The notes under the pieces: model-generated
Told to the model about the DNA's origin: nothing
The model's input: the letters and a program-made list of their open reading frames with translations, nothing else
The model's database searches: none
Shown: positions 1 to 64,000 of the stretch, piece after piece
Position numbering within the stretch: position 1 is the stretch's first letter
How the letters are laid out: every line of letters starts with the position of its first letter
Made by a program: the position numbers and the translations under genes
Virus record (IMG/VR): IMGVR_UViG_3300025000_000053
Coordinates: 124,001-188,000 of that record
Length of the DNA: 64,000 nucleotides
Reading direction: 5' to 3' (one strand)

Positions 1-1
1 T

Positions 2-2389
2 ATTGGTTTTATTAAAGAAGATTTTATAGATGAAAGATATAGATTATTGTATAAGAGGTCTGAATTTTTTAATAAAGAATTATCTCTTTTTGATATAGCA
101 AATAATTCAAAAATTTTTATGAAAACCTTTATGGTGTTTATTAATGGTAAATTTTTTGATAATACTAAATTATTATGTAAGGGTGATACAACATATATTA
201 TTTTTGATATAGCTGAGATAAATAACACTAATGGTATTCCTTATGAATATTTTGAAGAATTATTAACTATGGATGCCGATATTAGTATTATTATTATACC
301 AAACTGTGAATATGGTATATATAATACCAATATCAATGTATTACGAGCTAATTCAAATGAATTGGCTTTAAGTAGATTTAATTTAGTTAATAGTTTAGAT
401 ACTGAAAGTCAATATATTACTTTTGTTAATAATAATTCTTTCTTATTTTCCTCTGTTATAACGGATAGTGAAAATTCAGAAAGTCTTTTAAGATTTTATG
501 ATAATACTTTTAGTAATTTTGATAGTGTATTAATTCATATTAATATATTTGGTTTTAGACATTTATTAGACCAAATTGATTTAATCGGAACTGATAAATA
601 CTTCCAAATACCAATTCAAAATATGCCAATACCAATAGAAAACATAATGATTTTTAGAAATATTGATGGTAAAAAGTATTTTGCACATGATATCCAGTTA
701 AAGTTGTATTATCCTAATATTTATGAAGTTCTTAATAATTATAATGATAATGATTTAACATTATATGTATTTTATTCAAATAATACATTTACTTCTGAAA
801 AATATAAAAATGAATTAGAATTATATCATCAGTTGACAGATAATGTTTTAAATAAATATAAAGATAATTCTATTTCAGATATTATTAAAAACTTTCAACC
901 TGATACTCTTGTATATGATTTAAATGATTTTAAAGAATTATCTTCAACACCAACAGAATATAAAATGAACACTTTAGATGAATGGGTTAAACAAAATGCT
1001 AATTTATTACAAAGTTATTTAAATAACCAAGCTAAAAAATCTGATGGCTATTATTTAGATATATCAAAAATTGATTTATCTACTAGATATAGGGAGAATA
1101 ATTATACTGAGATTATTGATGATAATTTAAGAGAGGTTTTTAATGAGCCACGTTATGTATTTATTTTTAGAAATGAATTTAATTCTGAATCTCTTAATTT
1201 AAGATTTTTTATTGATGGTATATTATATATACCCGATAAAGTTTATAAAACCGATAAATATGAATTTTTTTATATTCCTATAACTCTAATTAATGCAAAT
1301 TCTATAGTAGAAATAGAAAAAGTAAATAAAATATTTTTTAATCAAGTAATTAATATAAGTTCAATTGATGATTACATTGAATTAAATTTTCCAATAGAAA
1401 TTTCAGCCAATGATGTTTTTATTATTGATAATAATACTAATGTTTATATAGATAGAGATAAATTTTCTTTATACATCAAAGATGATGAAAATAATTATAA
1501 TGAAATAGTAAATAAATCATTTATTTCGTCAGCTGTATTTTATGTTAAACTAAAAGATGAGAACTTATTATTACAAAATTTATCATTAAATGTTATAAAA
1601 AATAGTTTAATTTATACTTGGTCTATTTTAACAGAAGAAGATAAAACTAGTTCATACACTATAAATAATAGTTTAATAAATGATAGAAGACAATTTAGAA
1701 TATTTAAAAATGAGGTATATATATTACCTAATTATAGCTATAATATAACCTTTGTTGATATTAATACTGTGATAGTTGATATTATCATGATAAAAAATAT
1801 AGGTGATGTTTTTACAATAGAAATTTCTCCAGATAAATTTAAAATGGTTTATGAACAAGATGAAATTGAAAGTAGTGGATTGGTTGATTTAACTGGGTTG
1901 ATATATAAACCTTTAGATTTAAATTGGTATGATATTTTTTTAAATGGTATTAAATTAAATAAAAATAATATAGAAATTTTATCACCAACTAAAATGATTA
2001 TTAAAGGAATAAATTCAACTAAAAATTTAGTTATATTTGAGAAAAATAGAGATAATGAATTTATATCTATAAAAAATAGTGAACCTTCTTTGATTGATAA
2101 TGTAATAAAAAATATAGATGATTTTAAAAATCTTGTTACTAGTGAAAATGAGGATATTGTTGATTCAATGCCTAATAATAAAGATAATGTGTTTTCTTTA
2201 TTATATAATTTACATGAAAAAATATTAAAAGATAGATTCTTAAATCCAGATACAGATCAAGTTTCTGTTGAAAATAGAGAATACTTCACAACAGTTTTTA
2301 CTGATGATAATAGTACATTTATTGTAAATCCTGATTTAAAAAAATATTCTAATATACAAACTGATTTAGAATTAAATCCTAATAAATAA
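2..2389 (+). CDS. Large putative virion structural protein, 5'-truncated by the window edge
   Basis: Frame is open from position 2 (IGFIKEDFIDERYRLLYKRSE...), so the track's TTG at 47 is not the true start. N/I/D-rich and beta-rich composition; first gene of a + strand block whose other genes carry late-type promoters. Confidence 0.5.
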   Translation: MGFIKEDFIDERYRLLYKRSEFFNKELSLFDIANNSKIFMKTFMVFINGKFFDNTKLLCKGDTTYIIFDIAEINNTNGIPYEYFEELLTMDADISIIIIPNCEYGIYNTNINVLRANSNELALSRFNLVNSLDTESQYITFVNNNSFLFSSVITDSENSESLLRFYDNTFSNFDSVLIHINIFGFRHLLDQIDLIGTDKYFQIPIQNMPIPIENIMIFRNIDGKKYFAHDIQLKLYYPNIYEVLNNYNDNDLTLYVFYSNNTFTSEKYKNELELYHQLTDNVLNKYKDNSISDIIKNFQPDTLVYDLNDFKELSSTPTEYKMNTLDEWVKQNANLLQSYLNNQAKKSDGYYLDISKIDLSTRYRENNYTEIIDDNLREVFNEPRYVFIFRNEFNSESLNLRFFIDGILYIPDKVYKTDKYEFFYIPITLINANSIVEIEKVNKIFFNQVINISSIDDYIELNFPIEISANDVFIIDNNTNVYIDRDKFSLYIKDDENNYNEIVNKSFISSAVFYVKLKDENLLLQNLSLNVIKNSLIYTWSILTEEDKTSSYTINNSLINDRRQFRIFKNEVYILPNYSYNITFVDINTVIVDIIMIKNIGDVFTIEISPDKFKMVYEQDEIESSGLVDLTGLIYKPLDLNWYDIFLNGIKLNKNNIEILSPTKMIIKGINSTKNLVIFEKNRDNEFISIKNSEPSLIDNVIKNIDDFKNLVTSENEDIVDSMPNNKDNVFSLLYNLHEKILKDRFLNPDTDQVSVENREYFTTVFTDDNSTFIVNPDLKKYSNIQTDLELNPNK

Positions 2390-2470
2390 TTTTATAGATA
2401 CCTTTGTGATATAACATGAAGGTATCTAAAACATTTAAATAATAAAAAATGAAAAGGGGTGTATTGAATA

Positions 2471-3091
2471 ATGCCAGATCGTATAGCGATATCACTATTA
2501 TCAAGAGAAAACAAGGCCGATGCTTTACCTGAAGAGGTAATGATTCATAAAACCACAGGGCAAATTTTAATTAAAACCACAGCTGGTGATATAATCTCTT
2601 TTGATTCATTAAATAGAATAAAAAGTCATATAGATAATACAACTACCACATGTTTAAATTTAGATATTAGAGGTGATATGTCTTCAATAGAAATAAGTGA
2701 AACTGAATTACCATCTATTATATCATATGATACAAATATTTTAACAAATTCTATAATACTATATCAAAATAAAGAATTTGCCAAAACAATATTATCTATT
2801 GATTTAGACTGTATTAAATTATCAGACACATCATCTTTAACTGGGTTTGATCCTATTGCTAATATAGATTTTGTATTTACAAAAACAGGTGTTACTAAAA
2901 CTTTTAATATACAGTTACCAATATCAGATTTAAATCAAACCGTTATAGATCATATTGCTTTTTTAGATTCTGGTGAAAGTTTAGGGGATTTTATTATTTC
3001 ATTAGATAGTATTAAATTCAATAAGAATATTTTAGACATAGATAATAAGAATATAAGTATTTTATATAGTATTTTGGTTATAACAGAATAG
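2471..3091 (+). CDS. Hypothetical protein, probably virion-associated
   Basis: 206 aa; RBS AAGGGGGTG; AACA-N6-TA motif at 2430-2441. Confidence 0.5.
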   Translation: MPDRIAISLLSRENKADALPEEVMIHKTTGQILIKTTAGDIISFDSLNRIKSHIDNTTTTCLNLDIRGDMSSIEISETELPSIISYDTNILTNSIILYQNKEFAKTILSIDLDCIKLSDTSSLTGFDPIANIDFVFTKTGVTKTFNIQLPISDLNQTVIDHIAFLDSGESLGDFIISLDSIKFNKNILDIDNKNISILYSILVITE

Positions 3092-3104
3092 GAGGGTTTT
3101 AATT

Positions 3105-3461
3105 ATGGCTTCTACACTTAAACCTATAAAACAATTGAAACAAAATTCTGCTAATATAAGTGATATTTTAAAATCTTTTGTATTTGGTGATACCGATATA
3201 AAAGAATATAATCCAAACACCATTTATATGAAAGGTAATCTAATTATAAAATTAAATGAAATTACAGGTAAGTATGAAGTTTTACACTGTAAAACTGATA
3301 ACATTACAGGAATATTTAATATTAATAATTGGAGTATAACTATAGTTAATGATATAGTGATACAGGATATAATTAATAATAATTTGATAAAATTATCAGA
3401 AACAGAACCAGATGATATAAATAATCAAATTTGGTTTCAAACAATTGCTATAAAAAGTTAA
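3105..3461 (+). CDS. Hypothetical protein, possible tail-fibre/minor virion protein
   Basis: RBS GGAGG. YNPNTIYMKG...W segment and C-terminal LSETEP...IWFQ resemble motifs of phage tail accessory proteins. Confidence 0.35.
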   Translation: MASTLKPIKQLKQNSANISDILKSFVFGDTDIKEYNPNTIYMKGNLIIKLNEITGKYEVLHCKTDNITGIFNINNWSITIVNDIVIQDIINNNLIKLSETEPDDINNQIWFQTIAIKS

Positions 3462-3579
3462 TAAATATTATAAAGAATGATATAAATAATTTTTTTATTT
3501 TATCATTCTTTATAATATATTTTATCTAAATTAAACAATATCATAAGTGTTATAATAAAAGGAGGGTTATTATCAAATT

Positions 3580-4110
3580 ATGTTTAATTTTTTTAAAAAA
3601 GAACCATGTGACCTAACGGAACATACATTCTTTTCAAACATTAATTATTGGGTCAACATCGGTATCGACAAAATTCCTATTAATAATCCTATAAAAAAAA
3701 GAGTTGTTAGTAAATTTTTAAAAATCAAATTTCTTTCATATGACAAACACTTAAAAGAGTTCATCAAAAAAACCCTTACTATAACTAAGGAGTGTGATAT
3801 AGTTGAAATACAAAATTTATTGATTAATATTGTAAAAGACTATGAAGATGAGATTAATAAAAAAGGTATTCCTGATATATTTATAGAAAAATTTAAAAAG
3901 CTCCATGAGAATAATCTTCAAATAATATTTGATGCAATTGGTTCTATATGTACAAGTAAATTCTATGATTCTTTACATGAAAAAATGGCAGCTATACTAG
4001 ACATATTATTATTTTCATTTAGAGTTACATTTACAGATGTTGAACAAACTATCAATGAACTAAATGGTGAAATAGAAAGTGTATTAAAAGGTTCTATTTT
4101 TGATATTTAG
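3580..4110 (+). CDS. Hypothetical helical protein
   Basis: 176 aa; RBS GGAGG; AACA-N6-TA at 3534-3545. Confidence 0.6.
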   Translation: MFNFFKKEPCDLTEHTFFSNINYWVNIGIDKIPINNPIKKRVVSKFLKIKFLSYDKHLKEFIKKTLTITKECDIVEIQNLLINIVKDYEDEINKKGIPDIFIEKFKKLHENNLQIIFDAIGSICTSKFYDSLHEKMAAILDILLFSFRVTFTDVEQTINELNGEIESVLKGSIFDI

Positions 4111-4138
4111 AATAAGATGAACCTTGGAGGTTTTTATT

Positions 4139-4636
4139 ATGGAAAATCTTAATATTGAGGCATTCTTACAATATGGGGTTCTTGGTATTATAGCTTGGGT
4201 TTTTTTAAAAATGACTAGTAAACTTTTCAATTCTCAATTAGAACAATTTAAACTCTTACTTGATACAGTTATTGAAAAAGATGGTAAACCAATAAAAGAC
4301 ATTGAAGAAAGTGTCTCATTAACACAACAGATGATGAATAATCATCAAAAATACCTAATCGAAAATATACATAATTTGACAGATAAGGTTAACAGTTGTT
4401 TAAATGAAAAAGATGATATTTGGAAATTATTTATGAATCATGAACAACAATCAATACAACATATACAAGATATAAATGAACGTTTAAATGAATTTAGAAC
4501 ACTTTTAAATAGTATTGAAAAAAGATATAATATGAAATTGTCATGTGAAAAATTAGAATTTTTGTTAACACAAAAAACAGCATTGACACAATCTGAGATA
4601 AGGGACATAATTGATAATGCTAAAATTATTGAATAA
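4139..4636 (+). CDS. Holin-like protein (BhlA/UviB-type N-terminal TM helix plus coiled coil)
   Basis: GGAGG at 4126-4130 favours ATG 4139 over the track's 4124. N-terminal FLQYGVLGIIAWVFL hydrophobic helix followed by coiled coil. Confidence 0.45.
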   Translation: MENLNIEAFLQYGVLGIIAWVFLKMTSKLFNSQLEQFKLLLDTVIEKDGKPIKDIEESVSLTQQMMNNHQKYLIENIHNLTDKVNSCLNEKDDIWKLFMNHEQQSIQHIQDINERLNEFRTLLNSIEKRYNMKLSCEKLEFLLTQKTALTQSEIRDIIDNAKIIE

Positions 4637-4643
4637 AAAAATA

Positions 4644-4680
4644 ATATGATAAGATGATTTCTTATATCATCTTATCATAT
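4644..4680. terminator. Bidirectional intrinsic terminator between convergent blocks
   Basis: ATATGATAAGATGAT-ttcttat-ATCATCTTATCATAT, 15-bp stem with A/T tracts on both sides. Confidence 0.75.
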
Positions 4681-4683
4681 TTA

Positions 4684-4935
4684 TTATTTTGTAACCAAAA
4701 TAAATCTATTATCCAAAATTGAATAATGTGGATACTTAGATTTAAATTCAATCGCAAACTTACTTTTATTTAATAGTTCTTGCAATTCATCTGAAATAAG
4801 CTCATCAATTTTTTCTTTAGCATCTAATGATTTCATACATAATTCATAAATTCTACATTCTTCTGGGAGACATGATTCATCCCAAATTAAACAACTTGAC
4901 ATAATTGCTTGTCTTAACTGACCATTTGTAACCAA
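4684..4935 (-). CDS. Hypothetical protein
   Basis: 83 aa ORF with RBS AAGGGG. Confidence 0.6.
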   Translation of the reverse strand: MVTNGQLRQAIMSSCLIWDESCLPEECRIYELCMKSLDAKEKIDELISDELQELLNKSKFAIEFKSKYPHYSILDNRFILVTK

Positions 4936-5019
4936 TTAAATTTCCCCTTCCTTGTATTTCTTTTAGGTATTTTTATATTTAATAATTACTTTTTTCATAA
5001 AATACCCATTTCCTTTCTT

Positions 5020-5313
5020 TTATAAATTCTTTATCTTTAATGGTTTTATACTAGAAATCCAAACACTGCTAGAACTACCTTCCATAGTATCCCATTCATA
5101 TCTTATTTCAATTTCATAAGTTTCGGTTATAATCTTATAAATTTTAGTATAAAAACACCAATAAACATATTCATCGTATCCTTGCTTTGATGTATAACTA
5201 TTAATTAATGAAACCTTTAAAGGAACATAATTGTATTTCTTTAAATATTCCTTTACTTCTTTGGGTAAAAGGAATATTCTTATCTTCATATATAATTTTA
5301 AGAAATTCACCAT
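5020..5313 (-). CDS. Hypothetical protein
   Basis: 97 aa; translationally coupled to the upstream ORF; RBS GGAGG. Confidence 0.6.
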   Translation of the reverse strand: MVNFLKLYMKIRIFLLPKEVKEYLKKYNYVPLKVSLINSYTSKQGYDEYVYWCFYTKIYKIITETYEIEIRYEWDTMEGSSSSVWISSIKPLKIKNL

Positions 5314-5678
5314 AAGTTATTTTCCTCCTTTTCTAAATAAGGAAATTTAATATCAAATACCTCTTTATTATACAAATCCTTTTTATAACAATCTTTACAA
5401 AAGGGATACTCTTTTTTAGTATCCCTATGTATTAATCTTATGTCAGTCACAGCCTTACATACAACACATTCTTCAAATAACAAAATACTTTTATTATCTA
5501 TTTTTGTTATGTCAATTTCTTCATAACAAGTAAAATATTTAATATTAAACAAATTAATGTGTTTCTCTTTCATATTTATTAGTTTCATACTTAGAATGTG
5601 ATTAGATGAATTAAATTCAGTTACTAAAAAAGTTTGTATTAAACCATTTTTCCAATAAATCGTTAACAATTTTCTCAT
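5307..5678 (-). CDS. Hypothetical protein with CxxC...CxxC zinc ribbon
   Basis: CVVC and CKDC motifs. Confidence 0.6.
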   Translation of the reverse strand: MRKLLTIYWKNGLIQTFLVTEFNSSNHILSMKLINMKEKHINLFNIKYFTCYEEIDITKIDNKSILLFEECVVCKAVTDIRLIHRDTKKEYPFCKDCYKKDLYNKEVFDIKFPYLEKEENNLW

Positions 5679-5693
5679 ATTTATTCATCTCCA

Positions 5694-7820
5694 CTATTTT
5701 TTATTATGTTTCAACGACATTTTAGGAATTGTTCGTAATTTATAATTTTTAACTGCTTCTTCCATAAAATAGTTATGAATATTAAATCCATTACTTACAT
5801 TATTCTTTAATAAAGAATATTTACCTTCTTTATTCATAACATATGTGTTTACATTATCTTTAAAATAATATGTTAATATGGATAAAGCTTTTATTTTTAT
5901 GTTTTCTTCTTCTAAAGGAATTAAAATTTCTACCCTTCTATCTAAATTCCTAGTAAGTAAATCAGCACTTGAAATATAAATACCACTATTATGAAAATAA
6001 TACATACGACTATGTTCTAGATATCTACCTATTACACTTCTAATAGTTATATTTTTATTAATAGGTTTCATAGAACAAATTCCTCTACAAATAATATTAA
6101 TCTTTACTCCATTTTCAGATGCAAAGTATAATTTCTTTATTATATCTTTGTCAGACAATGAATTTAATTTTAATGTAATACATGTTTTCTTTTTATTTTT
6201 AGCTTGTTTAATTTCATTATCTATCAACTGGTATATTTTATTCCTTAGATTATATGGAGCAAAATATAACTTATTAATATCTGTAGATGGTTCAGAAAAA
6301 CCTGATAATATATTAAATATATGAAGTAAGTCTTCACTTATTTTTTGATTAGAAGTGAAATAAGACAAATCTGTATAAATCTCAGATGTTTTGTCATTAT
6401 AATTACCTGTACCTAAATGAGAATATAATTTTAATCCTCCCTTATGAGTTCTTTTAACAACAACTATAAATTTACAATGAGTTTTTAATTCATCCATACC
6501 ATAAATTATTCTACAGCCAGCTAGTTTTAGTTTCTCTATTAAAGATATATTTCTATTTTCATCAAATCTAGCTTTTATTTCTAGTAAAACACTAACTTGT
6601 TTACCATTTATAGCTGCTTTACATAAAGCTTCAACTATAGGTGAATCTTTTGATGAAACTCTATATAAAGTTTGTTTAATAGCAACAACATTACTATCAA
6701 TAGAAGCATGTTCAATAAATTTTACTATTGGATCAAAACTTTCATATGGGTGATGTAATAAAATATCATTATTATCAATGGCTGTAAACATATCATGTTC
6801 ACCTATTAATTCTTGTGGATATTGAGAATTAAATTCATTATATTGTAAAATCTGATTTTTAATTGGCATAGATATAAGAAATGAATAATCCAATAAGTTA
6901 TCACTTTTAAATACATGACTTTTATTTAATTTAAACATTTTCATCAATATCTTTATTACTTGTTTAGATAAAGTATCTGTCACTTCCATAAATATAGGTT
7001 CACTATATTCTCTTAATAATAGAGAAGACTTCATTCTATCAACAAGATAAATATCTTTATCATGTTCAATTTCAATATTACCTTCTTTTAAAATTCTCAT
7101 GCATCCTTTATTTAAAATATTTTTATTAACAAATATTTTATTTAAAAATGTAAAAACAATATCCTCAAGGAATATATATTTATTTATTTCATCGTCAGTT
7201 TCAACTTTGTATAATCTTTCAAGATGTTCTATTGGTATTATAGAAATAACTTGAAGATTCTTATTATATTTATCCTCTAATGATACAATTATATTTAATT
7301 GTTTTGATTTAATAGGAGGGAATTCTTTAGTGGTATCATATGACATTGGAGTTAAAAGAGGGTAAATATTTTTATTAAATATATTCTCTATATATTCTCT
7401 TTCTTTCTTTGTTAAATTATCATACTTACAAATATGAATATTATTCTTATTGATAATTTTCAATAAATTTTTATAACTACTATTTTGTAATAACTTAAAT
7501 TCTTTAATTGATTCTAAAACCTTTTCATATTCTTCTTCATATGATAATCCAGATATATCATTATTCCTTTCATTAATAACATTATTAACTAGAGATGAAA
7601 ATCTAACCATAATAAATTCATCTAAATTACTAGAAGAAATGCCTAAAAATTTTAGTCTTTCTAATAAAGGTATTTCATCTCTAATACTTTGGTGTAAAAC
7701 CCTTTTATTAAAATCTAACCAACTTAATTCTCTATTGATATAAAAATGAGATTTATTAAAAGAATTAAATTGTTTTATTTCATTATTTAATAAGGTTGTA
7801 AAATTATCAGTTATAATCAA
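5694..7820 (-). CDS. ppk1: Polyphosphate kinase 1
   Basis: RELSWLDFNKRVL, ISSSNLDEFIMVR, HHPYESF, KQTLYR, KARFDE, LKTHCK (phospho-His), HLGTGNYN, RYLEHSR, SADLLTRNLDRRVE; full length, 708 aa. Confidence 0.95.
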   Translation of the reverse strand: MIITDNFTTLLNNEIKQFNSFNKSHFYINRELSWLDFNKRVLHQSIRDEIPLLERLKFLGISSSNLDEFIMVRFSSLVNNVINERNNDISGLSYEEEYEKVLESIKEFKLLQNSSYKNLLKIINKNNIHICKYDNLTKKEREYIENIFNKNIYPLLTPMSYDTTKEFPPIKSKQLNIIVSLEDKYNKNLQVISIIPIEHLERLYKVETDDEINKYIFLEDIVFTFLNKIFVNKNILNKGCMRILKEGNIEIEHDKDIYLVDRMKSSLLLREYSEPIFMEVTDTLSKQVIKILMKMFKLNKSHVFKSDNLLDYSFLISMPIKNQILQYNEFNSQYPQELIGEHDMFTAIDNNDILLHHPYESFDPIVKFIEHASIDSNVVAIKQTLYRVSSKDSPIVEALCKAAINGKQVSVLLEIKARFDENRNISLIEKLKLAGCRIIYGMDELKTHCKFIVVVKRTHKGGLKLYSHLGTGNYNDKTSEIYTDLSYFTSNQKISEDLLHIFNILSGFSEPSTDINKLYFAPYNLRNKIYQLIDNEIKQAKNKKKTCITLKLNSLSDKDIIKKLYFASENGVKINIICRGICSMKPINKNITIRSVIGRYLEHSRMYYFHNSGIYISSADLLTRNLDRRVEILIPLEEENIKIKALSILTYYFKDNVNTYVMNKEGKYSLLKNNVSNGFNIHNYFMEEAVKNYKLRTIPKMSLKHNKK

Positions 7821-7862
7821 ATTTATTACCCCCTAATATTTTATTTATTAGTATTCATTGTT

Positions 7863-7872
7863 ATAATATATA
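7863..7872 (-). promoter_or_regulatory. Putative early promoter TATATATTAT (representative copy, upstream of ppk1)
   Basis: Exact copies at 10798, 17472, 33512, 37829, 45268, 47581, 49479, 54921 and one-mismatch copies at 8994, 12704, all intergenic and upstream of minus-strand genes. Confidence 0.7.
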
Positions 7873-7911
7873 AATAAAAAGAAGATAACTATATAGTTAT
7901 CTTCTTTTTAT

Positions 7912-8148
7912 TTATATATAATCTTCATAGAAATATATTATTATATAAAAACCAAATATAATTAATTGAACTATATGATATTCATTTTTTATCAGACTCA
8001 AATTTAAAGTAAATGACCATGATACATTTGTAATAAAAGTAGATAATAGTAATTTCCATCCACCATATTTTTCCCTTTTAACTAAAAGAAAAATTGTTAA
8101 TAATGATAATAATATAGATAGATTACCTAAATAAAATAATTTAATCAT
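7912..8148 (-). CDS. Small membrane protein
   Basis: 78 aa with three hydrophobic stretches. Confidence 0.5.
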   Translation of the reverse strand: MIKLFYLGNLSILLSLLTIFLLVKREKYGGWKLLLSTFITNVSWSFTLNLSLIKNEYHIVQLIIFGFYIIIYFYEDYI

Positions 8149-8515
8149 TTTTATTTATTTGTAAAATATGACACCATTTAAAAAATCTATCACCATAATC
8201 TGTTGATATATTGACACCTCTCCAAGTAATTGCTTTTACAATACCGTGGTTTAAATTATTTTCATAGTTATAAATAACAGTATCACCTAAATTTATTTTA
8301 TTCCGAAGTAAACCACCACATCGTTCAATAATATGTCCACAATAAATATTTTTAATTATTTTATCTTCTGCAAAAGTTAATAAATCTATTTTATCTTCTT
8401 TTAAATTAATAAATAACGGTTTGGGTATAGATAAATGTATTTTTTTAGTAGAATTTAACTCTTTGATTAAATCAGTAAATTTTTCACCATACATAACTTC
8501 TCTAATTATCATCAA
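8141..8515 (-). CDS. Hypothetical protein
   Basis: 124 aa; RBS AAGGGG. Confidence 0.55.
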   Translation of the reverse strand: MMIIREVMYGEKFTDLIKELNSTKKIHLSIPKPLFINLKEDKIDLLTFAEDKIIKNIYCGHIIERCGGLLRNKINLGDTVIYNYENNLNHGIVKAITWRGVNISTDYGDRFFKWCHILQINKND

Positions 8516-8581
8516 GAATTTACCCCCTTAAATAAAAATATTAATTTAATGTATGTATTAAAATAAATTTCTATTTTTTCA

Positions 8582-8971
8582 TCAACTATAGATTCTTCCT
8601 TCTAAATCATCACTTAAAATTCCGTTTTTTAACCACCCATGATAACCATTTTGCCCTAAATGATTGATTGAAGGAGTAGCTGTTAAATTCGGTATTTCCC
8701 CTGTAATAATCCAACCGTGTTCTTTTCTTTTTCCATCAACCCCTCCACCAAATCTAGAATCAATTAACCAATGATGACCATTTGGTAAAACAATTATAAT
8801 CGGTAATCTCTTACCATACCAATCTCTAAAATATTCTGGAGAAATTATTTCTTTTTTGTAAACTTCAATTTCTAGTAAATCCTCATCACAATAAAACATA
8901 TCCCCAGGTTGTAATTTTTCACCTTTTTCTAACATCTCTTCATAGTTAATTAATCGGCATTTCCAAGACAT
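8582..8971 (-). CDS. DUF6527-like protein
   Basis: W-I-T-G...NLTATPSI...YHGWLKNG resembles DUF6527 (from memory); early-type motif at 8994-9002. Confidence 0.45.
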   Translation of the reverse strand: MSWKCRLINYEEMLEKGEKLQPGDMFYCDEDLLEIEVYKKEIISPEYFRDWYGKRLPIIIVLPNGHHWLIDSRFGGGVDGKRKEHGWIITGEIPNLTATPSINHLGQNGYHGWLKNGILSDDLEGRIYS

Positions 8972-9004
8972 ATTTTTTATCTCCTTTATATAAATAATAT
9001 ATTT

Positions 9005-10249
9005 TTACTTCTCTTCATTAAATCCATACACATCTAACATTAGTGTATTTATATATAAAGCATTAACATATACTAATAATCTATAAGTTGAATATATATT
9101 AACATTTTTTGTTATAAGTGTTAATGTATTAAAATCAATATCATATTCACCTATATCTCTATTTAACATTTTATTATCCATCATAACAGAAAATTTTAAA
9201 ATTGTTTCTAATGGAATACCATGAGTTAAACAATAGTCAATAGATGCTAGTATAGAGTTATTTAATACTTGTTTTATATTCATTAAATCAGGCATAGTAT
9301 CACTTTCAACTTTATATAAAGGATATGCATATAAAGTCCATCCATTAGGCATTTGTTCACTAAATAAATTATTTATTGTAAACATGGGTATTATTTGATT
9401 TTTATTATCAATAATCGACATATCAGTTTGTGTTATTATTCCTGAGGATTGTGTTACATAATAATATAAACCGGCTCCATTAAATTCTGTTGAGATTGTA
9501 AAAGTCGTAGCATATGAATCGGCAACCATTCCTTTCTTGTTACCATCATCAATAGCTAAATTAGAAAAAATTGTATCTATATTAACAGGATAAAATCTAA
9601 AAAATTCATCATTAGATGAAGCGTTCTTTACTTTATAAGTTACTGGATATATAGATACACTATTTATATAATCTAAAAAAGTTTTAATACTTCCATCAGG
9701 AGTATACAAATCAATTCCTATATCTTTAGATAAAAGTTCCATAAGCCCTCTAGGAACATAGCTTTCTAAACATGTTTCTAAAAAAAATGGTTTATCTTGT
9801 CTTATTCTATTCTTCAAATAATTAGCTTGATTTAATTGTTGTATTTGCGTATCTGTTACTATTGTTACATCAAAATACATTTTTATACGATTTAATAAAT
9901 ATTTTATATATACACCTTTTGTTTTATCTTCAATAAATGGTTGTAAATTACTAAAATCTATATCCATAAAATTATCTGTAATTCTAGTAGTTAAGTATGT
10001 TCCGTAGAGAAATGTGTCACTATCATCTAATTCAATTCTTGGTTTAATTATTAATATAGGTTTATTCTTTTTTATAAATTCTCTATTTGAGTTTTGAAAT
10101 ATATTGAATTGTTTATAAGCTATAGTAGAACTAATATGAATTGTTTTAAAATAATTTGGAACAAATAAACCTCTAACAAATTCTGTCATAAAAGAAGTGA
10201 TATTACCAAAAGTATGTGCTAAAGATGTTTGAGCCATAGCATATTCCAT
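9005..10249 (-). CDS. Putative jumbo-phage virion/core protein
   Basis: 414 aa; RBS GGAGG; late-type promoter AACA-TTCATT-TA at 10279-10290. Confidence 0.45.
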   Translation of the reverse strand: MEYAMAQTSLAHTFGNITSFMTEFVRGLFVPNYFKTIHISSTIAYKQFNIFQNSNREFIKKNKPILIIKPRIELDDSDTFLYGTYLTTRITDNFMDIDFSNLQPFIEDKTKGVYIKYLLNRIKMYFDVTIVTDTQIQQLNQANYLKNRIRQDKPFFLETCLESYVPRGLMELLSKDIGIDLYTPDGSIKTFLDYINSVSIYPVTYKVKNASSNDEFFRFYPVNIDTIFSNLAIDDGNKKGMVADSYATTFTISTEFNGAGLYYYVTQSSGIITQTDMSIIDNKNQIIPMFTINNLFSEQMPNGWTLYAYPLYKVESDTMPDLMNIKQVLNNSILASIDYCLTHGIPLETILKFSVMMDNKMLNRDIGEYDIDFNTLTLITKNVNIYSTYRLLVYVNALYINTLMLDVYGFNEEK

Positions 10250-10342
10250 AGAATTAACCTCCTATTTTATATATGTATTAAATGAATGTTTTGTTATAAA
10301 GAATAAATGAAAAAAATAAAGGTGAATAATTTCACCTTTATT

Positions 10343-10726
10343 TTATCTAAGATTCTCAATATTAAAATTCTCTTTAATATACTTCACTTCTGGTGAAGGT
10401 TGAAATTCACCTTTAGGGATATATATTGCTAACATATCCCTACCATTTGGGTCTTTAGAAGATATAGTAACGACATACTTTGTATTTACATCAAAGTTTG
10501 TTTTACCTTCTCCTTTATAAATAATACTACAATTTTTAGGGATAATTAATGTCACTTTATCCCTAACCAATAAGTATCTATTAAATTTCATAGGGTCATT
10601 TGTCACCCGAATAAGATACTGATTATCTATATCAATTTTATTGATAAGATGCTCCAACTCGTCTTTCGTTAATTCGGGTGCCCTTTTACTGATTATCCCA
10701 ATCAGTCGGGCAACCTTCACCTCCAA
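10343..10726 (-). CDS. Hypothetical protein; start possibly the ATT at 10756
   Basis: Own early-type promoter at 10798-10807. A strong AGGAGG at 10765-10770 lies 8 nt before an in-frame ATT. Confidence 0.6.
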   Translation of the reverse strand: MEVKVARLIGIISKRAPELTKDELEHLINKIDIDNQYLIRVTNDPMKFNRYLLVRDKVTLIIPKNCSIIYKGEGKTNFDVNTKYVVTISSKDPNGRDMLAIYIPKGEFQPSPEVKYIKENFNIENLR

Positions 10727-10832
10727 ACGAATCTTCCTAAAATAACCTCTTTTAATTTTAAGCTCCTCCTTTAAATTTTTTCTTACTTATCACGCAAATA
10801 ATATATAAATGAAATACTAGAATATACGATTT

Positions 10833-12646
10833 TTAAATATTGTTAAATTCATATAAACCAATGATTTGGTCTTTTAATAGATTAAAGTCATCATTAAATA
10901 AACCATCATTTCTAGAAATAAACATAGAGGTTACTGGGTTAAAGGTCTTATTAAAGGCTTTTATATGTTTTTTAGATTTCAGGGATATGATATTTAGCAC
11001 ATCTCCGTCAAAATCTGCATTTAAAACTTTTAATATTTGTATAGGGAGACTCATTGTATATTGATCAATAATATCATTTTTAACATCTATTATCTTCATT
11101 AAAAGCATGGATCCATAATTAATTGTCATTGTGTTCATATTGTTCGTTAGACAATACAGTTCTCTTATGAACTTCCTTAGTTTTCACTAAGATACCAGAC
11201 TATATTATCATCTTTATAATAAGTTATATGAAGAGACACTTATTTCGATTTAAGGGATTTTCACCCACTCACTTGAGCCCTACTCCTAATGCTTATTTCA
11301 AAGCTAAAGGATAGTCGTTGAACCTTTCTCTAATTAATAGAGACTTGGCTGCGGATTACTCAATCCTAAAACCTTATTACTTATACCCTAGATGATTAGT
11401 CTAAGCCACTATAACATCACTATTATAGTTTAGTAGTTTTAGGCTATAAGAGATTTCCCGACAATTAAAGTGTTGATTTTCACTATAAATCACTCTATAG
11501 TGCCCCACAAAGTTTAGGGTTCCTATTGATAAGAACTTTTGGTTCCCATTTCTTTAATAAATATTTCATTATCTCATACAATTTATTATTATATACAATA
11601 GTGCCTTTATACCAATATTCATATGCTTCGTTTTCAGAAATATCATTTATTCTAGAAACATGAGTTATTATCTCATATTTATATAATTCTAAAAATGCTA
11701 AATAACCTATTTTTATTTCATTTGCTTTTAATATAGGGTCGGGAATTACAACGTTCCTAGCAGAAAAATTTAATTTACCACCAAGAATCTCCCACTTAAT
11801 ATGACCTTTTCTTTGATCTATTTGTTTAAATATTAAATAACATAATTCAATTAATTTCTTTTGAATTATACTAAGGATTTTATTCTCGTCAATATCTCCC
11901 CAATCTTTATTCTTTCTAGTCTCTATTAAATCCCTATCCTTTAATAGATTACTTAAAGAAACTATTGGATTAAACTTCTTATCCATAGAATTATAAAAGA
12001 AAGATTCACCTTTAAATTGAGAAGGTCTCAACACAGATGAATAAACTGGAATACATGAAGAAAATATTTTATCTTTTTCCTTATATATTTCATCAATCAT
12101 TTCAATCTTATTCTTTTTCTTAATTCTATAAAAATCCATTATTTCATCAAATCTTTTTTTAAACTCCATAATACCAATACCTTTAAATGGGGTTTTTCCT
12201 TGTTTATCAATTATATGACCATCCTTAGTAAATTCTTTATCATATTCAATAATTTCAAGGAAACCCTTTTCCCCAATTATTGATTTTAACATTCTATAAA
12301 ATATTGGATGTATTATACTATAGTCACCTAATTTAATCCAACCAGTAATTTTCAAATCAACATCTTTAAATTTAACTGTTGTACCACAAATATTACATTC
12401 TTCTTCATCATATAATCTCCCTTTTAATTCACCACATTCACAAGTATATCTTTCAGCAAATGCATCATCATCTTCAAAATCTGTAGCAAATAAAGGAGAT
12501 TGAATACCATATTTAGATTTTTTTTGTTTACCTTTAAAAGCAGGTTCTTTTATTTCAAATCCTTTACCTATAATAAAATCTTTTTCACACTCCTCATCCC
12601 AATTTAATTTTACTAATCTAACTTCGTCATGTTCCAAATAAAACAC
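10833..12646 (-). CDS. Phage multisubunit RNA polymerase beta' N-terminal part, spliced (exons 12646-11516 and 11126-10833, ~474 aa); probably the non-virion RNAP
   Basis: Zn-binding CECG...CNIC, GKLNFSARNVVIP, junction INRNP|TINYGS, catalytic NADFDGD in exon 2; early-type motif at 12704-12713. Confidence 0.9.
11127..11515 (-). mobile_element. Group I intron (IA-like, 389 nt, no ORF) in RNAP beta'N
   Basis: 5' exon ends in U with P1 CCCU|A:UGGGG (U.G at the splice site); P10 ACAA:UUGU; core AAUUGUCGGG, AAUCCGCAGC, GUUCAACGACUA, AUAUAGUC; terminal G at 11127; splicing restores the frame. Confidence 0.92.
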
Positions 12647-12768
12647 ACCTCCATTTATTTATCTTATTTAAAAGTTCTTAAGCTTTTAAATCTCTACTAA
12701 AAGATAATATATGTATAAAAAAAATATTGTTTATCAGATTATTATTTCTGATAAACAATAATAAATTA

Positions 12769-13428
12769 TTAAGGTTTAATAACTTGAACAACTTTCAAAT
12801 ACCAAGAGTCCTTACCAGTTAAAGCAAATAATACATCTGAATATATACTATAGTCAAGGGAGTGAATAAATTTTTTTATTTCAATCTTATCTTCTTTTAT
12901 TTCTTCGCACTTAATTCTGAGTTCTTCAGCTTTATCAATAATTTCTTTCTTAAAATTCTCCGCTTCTTTTTCATTATCAAAATAAATAAAATTATTTTGT
13001 TCTCTATTTCCCAATAGTGGTAATAATTTTTTGTCTTTTGATATAAATTTACCACCATTCATAAATGTATTATAACCGAATTTAAGTGAATATCCAAAAA
13101 TAACATCTTTAAAATCTTCAATAGTTTTCATACGCATTTCTTCCCCGTATACTCTATCCACATATCTGTAGACCCACTCTGTTGTACCACCGAAGATACT
13201 ACAATTAGTATGTAGGATATCACCATCACCATTTCTTATGGTTTCAATAGCGTCTTTAATTTTATCGCTAAACAATTTAAACTTTCTATCAATTATAAAC
13301 ATGTTTGGTACTGAAAAGTATCCTCTACCATCAGTATCTTTATGAATACAGTAGTCAGTTCCATCTTCGAAAAAAACCCTATTACAATATTCAGGATCTT
13401 CTGGTTTAAAATAAATTTCATATTTCAT
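12769..13428 (-). CDS. Hypothetical protein
   Basis: 219 aa ORF with RBS. Confidence 0.6.
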   Translation of the reverse strand: MKYEIYFKPEDPEYCNRVFFEDGTDYCIHKDTDGRGYFSVPNMFIIDRKFKLFSDKIKDAIETIRNGDGDILHTNCSIFGGTTEWVYRYVDRVYGEEMRMKTIEDFKDVIFGYSLKFGYNTFMNGGKFISKDKKLLPLLGNREQNNFIYFDNEKEAENFKKEIIDKAEELRIKCEEIKEDKIEIKKFIHSLDYSIYSDVLFALTGKDSWYLKVVQVIKP

Positions 13429-13457
13429 AAAACTTCACCCCTTGTATAATTATTATT

Positions 13458-13685
13458 TTATTCTTTCCAATTCATATTTTCTCTAATTATATTTAATAAT
13501 AATTTTTCATATTCTTTTTTCTTCTGTAAAACTTCTTCAACTGTATCATCTGAATGAATAAAAGCTATAACGATTTCTTGACCAATGGGATTTTTTAATA
13601 TTAATCTAGTCGTAGTTTTTGTTTCAGTACCAATAAATTTATATGAAACATCATATACATCTATAAATAATTCAAAATCCACCAT
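13458..13685 (-). CDS. Hypothetical protein
   Basis: 75 aa; RBS GGGGG. Confidence 0.55.
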   Translation of the reverse strand: MVDFELFIDVYDVSYKFIGTETKTTTRLILKNPIGQEIVIAFIHSDDTVEEVLQKKKEYEKLLLNIIRENMNWKE

Positions 13686-13709
13686 AATTCCCCCACTTAA
13701 AAAATAGAT

Positions 13710-14297
13710 TTATAACTCATTTTTTCTATTTTTTAATTCCATTAATATACGTTTTAATATTACTTTTTGCATTGCATAAATTTCTTTCATATATTGTTCT
13801 TTTTCAGTTTCATAAAGAACTTCTGTTATTTCTAATTCATTATTTATCCAAATTGATAAATTTTTTATTCTATTGTTAGCTCTAAATAGTTCATTGCTCA
13901 ATCTAACATTATCATCTTGAAAGTGTTGTCTACTACGTATAAGTTGTTCTTTTGAAACATCTTTAAAAAGTTTCTTTTCAAAATCATCTAATTCTATTTC
14001 TGGATAGTCTTCATCCATTATTTTTTCTAATTTATTTTCATTCTCAGATAATGAAATAGGTAATTGTGATGTAAAATTATCATCTCTAAATGGCTGTAAT
14101 AATTTAAGGAATTTATTTATATCATCAGCATTAATTCCTTTTTCTTGAATTTCTTTAGTCTTATCACTAATGTTAATATCACCGGAATTACTATGATTGG
14201 CTAGCATATTAGCAATTTCCTCTGGTGTAAATAATTCCATAATATTTAATTCTTCATCACTTGAAATTTTTTTATCAATCCTTGTAAAATTAGGCAT
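13710..14297 (-). CDS. Hypothetical acidic/coiled-coil protein
   Basis: 195 aa; overlaps the AAA gene stop. Confidence 0.6.
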   Translation of the reverse strand: MPNFTRIDKKISSDEELNIMELFTPEEIANMLANHSNSGDINISDKTKEIQEKGINADDINKFLKLLQPFRDDNFTSQLPISLSENENKLEKIMDEDYPEIELDDFEKKLFKDVSKEQLIRSRQHFQDDNVRLSNELFRANNRIKNLSIWINNELEITEVLYETEKEQYMKEIYAMQKVILKRILMELKNRKNEL

Positions 14298-15606
14298 ATA
14301 AACTATCCCCTCTATTTAAATATTTTTTTTGTAATGTTTTATAATTATTGAAATTTTTAAGATATTCTTCTTTACTTTTGATAAGAATATCATATGTTGT
14401 TTTAACTGCTTCTTCAATAGACAAATTTTTATTAACAGCTAATAAATATAAAGTACTAGTTATAATTTCTTTGAGACTAGCCATAGATAAATTATCACTA
14501 TATTTAACAAAAAGTTCTATAATTCCCTTATCAATATTAGATTGATTTTCATCTTTATAAACTTTATAATCAGATAGTAATTCTTCAATATTTCTATTTT
14601 TAAAAAATGCATAACGTGTATTTTCTGATGGATTATCAATCTTATATGTGCGATCAAAACGACCAGATCTATTCATGAAAGCAGGATCAATTTGTTCTGG
14701 ATAATTTGTTGTACCAATAAAATATACACCAGATTGAGTATTAATACCATCAAGAATATTTAAAAATTCAGATCTATTTCTTTCATTAATTAATGAGTCA
14801 ATATCTTCAATTATAATAATAGCTCGTTTACCTTTCAATGACTTAAGTAATATGGATAAAATTTTAGTCATATCATTAATGTTAGGATTTATAACTATCT
14901 TAGTGATAGTTGGTGGTATAATTCTAATAATTTCTCGTATCATAGCAGTTTTACCATTACCAGGTTCACCATATAGAATGGCTCCTCGCTTATATACTAG
15001 TTGTAATTTTTTATACATACCATAAGTCTCTTGTTTAAAAAATAAATTAAAATCTTCTATGACTTCTGTTAATACAGAGTCCTTAGTAAATATGAGTTTT
15101 TCTTTAATAACTTTTTTCTTCACAATATCAACTAATTTTTTTGTATCATTAGAAGAATTAGAAATCTCTACATATTCTCTATCTTTACATTTAAAATCAA
15201 TTTCCTGAAACATATTTGTACCGTTATCTCGCTGTAGTATCACCTTTACTTTTTTTAGAAATGGTTTTAAATATTCAGTGTCAATTAGAAAACTACAATA
15301 GATAGAATACCTATTAGATGTATAAAATACAATAGAATTAATTTTCTTAGATGCAGCAATACATTGAAATACTTTAGAATTATTTGATAACTCATAAATG
15401 TCAACCATTTCTGGTTGAGGAAGATTATCAGGATAATCATAAACAGTACCCATATCTTTAAATTTAAAAGTTCTAAGAATATCTTTAATAATATTTTCAC
15501 TATATACTTGAAAAACAATCTTTTGATATCTTTCTAAACTAATATCATATTTATAAAATTCTTCATTAAATAATTTAATAAGTGCTAATTCCATAAATTT
15601 ATCCAA
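14290..15606 (-). CDS. AAA+ ATPase, YjoB-like
   Basis: YKRGAILYGEPGNGKT (Walker A), IIIIEDID (Walker B), TTNYPEQIDPAFMNRSGRFDR (second region of homology). Confidence 0.85.
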   Translation of the reverse strand: MDKFMELALIKLFNEEFYKYDISLERYQKIVFQVYSENIIKDILRTFKFKDMGTVYDYPDNLPQPEMVDIYELSNNSKVFQCIAASKKINSIVFYTSNRYSIYCSFLIDTEYLKPFLKKVKVILQRDNGTNMFQEIDFKCKDREYVEISNSSNDTKKLVDIVKKKVIKEKLIFTKDSVLTEVIEDFNLFFKQETYGMYKKLQLVYKRGAILYGEPGNGKTAMIREIIRIIPPTITKIVINPNINDMTKILSILLKSLKGKRAIIIIEDIDSLINERNRSEFLNILDGINTQSGVYFIGTTNYPEQIDPAFMNRSGRFDRTYKIDNPSENTRYAFFKNRNIEELLSDYKVYKDENQSNIDKGIIELFVKYSDNLSMASLKEIITSTLYLLAVNKNLSIEEAVKTTYDILIKSKEEYLKNFNNYKTLQKKYLNRGDSLYA

Positions 15607-15720
15607 AATATATCCTCCTTTTATATTAATTCACTATATATTTGATAATTCATATTGAATAAACATCTATGAACTTCTTTAAGAATCATAAATAAAACAC
15701 ATTTTAAAATATTTATAAAA

Positions 15721-16188
15721 TTATTTTTGTTTTTTAAATACCTTAACTAATTTCTCTAATAAATTTTGATATTCATACCATTCTTTACAACAATCTTCTT
15801 TTGAATATTTTACTATGCATTCATTCACTCCAGGAATTAAACCTCTGCCACCCATAGGACGTTCATTAAATGATAAACTACAACCATGTTCTGTTAATAA
15901 CATACATTCACCACCCCAAGAAGGATCAACAATACTTGCATTTTTATTTCTTATTCTAAGGTATAGTGTACGATCCCTATTTTTATCAAAAACATCACCA
16001 TCCCACCAATCAATTGATATATGGCCTTTTTTAATTATTTTTTTTAAAGTTTCAAAACTTATATCTTCAAAATCTCTAGGTGAAAAATGACATCCTAAAC
16101 TTTTACAACAGTATCCCTTACATTTAGCACATAACTCAATATTTTCATTATTATCTTGAAGATTATTTTCTATTTGTATATTCAACAT
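15721..16188 (-). CDS. YkgJ-family CxxCxxCC metal/Fe-S cluster protein
   Basis: CAKCKGYCC...ECMLLTEHGCSL...RP..GR. Confidence 0.7.
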   Translation of the reverse strand: MLNIQIENNLQDNNENIELCAKCKGYCCKSLGCHFSPRDFEDISFETLKKIIKKGHISIDWWDGDVFDKNRDRTLYLRIRNKNASIVDPSWGGECMLLTEHGCSLSFNERPMGGRGLIPGVNECIVKYSKEDCCKEWYEYQNLLEKLVKVFKKQK

Positions 16189-16218
16189 AATATTTTTTCT
16201 CCCATCTTTAACTTAAAA

Positions 16219-16704
16219 TTAAATATATTTATTTATATTTTTTCTAATAAATTCTCTAACTTTATTAAGTTCAATATCGCTTGGTTTAGTTATATTAATA
16301 CTATTTAAAGAATTTATTAAATCTTCCTCATCTAAGCATAATTCATATTGAGGTGAGTTACAATCACCATATTCAAGTTCAACAGTATCACAATTTATTT
16401 TACCTGAAATATCTATACAAGTTCCATCGGGTTTAATACAATAAGCATGTACTAAAGCTTTATCATAAAAAGTTTCTTTATCTTCATTATCAAATTCTGC
16501 TTCTAAATCAAATAAAAGTTTTATGTTATAACCAAGCTCTAAGTGTAAAGCATGTGCGAATATATGACATTTCCTATTTAAATATTGTGCAATAAATTTT
16601 CCACTTTGTCTTGCTTTTATCTCCATTATTTCGATTTGTTCTGTATTGGGTATTCCATAAAATGAATGCCGATTTAATAATTCAATTTTTCTTTTTAAAT
16701 ACAT
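16219..16704 (-). CDS. Hypothetical protein, possible papain/transglutaminase-like Cys-His-Asp fold
   Basis: KCHIFAHAL...VHAYC...IDISG spacing. Confidence 0.35.
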   Translation of the reverse strand: MYLKRKIELLNRHSFYGIPNTEQIEIMEIKARQSGKFIAQYLNRKCHIFAHALHLELGYNIKLLFDLEAEFDNEDKETFYDKALVHAYCIKPDGTCIDISGKINCDTVELEYGDCNSPQYELCLDEEDLINSLNSINITKPSDIELNKVREFIRKNINKYI

Positions 16705-16707
16705 TTT

Positions 16708-17121
16708 TTATTTTCCTCCATTATTATCAATCCCTTTAATTTTATCAATATTTAATCTAAAAGGTATTTTAGAATTTTCTAGTAAAAGTTTAACCCTATT
16801 TATAATACTATCAATAATAAAGGTATAAAGTCCATCAATACCATTAAAACCCAATTCAAAACTAAATACTAAGAATGTTTCATTATTATCAATAAAATTA
16901 TCATATATAACTTTTTCAATAGCATAGAATATGTCATCCTTCAAATTAATTTTTTTACCTTCAACAGTATCAAGAACAATAACAAGTTCAGTATTATCTG
17001 ATATACACTTAAAAATATTTCTATTAATAATCCTCATATTAACTAAATAAGATTCTGTATTGGAAAAGTTAAAATAATCAATTTTTTTAAGAAGTTCCTT
17101 ATTCATAACATGCATAATCAA
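16708..17121 (-). CDS. Hypothetical protein
   Basis: 137 aa ORF. Confidence 0.55.
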   Translation of the reverse strand: MIMHVMNKELLKKIDYFNFSNTESYLVNMRIINRNIFKCISDNTELVIVLDTVEGKKINLKDDIFYAIEKVIYDNFIDNNETFLVFSFELGFNGIDGLYTFIIDSIINRVKLLLENSKIPFRLNIDKIKGIDNNGGK

Positions 17122-17142
17122 TTGTCTCCCCTTTATTTTAAA

Positions 17143-17433
17143 TTAATACCAAATGCGAGCATACCAGCCTTTTTCAATATATTTATTTTTAATTTCTTCT
17201 TCAGTTTTACCAGAATCAAATTGATTATCTGACCCAGAATATAAACCAGAATCTGATTTAGTGTAAAGTAAAAAAACCTTATTTATATTATCATAAACAA
17301 TATAGTCAATACATTCCATAAAATCAATATCCTTAAATGTTAATTTTGCAAAAGGTACAAAATCAATTTTAAATTCTTTTCTTAATTCAGTTCGAGTACC
17401 TAAAATTCTCTTAATAAAAATTACTTTATGCAT
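17143..17433 (-). CDS. Hypothetical protein
   Basis: 96 aa; RBS GAGGAG; early-type motif at 17472-17481. Confidence 0.6.
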   Translation of the reverse strand: MHKVIFIKRILGTRTELRKEFKIDFVPFAKLTFKDIDFMECIDYIVYDNINKVFLLYTKSDSGLYSGSDNQFDSGKTEEEIKNKYIEKGWYARIWY

Positions 17434-17487
17434 AATTATCTCCTCTCAACTTTATTTTTTATTCTAGTATAATAATATATAAATTAA

Positions 17488-17519
17488 AAGATATATGATA
17501 ATTAATTATCATATATCTT
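17488..17519 (-). terminator. Terminator downstream of nrdD
   Basis: Perfect 32-bp palindrome AAGATATATGATAATTAATTATCATATATCTT. Confidence 0.65.
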
Positions 17520-17534
17520 AATTATTTATATTCT

Positions 17535-19955
17535 TTAAATATGTGTTCCTCTGTCTTTAAGTTCTGATTTTTTAGCACTATTAAACATATTTATTGTACT
17601 TAAATATCCTGTAATTCTTCTTACTCTATTAATGTCTTCAGAACTACAACTCGGACATTCTTTAGGATATACACCTGAATAATTACATGAACGACAAAAA
17701 TCAACTGGGAAGTTAATTCCACCATAACCAACATCACAATCTTTCATATATTTAATAATATTAATTACAGCTTCAGTATTGTGAAGAAATGGGGATGTTG
17801 ACTCAATATAAGTAATATGACCAGCATTACAATATTTATGAAAAGCTCCTTCTAACATAATTTTTTTAAACCAACTGATTTCATAACCTACTGGTATATG
17901 AAAACTATTAGTATAATATTCTTTATCAGTAACACCTGGAATTATACCAAATTGTTTTCTATCAAGTCTTAAAAATCTACCAGATAATCCTTCAGCCGGA
18001 GTTGCTAATAAAACTATATTAATTTTTCTTTTAAGTGTTTCTTTATCAGAAAATTCTCTCATTGTTTTTATAATATTTAAACCAAGTTCATAAATATTTT
18101 TATCTTCTCCATGATGTTTACCAGTTAAAGCTACTAATGCTTCCGCAAGACCAATAAATCCAATTGACATAGAACCATGTTTAATAGCTTCTTCTATTTT
18201 ATCATTATACCCTAATTTATCAGAATCTAGATATAAACTTTGACCCATAATAAAAGGCATATCTCTTACAAGTAGATTCTTCTGTATGTCATATCTATGA
18301 TTAAGTTGATCAAATATAAGATTTGACTTACTTTCAAGTAATGTAAAAAACTTTTCAATACTACCTTTTGCTTCTATTGCAATTCTAGGTAAATTTAATG
18401 TTGTAAATGATAAGTTACCTCTCTTATCTGTAGTTTCAGGTCCATTAATATTACCAATAACCCTAGTTCTACAACCCATATAAGCTACTTCAGCGTCACC
18501 TGTGTATTGCTTATTAAAACTAGAATCCATAAATGAAAAAGTTGGATTTAATTTAGTACCAGCTATTTCACATGCTAATTTAAATAAGTCATAATTAGGG
18601 TCTCCGGGTTCCACATTTACACCATCTTTAACTTTAAAGATAATATTTGGAAAAATTGGATTTTCCCCTTTACCTAAACCTGCTTTATATGCAAGTAAAA
18701 TATTCTTTGTTACTTTCCTACCAGCATCACTCATATCAGTACCAATATTTAAACTACTAAAAGGGACCTGTGCCCCAGCCCTAGAATGCATACTATTTAA
18801 ATTATAAATAAGGGCCTCACAAGCTTGATAAGCTTCATTATCATTAGCATCAACAAAAAAATCAGCCATATCACGATCAAAAAAAGCAAATGATTGACCA
18901 CCATGCATATCCACTGTACCGCCTCTTTCGAGGTATTTCAAACGGGTTAGACTATATCATATACCTATTTTTTTATTATAGGCACCCTGGCACTTCGGAT
19001 CGGGATTTTCACCCTAATTACCCCTACTCTACTCGCTTCGTGTATCAAATTGATACCTTATTTTATACACCAAAAAGTGTATTAGCTTTCGATAGTCGTT
19101 AGCGTTTCTCTACTATTTTTTAAAATATTAGAGCTTACGACGGTATTACCTGCTATCCTTATTTCAGGACCGTAGGCTCTCTTAGAAAGTGTATTCATTA
19201 CTATTATAACTATAATAGTATTTATTTAACTTTTACCGTTAGCCAGATATAATATCCGACACCCATCTATTGATGGTTCACCAGGTTATTCAATGCACAT
19301 TACTGTACAAGGGAACAAATTAATTATTCTGGGCACTTTGTAAAACTATAGCTGCTAATGCAGTTGCACTACTTGTTCTTTTAGGTGGTCTAATCCAACC
19401 ATGTCCATTATCAAAACCTTTAGTTAATATTTCCTTAAGCGGTATTTGTAAACAAGTTAAGGTTTTTCCATAAAAATCCAAATCATGTATATGAATAGAC
19501 CCATCTATATGAGCATTTGATATTTCTTCAGGTATCAATCTAGATAAGTAATACTTTCTTGATGCCTCACTTGCAATTTGTAACATTTTAGCCATTGGAC
19601 CTGTACCAATGTTAGCATTTTCTCTTGAAGTTTCTTTTAATATATCTTCAACACAATCCATCAATTCACTCTGACCTTCTCTAATACGTGTTCTTTTATT
19701 TCTATATAAAATATACGCTTTTGAAGTTTTAGCTCTACCATTATTAATTAAAACAGTCTCAACAACATCTTGTATGTCTTCAACATTATGTATATCTTTA
19801 CCTAAATTTTCTAATCTGTTATAAACTTCTAATGCCAATTTAAAAGAAGTCGAATTATCATTACCACCTAAAGATTTTGCTGCTTTAAAAATACAACTAG
19901 CTACTGTTTCAATACTAAAATCAACTATTCTACCATCACGTTTTCTAACTTGCAT
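17535..19955 (-). CDS. nrdD: Anaerobic (class III) ribonucleoside-triphosphate reductase, spliced (exons 19955-19326 and 18911-17535, ~668 aa)
   Basis: N-terminal ATP cone, IHIHDLD, junction QSAQN|DMHGGQS, YMGCRT, YYTNSFH, CxxC...CxxC, glycyl-radical RRITGYL. Confidence 0.95.
18912..19325 (-). mobile_element. Group I intron (414 nt, no ORF) in nrdD
   Basis: P1 GAAU|AA:UUGUUC; core ACGACUAUC and GAUAUAGUCU; terminal hairpin CCUC-GAAA-GAGG; final G at 18912; splicing restores the frame. Confidence 0.9.
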
Positions 19956-19989
19956 TTATTTACCCCCCTTAAATTTTTTATTTATAATA

Positions 19990-20556
19990 TCAATAAAAAT
20001 ATTTATAATAAATATTTTTAATTACCTCAGCATCCCATAATGCATTATGTTTAAAGATATTAGATTTAATTGTCGTATCTAATAATTCTTCTCTATTAGT
20101 ATTAAAAGCTTTGCGCATATCCATCTCACTATTATAAAAATTACATATATCTTGATTAATATCATAACAAGCTGGACAAATATTTTTAGGTAAGTCAAAA
20201 GCTGAACCAAATAAATCAATAAGTAATACAAAATCATAATGACACACATCTGAAATAAATAAAATTTCTTCATTACCAAACTTACTTAACCATTTTTTTA
20301 ATTGGTTTGTCATTTCTTTTTTATTACCATGAAAATAATAATCTGGTACCTTTGCCTTTTGATCAGTATTATCAGTCCTACTTACCCATAGTTTATCAAT
20401 AACATTTTTTTGTATCCATTCATCTACTTGTGTTTTGTCATAATCATTAAACTCTAAATATAATTTATCACCATTTTCTGATATAATACCTAATGAAATT
20501 AAAGTAGTATTCTTATGAAGCCCCGTGAATTCACAATCAAAAAATAATTTTATCAT
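19990..20556 (-). CDS. DEDDh 3'-5' exoribonuclease (Rv2179c/DUF5051-like)
   Basis: FFDCEFTGL...LISLG...YD...HNALWDA. Confidence 0.85.
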   Translation of the reverse strand: MIKLFFDCEFTGLHKNTTLISLGIISENGDKLYLEFNDYDKTQVDEWIQKNVIDKLWVSRTDNTDQKAKVPDYYFHGNKKEMTNQLKKWLSKFGNEEILFISDVCHYDFVLLIDLFGSAFDLPKNICPACYDINQDICNFYNSEMDMRKAFNTNREELLDTTIKSNIFKHNALWDAEVIKNIYYKYFY

Positions 20557-20579
20557 AATTTATCCCTCTTTTCTTTGTA

Positions 20580-20966
20580 TTAATCATCAAAAGCCTTTTC
20601 AGTTGGTATTTCTTTAATATCCCAATCATCTTTATCTCTATTTTCGTTTATTATTTCATTACATAAATTGATACATTTTTTACATATACTTGCTTGTTCA
20701 GAATAAACAATAAGATTTTCATCCGTATTCTTTTCTCCACAAAAAGAACAAAAGACACCGCTTTCTCTATAAATATTTTCTGAGGAAGCAACAACAATTC
20801 CTTTATAATTAAATTTATTTTCTTCTATCCAATCTCTAAATTTTTTATTAATAACTTCCAAATACTCACTTTCTGGAACTAGAATTTTTGAATCTAAATG
20901 TATTAATTTAGTATTTATAACTTTTTTAATAAAAGAAAATTTCAAAATATCACCTCCATCATTCAT
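20580..20966 (-). CDS. Protein with a ClpX-type C4 zinc finger
   Basis: CSFCGEK...ICKKCINLC. Confidence 0.75.
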   Translation of the reverse strand: MNDGGDILKFSFIKKVINTKLIHLDSKILVPESEYLEVINKKFRDWIEENKFNYKGIVVASSENIYRESGVFCSFCGEKNTDENLIVYSEQASICKKCINLCNEIINENRDKDDWDIKEIPTEKAFDD

Positions 20967-22002
20967 TTAACCAATTAATTAATTGGTTTCTTGGTTCTTT
21001 ATTATATAAAAAATATTGAGCTACACATCCACCACCACATCTCATTATTTTATTACAATTATTAATACAAAGTTCTGGTACTTCTCTTGTTCTTAAAAAT
21101 ACAATTAATTTATCATAATACCATATATCATATAAACTTGTTTTTAAAATATTAGTAGGTGATATAAAATCACCCAACCATTTAAATGCTTCACAAGGAA
21201 ATATTCCACCTTTAGCCGATATATTTAATTTGTTAATAGCAACTGAACATGGTTTATTATTTTTGTCATTAATTATACAATTAAATGGACAACCAAATCT
21301 AACAGATATATCTTTATATCTGTTATCACTAATTTTATTATTAATTTCCTTTAATAATAGTTCCATATTGTCTCTACTAACCTCTAACTCATTATTATTA
21401 AAACATCTCCCTTGTGGAACAAGTCTTAATAAACTTATTTTTTTAATACCAATATCATTAATTATATCTATTAAATCTAGAAAATCAAGATAATTTATAC
21501 TCATAGGCACAAAATGAATTTCTGTTTCAATATTATATTTTAGACAACTTTTAATTGAATTTATAATAGTGTTAAAGGCATTTTTAATTTTAACAATTTT
21601 ATATATAGTTTCGTCATTTGACCCATGTAAACTAATCACAATCTTATTAATATTTTCTTTTAAAAATAATAAAATATCTTCCGTTATAGACGATAATTTA
21701 TTATTATGATATATGATTCCACAACTATATATTGTAATATGTAAACCTAATTTTTTAGCAAAAGAAATTATTTTTTTAAATTCAGGATGAAGTAATGGAT
21801 CTCCACCAGATATTGATAAATTTTCAACTCCTTCAGAAACAGCATCTAATAATATATTTTTTATATCTGAAAAAGATAATATATCTTTACTTTTAGAATT
21901 AGCTTTAGATGAACAGTGAATACAATTTAACATACATTTATTTGTTATTTCTATACATAAATTTTTTAAACTAATATCTGGAAATAATTCACACATTCTC
22001 AT
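20959..22002 (-). CDS. Radical SAM/SPASM-domain protein
   Basis: CMLNCIHC, SGGDPLL, C-terminal CSVA...GIFPC...C...CGGGC. Confidence 0.9.
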   Translation of the reverse strand: MRMCELFPDISLKNLCIEITNKCMLNCIHCSSKANSKSKDILSFSDIKNILLDAVSEGVENLSISGGDPLLHPEFKKIISFAKKLGLHITIYSCGIIYHNNKLSSITEDILLFLKENINKIVISLHGSNDETIYKIVKIKNAFNTIINSIKSCLKYNIETEIHFVPMSINYLDFLDLIDIINDIGIKKISLLRLVPQGRCFNNNELEVSRDNMELLLKEINNKISDNRYKDISVRFGCPFNCIINDKNNKPCSVAINKLNISAKGGIFPCEAFKWLGDFISPTNILKTSLYDIWYYDKLIVFLRTREVPELCINNCNKIMRCGGGCVAQYFLYNKEPRNQLINWLNE

Positions 22003-22014
22003 TTAAATACTCCT

Positions 22015-23226
22015 TTATACAATCAAATTATTTAATTCAATACGAGATATTTGTGATGTTGAATTATGAAATTTCTTCATTGATAAATTAACTAATGTAG
22101 ATGATACTCTTGCCGAAGTTAATCCAATATTAGTTATATTTAATTTTTCATACATAAGACCAGCACACACTCGACATAACTTTTTAGATACATTTCCCAT
22201 TGGAGTTCTCATTTTAACTTTATTACCAATATATTTATTTATATTATCATCATCCAATAAAATTAGTTTATTTCTTTCCATAATATATCTATATATATAA
22301 TCATTAATATTTTCTTTAGTTATTTCTACCTCCATTAATGCTTTAGAACCACAGTCACTACCTTTTTCATCCAAAACAACAGCTTGTAAAGCTGCAATAA
22401 TTTTTTTAGAAAAATAACCAGAATCAGCTGTTCCAATAGCTTTAGGATATGCACCCGTTATAATAGCATTTCCGTAAACAGCTAAATCTTCTTTTTTTAT
22501 ACCTTCCATTAAACAATTTTCAACAAAATCAAATTCACCTGTAGATGGATTATATACCGGACCTTTCATAATATTAGTGTTTTTATAGTTATTACTGAAA
22601 GTACCTCTAGCACCTGATTTATATAATTCATATCCAGTGTCATCTTTTAATTCTTCTTCAGCTAATTGTATTAGCTCTTTTTCAATTTTAACTGCTGTTA
22701 TTATATCCCCTTGTTTTAACTTTTCCTTATTTTCTTTTATTAATTTATTCTTCAAATCAATAACTTTAGGAATAGGTTTAAATAATTTCATAGTATATGA
22801 ACCTGAAATAACAATATGAAATTGTTGAGCTAACCATTGAATATCATTAAGATAATTAACCATAATATCAACAGATATTTTATCATTTAATAAAGCTTTA
22901 GAAAGTTTATTTTCTATTTCTGAAAGTACTTTCTTATCTATAGTTTTATTAACATAACCAAGAATATTAACTAAATTTCTTTCAATTATATATTTATTAT
23001 AAATAAATAAACCTATATTAGTTGTAACTTTTTCTTTGTTAAAATATTCATTTGGTTTTAAATCAAATTCATCCCAGGTTTTAAATCTACTATTAATAAC
23101 ACTGACTTTACCGTTATTATCTTTTTTAATACTATCACCAAATAGGTTTAATAATAATTCAAATGTTATATCTTCTGGTTTTAAACTTAATATATATTCT
23201 TTATCCTTTTGATTTATCATTCCCAT
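22015..23226 (-). CDS. Phage RNA polymerase beta' C-terminal part; probably the virion RNAP
   Basis: SGARG, bridge helix GTADSGYFSKKIIAALQAVVL..DCGS, Zn site CRVC, trigger-loop-like NIGL...LSMKKFH; late-type promoter at 23260-23271. Confidence 0.88.
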   Translation of the reverse strand: MGMINQKDKEYILSLKPEDITFELLLNLFGDSIKKDNNGKVSVINSRFKTWDEFDLKPNEYFNKEKVTTNIGLFIYNKYIIERNLVNILGYVNKTIDKKVLSEIENKLSKALLNDKISVDIMVNYLNDIQWLAQQFHIVISGSYTMKLFKPIPKVIDLKNKLIKENKEKLKQGDIITAVKIEKELIQLAEEELKDDTGYELYKSGARGTFSNNYKNTNIMKGPVYNPSTGEFDFVENCLMEGIKKEDLAVYGNAIITGAYPKAIGTADSGYFSKKIIAALQAVVLDEKGSDCGSKALMEVEITKENINDYIYRYIMERNKLILLDDDNINKYIGNKVKMRTPMGNVSKKLCRVCAGLMYEKLNITNIGLTSARVSSTLVNLSMKKFHNSTSQISRIELNNLIV

Positions 23227-23339
23227 TTTATTTTATCACTCCTTCTGTATTTTATTGATTATAAATTTGTTTTGGTTTATATAAAAATAAAAAATTTATA
23301 TAATTGATATTATAATATCAATTATATAAATTAATTTTA

Positions 23340-24203
23340 TTATGATGTATATATGCGGTAAATAATAGTTAAGTCTTTAGATAATTGTAATAATTCATTA
23401 CCGATATTTAATTTAGAAAATAGTTTAACTTGTTTAAAATCATATGAACCATCGGCTAATTGACTTCTAATACCAGTAAACAAACCAATGGAATTAATCC
23501 TAGCCTGTTCAATATTACCATTAAGTTCAAACCATTCTCTTACATCAGTTTTATTTATCTTTAAAATAATTTCAATAAATGTTTCGATTGGTTCTGTACG
23601 AGTTGTATCTTGAACACCGGCTTGTACTTCAGTGCCATCCTCATCACCTTCAGCATCTTTCCAAAGAACTTTAATCTCTGGAGTAGCTTCAAATTTTTTT
23701 AAATAATATGCTTTTTTACCATCAACTAATACTTTTTTAAACCAATATTTTTCAGCATCCTGTTCAGAAAGAGTATCTGTAATAACTCTAAAAGGTACCA
23801 TATCAAAAATTTCTCTTTCATAGAATTTAACATCTAAAACAGAAGTTATTGAATCACCACAACCACCAGTACCAACACCGAAAAGACAAATTAATGTATC
23901 TTTAGGATAAATATCAGTTACGGGTGTTCCAGTTGTAGCTATACCCATAATATTATTTAAATAATCAACTGTTAAAGGAGATGCTACACCAAAAATCTTT
24001 TCCAAAACAAATAAAGCTCCACCTAACACTATTTGATTCTCTTCTTCAAAAAGAATTTCACCCAATTCAGTAATACCTTTTTCATTTACTGTAGGATTAA
24101 ATCCTCCTATTATTTTAGTTCTTTGTAAAACATTTGGTTTAAATTCAAAAGATAAAATATCATTTGAATTAAGGTTATCTTTTTTTTTAATAATTTTATC
24201 CAT
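23340..24203 (-). CDS. Baseplate/tail-collar fibre-like virion protein
   Basis: NQIV...GVGTGG...INSIGLF...LTIIYRIY pattern resembles tail-collar (DUF3751-like) domains; late promoter at 24242-24253. Confidence 0.5.
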   Translation of the reverse strand: MDKIIKKKDNLNSNDILSFEFKPNVLQRTKIIGGFNPTVNEKGITELGEILFEEENQIVLGGALFVLEKIFGVASPLTVDYLNNIMGIATTGTPVTDIYPKDTLICLFGVGTGGCGDSITSVLDVKFYEREIFDMVPFRVITDTLSEQDAEKYWFKKVLVDGKKAYYLKKFEATPEIKVLWKDAEGDEDGTEVQAGVQDTTRTEPIETFIEIILKINKTDVREWFELNGNIEQARINSIGLFTGIRSQLADGSYDFKQVKLFSKLNIGNELLQLSKDLTIIYRIYTS

Positions 24204-24253
24204 TAGAATATTCCACTTCCTTCCTTTACTATTCGTTATCTTATTTATTTGTT

Positions 24254-26989
24254 TTATAATTCACGAATAATATTTATATTATCCTTTATCAATAATGATG
24301 TTTTATTTAATAAGAATGCTTCGGCATTGTTATAATTAATGATATTAATATTATCTTTAAAGTCAATATTTTTTATTAAAGATTTAATCAATAAATTAAA
24401 TAATGACTTATCCTTTCCATTCAATATGCTTGTTATTTTTTCTATATCATTTATAGTAAGTTTATAAGATGAATCAATAGTTTTCTTAATAATATTTAAT
24501 ATATCTATTAAGGTTTGATTTGTTTCATATAACATCTCAGAATTCTTAGAACAATTATCATTATAATTTAATTTATTTTGTCCTATCAAATTAGCAGATA
24601 GGAATTTAATTATATCAAAGGTACTAAAATACTTTTTAATAATATTTGTCTTTAGTAAATTCCATATTGATATAGGTTCAAATAAATCACTTTTCACAAT
24701 ATTCTTATTTAAAGATATTATTTTATTATTATTTATTATATTATCCTTAGTGAATAATTCTTTATATAATAAAATGAAATTCTCTATAAGTAATATTTTG
24801 TCTTCATTATTTAATTTAATACTAAATGAAGCATTATTATCTTTATATATAAGATTAAAATTATCTTGAGTATCTAGTATTTTATCAATACTTTTAATAT
24901 CATGAATTAATCTAATCATATTAAAATATCTACTATTCATTAAATAAACTATATTTAATGATGTAATATCAGTAGTATAAGATTTAAAAAAATCTATAAG
25001 TTTTATTAAAGCATTTATTGTACTAGTATTAGAATCATTAAAAAACATATCTGTATATTTTAACTCATTAATTACTTTATTTAATCTAAATACAGTATGT
25101 GTAATATATTCAGATATTTTTTCATCACTAGATGAAAAAATTATATTATACATATTAATATTAACATTTTGTAAATACTCTAAAAAAGTTATAGCTTTTT
25201 CACCATTAGACATTGTAAACATCTCATTGGTTTCATTAGAAATCATTAAAGTATTAAATAACTTCATATATGCTCTATACTCATCTATATTTTGACATGT
25301 TGCTAATTTTGTAATAATAAAATCATTTAAATTTCTAATATTACTATAAAGAGAATTTACATCTTCAGCACTTGTTACATTTAAATTTTCTATAAAACTA
25401 AGAATATTAACATCTATTAAGTCAGAATTGTTATTTATATATTGTCGTATTGTATTAAAATCACTTTTAAAATTAAATCCCATTACAGATAATATTTTTG
25501 ATGGTGAATATAAAATATTACCAACCATCTTATTTTTTTTACAAACTAAAGCTATTAAAAATATTACAACATTAAATATTTCAAATTCAGTATTACTAAA
25601 AATTTTAGGTAATTTAATTAATATATTGGAAACTTCTGTTTTTTTATCTATTAACATTTTTAAAAAATAAATAACTTCAAATAACATTTCAGTCATTTTA
25701 TACATTATTTGTATATTTAAATATTTGGTTTCAATAAAATTAAAATCTTCTTTATATAGTTGGGCTTTCACTTCTTCATCAACCCAATATGGATCATTAA
25801 TAATGACTTCATCATAGTCTAATTTATTATTATTATTTTCTAAAGCTAAAGCGATATTTCTTTCACTTATATCTACTAATTGGAAATATAATGAATACAT
25901 TTTTTCAGCGTCTTCAACTAAAGTAATATTTCCCAACCCGTCATCTTCTTCTTTATAAAGAAATAAAGGATTTTTACTTTCATCTAAATTATGTTGTTTT
26001 ATTAGATAATAAGAAAAAATTCTTACCCGTTCAAAATCTAATAAAGAACAAAGATCATATAATACTTTATCTGTTGATTTATATCTTAAAAGATTATTTA
26101 AATTTTTTAATATAACTCTTTGATGCTCTAAAGATAAATAAGATATAAATGGTACATTATAAGAATCAAACATCATTTTTATTGATTCTAAATCATAAAA
26201 ATCCCTTGTTATACCACTTTTAAATATATCTGAAAAAGTTCTTTGAATTGTCATAAATATTATACATAGAGCAATAAAATTATCATATAAGTCATATGTT
26301 TTGCTATATTCTTTTATATATATTACAGTCATAAAATATTCTCTGGATTGATTATAAAATTCATTAAATTTTATATACATATTATCACTTATATCTTTTG
26401 TCATTTGTAAAATAGAGAAATTTTTAGATTGTCTAGCAAATGAAATATCAATTTTATTTGAACCAAGAAAATTAAGATATTTTTTATTTGGATTGTTATT
26501 CTTTAAAGTTTCTAATAGACCAACATTTTTAATCACATTTATATTTTCTATTGAGTATTCATGAATTGGTACCCCATATTCTAAATTTAATTCAGTACAA
26601 GTTTCTTCATCTAAATATATGAAAGATGTATCAATATCAGGTAAACCATTCAATGTTCTGTAATAATTATTTTTTTCAACATAATTACTTATAATAAGTT
26701 CTCTTTGTTTTTCTATTATTATATCTCTTAAATTATATGGTATTAATAATTTATTTTCAGAATATTGACGCACTAATTCTAAATTAGTAACACCTGCATT
26801 TATTATTGATTGACTATCAAATTGTCTATATGTATTAAAAGAATCTATTTTTAATATAGCTGATACATATCTATCACTTTCTTTTAAAGTTTCTAGTGTA
26901 TCTAATAACTTAGCTTCCTTATCAAATTTAATTGTAAGTGTGGGTATAATTAATTTTATTTCGTTGAAAATATTATCTATTAAATACAT
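24254..26989 (-). CDS. Large virion protein, probable baseplate wedge subunit
   Basis: 911 aa; NNYYRTLNGLP and LLRYKSTDKVLYDLCSLL motifs; adjacent to the collar-like gene; RBS GGAGG. Confidence 0.5.
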   Translation of the reverse strand: MYLIDNIFNEIKLIIPTLTIKFDKEAKLLDTLETLKESDRYVSAILKIDSFNTYRQFDSQSIINAGVTNLELVRQYSENKLLIPYNLRDIIIEKQRELIISNYVEKNNYYRTLNGLPDIDTSFIYLDEETCTELNLEYGVPIHEYSIENINVIKNVGLLETLKNNNPNKKYLNFLGSNKIDISFARQSKNFSILQMTKDISDNMYIKFNEFYNQSREYFMTVIYIKEYSKTYDLYDNFIALCIIFMTIQRTFSDIFKSGITRDFYDLESIKMMFDSYNVPFISYLSLEHQRVILKNLNNLLRYKSTDKVLYDLCSLLDFERVRIFSYYLIKQHNLDESKNPLFLYKEEDDGLGNITLVEDAEKMYSLYFQLVDISERNIALALENNNNKLDYDEVIINDPYWVDEEVKAQLYKEDFNFIETKYLNIQIMYKMTEMLFEVIYFLKMLIDKKTEVSNILIKLPKIFSNTEFEIFNVVIFLIALVCKKNKMVGNILYSPSKILSVMGFNFKSDFNTIRQYINNNSDLIDVNILSFIENLNVTSAEDVNSLYSNIRNLNDFIITKLATCQNIDEYRAYMKLFNTLMISNETNEMFTMSNGEKAITFLEYLQNVNINMYNIIFSSSDEKISEYITHTVFRLNKVINELKYTDMFFNDSNTSTINALIKLIDFFKSYTTDITSLNIVYLMNSRYFNMIRLIHDIKSIDKILDTQDNFNLIYKDNNASFSIKLNNEDKILLIENFILLYKELFTKDNIINNNKIISLNKNIVKSDLFEPISIWNLLKTNIIKKYFSTFDIIKFLSANLIGQNKLNYNDNCSKNSEMLYETNQTLIDILNIIKKTIDSSYKLTINDIEKITSILNGKDKSLFNLLIKSLIKNIDFKDNINIINYNNAEAFLLNKTSLLIKDNINIIREL

Positions 26990-27072
26990 TTATATCTTAT
27001 ACCTCCTTTGATAAAAACATACTATTAATGAAATGTACTTTTAAAAATCTTTTTTAAGGGGATGAAAAAATA

Positions 27073-27723
27073 ATGAGTAGTATAGCGAATATTAAATTTA
27101 AAAACACTAAAAATAAACCAGTTATTGATTCAGATACAAGTGCATTTTCTTTACCTTTTTATAAAGATGGTGAATATTTTTCCAATATAGATAATTTTGT
27201 ATCTTTTATTAAAGCAGTTGAAAAACAAGTAAGAAGTGATAATTTTTATAAAAAGTATATTTCATATTTAAAAAATGATATTGGTTTAACTAGGTGTCAG
27301 GTTTTATCTAATATAGATGATGAAAGCGCTGAGATTGATCTTCATCATGGTCCAATACTTACTTTATTTGATTGTGCATGTATAATAACAGATTATCATT
27401 TAGCTAAAAATAAAAAAATAAATACCTTTATTATATCTAATGCTTTATTAGAGGAACATAAAAACAATAATATTCAGATAGTAATGTTATCTAAAAGTGT
27501 TCATCAACAAGTACATGATAATAATATTTTTATTAATCTTAAACAAGCTTTTGGTGATTTAGTTACATTCTTAAACAAATATAAATCAGGAATTCATCCT
27601 GAACAAATTCAAAAAATAAATAAATATATTGAATTATCTGAGAGGTATGAATCGTTTGATAAAAATGTACTTGAATTGAAAAAAAATATTAAATCATGGT
27701 CTAATAATGAAATTATTTTTTAA
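27073..27723 (+). CDS. His-rich protein (HNH/His-Me-like), paralogue of 35298-35963
   Basis: C...DLHHGPILTLFD...VHQQVHDN; late promoter at 27016-27027. Confidence 0.5.
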   Translation: MSSIANIKFKNTKNKPVIDSDTSAFSLPFYKDGEYFSNIDNFVSFIKAVEKQVRSDNFYKKYISYLKNDIGLTRCQVLSNIDDESAEIDLHHGPILTLFDCACIITDYHLAKNKKINTFIISNALLEEHKNNNIQIVMLSKSVHQQVHDNNIFINLKQAFGDLVTFLNKYKSGIHPEQIQKINKYIELSERYESFDKNVLELKKNIKSWSNNEIIF

Positions 27724-27772
27724 AATTATAATACTAATAACTTAATAAGTTATTAGTATTATAATTAATTAA

Positions 27773-28405
27773 TTAGCTATCAAATAATTTAACTGTATTA
27801 AAAAGAATCTGACTTAATTCATCAGATATCCCAAATCTTTCTTTATTATCAATTAAACTCTTATAAATATCACCATTCTTATGTCTCATTGAAGCTGCTT
27901 TCCAATCACAAATCATTTCAATCAAATCAATAAGATTCATACCCCTTAATGTATATCTTTCTTTAATTTCAGGATTTGGAGTATTACAATTAGGACATTT
28001 ATTATAATATGGGTGGTTATTTAGATTATTCAATCCAAATCCACATTCAGTACAGTATTTTTCTTTTTCATCATAAAATTCAACATGGTGTCTATTTTTA
28101 GAATAATGTGAATCTAATGCAACTTTCATTTCCTTTAAATACGTTTTATATTCTTCACTTCCATAAGTAGAATCTTTTAATTTAGGTCCATATACAGCAA
28201 AAATATCTAATTCAGGTTGTTCCATTTTACTTTTGTCATGATTCAAAGCTCTTTCATTTAATTCACTTATGATTAAATTTATAAAACCAGCAACTTTATC
28301 AATATGTGTTTTTGTATCACTTATAGATTCTTGTATAAGTTTTCCATCAATATTATTATTTGACAAATTTAATCCCTCTTTTCTTTTTTTATTATCAAAT
28401 ATCAT
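27773..28405 (-). CDS. HD-like DUF5662-type protein with an inserted zinc ribbon
   Basis: HDKSK, HYSKNRHH, DLIEMICDW; CTECG...CPNC insert. Confidence 0.7.
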   Translation of the reverse strand: MIFDNKKRKEGLNLSNNNIDGKLIQESISDTKTHIDKVAGFINLIISELNERALNHDKSKMEQPELDIFAVYGPKLKDSTYGSEEYKTYLKEMKVALDSHYSKNRHHVEFYDEKEKYCTECGFGLNNLNNHPYYNKCPNCNTPNPEIKERYTLRGMNLIDLIEMICDWKAASMRHKNGDIYKSLIDNKERFGISDELSQILFNTVKLFDS

Positions 28406-29085
28406 AGTTCCACTCCTGTCTGAATGAGTCCTTTTATATTAAGTTCTTTATCAATAACTTTAATAAACCTGTCTATACACCATATATCATCTTTAAGTAT
28501 ATTGCATTTACTAAATAAATCAAAGAATTTATTAGCATTATGGTAATACTTAAATATCTTAACAATACCTAAAGTAGTTGTAATAATTGATTCAATTTGG
28601 TCCTCAGTTAATATTTGTTTAATACCTTCATCTAAATCCATTTCAGGATTTATTGCTTCTACTTCTAAATAAGTATATGGACATATAAATCTACTATTCC
28701 ATTTATCTATTTCATATAAAAAATTATTTAATTTAAAGCTTTTTCTTAATTTATTTCCTACAAAAATAGGAATATATATTGATTTTTCTTTATTATAATT
28801 AATCATAAGTTTTTTAAATACATCCGAATTTATAATAATAGTTCTTTCATTTTGAATTTTATGTTTTTCTGTTCTTTCAACATTAGTTTTTGTTGTATGT
28901 TCATATGTTATAGAACCATCGATAAGAGATAATATTTTTCTTAATCTAATACTTTTATTTTTATATTTAAATATCCAGTTTCCTTGTTCCTCAAATTTAA
29001 CAAATTGACATCCTTTGTCAATCAAAATCTTTTCTATTTCTTCCGCTGTACCGAGATTAAAAATCTTTATTTCCTTTTCTAACAT
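28402..29085 (-). CDS. CYTH / triphosphate tunnel metalloenzyme
   Basis: EKEIK at the N-terminus, IRLRK, KLRKSF, YLEVEA. Confidence 0.75.
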   Translation of the reverse strand: MLEKEIKIFNLGTAEEIEKILIDKGCQFVKFEEQGNWIFKYKNKSIRLRKILSLIDGSITYEHTTKTNVERTEKHKIQNERTIIINSDVFKKLMINYNKEKSIYIPIFVGNKLRKSFKLNNFLYEIDKWNSRFICPYTYLEVEAINPEMDLDEGIKQILTEDQIESIITTTLGIVKIFKYYHNANKFFDLFSKCNILKDDIWCIDRFIKVIDKELNIKGLIQTGVEL

Positions 29086-29127
29086 TTTTATTATCCTCCT
29101 TTTAACTAACGTAACTAAAAAATATTA

Positions 29128-29889
29128 TTAAATTAAAATACTAATTAAGGGAACTAAGTAATGTATAAAATTATAATTAATATTTATATCATTAACATAA
29201 GCTGTATCTTTAACACCAATTATTTCTTTATTATATTTTAAATCATTTAATCTAAATAATGATTGTGTATTTAATTCTCTATAATATTCAATACATAATT
29301 TTCTTCTTTTATAATAATCAATAAAATCTTTTAAGAATTCTATTACTCTTTTTCTTTTAGATATTTCATTCATTTTAAAAAATGTATGTAAAAAATCCAA
29401 CATATATTGTCTATGACATTCTAAAGTAGTATCAGATATTCCTTTTACATCAATAGTAGTATTATTATAATAAAATTCATTTTCATTTAAATAATAATAA
29501 GAAGTATAAATATTTTTTTCAATAAAAGAAATATTATCTAATTCTGTAACAATACATCTTTTAGTTACTATAATAGCATCTTTTTTTATAGATAAAATAT
29601 CATCATCTTTAAGATTATTATTATTAAAAAACCATTCTCTTACTTCTATAAATTTTTCATTTAATCTCTTAAATAATTCTTTATCATTTTTCATATATAA
29701 ACCTATTTGAACTTGTTTTTGTTTTCTATCTAAAGTTTCTAAATAATTTATTTTACTAGAATCTAAAAGATTGAATTTCTTTATTAAATTAAATCCTGCT
29801 GATTTAATATCATATTCAATTATCTCATTTGAAATCAAATACTCAATATTTTTATTTAAGTAAAAGTGTTTTTTAAATAAAGAACTCAT
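29128..29889 (-). CDS. Possible divergent DNA-polymerase palm-like protein
   Basis: EYDIKSAGFN and SIKKDAII recall polymerase motifs A and C; late promoter at 29922-29933. Confidence 0.35.
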   Translation of the reverse strand: MSSLFKKHFYLNKNIEYLISNEIIEYDIKSAGFNLIKKFNLLDSSKINYLETLDRKQKQVQIGLYMKNDKELFKRLNEKFIEVREWFFNNNNLKDDDILSIKKDAIIVTKRCIVTELDNISFIEKNIYTSYYYLNENEFYYNNTTIDVKGISDTTLECHRQYMLDFLHTFFKMNEISKRKRVIEFLKDFIDYYKRRKLCIEYYRELNTQSLFRLNDLKYNKEIIGVKDTAYVNDININYNFIHYLVPLISILI

Positions 29890-29960
29890 AAATTGTCATC
29901 TCCTAAAAAAAATAAGATTCTTAATAATTTGTTAAAATGAAAGTATTTTTCTAATAAATA

Positions 29961-29988
29961 AAGACCTTAGTATTTATACTAAGGTCTT
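29961..29988 (-). terminator. Intrinsic terminator
   Basis: AAGACCTTAGTAT-tt-ATACTAAGGTCTT. Confidence 0.65.
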
Positions 29989-29999
29989 TACTATTTAAA

Positions 30000-30668
30000 T
30001 TAACAAATTGCTTTCACTATAGTTTTGATAAGATCTTTCTTTTTATCATTTTTACTAACTTTCAACGCATTTGTTTTACAATATTTATATAATTCTTCCC
30101 TTTCCATAGATTTTAGTCTCTTAATAAGCTTATCCTTATTCACATCTGGTGACATTACATCAGATGGTTTTAGCTTATTAACAATATCCGTTAAATTATT
30201 GATAACCTGTTCTTTATTAGGTATCTTAGTAACTTTATCTGTATCTTTCTTTAGCTTCTTATATGAATAAGTCTTTAACTTATATTCATTCTCAATGAAT
30301 TCACATATCATCTTAAGATATTCAAACTCATCTTCTGATTTTGAACATAATAAAACAACATTCATATTACTAAGAGCACCTTTGACAATAGTTGAAATCA
30401 ATAAATTATTATCATCTTTTTTAAGATACTCAGTATATTTCTTTTTATAGGTTTTTGTCATACCATCATTAATAAATAATGATGCAATATGAGGTGGGGG
30501 TATTAATGCTTTAATAGCCATTACATTAGAATATTTTCCTTTCTTTCCTTTAGATGTAATATTATGTGATAATAGTAAAAATTGAAATTTATTTGGGTCA
30601 AAATTTTTTAAAAAATCCCCAATAAATTCTTTTGAATTAATTCTAACTATACAACCCATGATATACAC
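30000..30668 (-). CDS. Hypothetical protein with a C-terminal Rho-N/HeH-like nucleic-acid-binding helix pair
   Basis: REELYKYCKTNALKVSKNDKKKDLIKTI. Confidence 0.45.
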   Translation of the reverse strand: MYIMGCIVRINSKEFIGDFLKNFDPNKFQFLLLSHNITSKGKKGKYSNVMAIKALIPPPHIASLFINDGMTKTYKKKYTEYLKKDDNNLLISTIVKGALSNMNVVLLCSKSEDEFEYLKMICEFIENEYKLKTYSYKKLKKDTDKVTKIPNKEQVINNLTDIVNKLKPSDVMSPDVNKDKLIKRLKSMEREELYKYCKTNALKVSKNDKKKDLIKTIVKAIC

Positions 30669-30674
30669 TCCCTT

Positions 30675-32486
30675 TTAGTCATTATTAGTTAATCCGAGTT
30701 CCTCTTTCAATTTTTTCATTTCTTCACTTTCATCAGAATAATTTTCTTCAGTTGATTCTATTTTATCTGTTAAAACGGTTACACCATTACCTAAATCATG
30801 AACAGATAATGATGTGAATTCACATCCTCCATTTGGTTCATCTACAGAGATAGATAAATTTTCATTATCATGATAATTAGGTATTGTGCTATCATGTTCA
30901 ATAGGATTAAAAACACCAATAGATAATGAGTCATTATCACATTGATATGTTGTTTCATCAGTTACTGATACTTCTACATTTCTACCATTGTATGCTTTTT
31001 TTAAATCATTTTTAATAATATCATCTTCTATTGTTATACCGTAATCTTCAACCATCATGTTTCTTATTTCTTTTTGAAACTCCTCTTTATTTTTTTCATT
31101 AGATTGTTCTAAAATATCAATATCAATAGTTACCCTTGAAATTGGTTTTTTAATAGTATAATTAAGAATTTCATTATCATCATGAGGGACAATATTTTTT
31201 ACTGTTTCTTGGAGATTTGTTTTAAGGTTTTTTAACATTTCTAATTGTTCTTCAGTTAGAATAGTATTTTTATCTAGACCATCACTATCTGTAAAAATTA
31301 TATCCTCGGGCACATCAGGACAGTTGTAATATTTCTTGTGATCTAAATATATTATATCCTCTTCATTTAATTTATTTCTTAGTATTTCTAAATAATTATC
31401 TTTAGCTTCAATTGAAATAAAGAATAATTCATCAATTGGTACTCTCAAATATTCTAATAACAATAGTTCCTTTTCTGTAAAATCATCAGCATAATTCTTC
31501 ATATTAAAATCTGGATCTTTTTTCATTTCAACCCAGGATTCTTCTTGTCTTTTGTCAATAACATCTATTGGTGATAATATATTTTCATTTCTTATTATTA
31601 CAGGTTTTCTTATATCACTTTTAACAAGTGGGAGAGAATTTAATGCTTCCAAATACTTATCATTAGCCTCATCAGAATCAAAAGTATTCTCGTTTAAATA
31701 GCTATCTTTTTTCATGTTAATTTCCTCCTTTTGTTTATTAGATATAACTTCTTCCATAGAATCACTTTCTACCTCCATTAGAGGTTTAGTTAATTTATAT
31801 GCCATTTGTTTGGCAATATAATTTTCATTTCTTTCAATTTCCATGGAAATTTTCTTTCTTAAATCAATAAAAGTATATTTCTTATTACATTTAGGACATT
31901 TTAAATCATGAAAATTATTATCATATTCAACAAATTGATTACAAGCGGAACATAATAATTCATCTCCATTTATACGATAAATATATGCAAAATCTAATAT
32001 AACTAAGTCACCATTATCTCTATACCCCCAGTTTAAATAATTCCTAGGTACAGTTCCAACATCTCCTAATAAATATGACTCTGCTAAAATTGATAAAATT
32101 GATTGAAGATTTCCTTTTTGTTCAATAAATTCTTCTTTACTTATAACAGTAATATATTCACATGCTAATATAAGTTCATTAGTTTCATAAACTTTAATTA
32201 CATAAGGTTGTAATTCATCTGACATTGTAAATTCATTCAGATTATCCTGAATACCCCATTTATCTAATGCTATTTTAAAAACATAATTATCAATTAAAAT
32301 AGCAAACCTATTAGTTCCTGGTCCTAATTCAACATAATCTAAACCATGTTTATTTAATACTTCAATCATCATATCAGTCTTCTGATTATTATCAGATATC
32401 TTAACAGATTTACACACATCATATAAATCTATTAATAATTGTTTTTTAAAGTGTTCTAATATTCTACTTTTAATAGTTTTTTTCAT
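30675..32486 (-). CDS. Ser/Thr protein kinase-like protein with zinc ribbon and long acidic tail
   Basis: LGPGTNR, VFKIA, DNLNE, GDVG...NWG, VILDFAY; CSAC...CPKC; D/E-rich C-terminus. Confidence 0.7.
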   Translation of the reverse strand: MKKTIKSRILEHFKKQLLIDLYDVCKSVKISDNNQKTDMMIEVLNKHGLDYVELGPGTNRFAILIDNYVFKIALDKWGIQDNLNEFTMSDELQPYVIKVYETNELILACEYITVISKEEFIEQKGNLQSILSILAESYLLGDVGTVPRNYLNWGYRDNGDLVILDFAYIYRINGDELLCSACNQFVEYDNNFHDLKCPKCNKKYTFIDLRKKISMEIERNENYIAKQMAYKLTKPLMEVESDSMEEVISNKQKEEINMKKDSYLNENTFDSDEANDKYLEALNSLPLVKSDIRKPVIIRNENILSPIDVIDKRQEESWVEMKKDPDFNMKNYADDFTEKELLLLEYLRVPIDELFFISIEAKDNYLEILRNKLNEEDIIYLDHKKYYNCPDVPEDIIFTDSDGLDKNTILTEEQLEMLKNLKTNLQETVKNIVPHDDNEILNYTIKKPISRVTIDIDILEQSNEKNKEEFQKEIRNMMVEDYGITIEDDIIKNDLKKAYNGRNVEVSVTDETTYQCDNDSLSIGVFNPIEHDSTIPNYHDNENLSISVDEPNGGCEFTSLSVHDLGNGVTVLTDKIESTEENYSDESEEMKKLKEELGLTNND

Positions 32487-32524
32487 ATTTTCATCTCCTA
32501 TAAAATAATTTTCAAAGATTCGAT

Positions 32525-33472
32525 CTAATCATTCGAACCTAAATTACCGGATGTGAAATCCAACATATCATTTTGAAAATCTTCAAAACTATTATAGTTG
32601 TTATCAGTTACAACTCTTGTCATAAAATTATCATTTTTTTTATTTTTCTTATTCCTTTTCTTATTATCTTTTTCTTTATCTCGTATTAATTTTGTAGCCC
32701 TTTTACTAACACCTTTTTCTTTCATAAGTTTAATAGAATTCCAACCCATATCATTAAGATTTTGATAAACTCTTAATTCTTCAGCAGTATCTCTAGTAAC
32801 AAATCTTCCGTTATAATGAATAACTTCATCCTGTACAGTAGTGTCTTGTATCTTATCAAAATATTTACCATTCATTACTTCATTAAGTTTAGGAACATAT
32901 TCTTTTTGTTTAGACTCTTTAATTTTCTCTTTACTCTCAAAAAACTCAGCCAATATATCTATACTATGTATTGACTTTAATTTTTTATCTGGAATTGATG
33001 TAATATTCCCATCTTTAATAATTTCTAAAACAACTTTATCAGTTATTTTAGAAGATTTAAATTCTTGTACCTCTTCCTTAATATTTAAAGCTATTAAATT
33101 ATCAATAACTTCTTCATCAGGATAAAGATATTTAGTTTTACTTAAAATAATTTTATTCTTTATTAAAAACTTATTGGTAAAATTATTACGCATTCTTGGT
33201 TTGGCTGGAATAAATTCATCTATCATTTCATTCCTTATTTTAATTTTCAATAGTTCCATATTACCATGTTTTTCTGCTAGTTTATTCATATACTCATCAT
33301 AAACCCTTAAACCTACCATATAATCATTTATATTTTTATAACGCCTTCTAATCTTCTTTGCAGATCTTTCTAATTCTGTAGAAGGCTCCGAAGAACATCT
33401 ATGATAGTTATCTCCAAAGTCATTTACATAAACTTCAAACAAGAATAAATTTTTATTAACTGAAACTTCCAT
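32525..33472 (-). CDS. Hypothetical protein
   Basis: 315 aa; early motif at 33512-33521; RBS GGGGGAG. Confidence 0.65.
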   Translation of the reverse strand: MEVSVNKNLFLFEVYVNDFGDNYHRCSSEPSTELERSAKKIRRRYKNINDYMVGLRVYDEYMNKLAEKHGNMELLKIKIRNEMIDEFIPAKPRMRNNFTNKFLIKNKIILSKTKYLYPDEEVIDNLIALNIKEEVQEFKSSKITDKVVLEIIKDGNITSIPDKKLKSIHSIDILAEFFESKEKIKESKQKEYVPKLNEVMNGKYFDKIQDTTVQDEVIHYNGRFVTRDTAEELRVYQNLNDMGWNSIKLMKEKGVSKRATKLIRDKEKDNKKRNKKNKKNDNFMTRVVTDNNYNSFEDFQNDMLDFTSGNLGSND

Positions 33473-33590
33473 CTATCTCACACTCCCCCAGTATTTCTTA
33501 TTTATATTATAATAATATATATTTGATAATCGGATTATTAAATTAGACATTAGAGTTTAACTATAACTCTAATGTCTATTAAAAATATTG

Positions 33591-34505
33591 TTATATCGTC
33601 GTCATTGGGGCATACTGCTTCTTAAGAGTTAAAATATTATCTATAACTAATTTGACCCATGTATCTAAATTAGGTTTATTTAATAATTTATCATCAATTT
33701 CTAATACAACTAATTTATGTTTTTCTGGTTCACCAGTTTGAATCTTATCTAAAATATCGTTAATATTAGGAACTTTTATTTCATATAATAAACCAAAATG
33801 TTCATTTTCTGTTAATGTTATATACCCATTGTATGTAAAAGTTGGTAACAATGGTATAGGTAAACAAAAATCCTCTTGTATTATTAATTCTTCTTTTATC
33901 TCTCTCATAAGATTTTCTCTTAATATTGTAAATTGATTTTTTAGATAACATGAACGAGTAAAACCAACATGACCTTGAATCATAGTTATTTTATCTTTCA
34001 TTCTCCCATTAAGTGATTCTAAAAGAAGAATATTCTTATTATCAGTTATATAACATGCTACCACTAATTGTTTATAAAGAGGATTATATTCAGCTTCAAA
34101 TCTTGGTAATATAATAAAATCTTCATCATCTAAAAAAGTTTTATCATTCTTAAATAGAGGTTTATTTTCATTCATGAATATACCATTTACAATATTACCA
34201 TCTTCATCATATTTTTTTGATTGAAGTGTCACACCATTATGTTCGTGTACTAAACTAACTAGAGAATTTACTCGTATTATTTCATCATATAATCCATAGT
34301 TTTTATTGTTATTTATAGCTTTTATATTGAATTTACTGGGTAAACAAATTATTCTTTCCCAATATTTATCTTCTGTTTTCAATAATTCTTCTATTCTTAA
34401 TTTTATACTATGAAACCTATCTGATTTTAACGGATAATCGTATAAATGCGTTGTAAGAAATTCAATAGTTTGATTTTCTTTATTAACATTACCTCTTGTC
34501 ATCAT
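33591..34505 (-). CDS. NUDIX hydrolase with an N-terminal extension
   Basis: EYNPLYKQLV, QGHV...ENLMREIKEEL Nudix box. Confidence 0.75.
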   Translation of the reverse strand: MMTRGNVNKENQTIEFLTTHLYDYPLKSDRFHSIKLRIEELLKTEDKYWERIICLPSKFNIKAINNNKNYGLYDEIIRVNSLVSLVHEHNGVTLQSKKYDEDGNIVNGIFMNENKPLFKNDKTFLDDEDFIILPRFEAEYNPLYKQLVVACYITDNKNILLLESLNGRMKDKITMIQGHVGFTRSCYLKNQFTILRENLMREIKEELIIQEDFCLPIPLLPTFTYNGYITLTENEHFGLLYEIKVPNINDILDKIQTGEPEKHKLVVLEIDDKLLNKPNLDTWVKLVIDNILTLKKQYAPMTTI

Positions 34506-34532
34506 TCCTTTATTCCCCCTATTTATATTTAT

Positions 34533-35120
34533 TTATTTATGTGTTCCCTCTTGATTAATTTTATACTTTTCATATGCTTCTTTAATCGCTCTATCACATT
34601 CTTTATTATTTAAATAAGCACCTAAAAAATCTTCATAACTAATATTACATTTATTAAATTTATTAAAATATTTATGTTGCTTATTTGTTTTATATAAAGG
34701 CATATGTGAGTTAATATGAAATATTCTCACTTTTTTTAATTTATTTAATAATTTAAAAGCTTTAATAATACATTCTTGATTAGCAACTCTAGTTATTTTA
34801 GATGTATATAAAACTCCATTAACAGAAGTTTTTAACCAATTATAAATCCATTCTGTTAATGATTTTACACATAATAAAGAATCTGTGTATAATTCAATTG
34901 TATAATCAACAACTTTACTTACAGTTATGTATTCATCTACTAGTTCTAAAGATTTTTGTATAGAATAGATTTCAGCAAAATTATTAGTTTTATCTTCAGT
35001 AATTATTTCATCACTAAGTAATAAATCATCATCTTTAAATATTCTATATGAAGAAACAGCTGTAAATTTTTTATTAACTTTTTTAAATCCACCACCATCT
35101 GTAAAGATTCGTATTCTCAT
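34533..35120 (-). CDS. rnhA: Ribonuclease H (type I)
   Basis: IFTDGG, TNNFAEI, YTDS, WIYNW, HINSH, N..CD. Confidence 0.88.
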   Translation of the reverse strand: MRIRIFTDGGGFKKVNKKFTAVSSYRIFKDDDLLLSDEIITEDKTNNFAEIYSIQKSLELVDEYITVSKVVDYTIELYTDSLLCVKSLTEWIYNWLKTSVNGVLYTSKITRVANQECIIKAFKLLNKLKKVRIFHINSHMPLYKTNKQHKYFNKFNKCNISYEDFLGAYLNNKECDRAIKEAYEKYKINQEGTHK

Positions 35121-35154
35121 ATTTTATACCCCCATGTAGTTTTTTCTATTTTAT

Positions 35155-35220
35155 TTATATTTTTTTAAACAAATATATAATGGATAATGATTGTGGTATA
35201 CCGCCACATACTCTTATCAC
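35155..35220 (-). CDS. Putative 21-aa small ORF (MIRVCGGIPQSLSIIYLFKKI)
   Basis: GGAGG 8 nt upstream of GTG 35220; TAA at 35155-35157; not in the track. Confidence 0.3.
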   Translation of the reverse strand: MIRVCGGIPQSLSIIYLFKKI

Positions 35221-35297
35221 TTTCCCTACCTCCTTTATTTTATATATTTCCTTACTAGAAGAAACGGGCTCTTCTAGTAAGGAAACTATCTTATCTT

Positions 35298-35963
35298 TTA
35301 TGAAGCTTCATCAATAATTTGTGGAAAAGTAAATCCTTTTATTTCAAGATAAATATATTTTTTCTCTAGAATACTCATATCAGGTTCAATAAGTTCTTTA
35401 GATATTTTAAACTTAGCTTCAAGTAATGATAATAAATCCTTAGATATAAATTTTTCATATTCTTCAATAAAAGATACAAAATTACCAAATAAATTTTGTA
35501 ATGGTATAAATAACTTACCATTATGAACTAATTCATGAACTGTAACACATAGTGGTATTAAACCAACTGTATTTCTATAATGAAGTAGTGTAACCTCTTC
35601 GGCTATTAATAATGGATTAATATCTTTTTCTTCATTAATCCATTTATCTAAAATTATTTGTGTTAAATCAAATAAGGTAAATGGTTCGTGATGAATTTCA
35701 ATAGAAACTCTTTTAGTATCCTTGTTATTAATATTATTAAAAAAAGAACATAAGGTCATATCAATTTCATCTCTTAGATATTGTACATATTGTTTATATT
35801 CCATTGAACTTCGAATTATTCTTTCTATAGTTTTTATAAGTTTAATTTTATCTTTCTCATTCATAATAATAACATTACGAGTTGATGTTGGTAATTCATT
35901 TATTTTTACATATTCAATTTTGTTATTATTTTCATAATTATCAACAACTTTAGGCATTCTCAT
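35298..35963 (-). CDS. His-rich protein (HNH/His-Me-like), paralogue of 27073-27723
   Basis: C...EIHHEPFTLFD...VHELVHNG; late promoter at 35991-36002. Confidence 0.5.
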   Translation of the reverse strand: MRMPKVVDNYENNNKIEYVKINELPTSTRNVIIMNEKDKIKLIKTIERIIRSSMEYKQYVQYLRDEIDMTLCSFFNNINNKDTKRVSIEIHHEPFTLFDLTQIILDKWINEEKDINPLLIAEEVTLLHYRNTVGLIPLCVTVHELVHNGKLFIPLQNLFGNFVSFIEEYEKFISKDLLSLLEAKFKISKELIEPDMSILEKKYIYLEIKGFTFPQIIDEAS

Positions 35964-36031
35964 TTTATCACCCTCATTTCATATTTTCTTTATTTAATTG
36001 TTAGAAAATAGTGAGAGAGTGATAAAAAATA

Positions 36032-36538
36032 TTAATAATGTCTTTCAATAAATTCCATTACCATTTTTTCTCTATCTAAATAGGTAAATTCACTTTCTTC
36101 TATCCCATAATCTTCTTCCATTATTATTTCTAGTATTCCTATAAATTTTTTAATAGCCTTTTTAACTTTATCCTTTTCATCATTACCAAAATTAAAAAAC
36201 TTAACAATCTCTTTTAAATCTTTAATTGAACTTTCTAAATCTATTAAAAATTGATGAAATGCCTCAGCAAATGCTTCTTCTTCATATTCAAAAACAGGTA
36301 TGTTATCATCAAAGCATATAAGATCATATGAAGAAAAATCATTTAATTGTTTAATACAAGATTTATGTAGTTTATTTTTTTTAATTTTTTTTACCTTATA
36401 ATGTTTTTTACCTCTTTTTTTTAAAAATAATTCTACCAGTTTTTCATCATTAGTAAAACCTAAAAACATTCCTGATTTTTTATTAAGAATAAAATATACA
36501 TACATGTTATCACTTCTTTTCCACTTTTGTTTTATCAT
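36032..36538 (-). CDS. Hypothetical protein
   Basis: 168 aa ORF (likely ATG start at MYVYF). Confidence 0.6.
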   Translation of the reverse strand: MIKQKWKRSDNMYVYFILNKKSGMFLGFTNDEKLVELFLKKRGKKHYKVKKIKKNKLHKSCIKQLNDFSSYDLICFDDNIPVFEYEEEAFAEAFHQFLIDLESSIKDLKEIVKFFNFGNDEKDKVKKAIKKFIGILEIIMEEDYGIEESEFTYLDREKMVMEFIERHY

Positions 36539-36746
36539 TTAAAACTTTCTTAACTTTTAAATATTTACTTATTTCTTTAATAGATTTACTTTTCTTCATA
36601 CCTTTAATATGTTTACTAATTATGTCATTAAGTTCTTTATCTTGAAATTCTTCATTAAAAAATTTAGTAAAATATTTAAATCTTTCATATACATCTTCAA
36701 CTTTATCAACAAATTCATCTATAATAATACTTTTATTATCAATCAT
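36510..36746 (-). CDS. Hypothetical protein
   Basis: 78 aa ORF with RBS. Confidence 0.55.
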   Translation of the reverse strand: MIDNKSIIIDEFVDKVEDVYERFKYFTKFFNEEFQDKELNDIISKHIKGMKKSKSIKEISKYLKVKKVLNDKTKVEKK

Positions 36747-36821
36747 AGGTCCTCATCTCCCATACTAAATATAATGAAGGTGTAAAGTATTTTTACTTTA
36801 CACCTTCATTATTTATAATTT

Positions 36822-37787
36822 TCAACTATTTAAATACTCTTGTAATATACCAATTATACTGGTAAAAACTTTATCATTTTTTATTGTAAATCCAGCAGCT
36901 TTAGCATGTCCTCCACCACCGAAATATTTCTCAGCCCATTTACCTAAATGGACATCATTTTTATTACTCCTTAAATCAACCTTACCCGATGTTAAATCAA
37001 TCATTAGTGCAACATCAATTTCAGGATATTTTTCACATATTTTATTACCTAGAATACTAATAAAACCTGTAAATGAATCAATAAATACAATACCGGCCAC
37101 ATACCCTTGGATTTCAATTATATGAACTTTTTCCAATTTCTTTTTAATAAATATATCTTCTTTATCTCTCATTCTATTCACTAATATTCTTAACTCAATA
37201 TTAATTAAATCTTCTCCATTTTTAATATTAGTTTTTATATTATTTTTAAAAAGTTCTAATCCCATTAAACTGCACGCTATACTTAAATCATATGCTTCAA
37301 AATTTTTATTCTTATACCATCTATAAGTATCATATTCAGTTACAAGTTCTACAAATTTATACAATTTCCAATAGATCCTACTAAATAATGTTTTATCATT
37401 CATACTCTTATTATAGTATTCAGTTATTAATTCGGTTCCTGATGTTAATCTACCAACCCTTTCACTTATTACTTCAGCCCAGGAATAACGATTTAAAAAC
37501 TTATTCGTATCATGATGATCTCTTAAAACTACTTCAAAATCAGGTCTATTACTTATATATGAATCTATAAGTTTGGCTGTTTCTAATGGAACACCCATAT
37601 CAGTGATAATTAATTTATCAAATTTATCAGCATGATTATTTAAAAAATCCTGAACTATTGTTCCTATTTTGAGTCTATCTACAAATCTAGTATACACTTT
37701 ATTACCTAAAGCTTCTTCAAATATTTCAATAACTACACCACAACCAGCACCATCTAGATCCCTATCAGTAAACGATTGAACATTCAT
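36822..37787 (-). CDS. DHH/DHHA1 phosphoesterase (NrnB-like)
   Basis: DRDLDG, ITD, RDHH, GGGGHAKAAG; early motif at 37829-37838. Confidence 0.88.
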   Translation of the reverse strand: MNVQSFTDRDLDGAGCGVVIEIFEEALGNKVYTRFVDRLKIGTIVQDFLNNHADKFDKLIITDMGVPLETAKLIDSYISNRPDFEVVLRDHHDTNKFLNRYSWAEVISERVGRLTSGTELITEYYNKSMNDKTLFSRIYWKLYKFVELVTEYDTYRWYKNKNFEAYDLSIACSLMGLELFKNNIKTNIKNGEDLINIELRILVNRMRDKEDIFIKKKLEKVHIIEIQGYVAGIVFIDSFTGFISILGNKICEKYPEIDVALMIDLTSGKVDLRSNKNDVHLGKWAEKYFGGGGHAKAAGFTIKNDKVFTSIIGILQEYLNS

Positions 37788-37845
37788 TATTCAACATCTC
37801 CCTATAATTTATTTTTATCTTTATTTAAATAATATATAAATAAAA

Positions 37846-37877
37846 AATATAATGAGTTACATGTAACTCATTATATT
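37846..37877 (-). terminator. Terminator
   Basis: Perfect 32-bp palindrome AATATAATGAGTTACATGTAACTCATTATATT. Confidence 0.65.
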
Positions 37878-37892
37878 TTCATATCATTAATC

Positions 37893-38510
37893 TTATCCAG
37901 TAATTGAACTTTGTATAGAATTTAAAGAACCAGTAATTATTGATAATGATTCTTTAATCATATTATTTGCTGAATTTATTGTTTCAGTTAGAGGTATTTG
38001 ATTTGAATTATCAATTGTTTGTTCTGAGCCATTTAGTGTATCACCATATAATGGTCGTAAAGTTACAGCACTTTCTTGTAAAGTATACATATTAAGTTTA
38101 TTATCTTGTTTTTCTTTAGCAACATAATTTTCAATATGAAGTTTTATCCATTCTTGAATATCACCATATGTCATAGTTAAATAACTTGTTACTTCTGAGG
38201 ATAATGTATTTAACACTGTCTTAGTTGCTTTTTCTGTAAGAACAGCAATATCAGTTTTTGTCAATTTTCCATCTGATGCAGCTAGCTTCAGATCACCAAC
38301 AGTTGTTTGATTTAAAGCTACAACAACTCTTTGAATTGTACCTAGAGCAGAATCAATATATTTATTAACTTTTTCATCCTTAACTTTTTCTTTTACAATA
38401 TTAATTTTTGTATTAAAAAAAGTAGATGCTTGTGCTCCTAAAACTGTAACAAGAATGGTTGTAATACCTAGAATTAATTGTACAATAGGACTATAATTAC
38501 TTAAATCCAT
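37893..38510 (-). CDS. Holin-like protein (LL-H family-like)
   Basis: N-terminal TM helix IVQLILGITTILVTVLG, then VVALNQT...IENYV pattern; late promoter at 38536-38547. Confidence 0.55.
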   Translation of the reverse strand: MDLSNYSPIVQLILGITTILVTVLGAQASTFFNTKINIVKEKVKDEKVNKYIDSALGTIQRVVVALNQTTVGDLKLAASDGKLTKTDIAVLTEKATKTVLNTLSSEVTSYLTMTYGDIQEWIKLHIENYVAKEKQDNKLNMYTLQESAVTLRPLYGDTLNGSEQTIDNSNQIPLTETINSANNMIKESLSIITGSLNSIQSSITG

Positions 38511-38549
38511 AATTTAAAACCCCCTTTGATTTTTTTAATTAGTTGTTTA

Positions 38550-39884
38550 TTATATATTTTTAAATTTATTTTTCACTTCTTCTGATTTACCACATGTCAG
38601 ATTACCCTCTTTACATTTTCCTTTAACACATGGTGGTTCAGCCTCTTCAAATAATATCTTTGATATTTTCTTTAATTCAATAACTTTTTTAGTTGAATTT
38701 GTTCTTATTTCTGTTTGAGCCGTCATACATAACCTATCCTTTAACATCTCAACATCAGCCCTTGCATTATTACTTATAAAATATTTTATCATATCACAAT
38801 TTAATAATAATGGTAATACTGAAATGTAATTTTTATTTTTAATATATAATTCTAATCTAAATTTTTGTATTTCAGAAATTAAATTCATATATGAATCAAT
38901 AAAAATAGAGTTTTTAATTGATTCAGGAACATAAACTTCCCTATTTTCATTAATAATAATATCAGATAATTCTTCTCTTACTATAGTTGGAATTCTATGT
39001 CTTATTTGTTGATGATAGGATGCTAAACTACATGATAATATGAAAGAACTTCTACTATGTTCAGCTATACCTTTATGACCATAATCAAGAACTCTTTTTA
39101 TAAGTTTCTCTAATTCATCTTGATTGTCTTCATATTTATCAACATATGTTTCCGTTGGTGATTGTTGTGTGCTCGTAAGTGCTGCCAATCCAACATTTTT
39201 ATTATTATATAAATGATTTATATTTAATAATCTACATTCACCAATTTTATTTATACCATTAAATAAATGTAATTTAAGTGATTCAAATAAGCTATTATGT
39301 TTATAATTATCTTGTGTTTTCTTAAAAGTATCTACTGACAGTCCAAAACCAGATAAATATAATTTCTCTATTATTAAATTAATTAATTCATCATTAATAT
39401 AGGGGTATTCCCCTAAATAAAATAACATATCAATCAGTTTATCACCAGTTAATGAAACAGTAATATTTGTTTTAGTCGCTAAAGGTAAGATATATCGTGC
39501 ATCTTCAAATGTGATACCATGTTTAAAATCTTCTACTTTAGGTCTACCAACACAACCTTCTCTCAATTCACTCATTTGTGAATATAAGTTAAAACCTTTT
39601 TCTATTAAGTTATGGGCCTTTTCAGTATCTTCTCTCTCAAATTCTTTTATTTTATTATATGCATCTGAATTCATTTGAACATATCTTTGACTTTGTTGAA
39701 CATAAGAATCTTTACATTCACATATTAAAGTACTCTGAACTCTATTAATACCCTCCAATATAAAAAAAATATTTGTGAATTTTAATAAATCACGTAATTC
39801 ATTCACAGAGGGTTTAAGTTTACTATCCTGTATAAAATGTTTAATATTTAATAAACCACCAACAGATACAACACTAATTTCCAT
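38550..39884 (-). CDS. thyX: FAD-dependent thymidylate synthase, tandem-domain ThyX
   Basis: SYVQQSQRY and EDARYILP in the first half; HQQIRHR, R.C..AQ.EIR in the second. Confidence 0.8.
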   Translation of the reverse strand: MEISVVSVGGLLNIKHFIQDSKLKPSVNELRDLLKFTNIFFILEGINRVQSTLICECKDSYVQQSQRYVQMNSDAYNKIKEFEREDTEKAHNLIEKGFNLYSQMSELREGCVGRPKVEDFKHGITFEDARYILPLATKTNITVSLTGDKLIDMLFYLGEYPYINDELINLIIEKLYLSGFGLSVDTFKKTQDNYKHNSLFESLKLHLFNGINKIGECRLLNINHLYNNKNVGLAALTSTQQSPTETYVDKYEDNQDELEKLIKRVLDYGHKGIAEHSRSSFILSCSLASYHQQIRHRIPTIVREELSDIIINENREVYVPESIKNSIFIDSYMNLISEIQKFRLELYIKNKNYISVLPLLLNCDMIKYFISNNARADVEMLKDRLCMTAQTEIRTNSTKKVIELKKISKILFEEAEPPCVKGKCKEGNLTCGKSEEVKNKFKNI

Positions 39885-39924
39885 TTTCTAATTACCCCTT
39901 TTATTTTTTATTTTAACTAATTAA

Positions 39925-41295
39925 TTAGTTAATATTTCTTAAAATTGTAATAATTCTTTCTGCTTCAATTCTATCACTATTTTTTTCTTCTTCACTTAAA
40001 TTTTCATAGCAGGTATCTATTTGTCTAGCCCATCTTTCAACAAATTCTTGAGGTATAGTAAGTGATCCATTTTCATTTGTAATACACTTAGTAAATAAAT
40101 ATTCCATCCAACCTGACCACATTTGATGACATAAATCAGATAATGTTTCTTTTATTTTATATAAATTTTCTGTCATTTCATCAAAATTAATTTTATTAAC
40201 AATATTATTTTCTTTCATATCACCATTTAAAAATTTAATAATATTACTATAAATTTTACACTTTTCTAACTCTTTTAGTTGAAAAGAAATTTCTCTCTTT
40301 TCTTCTATTAATTTAATAATTCTTTCTCTTTCTTCTGTAGCACCCTTCTCTTTATTTAGTTGAGCCAATTGTTCTAATGTATCAATACGTTGTTTCTCAC
40401 ACCAATTAGGTTCTGAATCAGGCAAAAAGTCTATCATCCTTTTCATTTCCTCTATTTTTTCTTGTTCTAATTTAATTAAATCTTTAATTTGAATTAATTC
40501 AATACCTGTATCTTTTAATAAGTTAATAGCTTCAATATCATTATAAAGTTCATCATATATAACTCTTTTAATACCTTTATGAATAATCATTTTAGCACAT
40601 AAAAAACATGGTGAACAATTAACAAACAAGTCGGCATCACGTGCATTATCACCAGCTTTATCTAAAGCTTGAAATTCAGCATGTACTGAATTACAAATAT
40701 CTGCTCTAGTGCCAGAAGGTATATTTTCTTTTTTTCTTCTACATATATCTTTACAATTAATAGTGTAATTATAGGCTTCTGCAATAATCTCATTATTTTT
40801 TACAATAACACAACCAACTTTTCTACTTAAACATGTGGAATTTGTAGATAATTTATAACATTTTTCCATATATTCACTATATTTAAATTTTATTAGAGTA
40901 CTTTGTTTCCGATGTAAATAACAATCTAGTTCTTTTGGTTTATGAATACCAGCACAATCCATTTGATGTAACTGAAAACAATTTTCACATTCTTTATATA
41001 ATGAGGTGTCGTCTAAAAAACATTTTATTTTTATAGGACCATCAAAAATATCACCTTCTCTATTAACAAAAATTCCTATACATTGATGTGTTTTAAAAAA
41101 GTCACAATTATCACATTTTCCTGTTACAAAAAATGTTTTAGTAATTTCCATTTTTTTATCTTTCATACATTCAACTCCTTTAGATTTTTCATAAATAGAA
41201 CCATACTTATTAATATAAAAACCAAAACAAGGATAAGATTTATATCTACACCCCAAACATTTTTCTATTAAATTGTATTCTCTTATATCATCCAT
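39925..41295 (-). CDS. dCMP deaminase-family protein with a Cys-rich N-terminus and an RyR-like C-terminal domain
   Basis: CLSRKVGCVIV, HAE, PCFLC; multiple CxxC at the N-terminus; LSDLCHQMW...YENLSEEEKNSDR at the C-terminus. Confidence 0.8.
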   Translation of the reverse strand: MDDIREYNLIEKCLGCRYKSYPCFGFYINKYGSIYEKSKGVECMKDKKMEITKTFFVTGKCDNCDFFKTHQCIGIFVNREGDIFDGPIKIKCFLDDTSLYKECENCFQLHQMDCAGIHKPKELDCYLHRKQSTLIKFKYSEYMEKCYKLSTNSTCLSRKVGCVIVKNNEIIAEAYNYTINCKDICRRKKENIPSGTRADICNSVHAEFQALDKAGDNARDADLFVNCSPCFLCAKMIIHKGIKRVIYDELYNDIEAINLLKDTGIELIQIKDLIKLEQEKIEEMKRMIDFLPDSEPNWCEKQRIDTLEQLAQLNKEKGATEERERIIKLIEEKREISFQLKELEKCKIYSNIIKFLNGDMKENNIVNKINFDEMTENLYKIKETLSDLCHQMWSGWMEYLFTKCITNENGSLTIPQEFVERWARQIDTCYENLSEEEKNSDRIEAERIITILRNIN

Positions 41296-41321
41296 TTTAT
41301 TTTCATCCCTTATAATAATAT

Positions 41322-42077
41322 TTAAGTAATTTTAATATCATGAATATAACTGGTATAGTCCACATTAAATTTCTTATTAATAACTTGAATAATCTTTTCT
41401 GTTATTTCTTCTTTATTTGACATTTCATCCTTATTAACTTCAGACATACAATCAATTCTTTCCCATCCACATAATTGAATAACGGTTTCTTTTATTCTGT
41501 TTAAAGCATATTGATGATCTTTCTTTTCATGAATATCATTTATATCTTTAATATTTTCTCCACTACGATTTTCTAAATTTTTTATAACTTTTCTTATATT
41601 AACATCTAGAAATATAACTAAATCAGGTTTTGGTAATTTAAATACTCCGTATTCAATATAATGAATCCAATCAGCATATGAAAATATATCACTTACTATA
41701 CCATTTAATTGTAAATTAGCAGACATATGTAGTATATTTGAAGTTGTATATCTATCACAAATTATATTCATACCTTCTTGTAATTTTTCATAATAACTCT
41801 TAGTATTATTTTTTTTATTGAATAAAGTATATATTCTGTCTACAGTATAAAAACTAGAAGCTTGTTTTATATAAGATAACACATCTAATCCATCATTCTT
41901 ATTAAAATTACCTTCTAAATATTTCTTAACTAAGTAAGATGAATTATCTTCATAATTAGGAAATGATAATAGTTTAGTTTCAACTGATAAGAAATTTAAT
42001 AAATTAGTTAATAATTTAGATTGGGTTTCTTTCCCCGACCCATCAACACCTTCAATAACAATTAGTTTACCTTTCAT
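41322..42077 (-). CDS. tmk: Thymidylate (dNMP) kinase
   Basis: IVIEGVDGSGKETQ, ICDRYTTS, PDLVIFLD. Confidence 0.9.
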   Translation of the reverse strand: MKGKLIVIEGVDGSGKETQSKLLTNLLNFLSVETKLLSFPNYEDNSSYLVKKYLEGNFNKNDGLDVLSYIKQASSFYTVDRIYTLFNKKNNTKSYYEKLQEGMNIICDRYTTSNILHMSANLQLNGIVSDIFSYADWIHYIEYGVFKLPKPDLVIFLDVNIRKVIKNLENRSGENIKDINDIHEKKDHQYALNRIKETVIQLCGWERIDCMSEVNKDEMSNKEEITEKIIQVINKKFNVDYTSYIHDIKIT

Positions 42078-42191
42078 TTTTTTACCTCCTTTTTTATAAA
42101 AAAATAATTATAATATAGTTACCAAAAAAATTAAAAATTACTATTAAAGTAATTTTTAATTTTAATAATATAATGATTTGAGTATATTAAT

Positions 42192-42491
42192 TTACACTAA
42201 AATACTCAGTCTATTTAATTTATTTAAATTTATATTATATTCAACTATAAAATATCTATAAAAATTATCCTGATCGTGTGTTTCTTTATTTATTAGTGCT
42301 TTTCTTATAAAATCTAAAGCCTCTTCTTTAGTTTCAAATAGTTTTGGATTATAATTATTAGTTTTTGTTCTGAAGTCCAATTTATTATTATTATTATATA
42401 AAGTAGTTTGTAGTATTTTACATATAGAAAAACTAATAACCGGAAAACCTTCAGTGTAAAATATCTGTTCAATCATATAATAATTATCCAT
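42192..42491 (-). CDS. Hypothetical protein
   Basis: 99 aa ORF. Confidence 0.5.
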   Translation of the reverse strand: MDNYYMIEQIFYTEGFPVISFSICKILQTTLYNNNNKLDFRTKTNNYNPKLFETKEEALDFIRKALINKETHDQDNFYRYFIVEYNINLNKLNRLSILV

Positions 42492-42505
42492 TATTTATTT
42501 ACTCC

Positions 42506-42961
42506 TTATTTATAATTTTTAAATAAATCAGATATGTTGGTTTTAAAAATAGATAAGATAAATTCCTTAATATTCAAAAGAATATTAAGTTTTTTTCGTT
42601 TATTAATCTTTATTAATAGTTTAATTACTTTATTAATGTTTTCTCTATCTTTTTTAGATAAGGATAAATAATCACTTATTAATGAAAGATTACTAATAGT
42701 ATCTGTTATTCTACATGTAAATTCTTCTATTGTATTATTAACAACAAATAATTCTTCTGATGTAAGTATAAATTCATCAAATTCATTTAAAACTAATTCA
42801 CTAAATGTATTTATTAATCTCATTATTTCTTTCTTATCTGATATTTTATTAATACTAAATTCATTTATATTCTTTAAAAGAATATATTTAATAATGAAAT
42901 TTCTATCTTCCGATATAGCTATAGTCCTTTTTTTACTATCTTTAAGTACATATAGTTTCAT
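42506..42961 (-). CDS. Hypothetical protein
   Basis: 151 aa ORF; N-terminus loosely resembles 36032-36538. Confidence 0.55.
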   Translation of the reverse strand: MKLYVLKDSKKRTIAISEDRNFIIKYILLKNINEFSINKISDKKEIMRLINTFSELVLNEFDEFILTSEELFVVNNTIEEFTCRITDTISNLSLISDYLSLSKKDRENINKVIKLLIKINKRKKLNILLNIKEFILSIFKTNISDLFKNYK

Positions 42962-43015
42962 AATTTATCAAACCTTTAATTTTATTAGAAATTTTTTTCA
43001 TTATAAACATCCCCT

Positions 43016-43624
43016 TTATTTACTTATAATATTGGATAAGATGGAATTATTTACAGTCAAATTTATTTTATTACACAAATTAGAAAGTTTTTCATAATCT
43101 TTCTCTTTAACTAATTTAACTTTTATAACAAATTTATCATTTTCTTCATCATAATAAAGAAAATCATATGATAATATTGTGGCTGATAAATGTTCCTTAG
43201 TGATTAATTCAATAGAATTATATATAAAATCAACATTGAATATACTTTGTAAATAGTTTTCTAAAAATATTATTTGAGCTTTATCTAAGAACTTTACATT
43301 TACAGGATATTCTATTACTATATCATTAATTGTTAATGATATTTCATCACCATTTTCAAATTTATAAATATAAAAATACTCTTCTGTTATACTATTAATT
43401 ATGTCTTTTATAAAGTTATCAAAATTAAGTACATAAAAAGTTTTAAATTCTATTATTTTTTTAATTAACTTATTAATATCTTTATTTTCTTGTATATACT
43501 GATGTAACTCTTTAAAACTTACATTCCTTATTGGTTGTCTTTCTATTTGCTCTTTCTCTAATAAAGTTATAGTCTTTTCAGCTAACCAGTTTAAAAATAC
43601 TTTTTTAATTTTTAACATTTTCAT
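43016..43624 (-). CDS. Hypothetical protein
   Basis: 202 aa, coupled to the upstream ORF. Confidence 0.6.
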   Translation of the reverse strand: MKMLKIKKVFLNWLAEKTITLLEKEQIERQPIRNVSFKELHQYIQENKDINKLIKKIIEFKTFYVLNFDNFIKDIINSITEEYFYIYKFENGDEISLTINDIVIEYPVNVKFLDKAQIIFLENYLQSIFNVDFIYNSIELITKEHLSATILSYDFLYYDEENDKFVIKVKLVKEKDYEKLSNLCNKINLTVNNSILSNIISK

Positions 43625-44207
43625 CAGTCTCCTTTTTTACTTTATTTATTATAATATCATTTATACTAGAGTCATATTTAGATATTAAATCATAAAATTC
43701 ACTTATTTGTTTAAACTTAAATGGTATTATTATTTCAATATCCTTATCTATTTCTATTCTTATTGGTTCTGATATTAAATCATATTCTTCATATATAGGT
43801 CGTTTATTAGATACACGTAAATCTTCACTTAGTAAATTAGAAATAAAGTTTTTAATATAACTTAATAAATGGAGTTGTTCTATATTATTAAATACTTTAA
43901 TATCAAATAAGCATTTTGGTATAATAAAATTAACATTAATACTATAAGTAATTATACCAAATCTAGATATGTTTTTATTTATTTCCATGTTATTAATTTT
44001 ATATTGAATAATTTCTTTAATTATATTAATATTGATTTTTGTAGTATCAATTTTTGTTAATAAATGATTTAAATATGTTATCATTTCAGATAAATCTCTT
44101 TTTTCAATTCTATTAATAATAAGATTATTCATATTACTAAGTAATAGTTCTTTTTCTGTTAGTTCTTTTGAATCACTAATTGGTTTTAATCCTTCTTTAA
44201 TAATCAT
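43605..44207 (-). CDS. Hypothetical protein
   Basis: 200 aa; RBS GGAG. Confidence 0.6.
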   Translation of the reverse strand: MIIKEGLKPISDSKELTEKELLLSNMNNLIINRIEKRDLSEMITYLNHLLTKIDTTKININIIKEIIQYKINNMEINKNISRFGIITYSINVNFIIPKCLFDIKVFNNIEQLHLLSYIKNFISNLLSEDLRVSNKRPIYEEYDLISEPIRIEIDKDIEIIIPFKFKQISEFYDLISKYDSSINDIIINKVKKETDENVKN

Positions 44208-44222
44208 TTATCATATCTCCTT

Positions 44223-44768
44223 TTATAAATTTTCATCAATAATTTTATCTAATTCATTACAATACCTAATTAAAGTAGTATTTGGTATCATATCTTCTTT
44301 AAATTTAAATAATAAAGATATTTTTATATGACCAATATAATCTAGTGATACTTGTATTAGTGATGGTTCTAATCTTAAATATCCTAACTCATATAAAAAA
44401 TCCTTATCATAAAATATATTAGATAATTTCATTTTGACATATTTATTAATAGAATTAATTTCTATAATATTAATATCCTTTATACTAATTATTAAATCCT
44501 CGTCATTAATACATATCCCATATAATATTTTTTCATTTATTAACATTTCACTTATTTGCATCTTAATCATCTTTTTAAGAATTTTATCTAGAATAATAGT
44601 TTTATTAAAATATTTATCTATTAAAAAATTAATATTATTTAAATCTTTTTTAAAGTCTTTAAGTTTCATTTTATCATCCAACTTTTGTTTAAAAGTTTCT
44701 ATAACATTATCCATTTTTCTCCTTCTATCATTTATTCCAAGTTCAATTATATTTTCCATTATCAACAT
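44223..44768 (-). CDS. Hypothetical protein
   Basis: 181 aa; RBS GGGAG. Confidence 0.6.
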   Translation of the reverse strand: MLIMENIIELGINDRRRKMDNVIETFKQKLDDKMKLKDFKKDLNNINFLIDKYFNKTIILDKILKKMIKMQISEMLINEKILYGICINDEDLIISIKDINIIEINSINKYVKMKLSNIFYDKDFLYELGYLRLEPSLIQVSLDYIGHIKISLLFKFKEDMIPNTTLIRYCNELDKIIDENL

Positions 44769-44775
44769 CTCCCTT

Positions 44776-45204
44776 TTAATGTAATATCATTATTGAACTA
44801 TATTCAATAAAGTTTAGTTTAACTAAAAATTTAATAAAATATTCTTTATTAATATAACCAACTTCTATTTCTTCTATTATACAATCACTTCCTTTATCTT
44901 TTAATATCTTATTAATTATTTCAATTGTTGGTTGTTCATTATTTACTATATAATCTCTTACTAGTATATTAATTCTATTAAGTAAGTTAATATTTAATAT
45001 ATTAGTTTCTTCATTAATTGAAAATAATATTTCTAATCCTACTAAGTAGCCTGTTGGTGTTTCTATTACTTTTATATCTTTCTCTTCACTTTTTCCTAAA
45101 TTAATAAAGAAATCTTTAATTATATTAGTCTTAATATTATATACAATCTTATTGTATATATAGTTTATTAACATATCATTACCAATTGTATTTATTATAT
45201 TCAT
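44776..45204 (-). CDS. Hypothetical protein
   Basis: 142 aa; early motif at 45268-45277. Confidence 0.6.
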   Translation of the reverse strand: MNIINTIGNDMLINYIYNKIVYNIKTNIIKDFFINLGKSEEKDIKVIETPTGYLVGLEILFSINEETNILNINLLNRINILVRDYIVNNEQPTIEIINKILKDKGSDCIIEEIEVGYINKEYFIKFLVKLNFIEYSSIMILH

Positions 45205-45281
45205 AATTATTCATTCTCCCTTTTATAAAATTATTCATTATATCTTTTATATAATGTAACTTATATAATAATATATAAATA

Positions 45282-45935
45282 AAAAATTAGTATAAGGATA
45301 AATATATTTTCTATTATGAAAATATATTTATCCTTATACTAATCTCAAGATTATTTTTACATATAAAAATAGTGTAACTCCCTCTCCGATGGATATTATC
45401 AAGGGGGCAGTAGGGTGCTTCGTTTATATTTTTACAATATGCTTCGGTAATACTAGTGAATTGGTTTATTAATATTATTATTTGTATGTTTGCGTTAATG
45501 CTCTGTTTTATTTTTTATATTAACGATAAATGTTAATATTGGGCATATCAATTGATATGCCCAATATTTTTATCAATATGCTTTGTATTATAATTTATAT
45601 GTATATAATATTATATACATATTATTATTATTTAGAACCAGTTTAGATTAAATAAATTTATCTTTATGATATGTTTATGTATAAGTTTTTTTTAAATTTA
45701 GAATTAATCTTTCAGATTAATCAATACTTTTACCCTACTGCCCTTGAGCGATTTTCAATTATTGTCTGTTCTCACAGACAATAATCTCAATCATGGCCTA
45801 CAATTCACTCGCGTGAACGCCCCCTTGATCCAAAATCGTCAATATAAATTATGTAACGACGAATCATTACAATTGTAATTTATACTAACGATTTTACACA
45901 TCTTCATATTGATAAAAACATAAAGATGCTGGATT
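45282..45935 (-). ncRNA. Candidate large structured non-coding RNA (~650 nt)
   Basis: No ORF; late-type promoter at 45935-45946; terminator at 45287-45342; GNRA hairpins on the minus strand; long-range GC-rich pairings. Confidence 0.55.
45287..45342 (-). terminator. Strong intrinsic terminator closing the ORF-free unit
   Basis: 25-bp stem TTAGTATAAGGATAAATATATTTTC / GAAAATATATTTATCCTTATACTAA, followed on the minus strand by a U-tract. Confidence 0.75.
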
Positions 45936-45976
45936 AATTATATGTTCAATTAAATTATTTTTAATTTATTAAATTT

Positions 45977-46822
45977 TTAATAAAAAATAAAACCATTAGT
46001 ATCAAATAATTTAATCATATTATTAATAAACTTTCTAGTCATTTTATCTTTTATTTCATAATTATTTTTAAAATATATAATAAAAATCATTGATAAATTT
46101 TTACTATAAGTTTCTTGTAATATTTCTCTAAAAGATTTATCTCTATTTTTAAGTGATATCTCATCCCAATTTTTTATTATTGAATATGAGTATAATCCTA
46201 ATTTTCTTTTTTTCTTAGAAAATCCAGCTAGATGTCTAGAAAATATATAATCGGTATTAATATCACTATTCATTAATTTAAAATTATCAACCAAATTAAT
46301 ATAACTATTTAAATAATAAGGTTTCTTTTTAATATTCCCTATATTAAATGTAAAAAAAATATTATTACATTGACATGTATGTTCCTTATTTAAAATAATA
46401 ACATCTTCTAATATATAATTAGGATAAAATAAGTATAATACTGATAAGAAATTATCTAAAGGTAATTCAATAATAGGTTCACCTATTTCTTTTGATTGTA
46501 AGTTTATTTTAAATAATTTCTTATATTTATTATCTTTAAATAAAGTAAAATAACGATTATTATTTAAATCAACATGACTAATCATATTATTATCTTTATT
46601 TATTATATATTTATCATTCATAAATAAATGAATAAATTCAATATCTCTTAATAAAGCATTAAATATAACATCTAAAGAAGGTAAACCATCTTTTAATGGT
46701 GTAATAGTTATTTTATTATTTTTAATTGTATAACGCCACCATGTATAAGTTCTTCTAGTTAATCTCTTATAAGTAACAACTCTGTCTAAAATTGGATGTA
46801 TAAAATTCATAATAAAAATCAC
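45977..46822 (-). CDS. Hypothetical protein
   Basis: 281 aa ORF. Confidence 0.6.
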   Translation of the reverse strand: MIFIMNFIHPILDRVVTYKRLTRRTYTWWRYTIKNNKITITPLKDGLPSLDVIFNALLRDIEFIHLFMNDKYIINKDNNMISHVDLNNNRYFTLFKDNKYKKLFKINLQSKEIGEPIIELPLDNFLSVLYLFYPNYILEDVIILNKEHTCQCNNIFFTFNIGNIKKKPYYLNSYINLVDNFKLMNSDINTDYIFSRHLAGFSKKKRKLGLYSYSIIKNWDEISLKNRDKSFREILQETYSKNLSMIFIIYFKNNYEIKDKMTRKFINNMIKLFDTNGFIFY

Positions 46823-46831
46823 CCCTTAATT

Positions 46832-47341
46832 TCATATTAATACATCTCTAGCATTTAATATGAATAAAGTATGAATAAATTGAGATACTGTTTTTCCAAG
46901 TAAGTCACAGTACATTTCTTCACCCTTCCAACAATTATTTTCATCTATATAACCTAATATATCAATTTTACCAAATTTCCTCATATATTGAAATATAGCA
47001 TGAGCACATTCATGTGTAATTACATTTATATTACATTTTTCTATAGGAATAAGTATTTCTCCAATTTTATTTAATGTAATATCTCCTTTATATATTTCTA
47101 AGTCTCTACATATTGCATCAAAATTACATTTTCTATACCCTCCAGTATTATTATAATAAACATACATTGATTCATGAGAATTAAATATAAATACTTCATA
47201 ATATTTATCATTTCTTTGCATCTGTTGTGGATATATTTTAAATATTTTAAGTAATCCATTTACATTCATCTTAATCCTCCTTTTAATATAAAAAAATAAG
47301 AACTTATTAAAAAGTTCTCTAGATTTTAAAAAGCTATTCAA
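46832..47341 (-). CDS. HExxH metallopeptidase-like protein
   Basis: VITHECAH followed by a downstream EE. Confidence 0.55.
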   Translation of the reverse strand: MNSFLKSRELFNKFLFFYIKRRIKMNVNGLLKIFKIYPQQMQRNDKYYEVFIFNSHESMYVYYNNTGGYRKCNFDAICRDLEIYKGDITLNKIGEILIPIEKCNINVITHECAHAIFQYMRKFGKIDILGYIDENNCWKGEEMYCDLLGKTVSQFIHTLFILNARDVLI

Positions 47342-47609
47342 ACAAAGATTCAGAATTTATTATTCATCTATAATAAAATTATCACATTTATTATAAATAT
47401 TATTAACTAAAATATGAAAAAAATAATATCTGTGTTTCTCACAGATATTATTTAATATAAAGTTATTCAATTTCATAACAGAAAAATATTTGATTTTTTT
47501 GTAAGAAGCTTCTCTATACAAGTTATATATGAGGATTATCAAAATATCTCTCCACAATAATCCTTTTCTTATTCTATTGAATAATATATATTTAGAAACA
47601 CTAAAAATA

Positions 47610-47903
47610 CTAAAAAAGTTTATTATTTATTTTGTAGTTTTTATTAAATATATCACTTTCCCTTTCAATAATATTTAAATACATTAATCTTTTAAAAACT
47701 CTTGATACCTCACCCCTATCTAAATCCAAAGTACGAACTATGTCAGATTGTTCTATACGTTTAAATTCATTATTATTAAGTCTCGGTATTAAATATAATA
47801 ATACTTTATAATCACTTTTAATCAAAAATGGATTTTTTGCTAAGTTCATAAAGAATTCAATATTCTTTATATTTTTTGGATCTACGCTCACCAATACCAC
47901 CAA
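47610..47903 (-). CDS. Winged-HTH DNA-binding protein
   Basis: YKVLLYL...QSDIVRTLDLDRGEVSRVFKRL..LNII. Confidence 0.75.
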   Translation of the reverse strand: MVVLVSVDPKNIKNIEFFMNLAKNPFLIKSDYKVLLYLIPRLNNNEFKRIEQSDIVRTLDLDRGEVSRVFKRLMYLNIIERESDIFNKNYKINNKLF

Positions 47904-47913
47904 CCCCTAAAAA

Positions 47914-48318
47914 TTAAAGTGATAAAATTTTTAAATAGTTTTCAAATGAATTATGGTCTAATAACAAAGCTAAGTTATCAAAATTATTATTAACAATATC
48001 TGTTAATTTCCAATCATCTATACGGACATTATAAAAAGTTCTAGAATACAACACAAAGTCAGCATATACACCTTTTTTAAGATTATTTAAAGAATTAATT
48101 CCTGTATTAAAATCATGAAATGTTAAACTATTAATATTATCATTAATTTTATGCATAGATAAAGATGTAAACCTACTAAGTAAAATATTTGCAAGTTTAT
48201 TACTACATTCAGGTATATATTTTATTTCTCGTTTACTGAGTTTCATTTCACCACTAATACATAATTGATTTTCATTACTAAAAACAACTTTAATATTTCT
48301 AATATACATTGAATTCAC
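47914..48318 (-). CDS. Hypothetical protein
   Basis: 134 aa; RBS GGAG. Confidence 0.6.
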   Translation of the reverse strand: MNSMYIRNIKVVFSNENQLCISGEMKLSKREIKYIPECSNKLANILLSRFTSLSMHKINDNINSLTFHDFNTGINSLNNLKKGVYADFVLYSRTFYNVRIDDWKLTDIVNNNFDNLALLLDHNSFENYLKILSL

Positions 48319-48330
48319 TCCTAAATTTAA

Positions 48331-48636
48331 TTATTTTTTATTTAGATATCTACAAAATAGATCATACATATCAACAACACGGTTTATACCAATATCATTA
48401 CTGTCATAAAATTCAACAGCTCTCCAAAGATCACTGATGATATTTATTTTATTATTTATTTCAGCAATTATTTCCTGAACTGCTCTAATATCATCTAAGA
48501 TGTTTTGTGAATAATTAAATGCACGAATACAATTTAATTCTTTAAGTCTATCAATTATATTTATTAAATCCTCTTTATTAACAATAATATCTTCTACCTC
48601 TTTACAATATAAATAATTATAACTTCCACCACTCAT
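48331..48636 (-). CDS. Hypothetical phage protein
   Basis: MSGGSYNYLY N-terminus; 101 aa. Confidence 0.65.
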   Translation of the reverse strand: MSGGSYNYLYCKEVEDIIVNKEDLINIIDRLKELNCIRAFNYSQNILDDIRAVQEIIAEINNKINIISDLWRAVEFYDSNDIGINRVVDMYDLFCRYLNKK

Positions 48637-48665
48637 AATTTTTTCAACCCCCTAAGTAAAATTAT

Positions 48666-49442
48666 TCATTTACATAATTTATCCTTAAATTCTTCAATAA
48701 AATCTTTTGATAAAATTTGATTATGATATATCCATTCCCATTTAACATTATCTTTAAACTCTAGTATAAAATCTTCTGATAATACTTGTTTAGAGCTTAT
48801 TAAATCCCATTTAACATTATCCTTAAATTTCCTAATAAAATCTTCAGATAAAATTTGGTAAAAACTTATGTCAATCCAATCAACCTTATCTTTAAATTCA
48901 CAAATAAATTTTTCAGATAAATTCTGATTACAACTTATTGACATCCAATCAACTTTATTTTGAAATTCTCTAATAAAGTTTTCTGATAAAATCTGACAAA
49001 AACTTATTTCAATCCAATCAACTTTATTCTTAAATTCTCGTATAAATTCTTCAGATAATTTCTGTTCTGAACTTATTGATATCCAATTAACTTTATTTTG
49101 AAATTCTCTAATAAAGTTTTCTGATAAAGTCTGATGATAACTTATTTTATTCCAATTCACTTTATATATAAATTCACGAATAAAATCTTCAGATAATTTC
49201 TGATGAGACCATATTTCAATCCAATCAACCTTATTCTTAAATTCTCGTATTAATTCCTCAGATAAAAATTGAGTACAACTTATAGCTTCCCAATCAATTT
49301 TATCATTATATTTTTTAATAAATTCTTCAGATAATTTTTTATACATAGATATATTTGCCCAATTAATTATATCTTCATTACATTCAATTATATCTATAAC
49401 AATATCATCTTTCTTAATAAGAATATCATTCATATTAAACAA
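48666..49442 (-). CDS. Tryptophan-repeat solenoid protein (10 x 23 aa)
   Basis: Consensus VDWxxISxxQxLSEEFIREFKNK; 69-bp DNA periodicity; early motif at 49479-49488. Confidence 0.85.
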   Translation of the reverse strand: MFNMNDILIKKDDIVIDIIECNEDIINWANISMYKKLSEEFIKKYNDKIDWEAISCTQFLSEELIREFKNKVDWIEIWSHQKLSEDFIREFIYKVNWNKISYHQTLSENFIREFQNKVNWISISSEQKLSEEFIREFKNKVDWIEISFCQILSENFIREFQNKVDWMSISCNQNLSEKFICEFKDKVDWIDISFYQILSEDFIRKFKDNVKWDLISSKQVLSEDFILEFKDNVKWEWIYHNQILSKDFIEEFKDKLCK

Positions 49443-49491
49443 CCACCATTCATATTTTATTTATATTTTTTCATTATAATAATATATATTT

Positions 49492-50181
49492 TTATTTATT
49501 AATATTTTTTCTACCTATATACATCATTATACCATAATAACCTCCAGTTATTCTTTTTGGTTCCTTCAGATATAAATCATTTAATGCAATAATTTCAAAA
49601 TCATTAAAATAATTTTTCATTTCATTTTTAGTGATAGGTATTTGTTTAAAATTTAAATAATTGATATCATTTTTTGATAATTTATTATCTAATAACATTT
49701 TATTTTTTTGATTAATATTAAATATTGGGTCATTTTCAGAGAGTGTATTAATAAGAACTACTCCATTATAAATTAAACCATTTTTTATATTATTTATAAG
49801 TTTTTTAATATTATTTTTTGATAAATAAGATATTGTCATTGAGCATATAATTAAAGAATATGTGTTTACAGGTATATTAAAAGATGTGATATCTTCTGTT
49901 TTAAATATACATTTAGAATTACAATATTTATTTTTAAGTTCTTCAATTATAACATTAGAAAAATCAACACCTTCAACTGAAAACCCATTTTGTAATAAAA
50001 AATTTACGTTTTTACCAATACCTATTCCTAATTCAAGTGATTTACCTATTGGAATATATTCTAAACATTCTTGTAATAATATATCAGGATTTGGGTTAAA
50101 ATAATGATCTCCAATAGTATAAATATTATTATAGTGGTTTTTAATACTATTTATTTCACTTTCTTCCAATAAAGAAAACAT
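49492..50181 (-). CDS. Class I SAM-dependent methyltransferase (TehB-like)
   Basis: SLELGIGIGKN, GVDFS, EDIT, YSLIIC. Confidence 0.85.
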   Translation of the reverse strand: MFSLLEESEINSIKNHYNNIYTIGDHYFNPNPDILLQECLEYIPIGKSLELGIGIGKNVNFLLQNGFSVEGVDFSNVIIEELKNKYCNSKCIFKTEDITSFNIPVNTYSLIICSMTISYLSKNNIKKLINNIKNGLIYNGVVLINTLSENDPIFNINQKNKMLLDNKLSKNDINYLNFKQIPITKNEMKNYFNDFEIIALNDLYLKEPKRITGGYYGIMMYIGRKNINK

Positions 50182-50408
50182 TTAATAATAAAACCTCCTT
50201 TTATTTAATATTTTTTTCTCTAATTAAAAGTTGTTGAACAAATAATTAATGACTAATTTTATTAAATTTTTCAGGAGGTTACTGATGACAAATGCCTGGA
50301 CATCTGCTCGGTAATAACAAACTTTTGACCTTAATTAATTCTAAAGATAATTTAGAATTTAAGGTTTCTTTTGTTACCACACTCGTAGAGTATTTTTATC
50401 TGTTCACC

Positions 50409-50420
50409 AACATCTTTATA
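50409..50420 (+). promoter_or_regulatory. Putative late promoter AACA-N6-TA (representative copy, upstream of RNAP beta)
   Basis: Also at 2430, 3534, 27016, 50237, 56171 (+) and 10279, 23260, 24242, 29922, 35991, 38536, 45935 (-); matches the AR9 late consensus as I recall it. Confidence 0.7.
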
Positions 50421-50456
50421 ATAAAAAAATTATAAGGAAAGGTTGGTGAACAGATT

Positions 50457-53400
50457 TTGATTTTTATTTCTGATATACCACATTTAAAAACCTATAAGCA
50501 AAAAGTTCTATTACCTAAAGATGAGAAGTATCCTAGTATTAATAGTGTAGTTTTTATTATTAATAATAACATACAATCATCTATAGGACTATTAAACCAT
50601 CAATTTATTAAGAATAATAACATGTATCATTTTTATTTTATGGATCACGTATATAACGGTAAATTATTTAATAGAACTTTTAGAGTTTTATATCGTAATG
50701 AAAGAAATGATATTTATAATAATATAGAAAAAGAAGTTCGATTCATACAAACAGTTCTAGATTTACATTCAGTAAATAAGAAAAATATATATGTTGATTT
50801 AATAAAACATAATAGTTTATTCTTTCAATTAAGTAAAAAAGTTAATTTTACAATTCGTATTAAAAATTATATAGATTATCTAGATAAGTTAATTAATGAT
50901 AGTCATTTTAATCAGTATAAGTATAAAACTATTTGTATTGATATTAATAGTTGGGTTAGTGATTTAAAGACTCAAATAAAAGGTAAATTAAATTTTGATA
51001 ATCCAATATTTATTATTTATTATTGTATGTATAAATACCTTGAAAAATTTAAAGAACTAGGGGATATTAATATTATTTTCTATACTAATGATAGTGTATT
51101 AAGATTAAATCCTTCATTATGTGATAAAAGCTCATATTCTTTATTTAAGAAAGAGATTATCAAAGCGTCTCCTAAAAGTTTATTAGATATGAGTGAAGAT
51201 AATATTGAAAAAGTACTAAAAAGAAAAGATGTTGCTGATAAAATAATAGGATATCTTAATGACCAACATAGATTTGTTGGTGATGATAAAACTGAAGAAG
51301 ATGAAAATTTTGAAACTAGTATTGAAGATAAAGTAGATGAAATAATTGATGCTAATAAGTTAGATAATAATAGTAATGATGAGATGTATAGTGAAGTTTC
51401 AAAAGTTATTATTAATGATGATGAAATTATAAAAAAAATTCATATGATGAATCAAGAGAATAAAGTTGGTAGAAGTACAGCTTCTATTAAAAGGGACGAA
51501 GAATTAAGAAAAAGACAAAAAGAGATAATAAAAGATAAAATAGGAATAGATAATATCTATGAAACTAATAAAGAACAACTAGATATTCCTAAATTTGATG
51601 TTACAGATAAAGTTAATACTACTAATAAAAATGTAACTACTATAAGATATCCTCAATTTGAAAAAGCTTATAATGAAGTTCTTCATGAAAAGGATTTACT
51701 TAATAATATAAAATTTTTAAATGAAAAATCTATTCCAGTTTATATTAGAGGTATAGAACGAGTTGATTCATCCGATGAATTAAATTTAAAAGAAACATAT
51801 ACTTTTGATTTAGAAGATGAAAATAGAGTTAGGCATAAATTAAAATTTGATATCCCTAAATTTATAGATGATAAATTTTTATATCTTGGTGGTAATAAAA
51901 AGATTATTATGAAGCAATTATTTATGAAGCCAGTGGTTAAGACTGGACCAGATGAAGTACAGATTTGTACTAATTACAATAAGATGTTTATTAGACGCTA
52001 TGGTAATAAAATATCATCTAAAATAGAAAAAATGAGAAAATTATTATATGAACAAAAAGAAGGTAAAGGTATTAAAGTTAAATATGGTAATAATTTATCT
52101 ATTAATAACAAATATGATACTACTATAGAATATGATGAATTATCTAAAAGCTTTACTTATATCCGTATAGGTAAAACTGAATTTTATTTTAATCAAGATG
52201 ATGCTACAAATATAGTTAAAGATAAAAAAATAAAACTTAATCAAAATGAATTCTTATTAGGTCTTATTGAAAATGGTAAAAATCCAATACCTATTACAAT
52301 TGATAAAAATACTCAAAAAATAGGCACATCTTTCGATATAGTTGACTATATACTTTCTATGTTGACACAAGGATTAGTGCAAGATTTTGATGATACTAAA
52401 AGTGGTAAGAAATTTGTTTACACTAGAGCTTATATAATGGAAAGACATGTTCCAGTAGTTTTGTTAATTTCATTCTTAGAAGGTTTATCTACAGTAATAA
52501 AAAAAGCTAATATTAAACATTATTTTTCAGATAAAAGACCTAAAGATATTACTCATAATGAGGGAATAATTCAATTTAGTGACGGGTATTTAATATATGA
52601 AAAATATCCATTTGAAAATTCTTTATTAATGAATGCATTTGCAGATATTCCAACTAAAACTTTCGAATATGGTGAATTTGATTCAAAAGATGTTTATTTA
52701 TCTTTATTTGATACTTTATATGGTAATAGGATAATTGGTAATGCCTTTCTTAACTCATATGAATTTTTAATTGATCCTATTACAAGAGAAGTATTAGAAG
52801 ATTTAAACTATCCAACAGATTATGTTTCTTTAGTTTTATATGCTAATTCTTTATTAGCAACTAATTCATATATTAAAGAAAATAATATGAATTTATATAG
52901 AATAAGATCAAATGAACTGGTTAATGCCTTATTATATAAAGAAGTTGCTAATGCTTATATTAAGTATAGAACTACTTCTTTAAATAATAATCCTGTTAAA
53001 ATTTCTGTACCACAAGATGTTATTATTAAAAAGATACTTGTTGCACAGACAGTCGAGGACTACAGCACATTAAATCCTATAACCGAAGTCGAGAAATCCC
53101 GTATGATCAGTCCAAAAGGACATTCAGGAATGAACCTGGATGAAGCGTATACACAAGATAAAAGAGCATATGATAAAACGATGCTTGGTATAATAGCTAT
53201 GTCAACTTCACCGGATTCATCGTGTGGAGTAACAAGACAACTTACATTAGAACCCAATATAAAAAATCCGAGGGGATATATCGATATAAATGACGATAGA
53301 TTAGAAATTTTAAAAGATGCAAATCTATTTTCTCCAGCTGAATTATTATCTCCTCTCGGAAATACAAGGGATGAACTTGCTATTGTCCCACTATGTAGAA

Positions 53401-56093
53401 ATATATAGTTAAAAACTCTTCTAATTGTCGGGGACATCCTTAACGCTCTTATTACCAAACTAATATAGTAATATATTAGTGGTGAAGGGTAATGCCTTAG
53501 GTATGGTAACAAGATAAGAGATTGGGTTATCCGCAGCTAAGATTCCTATAAATTTTATAGGAATAAAGTTCAAAGACTATCGAAAGCATGTTTATTATTG
53601 ATATAAAATATAATAAACAGAAGTGAGTAGAGTAGGGAAACCGAAACGGAGAGCATCTGAACACATAATGGTGAAGATGATGATATAGTCTGTCACTTAT
53701 GGAAATCATAGGTGGTTCCTGGATAGCATAAGAACAGCGATAAATAAAACTTGTCGCATTATCTAGTAATAGATAAATAAAAAATCTCCTTAATTGTCGG
53801 GAAATCTCTTAGAGCCTAAAACTACTAAGTTATATTAGTAATAATATAATGGCTTAGTCTAATCAACTAAGGTATAGTAATAAGGTTTTAGGATTGAGTA
53901 ATCCGCAGCTAAGATTCTAATATATTAGAATAAAGTTCAACGACTATCGAAGGCAAACTTATTATAGAAATAAAAATATAATGAGTTTGTTAGTAGAGTA
54001 GGGCTCAAGTGAGTTCTGAAATGGGAGACTCCTTATTATTTAATAATAAGGATGAAGATATAGTCTTATATCCTAAGGAAACTTAGGGAAGTTCATAAAA
54101 GAACTGCATAGATTAACGATCTATGTGAAATAAATGGAGTGTAAAACAATCGAAACATATCGTACCTGTAGTTAAACAATCACCAGTTTTATTATCTAAT
54201 GGAGTTGAACAAGTTATTCAATATCACTTATCTGATGATTTTTCAGTTGTAGCTAAAGATGATGGTGAAGTTGTTGAGATAGATAGTGAAACTGGTTTAA
54301 TTATTATTAAATATAAAAATGGTGAAACTAAAGTAATTGATACAAGTCCAAAAGTTGTAAAAAATGGTAAACTAAATGCCCACTTATATGGTGACATATA
54401 TGTGAATCTTCTTTAATTGTCGGGGAAACTCTTAGAACTTTTTATTATATAATAAAAAGATTGAGTAATCCGCAGCCAAGTCTCATAGTAAAAAAAATAA
54501 AGTTCATGAAGAACTCTATTACAAAGATATTGGAAAATTTTATAAAAAATCAAATACTCCATGGTATTTTATTGTATAACAAAGTTGATGATGAGTTGAT
54601 CTGAGTTCTTTTTTAATAATTTTAAAATCTATATCTATCAAATATTTCTCTAATAAGGGAAGTGTTTCTTCAATGAATATATTAAAAAGTTCTAAGTTCT
54701 TTTTAGCTATGAAAAAGTCACTAATTTTTTTGATATCATTATTATATCTTTTTAGTTCATTTTCATACCTCTGGGTAAAGAATTTTTTAGTTAATTCTAT
54801 CGATATAGGATTACAAAACTCATCACTTAACTCATTAATATTCCTCATTATAATATCTTTGTAATTAATTTCTCCTTGCTTCATTTTATTTATCATTCCT
54901 TTCTTTTTTATATTACGTAAATAATATATAAATGAAAAATAATGAAATACTATGAGAAAGGTTCAACGACTATCCCTTTGGCTTTGAAATAAGCAATAGG
55001 AGTAGGGCTCAAGTGAGTGGGTGAGAATCCCTTAAATCGAAATAGGAAGCATCCTTATGAGATGAAGATATAGTCTAGTATCTTATCGAAAGATAAGGAA
55101 GTTCATAAGAGAACTGCATAGATTAACGACCTATGTGAATATATATCGGCTGGTGGTTTCTTCTTATCAAATAAATTAACATGTAATTTGAAAGTAGGGC
55201 AAAAAATAAAAAAACGAGATATATTAGCTTATGACAGTAACTTTTTTAGTAATAGTAAATTATATGGTAATAGATTCAATATTGGTTCATTACAGAAAAT
55301 AGCGTGTATGTCCTCATACTCAACATATGAGGATTCTACTTTTGTCACTAAGAAATTATGTGAAGATATGGCAACTGAGATTGTTATGGAAAAACCAGTT
55401 GTCTTAGGTAAAAATGCTAATGTTGATTATATTGTTGAAATAGGTCAAAATGTTAGTGTTGGTGATGAACTAATTAGATTTGAAGTTTCTTTTAAAGATG
55501 AATCACTAAATAAATTTCTTTCAAATATTGGAGATGAATTAAAAGAAGAAATTAAAGCAATGGGTAAAACACCTATTAAAACTAAATACTCTGGTGTAAT
55601 TGAAGACATTAAAGTATATTCAACTGTAGATGTAGAAGAACTATCTCCAACATTAAAAAAAATTGTTAATAATTATTATGATAGAATTAATAAGAAGAAA
55701 AAAATTATTAATAAATATAATAAAAGTGATTCTGTATATAAATGTGGTATAATGTTAAATGAACCTGTAACTAAGATTGAAACTAAAGATGGTAAAGTTA
55801 AAAGTCATACTGTTAATTCAGGAGTTTTAATTATATTTTATATTAAATATAAAGATACAGTTGGTGTTGGTGATAAGATATGTTTCTTTACTGCTTTGAA
55901 ATCTATTGTCGGTGAAGTTATCCCTGAAGGATATGAACCATATTCTTTATTTAGACCAGATGAGAAGATTTCTTCAGTGGTTGCTCCAGGAGCAGTAATG
56001 AATAGAATGACCCCTTCTGTTATTCTATCAATGTTCGGTAATAAAGTATTGATAGAATTAAAACGAAAATTAAAAGATATTTATGATGAATAA
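50457..56093 (+). CDS. Phage RNA polymerase beta part, spliced from 4 exons (50457-53372, 53722-53741, 54137-54368, 55149-56093; ~1370 aa); probably the virion RNAP
   Basis: KGHSGMN, STSPDSSCGVTRQL, junctions NTRD|DSIRTAM|SVKQSKHIVP and VVKNG|AGGFFL, VGDK, NRMTPS; lacks the extreme beta C-terminus; late promoter at 50409-50420. Confidence 0.9.
53373..53721 (+). mobile_element. Group I intron 1 of RNAP beta (349 nt, no ORF)
   Basis: P1 GGGAU|GA:UUGUCCC; P10 GAUAGCA:UGCUAUU; AAUUGUCGGG, AUCCGCAGC, GUUCAAAGACUA, GAUAUAGUC; ends in G. Confidence 0.9.
53722..53741 (+). other. 20-nt micro-exon GATAGCATAAGAACAGCGAT
   Basis: Bounded by the terminal G of intron 1 and the P1 of intron 2; encodes DSIRTA plus AT of the Met codon. 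Confidence 0.85.
53742..54136 (+). mobile_element. Group I intron 2 of RNAP beta (395 nt, no ORF)
   Basis: P1 GCGAU|A:UGUCGC; AAUUGUCGGG, AAUCCGCAGC, GUUCAACGACUA, GAUAUAGUC; ends ...AAAUG. Confidence 0.9.
54369..55148 (+). mobile_element. Group I intron 3 of RNAP beta (780 nt) carrying an antisense ORF in the P6 loop
   Basis: P1 GGU|A:UGCC; same core motifs; stem TCTCATAGTA (54481-54490) : TACTATGAGA (54948-54957) encloses a ~460-nt insert; ends ...AUAUCG. Confidence 0.88.
54540..54896 (-). CDS. Orphan ORF antisense within intron 3
   Basis: 118 aa (114 aa from the second ATG); RBS-like AAGGA; early-type promoter at 54921-54930; no LAGLIDADG, GIY-YIG or HNH motif visible. Confidence 0.65.
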   Translation of the reverse strand: MINKMKQGEINYKDIIMRNINELSDEFCNPISIELTKKFFTQRYENELKRYNNDIKKISDFFIAKKNLELFNIFIEETLPLLEKYLIDIDFKIIKKELRSTHHQLCYTIKYHGVFDFL

Positions 56094-56101
56094 ATAAAAT
56101 T

Positions 56102-56139
56102 AATAATATCAATAGAGAAAATTCTCTATTGATATTATT
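56102..56139 (+). terminator. Terminator after RNAP beta
   Basis: 18-bp stem AATAATATCAATAGAGAA / TTCTCTATTGATATTATT followed by a T-tract. Confidence 0.75.
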
Positions 56140-56220
56140 TTTTATATTATCATTTTTTGTTTAATAAAAAAACATTAATTTAAACAATAAACTTTTAATG
56201 AAAGGGGTTGTAATAATAAA

Positions 56221-59200
56221 TTGGATATAAAAAATAAAACTAAAATTAAGACTAAGTCACCCACAGCATTAAATTGGTTTAAAAATGTTGGAAAATCTTT
56301 AGGTTATACTACAACTGAATTAATTGAAGAAATGATTCCTGCTCCAATAGAATTTATTAAAAGTAATACTCAAACATTTAAAAATTTTTATGATGAATTA
56401 CGTAAAAATAAATCAATAAATAAAAAATTGTCGGATCAAATGATAAAGAATGAATATATCAATATAGGTCAAACAGCAATAAAAAATGCTTTAAAAGATA
56501 TTAAATCAGGTAAGATTTATAACAAAGATAGACAAGATGAAATATTTAATGATGATATTGATTTTGAATTTGGTGATGATATAAATTTTGATAATGAAGA
56601 TTATAAAGTTTCATCAGATACAACATCTGAATCAAGTACAAGTAGTTCTTCACCTACTATCAACAGAGTGAATATTACTTCTAATATCAATAGAAATAAT
56701 CCTATGGTTAGAGCTGTAGAAAGACAAACTGAAGCTATATATAATACAACTCAAGCTAGTGATAAAATATCAATATCTTTAGCTACTAATCATATGATGA
56801 TAAATAGAAAAGTAGGGGAAGATATAAATACAGGTTTAAGTGCTATAAATGATAATTTAAGTTTACTTGTTAATTTTCAAAGTGAATCAATGACTAAATA
56901 TATAGGTACTACATTTAAATACTATGAAGAAAGTTTGAATGTATTTAACAATATTCATGAGCAAATGAAAAAAGGTACTATTACTGTAGATGATAAGACA
57001 GGTAAAGAAAAATTTGATCCTATGGAATCAGTTTTTCTTTCTAGAGGTGGGTTAAATCTATCAGGTTATGCTAATTTAATTAAAAAACAGTTTGGTACAG
57101 CTGTAGACCAAGATATGATTTTATCTCAATTAAAATATATGTTATCAGATAAAGACCAATTAAAATTTTTAGCTGCTTCACCTATAAGTTTTTTATCTAC
57201 TAAGATAGTAACTGCATTTATTCCGTCTATGTTAAAACAAACATTAACTAGTATGAATAAAAGTTTTGAAAATTTCTTCCCAGCTTTATTAATGAAAGCT
57301 AATAGAATGGTTGGTTCTCAAAATCCAATACTTAATTTCTTAGGTCAAGTTTTTGGTATAAATGTAAAACAGAAATCATCTGTTGATTTATCTCAATATA
57401 ATAAAGGTAAAACTGCTTTTGATGGTTATACAAAGAAAGCTATAACAGAAGTAATACCAGGATATTTAAGAAAGATTTTAGCTGCATTAAATGGTAAAGA
57501 AGAAGTTGCTTTTGATTATGATAATGGTGTTTTTAAATCTATGGATTCTATGAATAAAGATTTTCAAAGTACTGTTAATAGAAGTATATTAAGTAGTTTT
57601 TCTGATGTTATGAATGAAATAAAAGACAAAGCAAATGCTTTTAATATTCAAAATGATGAGGAACGAAAGAAATTTAATAAAGACTTAGAAAGTTTTTTCT
57701 TAAAACTTCCTAGTTTAAATAAATTAATAAATCCTATAAGAACTAAAGATAATGATGGTAATAGTATAAATGAATTAAAAACTGTACATGATTTTGGTAG
57801 TGAAGAAATGAATAATTTCTTTAGACAATTAGTACTATCACTTGATAAAGGTGATATTCAGAAAATGTTTGGTACAGATGTATTAAATGCTAGAAAAAAT
57901 AAAGAAAAAATATATAATGATGCTGAACTTAATCCATTAAGATATAACGCAGCTTTAATTAATAATCAATTAAATTTTGATGATCATATTAAGAGAAATA
58001 AATATAATAAAAGTCAATTTGAAGTAAAAAAAGGTTTTGGAGTTTTATCTAAAACCGATCAATTTAATAAAATTGATTTGGACTATTTACGTGATATTAA
58101 AGAAATTTTATTAAGAGGTATTAAAGTATTCCCTGTAACTCAGATAATTAATCCAGATGGTTCAATATCTCAACCAAGTTTTGAATATCATGATACACAA
58201 TTAAGAAGAATGAGAAGTCAGGAAAGAGAAAGAGATAGAAAATTTAAAGTAAAACCCCAACAAGATACTGAAATTACACCTGAATTAGAAAGGATTAATA
58301 GACAGCAGGGTAAAAGAATAGTTAATAGATTATCAGATTCAGATATAACTCCTGAAGAAATGAGAGAACAAATTAGAGTATTTGATGAACAAAGAAGAAG
58401 TGATTCAGAAAGAGATAGAAGACAACAAAGTGGTTGGTTAGGAAGTTTTATATCTGGGGATATGCAAACTAAATATAATTTATTAAGAGAAAAAGTAAGA
58501 GATATCTTTAATACACCTGCTAAATTACTTAATACTGTATTTAAAAAAATAGATGAAACTATGTTTAAAATAGTCTTTGGTGATGATGACAAAGGTAATT
58601 CTTCTTTTCTTAATAGAACATGGTCTTTAATGCAAAGTAATTTTCAAAAAATGTCTGAATGGTTTAAAGATAAAATATTTAATCCTATTAGAGAATCTTT
58701 ATTTGGACCAAATGGTTTTATAACTAAATTAAAGAATTCTGAATTATTTACAAAAATTAAATCTAATTTTAGTAAATTAACAGATTTTTTATTTGGACTA
58801 AAAGATTCTACTGGTAAAAGAAAAGGTGGGATGTTTTCTGATACATCTAACCATCTTTTAGATATATTTGATAGTGCTAAATACTATTTTACAGGTAAAG
58901 CTTATATAAATAGATCAGGATTATCTTTTCCTACTAATAATAAAAGTGTATTTGGTGAACTAAAATCAATGTTTTCAGGTTTTAAAGATACTATAAAATC
59001 TTATTTATTTGGTAGAAGGAATCAAGATGGGAATATACAAGAAACAGGTATTCTTTCAACAGCTATTAATAGTATAAAGGATGGTTTTCAAAACTTTTCA
59101 AATGCTATTTTTGGTCCACAGAAAATTGGTGGTAAGGATAATAAAAATTATGTAATAGTTAGTGATTTATTTAAGAAGTTTAAAGAAAGATTACCTAAAT

Positions 59201-62200
59201 CATTATCTTTTGGTATTATCGGAGCTGGTAGTGGGTTATTAATGGGTGGTAAGTTAGGTTTATTAGGTTCATTATTTCTTCCTGGTGGTCCTATTGGTGG
59301 AGCTATTGTTGGTACCACAGTTGGTTTCTTATCTCAATCAGATAGATTTAAAGATTGGTTATTTGGTTCTAAAGATATTAATAATAATCGTATTGGTGGT
59401 TTTATTAATAAGAAAACTCAAGAGTTCTTTAAAAAAAATAAAGTTGGTATCGTTGGTGGTGCCAGTTTAGGAGCTCTTAAATCTATATTAGGATTTGGAT
59501 TATTACCCTCGTTCTTTTTACCTGGTGGTCCTATTGGTGGTGCATTATTTGGTGCCGGTTTATCAATGTTAGTTAGTTCAGAGAAATTTAAGAAATTTAT
59601 GTTTGGGGATTTACAAGCAGACGGAAATAGAATTGGTGGAATAGCTCAAAAAATATTTGGTAAAGTTGATAGAAATAAAGCTAAAAAGATGTTTGGTAAT
59701 GTTAGTGCTGGTATAATAGGTGGAGCTGGTATAGGATTCGTAACTAGTAAATTTGGTTTATTAGGTGCCGCTTTATTACCAGGTGGTCCTTTAGGTGGAG
59801 CCTTATTAGGTGCCGCCGCCGGTATTGCTCTATCTTCTGAAAAATGGAAGAAGTTAGTATTTGGTGAATTTGATGATGAAACTCAATTAAGAAAAGGTGG
59901 TTTATTAGGTAAAGTTATTAATTGGACTAATTTAGAAATTCTTCAACCTATTAAAATTAAATTACAAGAAATAAATTTAAATGTTAAAGAATGGTTTACA
60001 AGAAGTATTGCTAACCCATTTCTTAATGCAATTGATCCAATTAAACATGAAATAAAATTAATGATACGTAGTTTAAAAGATAATTTTGTAGAAGGTTGGA
60101 CTAGTTTTAAAGTTTTTATTGGTAATGTATTTGAAAAACATGTAGGTGCACCTTTTGGTAAATTTATGGAAGATAGAGTTATGAAACCATTAAGAGGATT
60201 TATATCAAAAATATTAGGTGGGATTGGTAGAATTGTTGGTAGTATTGTATCAGCACCATTTAAAGGTATGGAAGGTTTATCAAGAGGATTAAATAGAAAA
60301 CATATGCAAGCTGGTTTAGATGCATATGTTGAAGAAGGTTGGAGTGATTTATTAGATTTTAAAGGTAGAAGACAACGTGGAGAAAAAATAGGTTTCTTTG
60401 GTGGATTAAAGAAATTTAAAGATATTTATTTTAATAGAGAAGCTAGAGAGGACGCTAAAAATAGTAGTAAAGGTGCTCCATATTCTAAGCAATTAGAAAT
60501 TGATAGACAAAAACGTGAAGAAGAGGCTAATACTAAATTTTCCAATGAAAGAGAAAACATAAGAAAAATGTGGAGTTCTTGGAGAGATAGAAAAAGAGCT
60601 GGTGCTGATAATAATTATGATAATTTTAGTCCTGATGGTAAAGTTGTTAAAAACCAGTATTACCCTCCAGATGAACAAAGAGTAGATAGAAATTCACCTA
60701 ATCCAATTAATGATGTTACAGATGATATAACTAGAAGAACTGGTAGGAAAGGAAGAAGAGGTAAACCTAATCCTAAACCTGTAAATGATCAAAGTGTAAT
60801 TATATTACCTGGTTCAGTTCAACAAGATGACACATCAACGATTGTTGATGATGTTACAGATGTTATCTATAGAAGAACTGGAAATAGATCAAATAGTAGA
60901 AGAGGAAAAAAATCAACAACATCCCCACAACCTATTATTAATCAAAATGAACAACAATCTGAAGAGTCATCACAACCAATTATTAATCAAAATCAACCAC
61001 CTAGTAAAAAACCATCTACTACAAGAATTAAATCATCTAATGAATTATTACTACAGATAGCTACTGATGTAAGAACTATTGCTAAAGAAGTTAATGGTCA
61101 ATTAGATGGTGTTGGTGGTAATGTTTATAAAATAAGAAAATTAATTCAATCACAACAAGGTATATCAGATGAAGATTTAAGTGGTGAATCGAATAGAGAT
61201 AGGATTGGATTCTTTGGTAAAATAAGAAGAATGTTATATAGACCAATAGATACTATTAAAGAGAAAGTATTAGGTTCTATTAAATTTGTAACTGATAAAA
61301 TTACTTCTGTAGGTAAAACAATATTTGATTTTAGTAAAACAATATTGGTTACTATACCTAAACAAATATTTTCAACTATGTACAATATAGGTTCTGAAAT
61401 ATTATCAATCGGAAAAGAAACTTTTCTTAATATAATTAAATTACCTGGTCAATTATTGAATTTATTTGCTCAAACCACAAAAATATTTGCTGAATCAATT
61501 AAAATGATATCACCTGCTATTGGGGAAACTCTTAAAGGTGTTGCCAAATTATTCTCAGGTACAATGGGAATGATCGCTGAATCAATGATAGGTGTTGGTA
61601 AAGGTATTGGTCAAGTTGCTTTTAGTATTGGTGAGGCTATTGGCTCAATAATATCTACTTTTAGTAAAGGTTTGATGAGTGTAGTTCCAGTAGTAGGTAA
61701 ATTTTTATTGACATCTAGTAAGATGATTATGGATTTCGGATTTGGTATAATTAAGAATGTTGGTGGTTTATTAACAAGTATTACTAAATCTTTATTTAGT
61801 ATAGCAACATCACCAATTAGATTTGCAGCGGATATGCTTGGTAGAGCTGTAGGTATTAAGAGATCTGAAATGTATATTACAGGTGGTGTTATTGATGTAG
61901 TTAGAAGGATTGGTGATAATACCTCTGACTTTACACAAAAACCAAAAGATGATAATAGAAGTAATATATTTGATAATTCAGATAATGTTGTTATGCCAGT
62001 AAGAGTAGATGGTGTTACTTCAGTTAGAATTGTTGGTTCGGATAGACCAATTCCTATTTATTTTAATATGAATATGAATCAAAATCAACGTAGAAGTAAT
62101 TCATTTAATAATAATATATCAGGATTGCCTAATTCAATTAATACGGGAAATAATAATTATTTAGTTTCTTCATTAACGAATGCACTTGATATATTTGATA

Positions 62201-64000
62201 CAGAAAATGATAAAGAAGAAGAAAATAAACGAATAGAAAAAGAAAGAGAAAAAGAATTATATCAAAACCAACTCGAAGTTTCTAAAAAAACATCAGGGTT
62301 CTTAATAGCTCAAAATAATTTAAGAAATGAAAAAGATTTTACTAGAAATAATGAAATAAGACAGACATCATTATTGCAACAAATTGCAAATATATCAAAA
62401 AATCAACATGAAAGTTGGTTATCACTATTTGGTAAGAAAGGTATTTTAACAGTTGCCTTTTTATTAACACTACCATATTTAGAAAAAATATTTAAATGGA
62501 TTAAGGGATTTTTTGGTGGTGATGATGATACTGGTATTGGAGGTGGTATATCTACTGTTGTTAAAAAGGCATTAGGTTTAATAGAAAAAAACGATGGTAG
62601 TCGTAAAGATGCTGAAGATAAAGATATTATAAATGCTCAGGGTAGAGAAAGTTATATTAAAGGTACCGCTGTTTTAGCAAGAAGATATAGTCCTAAGTTA
62701 GTAAAAGCAATAGAAAAAGGTAAAGATAAAATAGCGAATTCTAATATTGTAAAAAATGTTACTAGATATGGTTCAAATTTAAAAAATGCTTTTAATCCAT
62801 CAAGTACTGTCAGAGGTGGAACTATTGATGCATCTTTCAAGGTTACTGATGATACTGGTAAAATAATTAAAGAAGTTACTGTAAATGATTCAAATAAAAT
62901 TATTCAAGCTATTAAGAATACTTTTGAGAGATTTTTTAATAATTCATTTGTTAAGAAACTATTAGGTTCATCTGCTGGTAAAATAGCTAGTAAAATAATA
63001 AATGAAGTTACTAAAGTATTAAATTATAAGACTATGTTTAATAATATGGCTAAATTATCAAAGGCTTTTTTAAGAACAGGTGTTATTATGTTTGCTGCCC
63101 CTGTAATAATATCTTGGGATTTAGCTACAGGTGCCTATGAAGCATCAAGAATATTTAAAGTTGCAAATGAATCTGTTGATGGTAAAATGCAAATAGCTTC
63201 TTCTGTAACTAAAGCATTAATAGGATTCTTCCCAGTAATTGATATTTTATCAGAAATATTTAATGAGCAGACTGGTATGAGTTTAAAACAATATGTTGCA
63301 ACAACTATTTATTCAATGTTAGCATCAACAGAAGAAATTAAAAAATTAGAAGTAGATAAAAAAGCTTTTGAGCAAGATAAAAATGAGTATAATGAAAAAA
63401 ATAAAACTAAACTATCATTAAATGCATATAATGATATGAAAAATAAAACGTTCTTCCAGAAATTTATTAGTAATCCCTTATCAAAAACTAAAGATTTTAT
63501 TGTGAAAACAGGAAGCAGTATCAGTAATAGTCTATCTGAAAATTGGGATAATTTTAAAGGTGGTTTTAGTAAAGGTTTTAAAATGATGGGTGATGATGTT
63601 TCTAATGCAATGTCTAAAACACCTGAAATGATTAAAACATTTAAGGATACATTATCTAAAAATTGGAAAGAACTAAAAGATAATAGCGAAAAACAATGGA
63701 ATAATATGAAAGGCTTTGTTTCTAAATCTTTAAAGGATACTAATAATACGTTGGGTATATTATTTGGATATAAAGATGAAGAAGGAAATGATGTTAGTTT
63801 TACAGAAGGATTTAATAAAGGATTTAAAGGACTTATAAAAAGCATTAGAGATAGTTGGAAAGATATTGGTGATGGTGCTAAATTTTATTGGGATAATACA
63901 AAAGCATTCACAGAAAGAAAATGGAAAGAATTAAGTGAGAAATTACCAAAGGCATTTGAAAGTTTAGATAACTGGTTAGGTGAACTATTAGGATTTAAAG
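56221..64000 (+). CDS. Giant virion protein (tape-measure/tail-associated-like), >2590 aa, 3'-truncated by the window edge; absent from the ORF track
   Basis: RBS AAAGGGG and TTG at 56221 (MDIKNKTKIKTKSPTALNWF). Frame open wherever spot-checked, through to 64000. Helical composition, Gly-rich LPGGP(I/L)GGA repeats, late promoter at 56171-56182. Confidence 0.75.
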   Translation, partial: MDIKNKTKIKTKSPTALNWFKNVGKSLGYTTTELIEEMIPAPIEFIKSNTQTFKNFYDELRKNKSINKKLSDQMIKNEYINIGQTAIKNALKDIKSGKIYNKDRQDEIFNDDIDFEFGDDINFDNEDYKVSSDTTSESSTSSSSPTINRVNITSNINRNNPMVRAVERQTEAIYNTTQASDKISISLATNHMMINRKVGEDINTGLSAINDNLSLLVNFQSESMTKYIGTTFKYYEESLNVFNNIHEQMKKGTITVDDKTGKEKFDPMESVFLSRGGLNLSGYANLIKKQFGTAVDQDMILSQLKYMLSDKDQLKFLAASPISFLSTKIVTAFIPSMLKQTLTSMNKSFENFFPALLMKANRMVGSQNPILNFLGQVFGINVKQKSSVDLSQYNKGKTAFDGYTKKAITEVIPGYLRKILAALNGKEEVAFDYDNGVFKSMDSMNKDFQSTVNRSILSSFSDVMNEIKDKANAFNIQNDEERKKFNKDLESFFLKLPSLNKLINPIRTKDNDGNSINELKTVHDFGSEEMNNFFRQLVLSLDKGDIQKMFGTDVLNARKNKEKIYNDAELNPLRYNAALINNQLNFDDHIKRNKYNKSQFEVKKGFGVLSKTDQFNKIDLDYLRDIKEILLRGIKVFPVTQIINPDGSISQPSFEYHDTQLRRMRSQERERDRKFKVKPQQDTEITPELERINRQQGKRIVNRLSDSDITPEEMREQIRVFDEQRRSDSERDRRQQSGWLGSFISGDMQTKYNLLREKVRDIFNTPAKLLNTVFKKIDETMFKIVFGDDDKGNSSFLNRTWSLMQSNFQKMSEWFKDKIFNPIRESLFGPNGFITKLKNSELFTKIKSNFSKLTDFLFGLKDSTGKRKGGMFSDTSNHLLDIFDSAKYYFTGKAYINRSGLSFPTNNKSVFGELKSMFSGFKDTIKSYLFGRRNQDGNIQETGILSTAINSIKDGFQNFSNAIFGPQKIGGKDNKNYVIVSDLFKKFKERLPKSLSFGIIGAGSGLLMGGKLGLLGSLFLPGGPIGGAIVGTTVGFLSQSDRFKDWLFGSKDINNNRIGGFINKKTQEFFKKNKVGIVGGASLGALKSILGFGLLPSFFLPGGPIGGALFGAGLSMLVSSEKFKKFMFGDLQADGNRIGGIAQKIFGKVDRNKAKKMFGNVSAGIIGGAGIGFVTSKFGLLGAALLPGGPLGGALLGAAAGIALSSEKWKKLVFGEFDDETQLRKGGLLGKVINWTNLEILQPIKIKLQEINLNVKEWFTRSIANPFLNAIDPIKHEIKLMIRSLKDNFVEGWTSFKVFIGNVFEKHVGAPFGKFMEDRVMKPLRGFISKILGGIGRIVGSIVSAPFKGMEGLSRGLNRKHMQAGLDAYVEEGWSDLLDFKGRRQRGEKIGFFGGLKKFKDIYFNREAREDAKNSSKGAPYSKQLEIDRQKREEEANTKFSNERENIRKMWSSWRDRKRAGADNNYDNFSPDGKVVKNQYYPPDEQRVDRNSPNPINDVTDDITRRTGRKGRRGKPNPKPVNDQSVIILPGSVQQDDTSTIVDDVTDVIYRRTGNRSNSRRGKKSTTSPQPIINQNEQQSEESSQPIINQNQPPSKKPSTTRIKSSNELLLQIATDVRTIAKEVNGQLDGVGGNVYKIRKLIQSQQGISDEDLSGESNRDRIGFFGKIRRMLYRPIDTIKEKVLGSIKFVTDKITSVGKTIFDFSKTILVTIPKQIFSTMYNIGSEILSIGKETFLNIIKLPGQLLNLFAQTTKIFAESIKMISPAIGETLKGVAKLFSGTMGMIAESMIGVGKGIGQVAFSIGEAIGSIISTFSKGLMSVVPVVGKFLLTSSKMIMDFGFGIIKNVGGLLTSITKSLFSIATSPIRFAADMLGRAVGIKRSEMYITGGVIDVVRRIGDNTSDFTQKPKDDNRSNIFDNSDNVVMPVRVDGVTSVRIVGSDRPIPIYFNMNMNQNQRRSNSFNNNISGLPNSINTGNNNYLVSSLTNALDIFDTENDKEEENKRIEKEREKELYQNQLEVSKKTSGFLIAQNNLRNEKDFTRNNEIRQTSLLQQIANISKNQHESWLSLFGKKGILTVAFLLTLPYLEKIFKWIKGFFGGDDDTGIGGGISTVVKKALGLIEKNDGSRKDAEDKDIINAQGRESYIKGTAVLARRYSPKLVKAIEKGKDKIANSNIVKNVTRYGSNLKNAFNPSSTVRGGTIDASFKVTDDTGKIIKEVTVNDSNKIIQAIKNTFERFFNNSFVKKLLGSSAGKIASKIINEVTKVLNYKTMFNNMAKLSKAFLRTGVIMFAAPVIISWDLATGAYEASRIFKVANESVDGKMQIASSVTKALIGFFPVIDILSEIFNEQTGMSLKQYVATTIYSMLASTEEIKKLEVDKKAFEQDKNEYNEKNKTKLSLNAYNDMKNKTFFQKFISNPLSKTKDFIVKTGSSISNSLSENWDNFKGGFSKGFKMMGDDVSNAMSKTPEMIKTFKDTLSKNWKELKDNSEKQWNNMKGFVSKSLKDTNNTLGILFGYKDEEGNDVSFTEGFNKGFKGLIKSIRDSWKDIGDGAKFYWDNTKAFTERKWKELSEKLPKAFESLDNWLGELLGFK

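What the first reader, a model, noticed from the sequence alone, without database searches (positions are those of the whole stretch)
50398..50459. RBS-sequestering hairpin bypassed by an internal late promoter at RNAP beta
Seen: ATCTGTTCACCAAC (50398-50411) is the perfect complement of GTTGGTGAACAGAT (50442-50455), which covers the RBS region just before TTG 50457. The late motif AACA-TCTTTA-TA starts inside the left arm, so a transcript from ~50420 lacks that arm. Established: T4 uses this logic for late-only translation (e.g. gene e, I-TevI). Inference: read-through transcripts are translationally silent and only the internal promoter yields protein.
Basis: partly seen in the sequence, partly recalled or inferred. 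Interest (0 to 1): 0.65.

Follow-up and report, generated by a model that had tools for sequence, protein, structure and literature searches.

The report
Promoter nested in terminator-like RBS hairpin
A conserved RNA hairpin just before a jumbo phage's virion RNA polymerase beta gene hides the ribosome site and looks like a terminator for an upstream small RNA, while the gene's own promoter sits inside the hairpin and so escapes it; this resembles a phage T4 trick but does not appear to work as an early/late switch.

Summary
The inverted repeat is real and larger than reported. A perfect 14-bp outer stem (50398-50411 / 50442-50455) encloses a 10-bp inner stem. The fold has dG -32 kcal/mol (z = -7) and is the most stable gene leader of 279 in this 250-kb, 24.5% GC phage.

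The right arm holds the Shine-Dalgarno GGTGA and ends 1 nt before TTG 50457, the start of the virion RNAP beta gene. The AACA-N6-TAA motif is a genuine positional signal in this genome (44 of 115 copies lie 15-45 nt before ORF starts, 2 expected). It puts +1 at A50420, inside the hairpin.

Fourteen related metagenomic phages keep the same layout with different, compensating arm sequences, so an RNA structure is under selection.

The T4-style "late-only translation" reading is not supported. No early-type promoter lies upstream on this strand. The only upstream promoter (P1, +1 about 50248) is of the same late type. It is conserved in 13/13 loci and drives a conserved structured RNA absent from Rfam.

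The hairpin is followed by a T-run, like this phage's many terminators, and relatives show intermediate forms.

Best reading: it is the terminator and RBS mask of the P1 RNA, bypassed by the nested promoter P2. No transcript data exist.

The parts
50237..50248 (+). P1: upstream AR9-type late promoter motif (AACA-N6-TAA), predicted +1 at A50248
   Evidence: AACA-N6-TAATG is conserved in 13/13 related loci, 15-45 nt before the invariant CAGGAGG. The motif class is validated genome-wide.
50248..50397 (+). P1 RNA body: a conserved structured RNA. It holds the invariant CAGGAGG (50272-50278); a start-like ATG at 50285 with a 9-codon ORF to 50314; helix 1 (50278-50285 / 50308-50315); a middle hairpin (50329-50364); and a small hairpin (50381-50391).
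   Evidence: Helix 1 is 97% paired, with 7 of 8 pairs changed on both sides. ORF length and frame are not conserved (5-41 codons). There is no Rfam match. It is single-copy in the genome.
50398..50411 (+). Outer 5' arm of the hairpin (anti-SD arm)
   Evidence: It covaries with the 3' arm in 14 phages.
50409..50420 (+). P2: nested late promoter motif AACA-TCTTTA-TA, predicted +1 at A50420
   Evidence: It is present at -24 to about -70 nt before the beta gene in all relatives examined that begin at the gene start.
50413..50438 (+). Inner stem-loop (10 bp, 6-nt loop). P2 transcripts lack most of its 5' half.
   Evidence: Inner stems are present in relatives with different sequences.
50442..50455 (+). 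Outer 3' arm, containing SD GGTGA (50445-50449)
50455..50470 (+). T-rich tract directly after the stem. It overlaps the start codon TTG 50457 and codons 2-5.
   Evidence: There are 9 T in the 12 nt after the stem. The tract is T-richer in hairpin-bearing phages than in hairpin-less relatives.
50457..53375 (+). Exon 1 of the virion RNAP beta subunit gene (start TTG)

Best explanation
The inverted repeat encodes an RNA hairpin that can form only in transcripts begun upstream, at a second conserved AR9-type promoter (P1, +1 about 50248). P1 drives a conserved structured RNA of about 200 nt.

The composite 24-bp hairpin plus the T-run after it acts as that RNA's intrinsic terminator. In any molecules that read through, it also buries the Shine-Dalgarno sequence and abuts the start codon of the virion RNAP beta gene.

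The beta mRNA itself starts at promoter P2 (+1 about A50420), nested inside the hairpin. It therefore lacks both 5' arms, cannot fold, is neither terminated nor masked, and carries an open 37-nt leader.

Shown: the structure, its covariation, the motif statistics, the conservation of P1 and P2, and the lack of an early promoter. Inferred: that both promoters fire, that termination occurs, and that translation is blocked.
For: Structure:
- The hairpin is exceptional: z = -7 and the top of 279 leaders.
- In 14 phages (40-88% amino-acid identity), 156 of 165 outer-stem cells pair. 9 of 12 pairs show changes on both sides. Slid controls pair at 31-49%, and 0 of 5000 shuffles match.
- L035 has entirely rewritten arms.
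- G.U wobbles occur only in the + sense (L022, L008, L174, inner stems). That points to + strand RNA.

Promoters:
- AACA-N6-TAA: 44 of 115 copies lie 15-45 nt before ORF starts, against 2.0 expected and 2 antisense.
- Homologues of the AR9 promoter-specificity subunit gp226 are present in this genome.
- AR9's vRNAP subunit genes are late genes (PMC5312081).
- P1 is conserved in 13/13 loci.

Terminator reading:
- This genome has about 96 long intergenic hairpins after gene ends with T-rich tails.
- The hairpin's tail has 9 T in 12 nt.
- Hairpin-bearing phages have 8-11 T in the first 15 nt of the gene, against 3-7 in hairpin-less relatives.
- L011 has the P1 RNA, then a canonical terminator with T8, then P2.
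- L175 has a terminator-like hairpin with a T-run that encloses P2 and leaves the SD outside it.

Masking:
- Full leaders fold at -18 to -34 kcal/mol, against 0 to -6 from the P2 start.
Against: - There are no transcript data. The phage comes from a groundwater metagenome and no RNA runs hold it.
- The T-run overlaps codons 1-5, so protein constraint and shared ancestry could explain part of the T-richness.
- L010 has a separate terminator-like hairpin upstream and a weak T-run, yet keeps the SD-covering hairpin. That favours masking as the conserved role.
- A second hairpin of this design in the same genome (35963-36027, - strand) has no T-run.
- It is unknown whether these non-canonical phage RNAPs obey intrinsic terminators.
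- The covariation alignment was fitted to the structure by a covariance model.
- The sequences fall into only about five independent arm types.
Confidence: 0.55

Rival explanations
1. One reading: a T4 gene e-type temporal switch. Early read-through transcripts are translationally silent, and only the late internal promoter gives protein.
For: The anatomy matches T4 e/soc/49/I-TevI: the SD sits in a helix and the late promoter's start lies within it. A virion RNAP made too early could plausibly be harmful.
Against: No early-type promoter lies on the + strand within 6.4 kb upstream. The best PWM scores are 10.8 and 8.4, against a median of 19.3 for real sites. All upstream genes are on the - strand. 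The conserved upstream promoter P1 is of the same late class.
Confidence: 0.08
2. Pure translational masking, possibly regulated. P1 transcripts read through into the beta gene but are silent unless the conserved P1 leader (invariant SD-like element, start codon, helices) changes fold in response to a ligand, a protein or leader translation. P2 would give the unregulated share.
For: In all 14 phages the 3' arm covers the SD and reaches the start codon, including the rewritten L035. L010 keeps the hairpin despite a separate upstream terminator-like hairpin. A second SD-covering hairpin without a T-run exists in the same genome and in L044. The P1 RNA is strongly structured and conserved.
Against: I found no conserved alternative pairing that would free the SD. 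The mini-ORF ends at very different distances from the hairpin. A constitutive P2 inside the hairpin would blunt any such regulation. L175 and L011 do not mask the SD.
Confidence: 0.22
3. RNase III-type processing site. The roughly 24-bp composite helix is cut in P1 transcripts. This would leave a 3' hairpin stub on the P1 RNA and free the beta RBS.
For: Total helix length (11-14 bp plus 9-11 bp, with a small internal loop) is conserved and is about two helical turns.
Against: There is no specific evidence. Many terminator hairpins in this genome are equally long. The host and its RNases are unknown.
Confidence: 0.07
4. A DNA-level element: a cruciform that presents the template-strand promoter to the nvRNAP, or a palindromic operator for a dimeric protein.
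For: The AR9 nvRNAP reads the template strand and can start on single-stranded DNA (PMC7598289). In the second case (35990-36002) the loop is exactly the promoter.
Against: Complementarity is conserved, not sequence. G.U pairs occur only in the + sense. Here the promoter is partly paired, not looped out. Only 2 of 51 late promoters have such repeats. The long spacer disfavours extrusion.
Confidence: 0.04

Closest known systems
Phage T4 gene e (lysozyme), soc, 49 and I-TevI leaders: an RBS-sequestering hairpin bypassed by late promoters
   Same: An RNA helix holds the SD or start codon. A late promoter lies in the region that encodes the 5' strand, so late transcripts lack that strand and are open (PMC3014915).
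   Different: In T4 the long transcripts come from early or middle promoters, which gives a temporal switch. Here the only upstream promoter is of the same late class and drives its own conserved RNA. The hairpin also carries a T-run like a terminator. The promoter type and polymerase (AR9-like nvRNAP, template-strand recognition) are unrelated to T4 gp55 promoters.
AR9 late promoters (AACA-N6-T-A/G, read by nvRNAP with gp226)
   Same: The same motif, the same short distance to gene starts, the same gene class (vRNAP subunits are late in AR9), and a gp226 homologue is present.
   Different: In AR9 the beta gene has a separate upstream terminator followed by the promoter, with no bridging hairpin. 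Here +2 is also A in 44 of 51 sites. Uracil-containing DNA cannot be assessed.
Intrinsic (hairpin plus U-tract) terminators
   Same: A stable stem followed at once by a T-run, at the end of a transcription unit, matching about 96 similar elements in this genome.
   Different: The 'loop' holds a promoter and an inner hairpin. The 3' arm is the next gene's SD, and the T-run is that gene's first codons.
T4-type PeSL cassettes (stem-loop plus early promoter); from my own knowledge, not checked here
   Same: A terminator-like stem-loop is coupled to a promoter in one compact intergenic module.
   Different: In PeSL the promoter follows the stem-loop. Here it is nested inside. The element is single-copy in this genome and is not a repeated mobile cassette.

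Membership tests
T4 gene e-type hairpin bypass | An RNA helix includes the SD and/or the start codon | tested here: met
   GGTGA lies in the 3' arm, and the stem ends 1 nt before TTG.
T4 gene e-type hairpin bypass | A late promoter whose start lies within the helix, so late RNA lacks the 5' strand | tested here: met
   Met by motif only. +1 is predicted at A50420 and was not mapped experimentally.
T4 gene e-type hairpin bypass | Longer transcripts from upstream early or middle promoters that carry the full helix earlier in infection | tested here: not met
   No early-type promoter lies on the + strand within 6.4 kb. The upstream promoter P1 is late-type.
T4 gene e-type hairpin bypass | Measured translational repression of the long transcript | not testable with these tools
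   The phage is uncultured and no RNA runs hold it.
AR9-type late promoter | AACA-N6-T-A/G with +1 at the A/G, a short distance before genes | tested here: met
   (p about 1e-46).
AR9-type late promoter | The genome encodes an nvRNAP with a gp226-like specificity subunit | tested here: met
   (E = 1e-17, 27% identity over residues 15-439).
AR9-type late promoter | Uracil in place of thymine in the template strand | not testable with these tools
   Sequence data do not report base modification.
Intrinsic terminator | A stable stem-loop followed directly by a U-rich tract | tested here: met
Intrinsic terminator | Lies at the 3' end of a transcription unit | tested here: inconclusive
   This is true only if P1 fires. 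P1 and its RNA are conserved but no 3' ends have been mapped.
Rfam families | A match at or above the gathering score | tested here: not met
   Only group I introns were found elsewhere in the window.

The most novel reading that the evidence does not exclude
The P1 RNA together with the hairpin forms a new class of cis-regulatory leader in AR9-like jumbo phages. A conserved sensor domain (invariant SD-like CAGGAGG, a start codon held in a covarying helix, conserved loops) would decide whether P1 transcripts stop or stay masked at the hairpin, or instead go on to make virion RNAP beta. This would tune how much virion polymerase is made on top of a basal supply from P2.
Probability: 0.15. Interest if true: 0.8.

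Novelty: new variant of a known kind. Interest (0 to 1): 0.6.

Why it matters
Jumbo phages of the AR9/PBS1 kind run their own non-canonical RNA polymerases, and almost nothing is known about how their transcripts end or how translation is controlled.

This locus gives a conserved, testable module. A minimal template-strand promoter sits nested inside a terminator-like hairpin whose 3' arm is the next gene's ribosome site.

If confirmed, it would show three things:
- these polymerases respond to hairpin-plus-U signals;
- promoter position alone can select between a terminated or masked RNA and an open mRNA;
- the T4 gene e design has arisen independently with an unrelated transcription machinery.

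It also reveals an unnamed, well-supported structured RNA that always precedes the virion RNAP beta gene in a family of uncultured phages.

Tried and rejected
- Megablast of the locus against the phage collection found no match.
- Rfam scans of the leader in the window and seven relatives found nothing relevant.
- A tRNA/tmRNA scan found none.
- A search for RNA sequencing runs found only four DNA runs from one groundwater study.
- MAFFT alone misaligned the 3' arms of the window's clade. I therefore used a covariance model of the outer stem and counted pairs on the + strand rows in a script.
- A degenerate DNA pattern for the P1 RNA 5' domain in viral contigs was too unspecific.
- Reading the mini-ORF (50285-50314) as a conserved peptide was rejected. 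Its length runs from 5 to 41 codons and its frame shifts among relatives, while the nucleotide blocks and the helix are kept.
- A repeated mobile promoter/terminator cassette was rejected. The model hits only this site in the genome.
- I looked for a conserved anti-sequestor pairing that could free the hairpin's 5' arm and found none by inspection.
- The weak AT-only hairpins around P2 in L014 and L018 (-7 to -9 kcal/mol) equal the genome average and were not counted.
No genetic code other than table 11 was needed.

Full report
**What the window is.** The window is bases 124001-188000 of a 249,853-bp, 24.5% GC virus record from a groundwater metagenome.

The 983-codon ORF at 50457 is the virion RNA polymerase (vRNAP) beta subunit.
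- PHROG 'RNA polymerase beta subunit' matches at E = 7e-95 from residue 5.
- The best named relatives are Listeria phage LPJP1, the Staphylococcus jumbo phages, and AR9/PBS1. In AR9 the hit is the intron-split 'virion RNAP subunit'.
- Upstream genes, including a methyltransferase at 49492-50181, are all on the other strand. So 50182-50456 is a divergent intergenic region.

**The observation.**
- Folding shows a further 10-bp inner stem (50413-50422 / 50429-50438). Total dG is -32.3 kcal/mol and z = -7.06 against shuffles.
- This is the most stable of the 279 gene leaders in the genome (-29.8, against a mean of -8.4 and sd 5.0).
- The 3' arm contains GGTGA, which other genes in this genome also use as an SD. 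It lies 7 nt before TTG, and the arm ends 1 nt before TTG.

**The promoter.**
- In AR9, late promoters are AACA-(6N)-T-A/G with +1 at the last base. They are read on the template strand by the non-virion RNAP with subunit gp226. Early promoters are AAATATATATTAT-(6N)-G (PMC7598289 and PMC5312081).
- Both motif classes exist in this genome.
- Late class, AACA-N6-TAA: 115 copies on both strands. In 44 of them the predicted +1 lies 15-45 nt before a same-strand ORF start (2.0 expected, p about 1e-46). Only 2 lie antisense in the same windows.
- Early class, TATATATTAT: 57 exact copies, nearly all 25-100 nt before same-strand genes.
- The genome encodes gp226 homologues.
- In AR9 all vRNAP subunit genes are late.
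- The site in the finding (AACA at 50409-50412) fits the consensus. It puts +1 at A50420, 37 nt before TTG, inside the modal distance class.
- RNA from that start lacks the outer 5' arm and most of the inner 5' arm. It folds at -0.7 kcal/mol.

**Conservation.** I fetched relatives through protein searches.
- Fourteen distinct phages keep the layout: 5' arm, AACA-N6-TA, inner hairpin, then a 3' arm carrying the SD up to the start codon. Their beta proteins are 81-88% identical to the window's over the full ORF in the closest relatives, and about 40% (N-terminal 420 aa) to 59% (full ORF) in the others.
- The arm sequences differ and compensate.
 - The closest relative changes T:A to C:G at the second pair.
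 - Other lineages use arms of the TTTCGATCACC, TTTCGTTCACC or ATCCGATCACC types, each with a matching partner.
 - L035 has completely rewritten arms.
- On a covariance-model alignment of the 14 sequences, 156 of 165 outer-stem cells pair. Nine of 12 pairs show changes on both sides. Sliding the partner by 1-3 columns gives 31-49% pairing. No shuffle out of 5000 reaches the observed value.
- Caveats: the alignment was fitted to the structure, and the sequences fall into about five arm types.
- G.U pairs occur only in the + sense, which points to + strand RNA.
- Relatives that lack this hairpin still keep the promoter motif 24-70 nt before the start: L011, L013, L014, L018 and L024 (26-36% identity over the N-terminal 420 aa) and L175 (48% over the full ORF).

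**Where would hairpin-containing transcripts come from?**
- They would not come from an early promoter. The best early-type PWM scores on the + strand within 6.4 kb upstream are 10.8 and 8.4, against a median of 19.3 for real sites. The 8.4 site is not conserved in the closest relative.
- Instead a second late-type motif, AACA-N6-TAATG (50237-50248, +1 at 50248), is conserved in 13 of 13 loci.
- P1 is followed by a conserved RNA with these features:
 - an invariant CAGGAGG, then 6 nt, then ATG or GTG and AC;
 - a helix that encloses that start codon (97% paired, 7 of 8 pairs changed on both sides);
 - a second covarying hairpin;
 - a small ACUC-GUA-GAGU hairpin.
- The short ORF from that start has 5 to 41 codons and shifts frame between relatives. 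The conservation is therefore at the RNA level.
- Rfam has no match, and the element is single-copy.

**Terminator or RBS mask?**
- This genome has about 96 long (12-25 bp) intergenic hairpins just after gene ends, with T-rich tails (mean 6.5 T in 12 nt, against 4.5 for hairpins in coding sequence). This pattern is what I call the phage's own terminator grammar.
- The hairpin here is followed by 9 T in 12 nt.
- In hairpin-bearing phages the first 15 nt of the gene hold 8-11 T (TTT at codon 3 in most). In hairpin-less relatives they hold 3-7 T.
- Relatives show a graded series:
 - L011 has the P1 RNA, a canonical terminator with T8, then P2, SD and ATG, all separate.
 - L175 has a terminator-like hairpin plus T-run that encloses P2, with the SD and ATG after the T-run.
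 - The window's clade has the same arrangement compacted, so the 3' arm is the SD and the T-run is the first codons.
- This favours bypass of termination as the older function.
- Some evidence points the other way. L010 has a separate upstream terminator-like hairpin and a weak T-run, yet keeps the SD-covering hairpin.
- A second hairpin of the same design exists in this genome before gene 35298-35963. Its loop is exactly the promoter, its 3' arm is the SD, and it has no T-run. L044 conserves it. In L045 and L046 a hairpin encloses the promoter but ends before the SD.
- I therefore take the element as doing both jobs for P1 transcripts, with P2 escaping both.

**Comparison with known systems.** The anatomy is that of T4 genes e, soc, 49 and I-TevI. 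The defining early-versus-late source of long transcripts was tested and not met. AR9 itself has terminator, promoter and SD in series, without a bridge. The closest description is a new variant of the T4-type hairpin bypass, combined with a terminator, in a lineage with an unrelated polymerase and promoter type.

**Limits.** No transcript ends, termination or translation were measured. The promoters are inferred from motif statistics, conservation and homology with AR9. The T-run overlaps coding sequence. The function of the P1 RNA is unknown.

Noticed in passing
window 53368-53713 and 53732-54088 (+); 54369-55148: The vRNAP beta gene is split. Two tandem group I introns match Rfam RF00028 (61 and 60 bits). 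Exons found by tblastn with an unsplit relative are 50457-53375, 54138-54368 and 55149-56093, plus a possible 18-nt micro-exon between the introns. The third gap has no Rfam hit. It holds a - strand ORF (54540-54896) with an exact early-type promoter at 54921. This parallels AR9, where an early gene sits inside an intron of the late gene g189.
   Followed up: partly
window 35963-36027 (- strand): A second hairpin of the same design (dG -21.6). The 5' arm is an anti-SD. The loop is exactly AACA-ATTAAA-TAA (36002-35990). The 3' arm is the SD up to the ATG of gene 35298-35963 (PHROG 12252, function unknown). No T-run follows. It is kept in the closest relative (L044). In L045 and L046 a hairpin encloses the promoter but ends before the SD.
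   Followed up: partly
window 50248-50397 (+), and L005-L036, L011, L018, L175: An unnamed conserved structured RNA always lies upstream of the vRNAP beta gene. It has an invariant CAGGAGG, 6 nt, ATG or GTG, then AC, inside a covarying helix. In most relatives it also has a hairpin with a GUAAGGC or GUACGGC loop followed by UUGAGGG. It has no Rfam match and its function is unknown.
   Followed up: partly
whole genome; window examples at 49479(-), 54921(-), 47581(-), 45268(-): An early-promoter-like motif, TATATATTAT, occurs 57 times exactly, almost always 25-100 nt before same-strand genes, with G enriched about 7 nt after it. It is nearly identical to the AR9 early consensus.
   Followed up: yes
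window 50224-50248: The + strand P1 motif (AACA at 50237) and a - strand late-like motif with a 5-nt rather than 6-nt spacer (AACA at 50235, before the methyltransferase gene) overlap back to back in a near-palindrome, TTGTTGAACAA.
   Followed up: no
window 56102-56139 and 56221-63999: A perfect 17-bp AT-rich palindrome with T-runs on both strands follows the last beta exon. After it come a late motif 39 nt before an ORF and then that ORF, which is more than 2,593 codons long and runs off the window. The ORF has no Pfam hit and only an unknown-function PHROG match.
   Followed up: partly
G000:C1 7867-9234(-) and 235214-236548(-); also about 16.6 kb and 244.8 kb: There are two gp226-like genes, and near-identical promoter regions lie near both ends of the contig. 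This suggests diverged long terminal repeats, paralogous blocks or an assembly effect.
   Followed up: no
L010 1067-1125: Relative L010 has a second hairpin upstream of the main one. It resembles the main hairpin in inverted orientation (the model scores 30-35 bits on both strands). It carries an AACA-N6-TG motif on the opposite strand and is followed by TGTTTTT on the + strand.
   Followed up: no

What the first reader, a model, noticed from the sequence alone, without database searches (positions are those of the whole stretch)
50457..56093. RNAP beta gene split into four exons by three group I introns
Seen: the ORF track shows two fragments plus a hidden 232-nt exon. Removing the three introns gives one ~1370-aa frame with GDK and NRMT motifs (E. 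coli K1065 and R1106 regions) that ends before the usual beta C-terminus. Established: AR9-like phages have split, intron-containing RNAP genes. Automated annotation would call this gene broken.
Basis: partly seen in the sequence, partly recalled or inferred. Interest (0 to 1): 0.7.

Follow-up and report, generated by a model that had tools for sequence, protein, structure and literature searches.

The report
Three introns split phage polymerase gene
A 250-kb phage from groundwater carries the main subunit gene of its packaged RNA polymerase in four pieces separated by three self-splicing group I introns, so the gene is intact rather than broken; this is already known from its relative AR9.

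Summary
Window 50457-56093 (+) encodes the beta subunit of an AR9/phiKZ-type virion RNA polymerase. It is interrupted by three group I introns:
- I1: 53373-53721
- I2: 53742-54136
- I3: 54369-55148

The four exons are 50457-53372, a 20-nt micro-exon at 53722-53741, the 232-nt exon at 54137-54368, and 55149-56093. Joined, they give 4113 nt and 1370 aa with no internal stop, with GDK at residue 1297 and NRMT at 1341.

Uninterrupted relatives are colinear across all three junctions. One close relative, and DNA contigs from the source samples, lack exactly the 395 nt of I2. Another relative has I2 but not I1.

I1 and I2 flank the codons of the catalytic HDDxxRxxM motif (E. coli D674-M681). The "missing" beta C-terminus is a separate gene at 22015-23226 (-), as is usual for these phages.

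Splicing itself is unproven, because no RNA data exist.

This is a new member of a known kind. The AR9 orthologue has five introns, and PhiPA3 has an intron one codon away from I1.

One extra feature: the P6 loop of I3 carries an antisense gene cassette of unknown function, apparently complete with promoter and terminator, and it has moved between paralogous introns.

The parts
50457..53372 (+). Exon 1 (2916 nt, aa 1-972). TTG start, with AAGGAAAGG about 12 nt upstream. Ends ...LSPLGNTRD.
   Evidence: Listeria phage LPJP1 residues 1-1035 align to 50457-53351.
53373..53721 (+). Intron 1, group I, 349 nt, no ORF. P1 pairs GGGAU (53368-53372) with GUCCC (53385-53389), with U53372 opposite G53385. 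P10 pairs GAUAGC (53722-53727) with GCUAUU (53379-53384). The terminal G is G53721.
   Evidence: Rfam 61.0 bits. Pairings read. P10 covaries in L029 (GAUAGU/ACUAUU). The intron is absent in L026, L027 and L028.
53722..53741 (+). Exon 2, a 20-nt micro-exon (GATAGCATAAGAACAGCGAT). It encodes D973-A978 plus the first two bases of the M979 codon, corresponding to E. coli beta D675-M681 and including the R678 equivalent.
   Evidence: The same 20-mer is joined directly to exon 3 in L022. It is flanked by introns on both sides in L029.
53742..54136 (+). Intron 2, group I, 395 nt, no ORF. P1 pairs GCGAU (53737-53741) with GUCGC (53753-53757). P10 pairs GAGU (54137-54140) with ACUU (53749-53752). The terminal G is G54136. 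Two extra 3' hairpins follow the end of the Rfam model.
   Evidence: Rfam 60.4 bits. Absent in L022. DNA contigs in runs X1 and X3 join 53741 to 54137, skipping 395 nt. Present at the same site in L026 and L029.
54137..54368 (+). Exon 3 (232 nt; completes M979, then aa 980-1056; ...SVKQSKH...VVKNG).
54369..55148 (+). Intron 3, group I, 780 nt. P1 pairs AAAAUGGU (54361-54368) with GCC(C)ACUU (54378-54385), with one bulged C. The P6 stem pairs 54481-54490 with 54948-57. The P6 loop is 54491-54947. The terminal G is G55148. It shares the 3' hairpins of I2.
   Evidence: Rfam pieces of 25.9 and 30.4 bits. Without the loop it is 84% identical to an above-threshold intron of the same genome. Orthologous introns with the same boundaries occur in L022, L023 and L029. 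Contigs of related sequences in X1/X3, aligned across this position, lack the 457-nt loop.
54540..54896 (-). Antisense ORF (118 aa, predicted four-helix protein, function unknown) inside the P6 loop of intron 3.
   Evidence: dN/dS is 0.23-0.5. A profile search finds 37 family representatives. AlphaFold2 pLDDT is 79. No family or fold assignment was obtained.
54921..54930 (-). TATATATTAT motif 24 nt upstream of the antisense ORF. It matches the core of the AR9 early (virion RNAP) promoter consensus. An AAAGGAA ribosome-binding site follows.
   Evidence: AR9 consensus AAATATATATTAT-(6N)-G from PMC5312081.
54489..54515 (-). Terminator-like hairpin (AGTTC...GAACT) plus T-run on the minus strand, just after the stop codon of the antisense ORF.
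   Evidence: Equivalent hairpin plus T-run in the L022, L023 and L029 copies.
55149..56093 (+). Exon 4 (945 nt including the TAA stop; aa 1057-1370; AGGFFLSN..., GDK 1297, NRMT 1341).
   Evidence: (PF00562 Rpb2 domain 6).
56102..56139 (.). 17-bp perfect hairpin with T-runs on both strands, directly after the stop codon. It looks like a bidirectional terminator.
22015..23226 (-). Separate gene for the C-terminal part of the virion RNAP beta subunit (403 aa).
   Evidence: 34% identity to the 408-aa beta-like protein encoded next to the beta gene of Staphylococcus phage SA1. phrog_2962 'RNA polymerase beta subunit', E = 1.4e-73.

Best explanation
The region is one intact gene for the large (N-terminal) polypeptide of the beta subunit of a jumbo-phage virion RNA polymerase. 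Three mobile group I introns of the phage type interrupt it.

Inferred mechanism: the gene is transcribed as one precursor and each intron removes itself by the usual two transesterifications. The last exon base is a U paired with G in P1, and the last intron base is G. The four ligated exons code for a 1370-aa protein.

I1 and I2 are independent elements that sit only 20 nt apart. The micro-exon is just long enough to supply P10 for I1 (its first 6 nt) and P1 for I2 (its last 5 nt). It encodes the catalytic-centre motif D-S-I-R-T-A-(M), equivalent to E. coli D675-M681.

All three introns sit in the most conserved part of the gene, as expected for homing introns. None of them now carries a recognisable homing endonuclease.

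I3 carries, in its P6 loop, a small gene on the opposite strand with an apparent promoter and terminator of its own.

Shown here: the gene identity, the intron identity, the exact boundaries, and the presence/absence polymorphism. Inferred: that splicing occurs in vivo, that the protein is packaged in the virion, and that the antisense gene is expressed early.
For: 1. Intron signals. Rfam RF00028 hits above threshold for I1 and I2, and two pieces for I3.
2. Open frame. The joined exons give an open 1370-aa frame.
3. Colinear homologues. Uninterrupted homologues are colinear across every junction. These are L028 (61% identity), L027, L031, LPJP1, SA1, phiR1-37 and JD-Fnp1. L028 reads LGVTRDDSIRTAMATKQSKH and VVKNGAGGFFLSN against the predicted LGNTRDDSIRTAMSVKQSKH and VVKNGAGGFFLSN.
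4. Independent presence and absence.
   - L022 (88-91% identity) has I1 and I3 but not I2, with the micro-exon fused to exon 3 at exactly the predicted point.
   - L026 has I2 but not I1.
   - L029 has all three.
   - DNA contigs in runs X1 and X3 join 53741 to 54137.
5. Pairings. P1 and P10 fit all the chosen boundaries, and there is one compensatory P10 change in L029.
6. Identity as beta. A profile of the family matches bacterial RNAP beta, aligning HDDxxRxxM, EDS, GDK and SRM. Pfam Rpb2_6 matches exon 4.
7. Precedent. The AR9 orthologue is a six-piece join annotated as a virion RNAP subunit. The PhiPA3 RNAP beta gene has an intron immediately after the same two Asp residues (PMC11620839).
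8. Genome context. The genome carries at least 15 related introns, 63-84% identical to these, in RNAP, DNA polymerase, terminase and recombinase genes.
Against: - There is no RNA evidence. The only RNA runs of the study are tiny and hold none of the region.
- I3 does not reach the Rfam threshold as a single hit. Its P1 has only three contiguous pairs before a bulged C, and no P10 is evident.
- The genome is a metagenome assembly in which roughly 15 similar introns could favour misjoins.
- Exon skipping between I1 and I2 would drop 20 nt and shift the frame, so the fraction of productive mRNA is unknown.
Confidence: 0.9

Rival explanations
1. The gene is a decaying pseudogene. The intron-like inserts no longer splice, and the phage relies on another beta copy.
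For: No RNA data exist. I3 scores below the Rfam threshold and has a weak P1. No intron carries a recognisable homing endonuclease.
Against: - The spliced frame is fully open, with all catalytic motifs kept.
- Exon identity to L022 is 88-91%, with the same introns retained and their cores intact.
- The only other beta-like hit found with the C-terminal-piece query lies at genome 246.8 kb, next to a phrog_3015 beta gene. By analogy with AR9 this is probably the separate non-virion enzyme.
- The record is rated 100% complete.
Confidence: 0.04
2. The exon-intron map is wrong in detail. Either I1, the micro-exon and I2 form one composite intron (a twintron or a single large intron), or the boundaries of I3 lie a few bases away.
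For: I1 and I2 are only 20 nt apart. P1 of I3 is weak and it has no P10. An alternative pair of I3 sites (after U54373 and after G55153) would also keep the frame and the length.
Against: - L022 has I1 without I2, and L026 has I2 without I1.
- The 20 nt encode DSIRTA(M), which every uninterrupted homologue has.
- The DNA joint 53741 to 54137 matches I2 exactly.
- For I3, four orthologous introns all end in G before GCN GGN GGN TTY and start after AAUGGU.
- L028 reads KNGAGGFF, not KNGKLGFF.
Confidence: 0.04
3. The arrangement is a metagenome assembly chimera, created by misjoining at repeated intron sequences.
For: At least 15 introns in the genome are 63-84% identical. Logan contigs of the source runs break inside the intron cores.
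Against: Independent assemblies from other samples (L022, L023, L029) show the same exon order and the same intron sites. The exon order is colinear with uninterrupted genes.
Confidence: 0.02

Closest known systems
Bacillus phage AR9 / PBS1 virion RNAP beta gene (NC_031039 BI022_gp188; 'late gene g189' in PMC5312081)
   Same: It is the orthologous gene: 29-46% identity over the aligned exon segments, about 29% over the first 895 residues. It is interrupted by group I introns in the same C-terminal third. Rfam finds five introns in the locus and the CDS is annotated as a join of six pieces. One of its introns holds a gene with its own early promoter.
   Different: - AR9's introns lie at codons equivalent to about 893, about 922-926, 986/987 and 1060/1061 of this protein. 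None coincides with 972/973, 979 or 1056/1057 here, although two are 4-7 codons away.
- The gene inside the AR9 intron is an HNH endonuclease on the sense strand. Here it is an unrelated small helical protein on the antisense strand.
PhiPA3 gp210 intron in an RNAP beta gene (Birkholz et al., Science 2024, PMC11620839)
   Same: It is a group I intron in a jumbo-phage RNAP beta gene, inserted at the two conserved Asp residues (E. coli D674/D675). This is the same motif that I1 splits here.
   Different: - The PhiPA3 intron lies immediately after the second Asp. I1 lies between the two Asp codons.
- PhiPA3's intron encodes an active HNH endonuclease that is used in competition between phages. I1 and I2 here have no ORF.
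Staphylococcus phage Twort orf142 (Landthaler and Shub, PNAS 1999; cited in PMC11878797)
   Same: It is a single phage gene with three group I introns and short internal exons. [quoted passage not shown]
   Different: The host gene is different (tail tube protein). Whether exon skipping happens here is untested.
Phage-type (subgroup IA2-like) group I introns of T4, SPO1 and Bastille-like phages
   Same: Full-length matches to RF00028. About 60 nt are inserted between P7 and P3', where IA introns carry P7.1/P7.2. They are inserted at catalytic motifs of essential genes, and their presence varies among relatives.
   Different: The subgroup was not formally assigned here. Extra 3' hairpins follow P9 in I2 and I3. 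Most copies in this genome are ORF-less.

Membership tests
Group I intron (Rfam RF00028) | Covariance-model score at or above the curated threshold (50 bits) | tested here: met
   I1 scores 61.0 bits and I2 scores 60.4 bits, both matching model positions 1-253. I3 gives only 25.9 and 30.4 bits in two pieces because of the 457-nt P6-loop insert. With the loop removed it is 84% identical to an intron of the same genome that scores 76.4 bits.
Group I intron (Rfam RF00028) | The 5' exon ends in U paired with G in P1, and the intron ends in G | tested here: met
   The pairs are U53372/G53385, U53741/G53753 and U54368/G54378. The terminal G residues are G53721, G54136 and G55148 (read). The same holds in the orthologous introns.
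Group I intron (Rfam RF00028) | Exact removal restores a continuous, conserved reading frame | tested here: met
   The frame is 1370 aa with no stop. It is colinear with seven uninterrupted homologues.
Group I intron (Rfam RF00028) | Self-splicing activity (GTP-dependent, in vitro or in vivo) | not testable with these tools
   No RNA run holding the region was listed, and the RNA runs laid gave zero reads.
Mobile (homing) intron | Intron-plus and intron-minus alleles exist at the same site in related genomes | tested here: met
   I2 is absent in L022 and in DNA contigs of X1/X3. I1 is absent in L026. All three are absent in L027, L028 and L031-33.
Mobile (homing) intron | Encodes a homing endonuclease (HNH, GIY-YIG, LAGLIDADG and the like) | tested here: not met
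   I1 and I2 have no ORF. The ORF in I3 has no Pfam or PHROG match. The orthologous I3 in L022 does carry a NUMOD4-type ORF, and an L029 intron carries an HNH_3/NUMOD4 ORF.
AR9/phiKZ-type virion RNAP beta subunit | Best homology is to the virion-RNAP beta genes, with the catalytic motifs of bacterial beta | tested here: met
   tblastn against AR9, PBS1, SA1 and phiR1-37 g099 (a 'phage structural protein'). The profile search against the PDB aligns HDDxxR, EDS, GDK and SRM.
AR9/phiKZ-type virion RNAP beta subunit | Beta is split into separate polypeptides, with the C-terminal piece encoded elsewhere | tested here: met
   Window 22015-23226 (-) is 34% identical to the SA1 beta-like protein and matches phrog_2962 at E = 1.4e-73.
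AR9/phiKZ-type virion RNAP beta subunit | The protein is present in the virion and transcribes early genes | not testable with these tools
   This is an uncultured phage from a groundwater metagenome.

The most novel reading that the evidence does not exclude
The P6 loops of these introns may act as docking sites for self-contained antisense gene cassettes, each made of an early-type promoter, a ribosome-binding site, a 115-120-aa four-helix protein and a terminator.

- The cassette, together with its P6 stem, sits in I3 in the window, L023 and L029, but in I1 in L022. It has therefore moved between paralogous introns.
- Its protein family is otherwise free-standing among small phage genes.
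- It could be a new type of intron-associated mobility or competition factor.
- Alternatively, its early antisense transcript could hold back the late virion-RNAP beta mRNA.
Probability: 0.2. Interest if true: 0.55.

Novelty: new member of a known kind. Interest (0 to 1): 0.35.

Why it matters
- **Annotation.** Gene callers will report this essential gene as two fragments plus junk. The same holds for at least ten other genes of this phage, including most RNAP subunits, the DNA polymerase and the terminase. Exact exon maps are needed before such metagenomic jumbo phages can be compared or their polymerases modelled.
- **Intron biology.** The locus is a compact natural example of two independent ribozymes sharing a 20-nt exon that encodes an active-site arginine. 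Relatives carry every combination of the two introns. This makes it a convenient system for studying how tandem group I introns splice without skipping the exon between them, and how introns spread among the polymerase genes of jumbo phages.
- **What it does not change.** It does not alter the current picture of jumbo-phage RNAPs or of group I introns.

Tried and rejected
- **Single-sequence PDB searches.** phmmer with exon 1 and with exon 4 against PDB sequences found nothing. Only a family profile worked.
- **Pfam on exon 1.** No hit on exon 1 or on the C-terminal-piece gene.
- **RNA evidence.** Two run searches and one read-laying run found no RNA holding the region.
- **Function of the antisense ORF.**
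  - Pfam, PHROGs, a PDB profile search, Foldseek against PDB and BFVD, the ESM Atlas, tblastn against phage records and a word-based protein search all gave no assignment.
  - Matches to four-helix bundles such as Avd or the 23S rRNA intervening-sequence protein have TM below 0.5. I do not count them.
  - The N-terminal extensions of longer family members gave no informative domain.
- **Sigma-70 promoter scan.** It found fewer sites than in shuffled sequence, so it is uninformative for this phage.
- **Tandem duplication of I1 and I2.** Rejected. I2 is closest to the terminase intron (80%) and I1 is only 66% identical to I2.
- **The minus-strand ORF 53060-53512 (150 aa).** It overlaps exon 1 and I1, has no family match, and is taken as spurious.


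Full report
**Where the window lies**

The window is bases 124001-188000 of a 249,853-bp IMG/VR virus record rated 100% complete. The DNA runs that hold it are groundwater metagenomes. G+C in the scanned stretch (46000-60000) is mostly 17-30%, rising to about 36% over the intron-rich part.

**The observation**

One search shows the two plus-strand ORF fragments: 50457-53408 (983 aa) and 55188-56093 (301 aa). Rfam finds two full-length group I introns above threshold: 53368-53713 at 61.0 bits and 53732-54088 at 60.4 bits. At a relaxed threshold it finds two further pieces, 54418-54506 (P4-P6 region) and 54899-55098 (P7-P9 region). These two pieces are the halves of a third intron whose P6 loop holds a 457-nt insertion.

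**Gene identity**

- tblastn of exon 1 and of the last exon hits the beta-like genes of AR9, PBS1, Staphylococcus jumbo phages, Listeria phage LPJP1, Yersinia phiR1-37 and Fusobacterium phages at 26-40% identity.
- The AR9 gene is annotated 'RNA polymerase beta subunit ... virion RNAP subunit', joined from six pieces. phiR1-37 g099 is a 'phage structural protein'.
- Four of these phages have uninterrupted genes of 1393-1484 aa.
- A profile of seven uninterrupted family members matches bacterial RNAP beta in the PDB, E = 8.5e-19. It aligns the motifs HDDxxRxxM, EDS, GDK...K and SRM.
- Pfam finds Rpb2 domain 6 in exon 4.

**Exact boundaries**

LPJP1 aligns as follows:

| LPJP1 residues | Window coordinates |
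|---|---|
| 1-1035 | 50457-53351 |
| 1051-1125 | 54141-54365 |
| 1126-1434 | 55146-56081 |

Reading the sequence against the group I rules gives these boundaries:

| Intron | Span | P1 | P10 | Terminal G |
|---|---|---|---|---|
| I1 | 53373-53721 | GGGAU / GUCCC | GAUAGC / GCUAUU (6 bp) | G53721 |
| I2 | 53742-54136 | GCGAU / GUCGC | GAGU / ACUU (4 bp) | G54136 |
| I3 | 54369-55148 | AAAAUGGU / GCC(C)ACUU, one bulged C | none evident | G55148 |

I2 and I3 share two extra hairpins after the end of the Rfam model. This is why their true 3' ends lie about 48 nt beyond the Rfam coordinates.

The exons are therefore 50457-53372, 53722-53741 (20 nt), 54137-54368 (232 nt) and 55149-56093. Joined, they give 4113 nt and 1370 aa without a stop, with GDK at 1297 and NRMT at 1341.

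**Independent support from relatives**

A scan of viral contigs returned twelve related loci.

- L028 (61% identity), L027 and L031-33 are uninterrupted. They read straight through all three junctions. L028 has LGVTRDDSIRTAMATKQSKH and VVKNGAGGFFLSN, against the predicted LGNTRDDSIRTAMSVKQSKH and VVKNGAGGFFLSN.
- L022 (88-91% identity) has I1 and I3 but not I2. The identical 20-mer GATAGCATAAGAACAGCGAT runs directly into GAGTGTAAAAC....
- L026 has I2 at the same site but not I1.
- L029 has I1, I2 and I3 with the same micro-exon, plus at least three more introns.
- In L029 the sixth micro-exon base is U instead of C, and the guide sequence has A instead of G. This is a compensatory change in P10 of I1.
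- In the source samples, DNA contigs of a co-occurring relative join 53741 to 54137, skipping exactly 395 nt.

The three introns are therefore separate, mobile elements with precisely defined ends.

**Where the introns sit in the enzyme**

By the profile alignment:

- I1 lies between the codons equivalent to E. coli D674 and D675.
- I2 lies inside the codon equivalent to M681.
- The micro-exon therefore encodes D-S-I-R-T-A plus two bases of M, including the counterpart of R678.

That R678 contacts the incoming NTP is from my own knowledge, not tested here.

The PhiPA3 RNAP beta gene has a group I intron immediately after the same two Asp residues (PMC11620839). AR9's introns in the orthologous gene fall at equivalents of about 893, about 922-926, 986/987 and 1060/1061. 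These are near the sites used here, but none coincides with them. This motif region is thus a repeated target.

**Why the protein 'ends early'**

The protein stops about 30 residues after NRMT. The remainder of beta is a separate 403-aa gene at 22015-23226 (-). It is 34% identical to the beta-like protein encoded beside the SA1 gene and matches phrog_2962 at E = 1.4e-73. Split beta and beta' subunits are the norm in these phages (PMC7598289).

A 17-bp hairpin with T-runs follows the stop codon at 56102-56139.

**Genome context**

The genome holds 16 RF00028 matches at E <= 0.001, 12 of them above threshold. By PHROG matches of their flanking exons, they interrupt:

- five further RNAP beta/beta'-like genes
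- two DNA polymerase genes or gene pieces
- the large terminase
- a UvsX-like recombinase
- a virion protein

The introns are 63-84% identical to one another. I2 is closest to the terminase intron (80%) and I3 to one in another RNAP gene (84%). I1 and I2 are not each other's nearest relatives. This points to spread between genes, not to a local duplication.

**The passenger in I3**

The P6 stem (54481-54490 with 54948-54957) closes a 457-nt loop. Contigs of related sequences in the source runs, aligned across this position, lack exactly this loop. The loop contains a minus-strand ORF of 118 aa (54540-54896).

Location of homologues:
- Homologues of 38-47% identity lie, also antisense, in I3 of L023 and L029, but in I1 of L022.
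- In L022 the cassette carries the same P6 stem as the window's I3. The whole P6 module has therefore been exchanged between paralogous introns.

Evidence that it is a real gene:
- dN/dS is 0.23 for the closest pair.
- A profile search of 1.8 billion representatives finds 37 members of 105-206 aa with nearly invariant R, Y-N, D, E and R positions.
- The three contexts I read are free-standing genes in arrays of small phage genes, one directly upstream of a TnpB gene.

Structure and function:
- AlphaFold2 gives a four-helix protein (pLDDT 79).
- No search gave a function.

Signals around the ORF:
- Twenty-four nt upstream lies TATATATTAT, the core of the AR9 early-promoter consensus AAATATATATTAT (PMC5312081).
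- In this genome the motif occurs 57 times, against 29 +/- 4 expected.
- 37 of the 57 copies have a same-strand ATG ORF starting 10-70 nt downstream, mostly 24-48 nt. The flipped control gives 4 of 57, and random positions give 11%.
- The 50 nt upstream of the ORF are nearly identical in the window, L022 and L023, although the proteins are only 44-47% identical.
- A hairpin plus T-run follows each copy of the ORF.

I infer a self-contained, probably early, transcription unit on the antisense strand. It is comparable to AR9 g190, an early gene inside an intron of late gene g189, but in the opposite orientation and with an unknown function.

**What is not shown**

No RNA run holding the region was listed, and the small RNA runs of the study gave zero reads. 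Splicing, exon skipping, virion packaging and expression of the antisense gene therefore all rest on inference.

**Verdict**

The case is a new member of a known kind. The notable details are the 20-nt active-site micro-exon shared by two independent introns, the full set of presence/absence variants in relatives, and the antisense cassette in P6.

Noticed in passing
window 10833-12646 (-), intron at about 11175-11526 (-): A second RNAP beta-like gene (phrog_2987) in the window is split by a group I intron. The whole-genome search scored it 53.6 bits, but the window-wide Rfam call missed it. Its exon frames are 11495-12646 and 10833-11138.
   Followed up: partly
whole genome G000 (window = 124001-188000): The genome has 16 RF00028 matches, 12 above threshold. 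They interrupt most RNAP subunit genes, two DNA polymerase pieces, the large terminase, a UvsX-like recombinase and a virion protein. The introns are 63-84% identical to each other.
   Followed up: partly
window 56221 to beyond the window end (genome 180221-190087): A single 3288-aa ORF lies directly downstream of the beta gene. It has no Pfam hit and only weak PHROG matches: phrog_26249 (unknown function) and tape-measure-like phrog_1272.
   Followed up: no
genome-wide; in the window for example 54921-54930 (-), 10798-10807 (-) and 49479-49488 (-): TATATATTAT is over-represented: 57 copies against about 29 expected. It is strongly oriented upstream of genes: 37 of 57 copies against 4 of 57 in the flipped control. 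It matches the core of the AR9 early (virion RNAP) promoter consensus, so it is probably this phage's early promoter.
   Followed up: partly
L029:3972-4415 (-): A different antisense ORF (147 aa, no Pfam match) sits inside intron 1 of the L029 beta gene. This is a second kind of antisense passenger in these introns.
   Followed up: no
L034:4001-5565 and L035:769-2333: A distant member of the small helical protein family lies 9 nt upstream of a TnpB (OrfB_IS605 / Cas12f-like) gene in a phage-like contig.
   Followed up: no
window 20959-22002 (-): A radical SAM / SPASM-domain protein is encoded immediately next to the gene for the virion-RNAP beta C-terminal piece.
   Followed up: no
L024, L025, L030, L026 and L029: Relatives carry introns at other sites of the same gene, at equivalents of about aa 877/878, 919-922, about 1300 and 1343/1344. 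L029 has at least six introns. The C-terminal third of this gene is therefore a general hot spot.
   Followed up: partly

What the first reader, a model, noticed from the sequence alone, without database searches (positions are those of the whole stretch)
53373..54136. Twin group I introns separated by a 20-nt micro-exon that encodes RNAP active-site residues
Seen: intron 1 ends ...GUUCCUG at 53721, then 20 nt, then intron 2 begins with a clean P1 (GCGAU|A:UGUCGC). Nearly all of the micro-exon is used in splicing signals: nt 1-7 form P10 with intron 1's guide (GAUAGCA:UGCUAUU) and nt 16-20 form P1 of intron 2. Spliced, it reads NTRD-DSIRTAM-SVKQ. Established: this aligns with E. coli beta HDDANRALMGANMQRQ (the R678/M681 region next to the NTP site). 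Inference: both ribozymes must splice accurately, perhaps in order, or the exon is skipped and the polymerase is dead. Skipping 20 nt would also shift the frame, which could act as a regulatory switch.
Basis: partly seen in the sequence, partly recalled or inferred. Interest (0 to 1): 0.85.

Follow-up and report, generated by a model that had tools for sequence, protein, structure and literature searches.

The report
Two self-splicing introns flanking 20-nt exon
A giant phage's own RNA polymerase gene is interrupted by two related self-splicing introns only 20 bases apart, and the sliver between them encodes active-site residues; the reading is correct, but very similar arrangements are already known in other phages.

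Summary
Confirmed. Window 53373-53721 and 53742-54136 are two group I introns (Rfam RF00028, 61 and 60 bits, E about 1e-12). They flank a 20-nt exon (53722-53741) in the virion RNA polymerase beta gene of an uncultured AR9/PBS1-like jumbo phage (IMG/VR UViG 3300025000_000053, 24% GC). The spliced frame reads NTRD-DSIRTAM-SVKQ, collinear with uninterrupted homologues (seven listed ones read DDSIRTAM), and aligns to E. coli beta D675-M681.

Natural variants fix the junctions. A 93% relative from the same metagenome has intron 1 but no intron 2, with the identical micro-exon fused to exon 3. Relatives at 71% have neither intron. A third phage has both introns, the same 20-nt exon and a compensatory change in P10.

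The architecture is not new. Twort orf142 has a 23-nt exon between similar IA2 introns, with exon skipping. By my reconstruction AR9's homologous gene has an 11-nt exon, and MarsHill's intron sits in the same Met codon. A regulatory switch or obligatory splicing order is untested; skipping is conceivable and would be lethal to the product. This is a new member of a known kind, of moderate interest. A third intron (54369-55148) carries an unexplained antisense ORF cassette.

The parts
50457..53372 (+). Exon 1 of the virion-RNAP beta-subunit gene (972 codons); its last 5 nt, GGGAU (53368-53372), form the 5' strand of P1 of intron 1
   Evidence: ORF list; tblastn to jumbo-phage vRNAP beta genes; collinear with LPJP1 residues 1-1034; in-frame reconstruction
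53373..53721 (+). Intron 1: ORF-less group I intron of subgroup IA type, 349 nt. P10 guide 53378-53384 (UGCUAUU); IGS 53385-53389 (GUCCC); P2 53390-53409; P3 53416-53421/53648-53653; P4 53426-53432/53530-53535; P6/P6a 53536-53569; P7 53574-53580/53683-53691; P7.1/P7.2 53581-53647; P8 53654-53679; P9 53694-53714; terminal G at 53721
   Evidence: Rfam 61 bits; P1/P10; element coordinates; compensatory pairs; P7.1 hairpin; same intron at the same site in phages R (L008) and T (L015)
53722..53741 (+). Micro-exon, 20 nt, GATAGCATAAGAACAGCGAT. It encodes D S I R T A plus the first two bases of Met (E. coli beta D675-M681). Nt 1-7 form P10 of intron 1; nt 16-20 form P1 of intron 2
   Evidence: Identical 20-mer contiguous with exon 3 in L008. 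20-nt counterpart with 3 substitutions and a compensated P10 change in L015
53742..54136 (+). Intron 2: ORF-less group I intron of subgroup IA type, 395 nt, about 70% identical to intron 1 over its whole length. P10 guide 53749-53752 (ACUU); IGS 53753-53757 (GUCGC); P2 53759-53776; P3 53785-53790/54023-54028; P4 53795-53801/53902-53907; P6/P6a 53908-53936; P7 53941-53947/54058-54066; P7.1/P7.2 53948-54022; P8 54029-54054; P9 54070-54088; P9.1 54091-54104; P9.2 54106-54126; terminal G at 54136
   Evidence: Rfam 60.4 bits; alignment to intron 1; precisely absent in L008; same insertion point (AT|G of the Met codon) as the MarsHill intron and the introns in L045 and L082; P7.1/P7.2 z = -6.6
54137..54368 (+). 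Exon 3 (232 nt): third base of the Met codon plus 77 codons, SVKQSKHIVP...VVKNG
54369..55148 (+). Intron 3: group I intron, 780 nt, split by an insert in the P6 loop, so it scores below the Rfam gathering threshold. Junctions come from homology (KNG|AGGF); its P1 is weak (3 bp)
   Evidence: Rfam sub-threshold halves at 54418-54506 and 54899-55098; junction from the intronless L009; in-frame reconstruction; P1 table
54540..54896 (-). Antisense ORF (118 aa by the ORF list; the collection's gene call starts at a later ATG, 114 aa) inside the P6 loop of intron 3, preceded on its own strand by a TATATTAT motif and AAAGGA. Function unknown
   Evidence: 47% identical homologue in intron 1 of L008; a third homologue antisense in the site-3 intron of L015; family of 36 cluster representatives; no Pfam/PHROG/PDB match; upstream motif
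55149..56093 (+). Exon 4 (314 codons plus stop), matches Pfam RNA_pol_Rpb2_6
   Evidence: Pfam PF00562, E 4.3e-6

Best explanation
Two separate, ORF-less, self-splicing group I introns of the phage IA type sit 20 nt apart in the gene for the beta subunit of the virion RNA polymerase of an AR9/PBS1-like jumbo phage. Each ribozyme finds its own splice sites through its own internal guide. Intron 1 pairs GUCCC with the end of exon 1 (P1) and UGCUAUU with the first 7 nt of the micro-exon (P10). Intron 2 pairs GUCGC with the last 5 nt of the micro-exon (P1) and ACUU with the start of exon 3 (P10). Two independent, constitutive splicing events, in either order, rebuild the invariant D-x-x-R-x-x-M active-site motif. 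Any incomplete or skipped product stops within 11-14 codons. On this reading the micro-exon is not a device. It is what remains between two neighbouring insertion sites in a short, strongly conserved stretch of coding DNA that mobile introns hit repeatedly in this phage group. Shown here: the introns, their guides, the junctions, the reading frame, the presence/absence alleles and recurrent use of the sites. Inferred: that both ribozymes are active, that splicing is constitutive and order-independent, and that the arrangement arose by successive invasions.
For: Both introns exceed the Rfam gathering score. Their core helices P3, P4, P6, P8 and P9 are kept through compensatory changes: 27 of 43 predicted pairs, including P3 between introns 1 and 2. 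Guides co-vary with exon context across 11 introns of this gene family. P10 at site 1 shows a C-G to U-A double change between the window and phage T. The spliced product is 1370 aa, stop-free, and collinear over its full length (about 60% identity) with uninterrupted homologues that read TRDDSIRTAM. Phage R (93% aa identity, from the same metagenome) lacks intron 2 exactly at 53741|54137. Relatives at 71% lack both introns. Phage T has both introns and a 20-nt micro-exon. Site 2 is also occupied in MarsHill, L045 and L082, and L069 has an intron after the Arg codon. That makes three distinct sites within 8 codons, while 65 of 73 IMG/VR loci are intron-free in this region. By my reconstruction AR9's homologous gene has five introns and an 11-nt micro-exon.
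Against: There are no RNA data, so activity, accuracy and order of splicing are inferred from sequence only. Intron 2's P10 is short (4 bp in the window, 2 bp in phage T). The two 5' splice sites differ by a single central mismatch in P1, and slipped hybrid P3 helices are almost iso-energetic with the cognate ones. Some exon skipping, as seen in Twort, therefore cannot be excluded. Neither intron encodes an endonuclease, so how they reached or keep their sites is unknown. Intron 2 is only about 70% identical to any other intron found, so no donor was identified.
Confidence: 0.82

Rival explanations
1. Programmed alternative splicing. The two similar introns sometimes act together, either as one hybrid ribozyme or by intron 2 using the exon 1 junction as an alternative 5' splice site, and skip the micro-exon. 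The resulting frameshift would serve as a switch or timer limiting production of full-length virion RNAP beta.
For: Skipping shifts the frame and stops after 12 codons. The introns are about 70% identical over their full length. P1 cross-recognition is blocked by only one mismatch, and slipped hybrid P3 duplexes are within about 1 kcal/mol of the cognate ones. Skipping of a 23-nt exon between similar IA2 introns is documented in Twort, and skipping of an internal exon is the dominant variant in SIOphi TerL.
Against: The skipped product lacks everything from the active-site motif onward, and no function for it is evident. Both incompletely spliced RNAs give near-identical truncations, so skipping adds no distinct product. 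The guides and P10s are differentiated, which in engineered tandem introns favours inclusion. Relatives do without one or both introns, so no essential regulatory role is conserved.
Confidence: 0.07
2. Site-blocking in phage-phage competition. The introns persist because each one disrupts the recognition site of a homing endonuclease carried by co-infecting relatives. Double occupancy would protect an essential gene from cleavage at two neighbouring target sites. This bears on why the arrangement is kept, not on how it splices, so it can coexist with the best explanation.
For: Phages with different intron complements in this gene co-occur in one metagenome. Relatives carry HNH/NUMOD4 endonuclease ORFs in introns of the same gene (L008 intron 3, AR9 g190, L015). 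An intron-encoded HNH in the RNAP gene of PhiPA3 is reported to disable the PhiKZ gene during co-infection (quoted).
Against: No endonuclease that targets site 1 or site 2 was identified. Introns 1 and 2 of the window are ORF-less. The ORF in MarsHill's site-2 intron has only zinc-ribbon-like hits.
Confidence: 0.1
3. Decayed gene. One or both introns no longer splice and the beta gene is a pseudogene in this metagenome-assembled phage.
For: Rfam scores (60-61 bits) are lower than those of most AR9 introns (51-102 bits). P7.2 of intron 1 is minimal. There are no RNA data.
Against: All four exons are open and collinear with homologues over 1370 aa. Core helices are kept by compensatory changes. 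The same twin arrangement is kept in a phage whose flanking exons are 60-78% identical in protein. The virion RNAP is needed for early transcription in this phage group (established for AR9).
Confidence: 0.03

Closest known systems
Staphylococcus phage Twort orf142, introns 2 and 3 (Landthaler and Shub 1999, as summarised in PMC10136302 and PMC3073962)
   Same: Two highly similar subgroup IA2 group I introns in one phage protein gene, separated by a very short exon (23 nt there, 20 nt here). Each has its own P1.
   Different: The host gene differs: a Twort ORF of undefined function versus the RNAP beta active-site region. [quoted passage not shown] Twort's original paper was not available to me, so the details come from secondary sources.
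Bacillus phage AR9 g189 (virion RNAP beta; GenBank KU878088, CDS joined from 6 pieces)
   Same: It is the homologous gene, interrupted by five group I introns of the same sequence family. By my reconstruction, introns 2 and 3 are separated by an 11-nt micro-exon (L003 7526-7536) encoding K-V-G-(V). The product is in-frame at 1397 aa and matches an uninterrupted homologue that reads PDSDKVGVVRQL.
   Different: All five AR9 sites differ from the window's three. AR9's micro-exon lies about 50 codons upstream, not in the DxxRxxM motif. One AR9 flanking intron carries an HNH gene. I could not see the deposited join coordinates or read Lavysh et al. 2016, and I found no canonical P1 for AR9 intron 2 at my junction.
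Staphylococcus jumbo phage MarsHill, virion RNAP beta intron (MW248466, CDS joined from 2 pieces)
   Same: A group I intron at the identical position as the window's intron 2, between the second and third base of the Met codon of R-x-x-M.
   Different: It is a single intron of 1302 nt that carries an ORF. Its guide is GUCCC pairing with GGGAU, the pairing used by the window's intron 1 rather than intron 2. There is no intron at site 1, so no micro-exon.
Coxiella burnetii 23S rRNA introns; engineered tandem Tetrahymena introns (PMC10136302); phiNIT1 and SIOphi introns (PMC11878797)
   Same: Short exons (34 nt, 24 nt, 'small exon') between two group I introns. Inclusion and skipping were both observed, and differentiated P1/P10 favours inclusion.
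   Different: They involve an rRNA gene or an artificial reporter, different intron subgroups and different genes.

Membership tests
Group I intron (Rfam RF00028) | Covariance-model score at or above the curated gathering score (50 bits) | tested here: met
   61.0 and 60.4 bits, full-length model matches
Group I intron (Rfam RF00028) | 5' splice site after a U that forms a U.G wobble with the internal guide in P1; intron ends in G | tested here: met
   GGGAU/GUCCC and GCGAU/GUCGC; terminal G at 53721 and 54136
Group I intron (Rfam RF00028) | Conserved core helices P3-P9 supported by covariation | tested here: met
   RNAalifold on six ORF-less introns of the family recovers P3, P4, P6/6a, P8, P9 and P9.1/9.2; 27 of 43 pairs show double changes. 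The P7 strands are complementary but invariant, so they are uninformative.
Group I intron (Rfam RF00028) | Guanosine-dependent self-splicing | not testable with these tools
   Needs in vitro transcription and a splicing assay
Subgroup IA (phage IA2-like) group I introns | Extra P7.1/P7.2 hairpins between P7 and P3' | tested here: met
   Inserts of 67 and 75 nt at that position. Intron 2 folds into two hairpins (z = -6.6). Intron 1 has a 10-bp P7.1 and a minimal P7.2 (z = -2.7). No subgroup-specific model was run.
[quoted passage not shown] | Two group I introns in one gene separated by an exon of a few tens of nt that supplies P10 to one intron and P1 to the other | tested here: met
   20-nt exon; nt 1-7 in P10 of intron 1, nt 16-20 in P1 of intron 2
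[quoted passage not shown] | Exon-skipped product alongside the exon-included product | not testable with these tools
   No RNA data. Compatibility analysis is inconclusive.
Twintron (an intron inserted inside another intron) | The inner intron interrupts the outer intron's sequence, and nothing between them is retained in the mRNA | tested here: not met
   The 20 nt between the introns encode conserved residues present in intron-less homologues, and they are contiguous with exon 3 in L008
Mobile group I intron with an intron-encoded homing endonuclease | An endonuclease ORF within the intron | tested here: not met
   The longest stop-free stretches are 64 aa (intron 1) and 31 aa (intron 2). 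Relatives do carry HNH ORFs in other introns of the gene.
Multisubunit RNA polymerase beta subunit (jumbo-phage virion RNAP, AR9 gp189-like) | Homology to bacterial beta across the active-site region, including the D-D-x-x-R-x-x-M motif | tested here: met
   hhalign to E. coli RpoB, 98.3% probability over 459 columns; profile hits to 45 PDB beta-subunit sequences; Pfam Rpb2_6 on exon 4

The most novel reading that the evidence does not exclude
The twin arrangement could be a functional checkpoint. The two paralogous ribozymes share a 20-nt exon and differ by a single guide nucleotide, so the ratio of exon inclusion to exon skipping (or a required splicing order) would set how much full-length virion RNAP beta is made late in infection. 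That would be a ribozyme-level alternative-splicing control in a phage. The existence of natural two-intron, one-intron and no-intron alleles would make it directly testable.
Probability: 0.07. Interest if true: 0.7.

Novelty: new member of a known kind. Interest (0 to 1): 0.35.

Why it matters
This is a clean natural example of two ribozymes that must each cut precisely within 20 nt of the other to rebuild a polymerase active site. It comes with its own controls: a co-occurring phage with only intron 1, relatives with none, others with only the site-2 intron, and a second phage with both introns and a compensated P10 change. That set could be used to study how tandem group I introns avoid or exploit exon skipping, which has so far been examined mainly in Twort and in engineered Tetrahymena constructs. 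It also shows that the eight codons around the beta-subunit Arg/Met motif are an intron insertion hotspot in jumbo phages, with three distinct sites. That fits the idea that mobile introns settle where imprecise loss is lethal. For annotation, it is a reminder that gene callers will truncate this essential gene at about 983 aa and miss micro-exons.

Tried and rejected
1. DNA-level search of the 3.4-kb region in INPHARED phages gave no close relative, only intron-like pieces shared with Staphylococcus phage introns.
2. phmmer of a single divergent homologue against PDB found nothing. A 3-sequence profile was needed.
3. The AR9 genome paper (PMC13189113) and the Twort PNAS paper (PMC22036) are not held, so their details come from secondary sources and from my own reconstruction.
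4. An exact look-up of my reconstructed AR9 and MarsHill proteins among the retrieved homologues found no identical entry. Support comes instead from an uninterrupted homologue of the same length.
5. The metagenome scan for the exact 20-mer added only the window's own contig and phage R. The second twin (phage T) turned up by chance, through the antisense-ORF family.
6. A twintron reading was rejected because the 20 nt are coding and conserved.
7. A recent tandem duplication of intron 1 as the origin of intron 2 was rejected. The two are only about 70% identical, while the flanking exons of phages W and R are about 88-91% identical, and the introns are mosaics of a shared pool.
8. Hybrid-ribozyme compatibility was inconclusive: in-register P3 is mismatched, but slipped duplexes are nearly iso-energetic.
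9. The function of the antisense ORF remains unknown: no Pfam, PHROG or PDB-fold match, and the word-based homologue search found only itself.
10. A covariance model of my own was not built, because introns of 350-400 nt exceed the practical calibration limit.

Full report
**What is there.** The window is 24% G+C and is identical to part of IMG/VR UViG 3300025000_000053, a 249,853-bp contig. Rfam finds exactly two group I introns above the gathering score in the 64 kb, at 53368-53713 (61.0 bits) and 53732-54088 (60.4 bits), both on the + strand. A long ORF from 50457 runs into the first intron and stops at 53408. Its product is related to the virion RNA polymerase beta subunit of AR9/PBS1-like jumbo phages: Listeria LPJP1, the Staphylococcus phages MarsHill, Madawaska and S6, and Bacillus AR9 and PBS1, at 36-42% identity. 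Exon 4 matches Pfam RNA_pol_Rpb2_6.

**Junctions and pairings.**
- Exon 1 ends in U at 53372.
- Intron 1 is 53373-53721 and ends in G.
- The micro-exon is 53722-53741.
- Intron 2 is 53742-54136 and ends in G.
- P1 of intron 1 is GGGAU/GUCCC.
- Its P10 is GAUAGCA/UGCUAUU, 7 of 7, and lies immediately 5' of the guide. No other G in 53690-53745 is followed by more than two consecutive P10 pairs.
- P1 of intron 2 is GCGAU/GUCGC, and its P10 is 4 bp.

Twelve of the 20 micro-exon nucleotides therefore take part in these helices. Across 11 introns of this gene family the guide co-varies with each intron's own exon end.

**Are the introns likely to be active?** The evidence from sequence is good, though indirect.
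- The two introns align end to end at about 70% identity, so they are true paralogues.
- Both have an insert between P7 and P3' that folds into P7.1/P7.2, as expected for subgroup IA introns.
- RNAalifold on six ORF-less family members recovers P3, P4, P6, P8, P9 and P9.1/9.2, and 27 of 43 pairs show compensatory double changes.
- Neither intron holds an ORF longer than 64 codons.

**The protein.** The four-exon reconstruction (50457-53372, 53722-53741, 54137-54368, 55149-56093) is in frame, has no internal stop and gives 1370 aa. It is collinear over its full length, at about 60% identity, with uninterrupted homologues that read SPLGVTRDDSIRTAMATKQSKHIIP. The window's spliced product reads SPLGNTRDDSIRTAMSVKQSKHIVP. 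Of the 120 listed uninterrupted homologues, 107 have D..R..M...Q and 7 have exactly DDSIRTAM. A profile of uninterrupted homologues aligns to E. coli RpoB with 98.3% probability. It places the motif on D674 D675 A676 N677 R678 A679 L680 M681, and the same profile hits bacterial beta subunits in the PDB. Intron 1 therefore sits between the codons equivalent to D674 and D675, and intron 2 sits after the second base of the M681 codon. That R678 lines the NTP site is established structural knowledge and was not tested here.

**Natural alleles fix the junctions.**
- Phage R (L008 = L012, IMG/VR 3300025010_000028, also a 233-kb contig in the same metagenome as the window) is 93% identical in this protein region. 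It has intron 1 at the same site, and its identical micro-exon runs straight into exon 3. Intron 2 is thus absent exactly at 53741|54137.
- Two relatives at 71% (L009, L010) have no intron here and read TRDDSNRTAM.
- Phage T (L015, JGI 3300024999, 241.7 kb, also found in ENA assemblies) has both introns and a 20-nt micro-exon, GATAGTACAAGAACTGCGAT, and splices in frame to GVTRDDSTRTAMASKQSKH.
- In phage T the micro-exon's nt 6 is U instead of C, and intron 1's guide reads UACUAUU instead of UGCUAUU. This is a compensatory change in P10.

**An intron hotspot.** In a survey of 73 IMG/VR loci, 65 have no intron in the region covering these sites. Site 2 is also occupied in L045 and L082, with the same GCGAU/GUCGC P1. 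L069 has an intron just after the Arg codon. MarsHill's single annotated intron lies in the same Met codon. Three insertion sites therefore fall within eight codons.

**Precedent.** The MarsHill preprint states that RNAP genes of these phages are frequently intron-disrupted.
- AR9's homologous gene g189 is annotated as a join of six pieces. Rfam finds five introns in it.
- My reconstruction of AR9 needs an 11-nt micro-exon (L003 7526-7536) between introns 2 and 3. It is in frame at 1397 aa and matches an uninterrupted homologue that reads PDSDKVGVVRQL.
- I could not see AR9's deposited coordinates, and I found no canonical P1 for AR9 intron 2.
- Twort orf142 has a 23-nt exon between two highly similar IA2 introns, and that exon is either included or skipped.
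- Coxiella 23S rRNA has a 34-nt exon between two group I introns. Engineered tandem Tetrahymena introns with a 24-nt exon give both products, and differentiated P1/P10 favours inclusion.

**Mechanism.** I think the most likely reading is two independent, constitutive self-splicing events with no required order, because P10 of intron 1 and P1 of intron 2 use non-overlapping ends of the micro-exon. Every other outcome is a dead end:
- the unspliced RNA stops at 983 aa;
- the RNA with only intron 1 removed stops at 986 aa;
- the exon-skipped RNA stops at 984 aa.

Skipping is conceivable. Each guide mismatches the other's 5' exon at only one central position, and although hybrid P3 helices are mismatched in register, slipped ones are nearly iso-energetic. 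A regulatory role is not supported by anything seen here, and relatives manage with one intron or none.

**Origin.** Intron 2 is not a fresh copy of intron 1. The two are about 70% identical, while the exons of phages W and R are about 88-91% identical. The introns are mosaics of a shared pool: the 5' half of intron 2 is 78% identical to R's intron 1, and its 3' tail resembles the intron 3 and AR9-type tails. Whether W gained intron 2 or R lost it cannot be decided.

**Verdict.** The observation and the structural interpretation are correct and unusually well supported by comparative data. The kind of arrangement is already known, so this is a new member of a known kind. Interest is moderate, mainly as a natural test system with built-in allelic controls.

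Noticed in passing
window 54369-55148 (+): A third group I intron lies in the same gene, below the Rfam gathering score because about 400 nt are inserted in its P6 loop. Its junctions (KNG|AGGF) come from homology. Its P1 is only 3 bp with my simple search.
   Followed up: partly
window 54540-54896 (-); L008 7297-7641 (-); L015 2501-2866 (+): A conserved ORF of about 115 aa is encoded ANTISENSE inside the P6 loop of group I introns at different sites: the window's intron 3, phage R's intron 1 (47% aa identity) and phage T's site-3 intron. In the window and phage R it has its own TATATTAT-like motif and Shine-Dalgarno sequence; a hairpin/T-run terminator follows it in phage R. The family has 36 cluster representatives of about 105-140 aa. 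There is no Pfam, PHROG or PDB-fold match. AF2 predicts a four-helix protein (pLDDT 74). It is not a recognisable homing endonuclease, and its function is unknown.
   Followed up: partly
L008/L012 versus the window (same metagenome, Ga0209318): Two phages about 88-91% identical in DNA co-occur in one sample with different intron complements in this gene. Window: I1, I2 and I3 with the antisense ORF. Phage R: I1 with the antisense ORF, no I2, and I3 with a sense HNH/NUMOD4 endonuclease ORF (L008 8282-9037).
   Followed up: partly
L015 (whole locus, gene on the minus strand): Phage T's copy of the gene carries at least five group I introns. Its site-1 intron holds a different antisense ORF (147 aa, L015 3777-4220) unrelated to the family above (hhalign probability 0.1).
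   Followed up: partly
L069 about 9956-10257: In another IMG/VR phage a roughly 300-nt intron seems to sit right after the Arg codon of the DxxRxxM motif. That would be a third insertion site inside what is the micro-exon in the window. The exact junction was not resolved.
   Followed up: no
L002 7074-8375 (MarsHill) versus window intron 1: MarsHill's site-2 intron uses GGGAU/GUCCC, the same P1 as the window's site-1 intron, and the two target sequences are alike (GGGAU|GAUAGC versus GGGAU|GACAGG). This could point to movement of an intron between the two neighbouring sites.
   Followed up: no
L003 7191-7525 (AR9 intron 2): With the only in-frame junction I could find (exon 2 ending ...CGGAU), no canonical P1 with a U.G wobble is apparent in the first 40 nt of AR9 intron 2.
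   Followed up: no
window 56191-63999 (+): A stop-free frame of at least 2603 codons starts just downstream of the beta gene and runs off the end of the window. It is presumably a giant (virion?) protein gene.
   Followed up: no
query positions 2148-2345 (window about 54947-55144): The 3' part of intron 3 is 77-81% identical to introns in Staphylococcus phage K-like lysK genes, in MarsHill and in an Enterococcus phage. Two Vibrio phage records with short matches of at least 99% identity were not examined.
   Followed up: no

Follow-up and report, generated by a model that had tools for sequence, protein, structure and literature searches.

The DNA analyzed in this work (hereafter the window) is a stretch of 64,000 nucleotides corresponding to positions 124,001 to 188,000 of the IMG/VR virus record IMGVR_UViG_3300025000_000053, and the locus of interest is a gene for the beta subunit of a virion RNA polymerase that is interrupted by three group I introns, the third of which embeds a small gene on the opposite strand. 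The features recognized at this locus, with their coordinates in the window and their strand, are the following:

50409..50420 (+), AACA-N6-TA motif located 37 nt upstream of the beta start, matching the AR9 late-promoter consensus
50457..53372 (+), exon 1 of the virion RNA polymerase beta-like gene (orthologue of AR9 g189)
53373..53721 (+), group I intron 1, without ORF
53722..53741 (+), micro-exon of 20 nt, coding for DSIRTA plus the first two bases of the next codon
53742..54136 (+), group I intron 2, without ORF, sister of intron 3
54137..54368 (+), exon 3 (MSVKQSKH...VVKNG)
54369..55148 (+), group I intron 3, 780 nt, with an insert of 457 nt in the P6 loop
54481..54490 (+), 5' arm of the P6 stem (TCTCATAGTA)
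54948..54957 (+), 3' arm of the P6 stem (TACTATGAGA)
54921..54933 (-), early-promoter motif ATTTATATATTAT (the AR9 consensus is AAATATATATTAT)
54897..54902 (-), Shine-Dalgarno sequence AAAGGA, 12 nt before the ATG at 54884
54540..54884 (-), coding sequence of 114 aa plus stop (the longest ORF starts at 54896 and gives 118 aa)
54490..54519 (-), AT-rich hairpin of 9 bp followed by U8, resembling a terminator
55149..56093 (+), exon 4 of the beta gene (Rpb2 domain 6)

The exon-intron structure was established by comparison with the intron-less homologue L018. Exon 1 aligns with residues 3-970 of this homologue, its boundary being placed after a U by alignment, and the micro-exon was recognized through the alignment with the L018/L016 stretch TRDDSIRTAM. 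The junction between exons 3 and 4 reads VVKNG|AGGFFLSN, as in L018, which places the end of the 5' exon at 54368 (a U) and the end of intron 3 at the G in position 55148, so that its removal restores the reading frame. Introns 1 and 2 match the Rfam family RF00028 with 61 and 60.4 bits, respectively. Intron 3 was missed by the scan of the whole window because of the insert, which is the only reason why its full-length score falls below the gathering score; nevertheless, both of its halves match RF00028 at sub-gathering scores (E=2.4e-4 for the 5' half and E=1.1e-5 for the 3' half), the core motifs AATTGTCGGG, ATCCGCAGC, GTTCAACGACTA, and AGATATAGTC are all present in this order, and the core aligns with that of intron 2, which passes the gathering score. 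The two arms of the P6 stem are complementary in 10 out of 10 positions and enclose 457 nt. The core of intron 3 is 91-95% identical to introns of L012, L013 (a sister phage), and L037, whereas intron 1 is 86-89% identical to an intron of L013 (intron A). The host gene is the orthologue of AR9 g189, a late virion-RNAP beta gene; the late-promoter-like motif upstream of it offers only weak support, since this motif is degenerate and, as a global marker (AACA-N6-TR), is not enriched in the window.

The preliminary description of this locus had reported a perfect P6 stem enclosing a minus-strand ORF of 118 aa, a ribosome-binding-like site and an early-promoter motif, and every one of these sequence elements was found to be present, so that the observation is confirmed. 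The only claim that fails is that the gene is an orphan (see below). The stop-free stretch is 138 aa long, while in 5000 Markov simulations with the composition of the window the mean was 51 and the maximum 123. The true start is likely to be the second ATG, at 54884, which gives 114 aa; this is the form used by gene callers, it matches the N-terminus of the protein family, and in L012 and L037 the first ATG is out of frame. The leader with the Shine-Dalgarno sequence is identical in L012, L013, and L037.

Concerning the promoter, AR9 early promoters have the structure AAATATATATTAT-(6N)-G and are read by the virion RNAP (PMC5312081). The motif in the insert matches 11 of the 13 positions of this consensus, and its 10-nt core TATATATTAT (54921-54930, minus strand) is exact. 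The window contains nine copies of this core, all on the minus strand and all intergenic; eight of them lie 36-72 nt upstream of a listed minus-strand ORF and the ninth is about 240 nt from the nearest one. Six of the nine sites have ATT and three have AAA before the core. The number of copies alone is not above chance (6.5 expected on both strands together), and it is their placement that represents the evidence. However, the start-site G of the AR9 consensus is absent, since in the window the motif is followed by TTACGT and then A, and in L012 by TTATGT and then A. At the other end of the insert, L012 has a different hairpin sequence followed by the same U8; the hairpin has too few G-C pairs to be called by a terminator scan that requires G+C, and its role as a terminator is inferred from sequence alone.

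A word-indexed homology search with the single protein retrieved only the protein itself, which explains why it looked like an orphan. An exhaustive phmmer search against 1.84 billion representatives, however, revealed a conserved family, with 24 hits at E<1e-3 (E=1e-16 to P0002), all but one of them 105-142 aa long (P0022 is 172 aa), sharing the motif RF.NELKQYN.D..KA.D.FI..KNL..L..YIEE; we refer to it as the unnamed "NELKQYN" family. Invariant or near-invariant residues include R43, K49, Y51, N52, D60, E76, E77, and R99. The family profile scores 109.8 bits with the window ORF and 48.3 bits with gp190 of the cultured Bacillus phage BpSp. AlphaFold2 with the family alignment predicts a helical bundle with high confidence (pLDDT 89, pTM 0.81). 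The dN/dS ratio is 0.17-0.22 among the three closest alleles, indicating purifying selection. As for the distribution of the family, a tblastn search with four members against 50,697 phage records found only BpSp gp190, a scan of GTDB genomes with the family pattern found no relatives, and a scan of viral contigs for the conserved leader of the cassette found only the five known loci.

Searches for the identity of the protein did not reveal any consistent match. No Pfam, PHROG, NCBIfam, or PADLOC hit is shared by family members (the single protein and all 24 members were searched), and a sequence-profile search of the PDB gave no hits at E<=10. Foldseek gave no hit at E<=0.001 against either PDB or BFVD, the best ones being E=1.7 in PDB and E=0.96 (TM 0.62) in BFVD, the latter with an unnamed viral protein of 215 aa, and two queries of the ESM Atlas gave scores in the range of those of shuffled proteins. 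Avd and 23S rRNA intervening-sequence four-helix-bundle proteins appear only among the non-significant Foldseek hits (E 1.8-5, TM 0.29-0.34) and among the ESM Atlas structure rows (TM 0.46-0.47), which is within the noise for short helical bundles. A MazG or all-alpha NTPase identity finds no Foldseek support, and a HEPN-like Rx4-6H motif was rejected, by eye, because the histidine is not conserved and the spacing does not fit. A confident match with a degenerate endonuclease on either strand had been indicated beforehand as a finding that would disprove the idea; the insert has no similarity, on either strand, to five endonucleases encoded in sister or related introns.

One might argue that the ORF is a chance open frame, or the decayed remnant of a homing endonuclease gene, without any present function, given that the genome is very AT-rich and that single-sequence searches (Pfam, PHROGs, and the word-indexed homology search) found nothing. 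If this were the case, then a stop-free stretch exceeding all 5000 simulations, a conserved family with a confident predicted fold, a dN/dS of about 0.2, the absence of frameshifts and stops in the eight intron-borne copies, and the lack of similarity to intron endonucleases would not be expected. As far as sequence analysis can show, this possibility is already refuted by the family conservation and the dN/dS values.

Sixteen family members have a readable genomic context, and eight of them lie antisense in the P6 loop of group I introns, i.e., in the window, L012, L013, L019/L030, L037/L038 (in a likely DNA polymerase B gene, judged from a YPSII motif in the flanking ORF), L046, L047, and BpSp (gp190, in the first intron of the prohead protease gene), the last one, Bacillus phage vB_BpuM-BpSp on B. 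pumilus, being the only cultured carrier. All eight have the exact TATATATTAT core upstream, and BpSp has the perfect AR9 consensus, including the G at +1 (AAAAAA and then G). The other eight are ordinary free-standing genes in arrays of small phage genes. It must be taken into account that this sample is small and that several of the intron-borne cases come from one groundwater site. A second, unrelated ORF is lodged the same way in a sister intron.

The cassette is either present or absent in orthologous introns. L013 intron A, which carries the cassette, is the orthologue of window intron 1, which does not, whereas L013 intron B, the orthologue of window intron 3, carries in the same loop a sense-strand NUMOD4 (HNH-type) ORF of 251 aa; moreover, the AR9 g114 intron has no ORF at the site where BpSp has gp190. 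Contigs from the same community suggested that sister introns possess the same P6 stem closed by 1-8 nt, without the ORF, although the flanking matches are short and this evidence is weak. Between the window and L012 the beta exon is 96% identical at the protein level and the intron core and the cassette flanks are about 93-100% identical, but the coding sequence is only 44-47% identical at the protein level, with sharp boundaries.

On the whole, the interpretation given in the preliminary description is partly supported by these data. The idea of a group I intron with the insert in the P6 terminal loop, harboring a real minus-strand gene that is not a homing endonuclease and has an AR9-type early promoter motif, within a late RNAP gene, is supported, and "instead of a homing endonuclease" holds literally in view of the NUMOD4 ORF of L013; the orphan status is not. 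The suggestion that the protein is an anti-host or exclusion factor remains a reasonable guess, whereas the suggestion that the antisense RNA might suppress beta expression or splicing is a conjecture; the apparent terminator would confine the transcript to the insert, which argues against a long antisense RNA.

The possibility that the antisense RNA is the main product, delaying or tuning splicing or expression of the late beta mRNA, with the ORF being secondary, appears very unlikely. The transcript would be fully complementary to the P6-loop part of the pre-mRNA and, in the window, a 20-nt stretch inside the ORF is 95% complementary to the P5 region of the intron (54431-54450 against 54677-54696), a value that none of 60 shuffles reached. 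However, this complementarity is specific to the window, not being kept in L012, L013, or L037, and was rejected as a conserved regulatory pairing. Besides, the ORF is under purifying selection at the protein level while its nucleotide sequence is free to diverge (pS 0.4-0.6), free-standing homologues have no sense partner, the cassette sits in introns of at least three unrelated genes, and the terminator-like hairpin would confine the RNA to the loop, which would be spliced out anyway.

A further possibility, which we consider unlikely but cannot exclude, is that the family represents a new kind of intron-mobility protein, either a nuclease of unrecognized fold or a cofactor recruiting a nuclease or recombination to intron-less alleles, thus playing the role of the homing endonuclease genes of sister introns. 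Indeed, the gene sits exactly where homing endonuclease genes sit and alternates with NUMOD4 ORFs in orthologous introns; it shows presence or absence in orthologous introns, like an invading endonuclease gene; like endonuclease genes, the family occurs both free-standing and inside introns; one free-standing member abuts a TnpB gene; and the conserved polar residues listed above could form an active site. On the other hand, no nuclease motif or fold was found by sequence or structure searches, and the protein is only about 110 aa long and acidic (the median pI of the family is 5.3), whereas homing endonucleases are typically larger, basic DNA binders. In addition, free-standing members are tightly packed in co-oriented arrays of small genes, like ordinary early genes, and recombination between the conserved intron cores explains the mobility without any dedicated enzyme.

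Based on these data, we suggest, with reasonable though not full confidence, that the insert is a complete, insulated transcription unit, i.e., an early accessory-gene cassette that uses introns as safe harbour and vehicle. According to this model, early in infection the cassette would be transcribed on its own from a promoter of the type read by the injected virion RNA polymerase, making a small, mildly acidic, all-helical protein. Late in infection, the beta gene would be transcribed through the cassette in the sense direction, in which the terminator reads as an A-run followed by a hairpin, which would not terminate, and the promoter is inverted; the P6 stem would close the loop and the intron would splice out, so that the host gene would pay no cost. 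This would give a reason for the antisense orientation, as in this view it is the only one in which a unit with its own terminator can sit inside another gene. We take the protein, which in this view is neither a nuclease nor specific to introns because half of its relatives are ordinary genes, to be an early accessory factor acting by binding another protein, in host takeover, counter-defence, or competition between phages. The cassette might move between introns by recombination within the conserved cores flanking P6 (ATCCGCAGC ... GTTCAACGACTA) and ride along when introns spread. The anatomy of the insert, the family membership, the purifying selection, the recurrence in introns, the presence or absence in orthologous introns, and the conserved flanks around divergent alleles are what the analysis demonstrates; self-splicing, early transcription, termination, the recombination route, and the role of the protein are instead inferred, no RNA sequencing run having been found to contain this phage and no protein evidence existing for it. 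The function, in particular, is a guess drawn from context, and the strong and repeated link with introns could equally mean that the protein does something for the intron.

It can also be speculated, although we regard this as improbable on present evidence, that group I introns of AR9/PBS1-like jumbo phages act as a shuttle for antisense early-gene cassettes, the "NELKQYN" family being the first non-nuclease protein whose evolutionary success is tied to introns. It might favor the spread or retention of its intron in mixed infections without cutting DNA itself, for example by steering repair or the HNH nucleases of sister introns, or it might act as an exclusion or counter-defence factor whose alleles are swapped between introns in an arms race.

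Phage group I introns are usually seen as a ribozyme that may carry a homing endonuclease. Here, a conserved non-nuclease gene with its own promoter motif and a terminator-like end sits backwards in the same loop in at least eight intron lineages, spanning three host genes and ranging from a cultured Bacillus phage to uncultured groundwater phages. If our reading holds, introns are safe-harbour sites through which phages exchange accessory genes without disrupting essential ones, the antisense orientation has a simple mechanical reason, because intrinsic terminators work in one direction only, and annotators who join exons and ignore the opposite strand are missing genes. The arrangement can be tested directly in BpSp, and the protein family, whose confidently predicted fold has no known relative, is a worthwhile target for structural and functional work.

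As regards systems already described, the promoter-early stem-loop (PeSL) cassettes of T4-type phages are reported to consist of small accessory ORFs bracketed by a conserved early promoter and a stem-loop, with divergent ORFs between conserved flanks (Arbiol et al. 2010); this resemblance is only a lead, and PeSL cassettes reportedly lie between genes in hyperplastic regions, not inside introns or antisense within an essential gene. Phage group I introns with homing endonuclease genes in peripheral loops (of the T4 td/I-TevI type, or the NUMOD4-bearing intron of L013) share with the present one the intron type, the insertion site in the P6 loop, and the gain and loss of the ORF in orthologous introns, but here the orientation is opposite, no nuclease domain was found, the protein is acidic and predicted to be helical, and the unit is complete, with a promoter motif and a terminator-like end. 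An ORF antisense to the host transcript inside a group I intron and expressed from its own promoter is known in the case of I-DirII of the Didymium iridis rDNA intron (reviewed in PMC3073962); this system, however, is eukaryotic, located in nuclear rDNA, with a Pol II promoter, a spliceosomal intron, and a poly(A) tail, and its product is a homing endonuclease, while in the literature searched we found neither a phage example nor a non-nuclease one. [quoted passage not shown] 2017, PMC5312081); the host gene is orthologous to that of the window, the phage group is the same (PBS1/AR9-like jumbo phages), and the intron-lodged ORF has the AT-rich early promoter, independently of the late host gene. 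However, AR9 g190 lies on the sense strand and encodes an HNH/AP2 homing endonuclease, whereas the gene described here is antisense, is not a nuclease as far as sequence and structure searches show, has a terminator-like end, and belongs to a different, unnamed family.

The stretch analyzed is part of a 249,853-bp huge-phage contig from a groundwater metagenome, with a G+C content of 24%. The plus-strand gene located at 50457-56093 is the orthologue of AR9 g189, which encodes the virion RNA polymerase beta subunit; its last exon matches AR9 149149-150054 best, with 39% identity and E=1e-57. In AR9, this gene comprises six exons and is a late gene. A scan of the whole window with Rfam retrieved two group I introns at the gathering score (53368-53713 and 53732-54088) but missed the region 54369-55148, whereas a local scan hit both halves of it and its core could be aligned with that of the second intron. 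The boundaries were fixed using an intron-less homologue (locus L018, a single frame of 1493 aa), which aligns to the window in three blocks and reads ...VVKNG|AGGFFLSN... across the site, so that the intron lies at 54369-55148, after a U and ending in G. The same alignment revealed a very short exon between the first two introns, and the sister phage L013 appears to lack the second of these. The resulting features are as follows:

53373-53721, plus strand: group I intron 1
53722-53741, plus strand: 20-nt micro-exon (DSIRTA)
53742-54136, plus strand: group I intron 2
54369-55148, plus strand: group I intron 3
54481-54490 and 54948-54957, plus strand: perfect 10-bp stem of intron 3, lying between the conserved ATCCGCAGC and GTTCAACGACTA elements, which is the P6 position

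A fourth group I intron (RF00028, 53.6 bits, above gathering), which was also missed by the whole-window Rfam scan and was found only by a local one, is located on the minus strand at 11175-11526 and splits a beta-prime-like gene (ORFs 10833..11138 and 11495..12646, both with weak Rpb1 domain 2 hits).

The insert enclosed by the P6 stem is organized as a transcription unit on the minus strand, inferred from sequence alone in the absence of transcript or peptide evidence. Read 5' to 3' on that strand, it contains:

54933-54921, minus strand: ATTTATATATTAT, the early-promoter motif
54902-54897, minus strand: AAAGGA
54896, minus strand: first ATG
54884, minus strand: second ATG
54542-54540, minus strand: stop codon
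downstream of the stop, minus strand: 9-bp AT-rich hairpin, then U8 running into the P6 arm

The second ATG is the likely start, since it is the one used by gene callers, the N-terminus of the family aligns there and, in loci L012 and L037, which carry related cassettes, the first ATG is out of frame. Concerning the promoter, AR9 early promoters, which are read by the injected virion RNAP, have the consensus AAATATATATTAT-(6N)-G (PMC5312081). The window holds nine copies of TATATATTAT, all of them on the minus strand and intergenic; eight lie 36-72 nt upstream of a listed minus-strand ORF, while the ninth is about 240 nt from the nearest one. Their number alone is not above chance, and it is the placement that counts. 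The eight copies other than that of the intron fall between 7863 and 49488, seven of them 37-72 nt upstream of a listed minus-strand ORF; they are probably the early promoters of this phage, and most are preceded by a T-rich tract and ATT or AAA. The plus-strand beta gene has no such motif. It has, instead, AACATCTTTATA 37 nt upstream of its start, which fits the AR9 late consensus, but that motif is too degenerate to carry weight.

The preliminary description of a group I intron harboring an antisense gene with an early promoter motif held when the sequence was re-examined. Its interpretation was, however, only partly supported, in that the ORF, regarded there as an orphan, is not one. Single-sequence searches found nothing, but a phmmer search against 1.84 billion representatives retrieved 24 proteins at E<1e-3, all but one of 105-142 aa, sharing the motif RF.NELKQYN.D..KA.D.FI..KNL..L..YIEE..LL...R..MR. 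A profile search added more members, all from metagenomes and all unnamed. Using the family alignment, AlphaFold2 gave a model with pLDDT 89 and pTM 0.81, that is, a predicted helical bundle with helices at 12-21, 30-50, 61-85 and 91-117. None of the library or structure searches gave a significant match. The family is mildly acidic, with a median pI of 5.3.

The genomic context was readable for 16 members, several of the intron-borne ones coming from one aquifer. Eight of them lie antisense in the P6 loop of a group I intron:

the window, minus strand: intron 3 of the beta gene
L012: beta gene, same site (member P0002)
L013: beta gene, a different intron
L019/L030: beta gene (member P0004)
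L037/L038: a likely DNA polymerase B gene, judged from a YPSII motif in the flanking ORF
L046: beta gene, first intron (member P0009)
L047: member P0015
Bacillus phage BpSp gp190: first intron of the prohead protease gene, the exons of which were mapped against AR9 g114

All eight have the exact TATATATTAT upstream. In seven of them, it lies 33-41 nt from the ATG, whereas in P0004 it lies 119 nt away, with a 19-codon hydrophobic mini-ORF with its own Shine-Dalgarno site located in between (L030 3873-4000). BpSp has the perfect AR9 consensus including the G. The prohead protease gene of this phage (locus L001, 1840-4704; KT895374, 136.6-139.5 kb) is annotated as separate small genes (gp189, gp191) but really consists of three exons; the first intron holds gp190, antisense, and the second holds gp188 on the sense strand, with sub-threshold DUF559 (Vsr-like endonuclease) and zinc-finger matches. 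A second, unrelated ORF of 147 aa, with no Pfam hit and not matched by the family profile, also lies antisense in the P6 loop of another intron of the L019/L030 beta gene (L030 5277-5720, same place as the L019 intron at 3851-4539), with TATATATCAT 42 nt upstream. Antisense early cassettes in introns are therefore not limited to one protein family.

The other eight members are ordinary co-oriented genes in arrays of small phage or prophage genes, with no intron motifs nearby. Among the free-standing members, P0003 ends 9 nt before a gene coding for a 408-aa TnpB (OrfB_IS605 / Cas12f-like), the two lying at L028 4001-5565 in what looks like an SPbeta-like prophage region (YorE, integrase). In locus L045, two Pistol self-cleaving ribozymes (RF02679; 48-121 and 467-537, 46.9 and 68.7 bits) lie on the same strand as member P0008 (568-915), the nearer one ending 30 nt before its start codon. 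The analysis of the family tree revealed that the intron-borne members form two clusters, which is far fewer label changes than in shuffles.

Different lines of evidence suggest that the cassette moves. L013 intron A carries the cassette and is 86-89% identical to window intron 1, which has none, whereas L013 intron B is 91-95% identical to window intron 3, but its P6 loop holds a sense-strand 251-aa NUMOD4 ORF. AR9 has an ORF-less intron at the protease site where BpSp has gp190, and the DNA polymerase intron of L037 is 91-93% identical to window intron 3. Between the window and L012, the beta exon is 96% identical at the protein level and the intron core, P6 stem, promoter, leader and U-run are about 93-100% identical; on the contrary, the coding sequence is only 44-47% identical at the protein level, and the boundaries fall at the start and stop codons. 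Among the three P0002-type alleles, dN/dS is 0.17-0.22, while synonymous sites differ by 38-48%, far more than the flanks differ. So, old, selected alleles sit between young or homogenised flanks, and recombination within the conserved intron cores is the simplest route. In two DNA runs (X1 and X3), the intron-core segments of the region 53300-56100 have summed contig depths in the hundreds, against about 10-40 for the exons and the ORF; this intron family is therefore highly repeated in the groundwater community. Some contigs join 54484-54490 to 54948-54954 with only 1-8 nt in between, which are ORF-less P6 hairpins, although these metagenomic DNA contigs only hint that sister introns carry ORF-less versions of the same P6 hairpin.

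A further question concerns the reason for the antisense orientation. An intrinsic terminator works in one direction only; in the sense RNA, the element would read as an A-run followed by a hairpin, so that late transcription of the beta gene would pass through it, whereas in the sense orientation a cassette with its own terminator would truncate the host mRNA. AR9's sense-oriented g190 shows the alternative design. While the anatomy of the cassette, the family, its contexts and the pattern of divergence rest directly on the sequence analysis, its early expression and termination, the recombination route, this explanation of its orientation and the role of the protein are inferred.

As for that role, we favor an early accessory factor that would bind another protein, given that the protein is acidic and small, it has no nuclease features, its relatives sit in early-type gene arrays and its alleles diverge between conserved flanks. 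The main rival idea, that is, a role in intron mobility, is supported by the location and by the pattern of presence and absence, but it is weakened by the lack of any nuclease signature. A purely RNA-level role is unlikely, given the protein-level selection and the free-standing homologues. A 20-nt, 95% complementary pair does link the P5 region of the intron (54431-54450) and the interior of the antisense ORF (54677-54696, the NLELF motif), and none of 60 shuffles reached this length; however, it is specific to the window, not being conserved in L012, L013 or L037. It might compete with P5 folding in this phage, or it may be due to chance.

In the full-text library that we searched, which does not cover most subscription journals, we found no description of an antisense, non-nuclease intron gene in a phage. 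Two precedents were found: in AR9, a sense endonuclease gene with an early promoter (PMC5312081) and, in Didymium, I-DirII, an antisense endonuclease gene with its own promoter.
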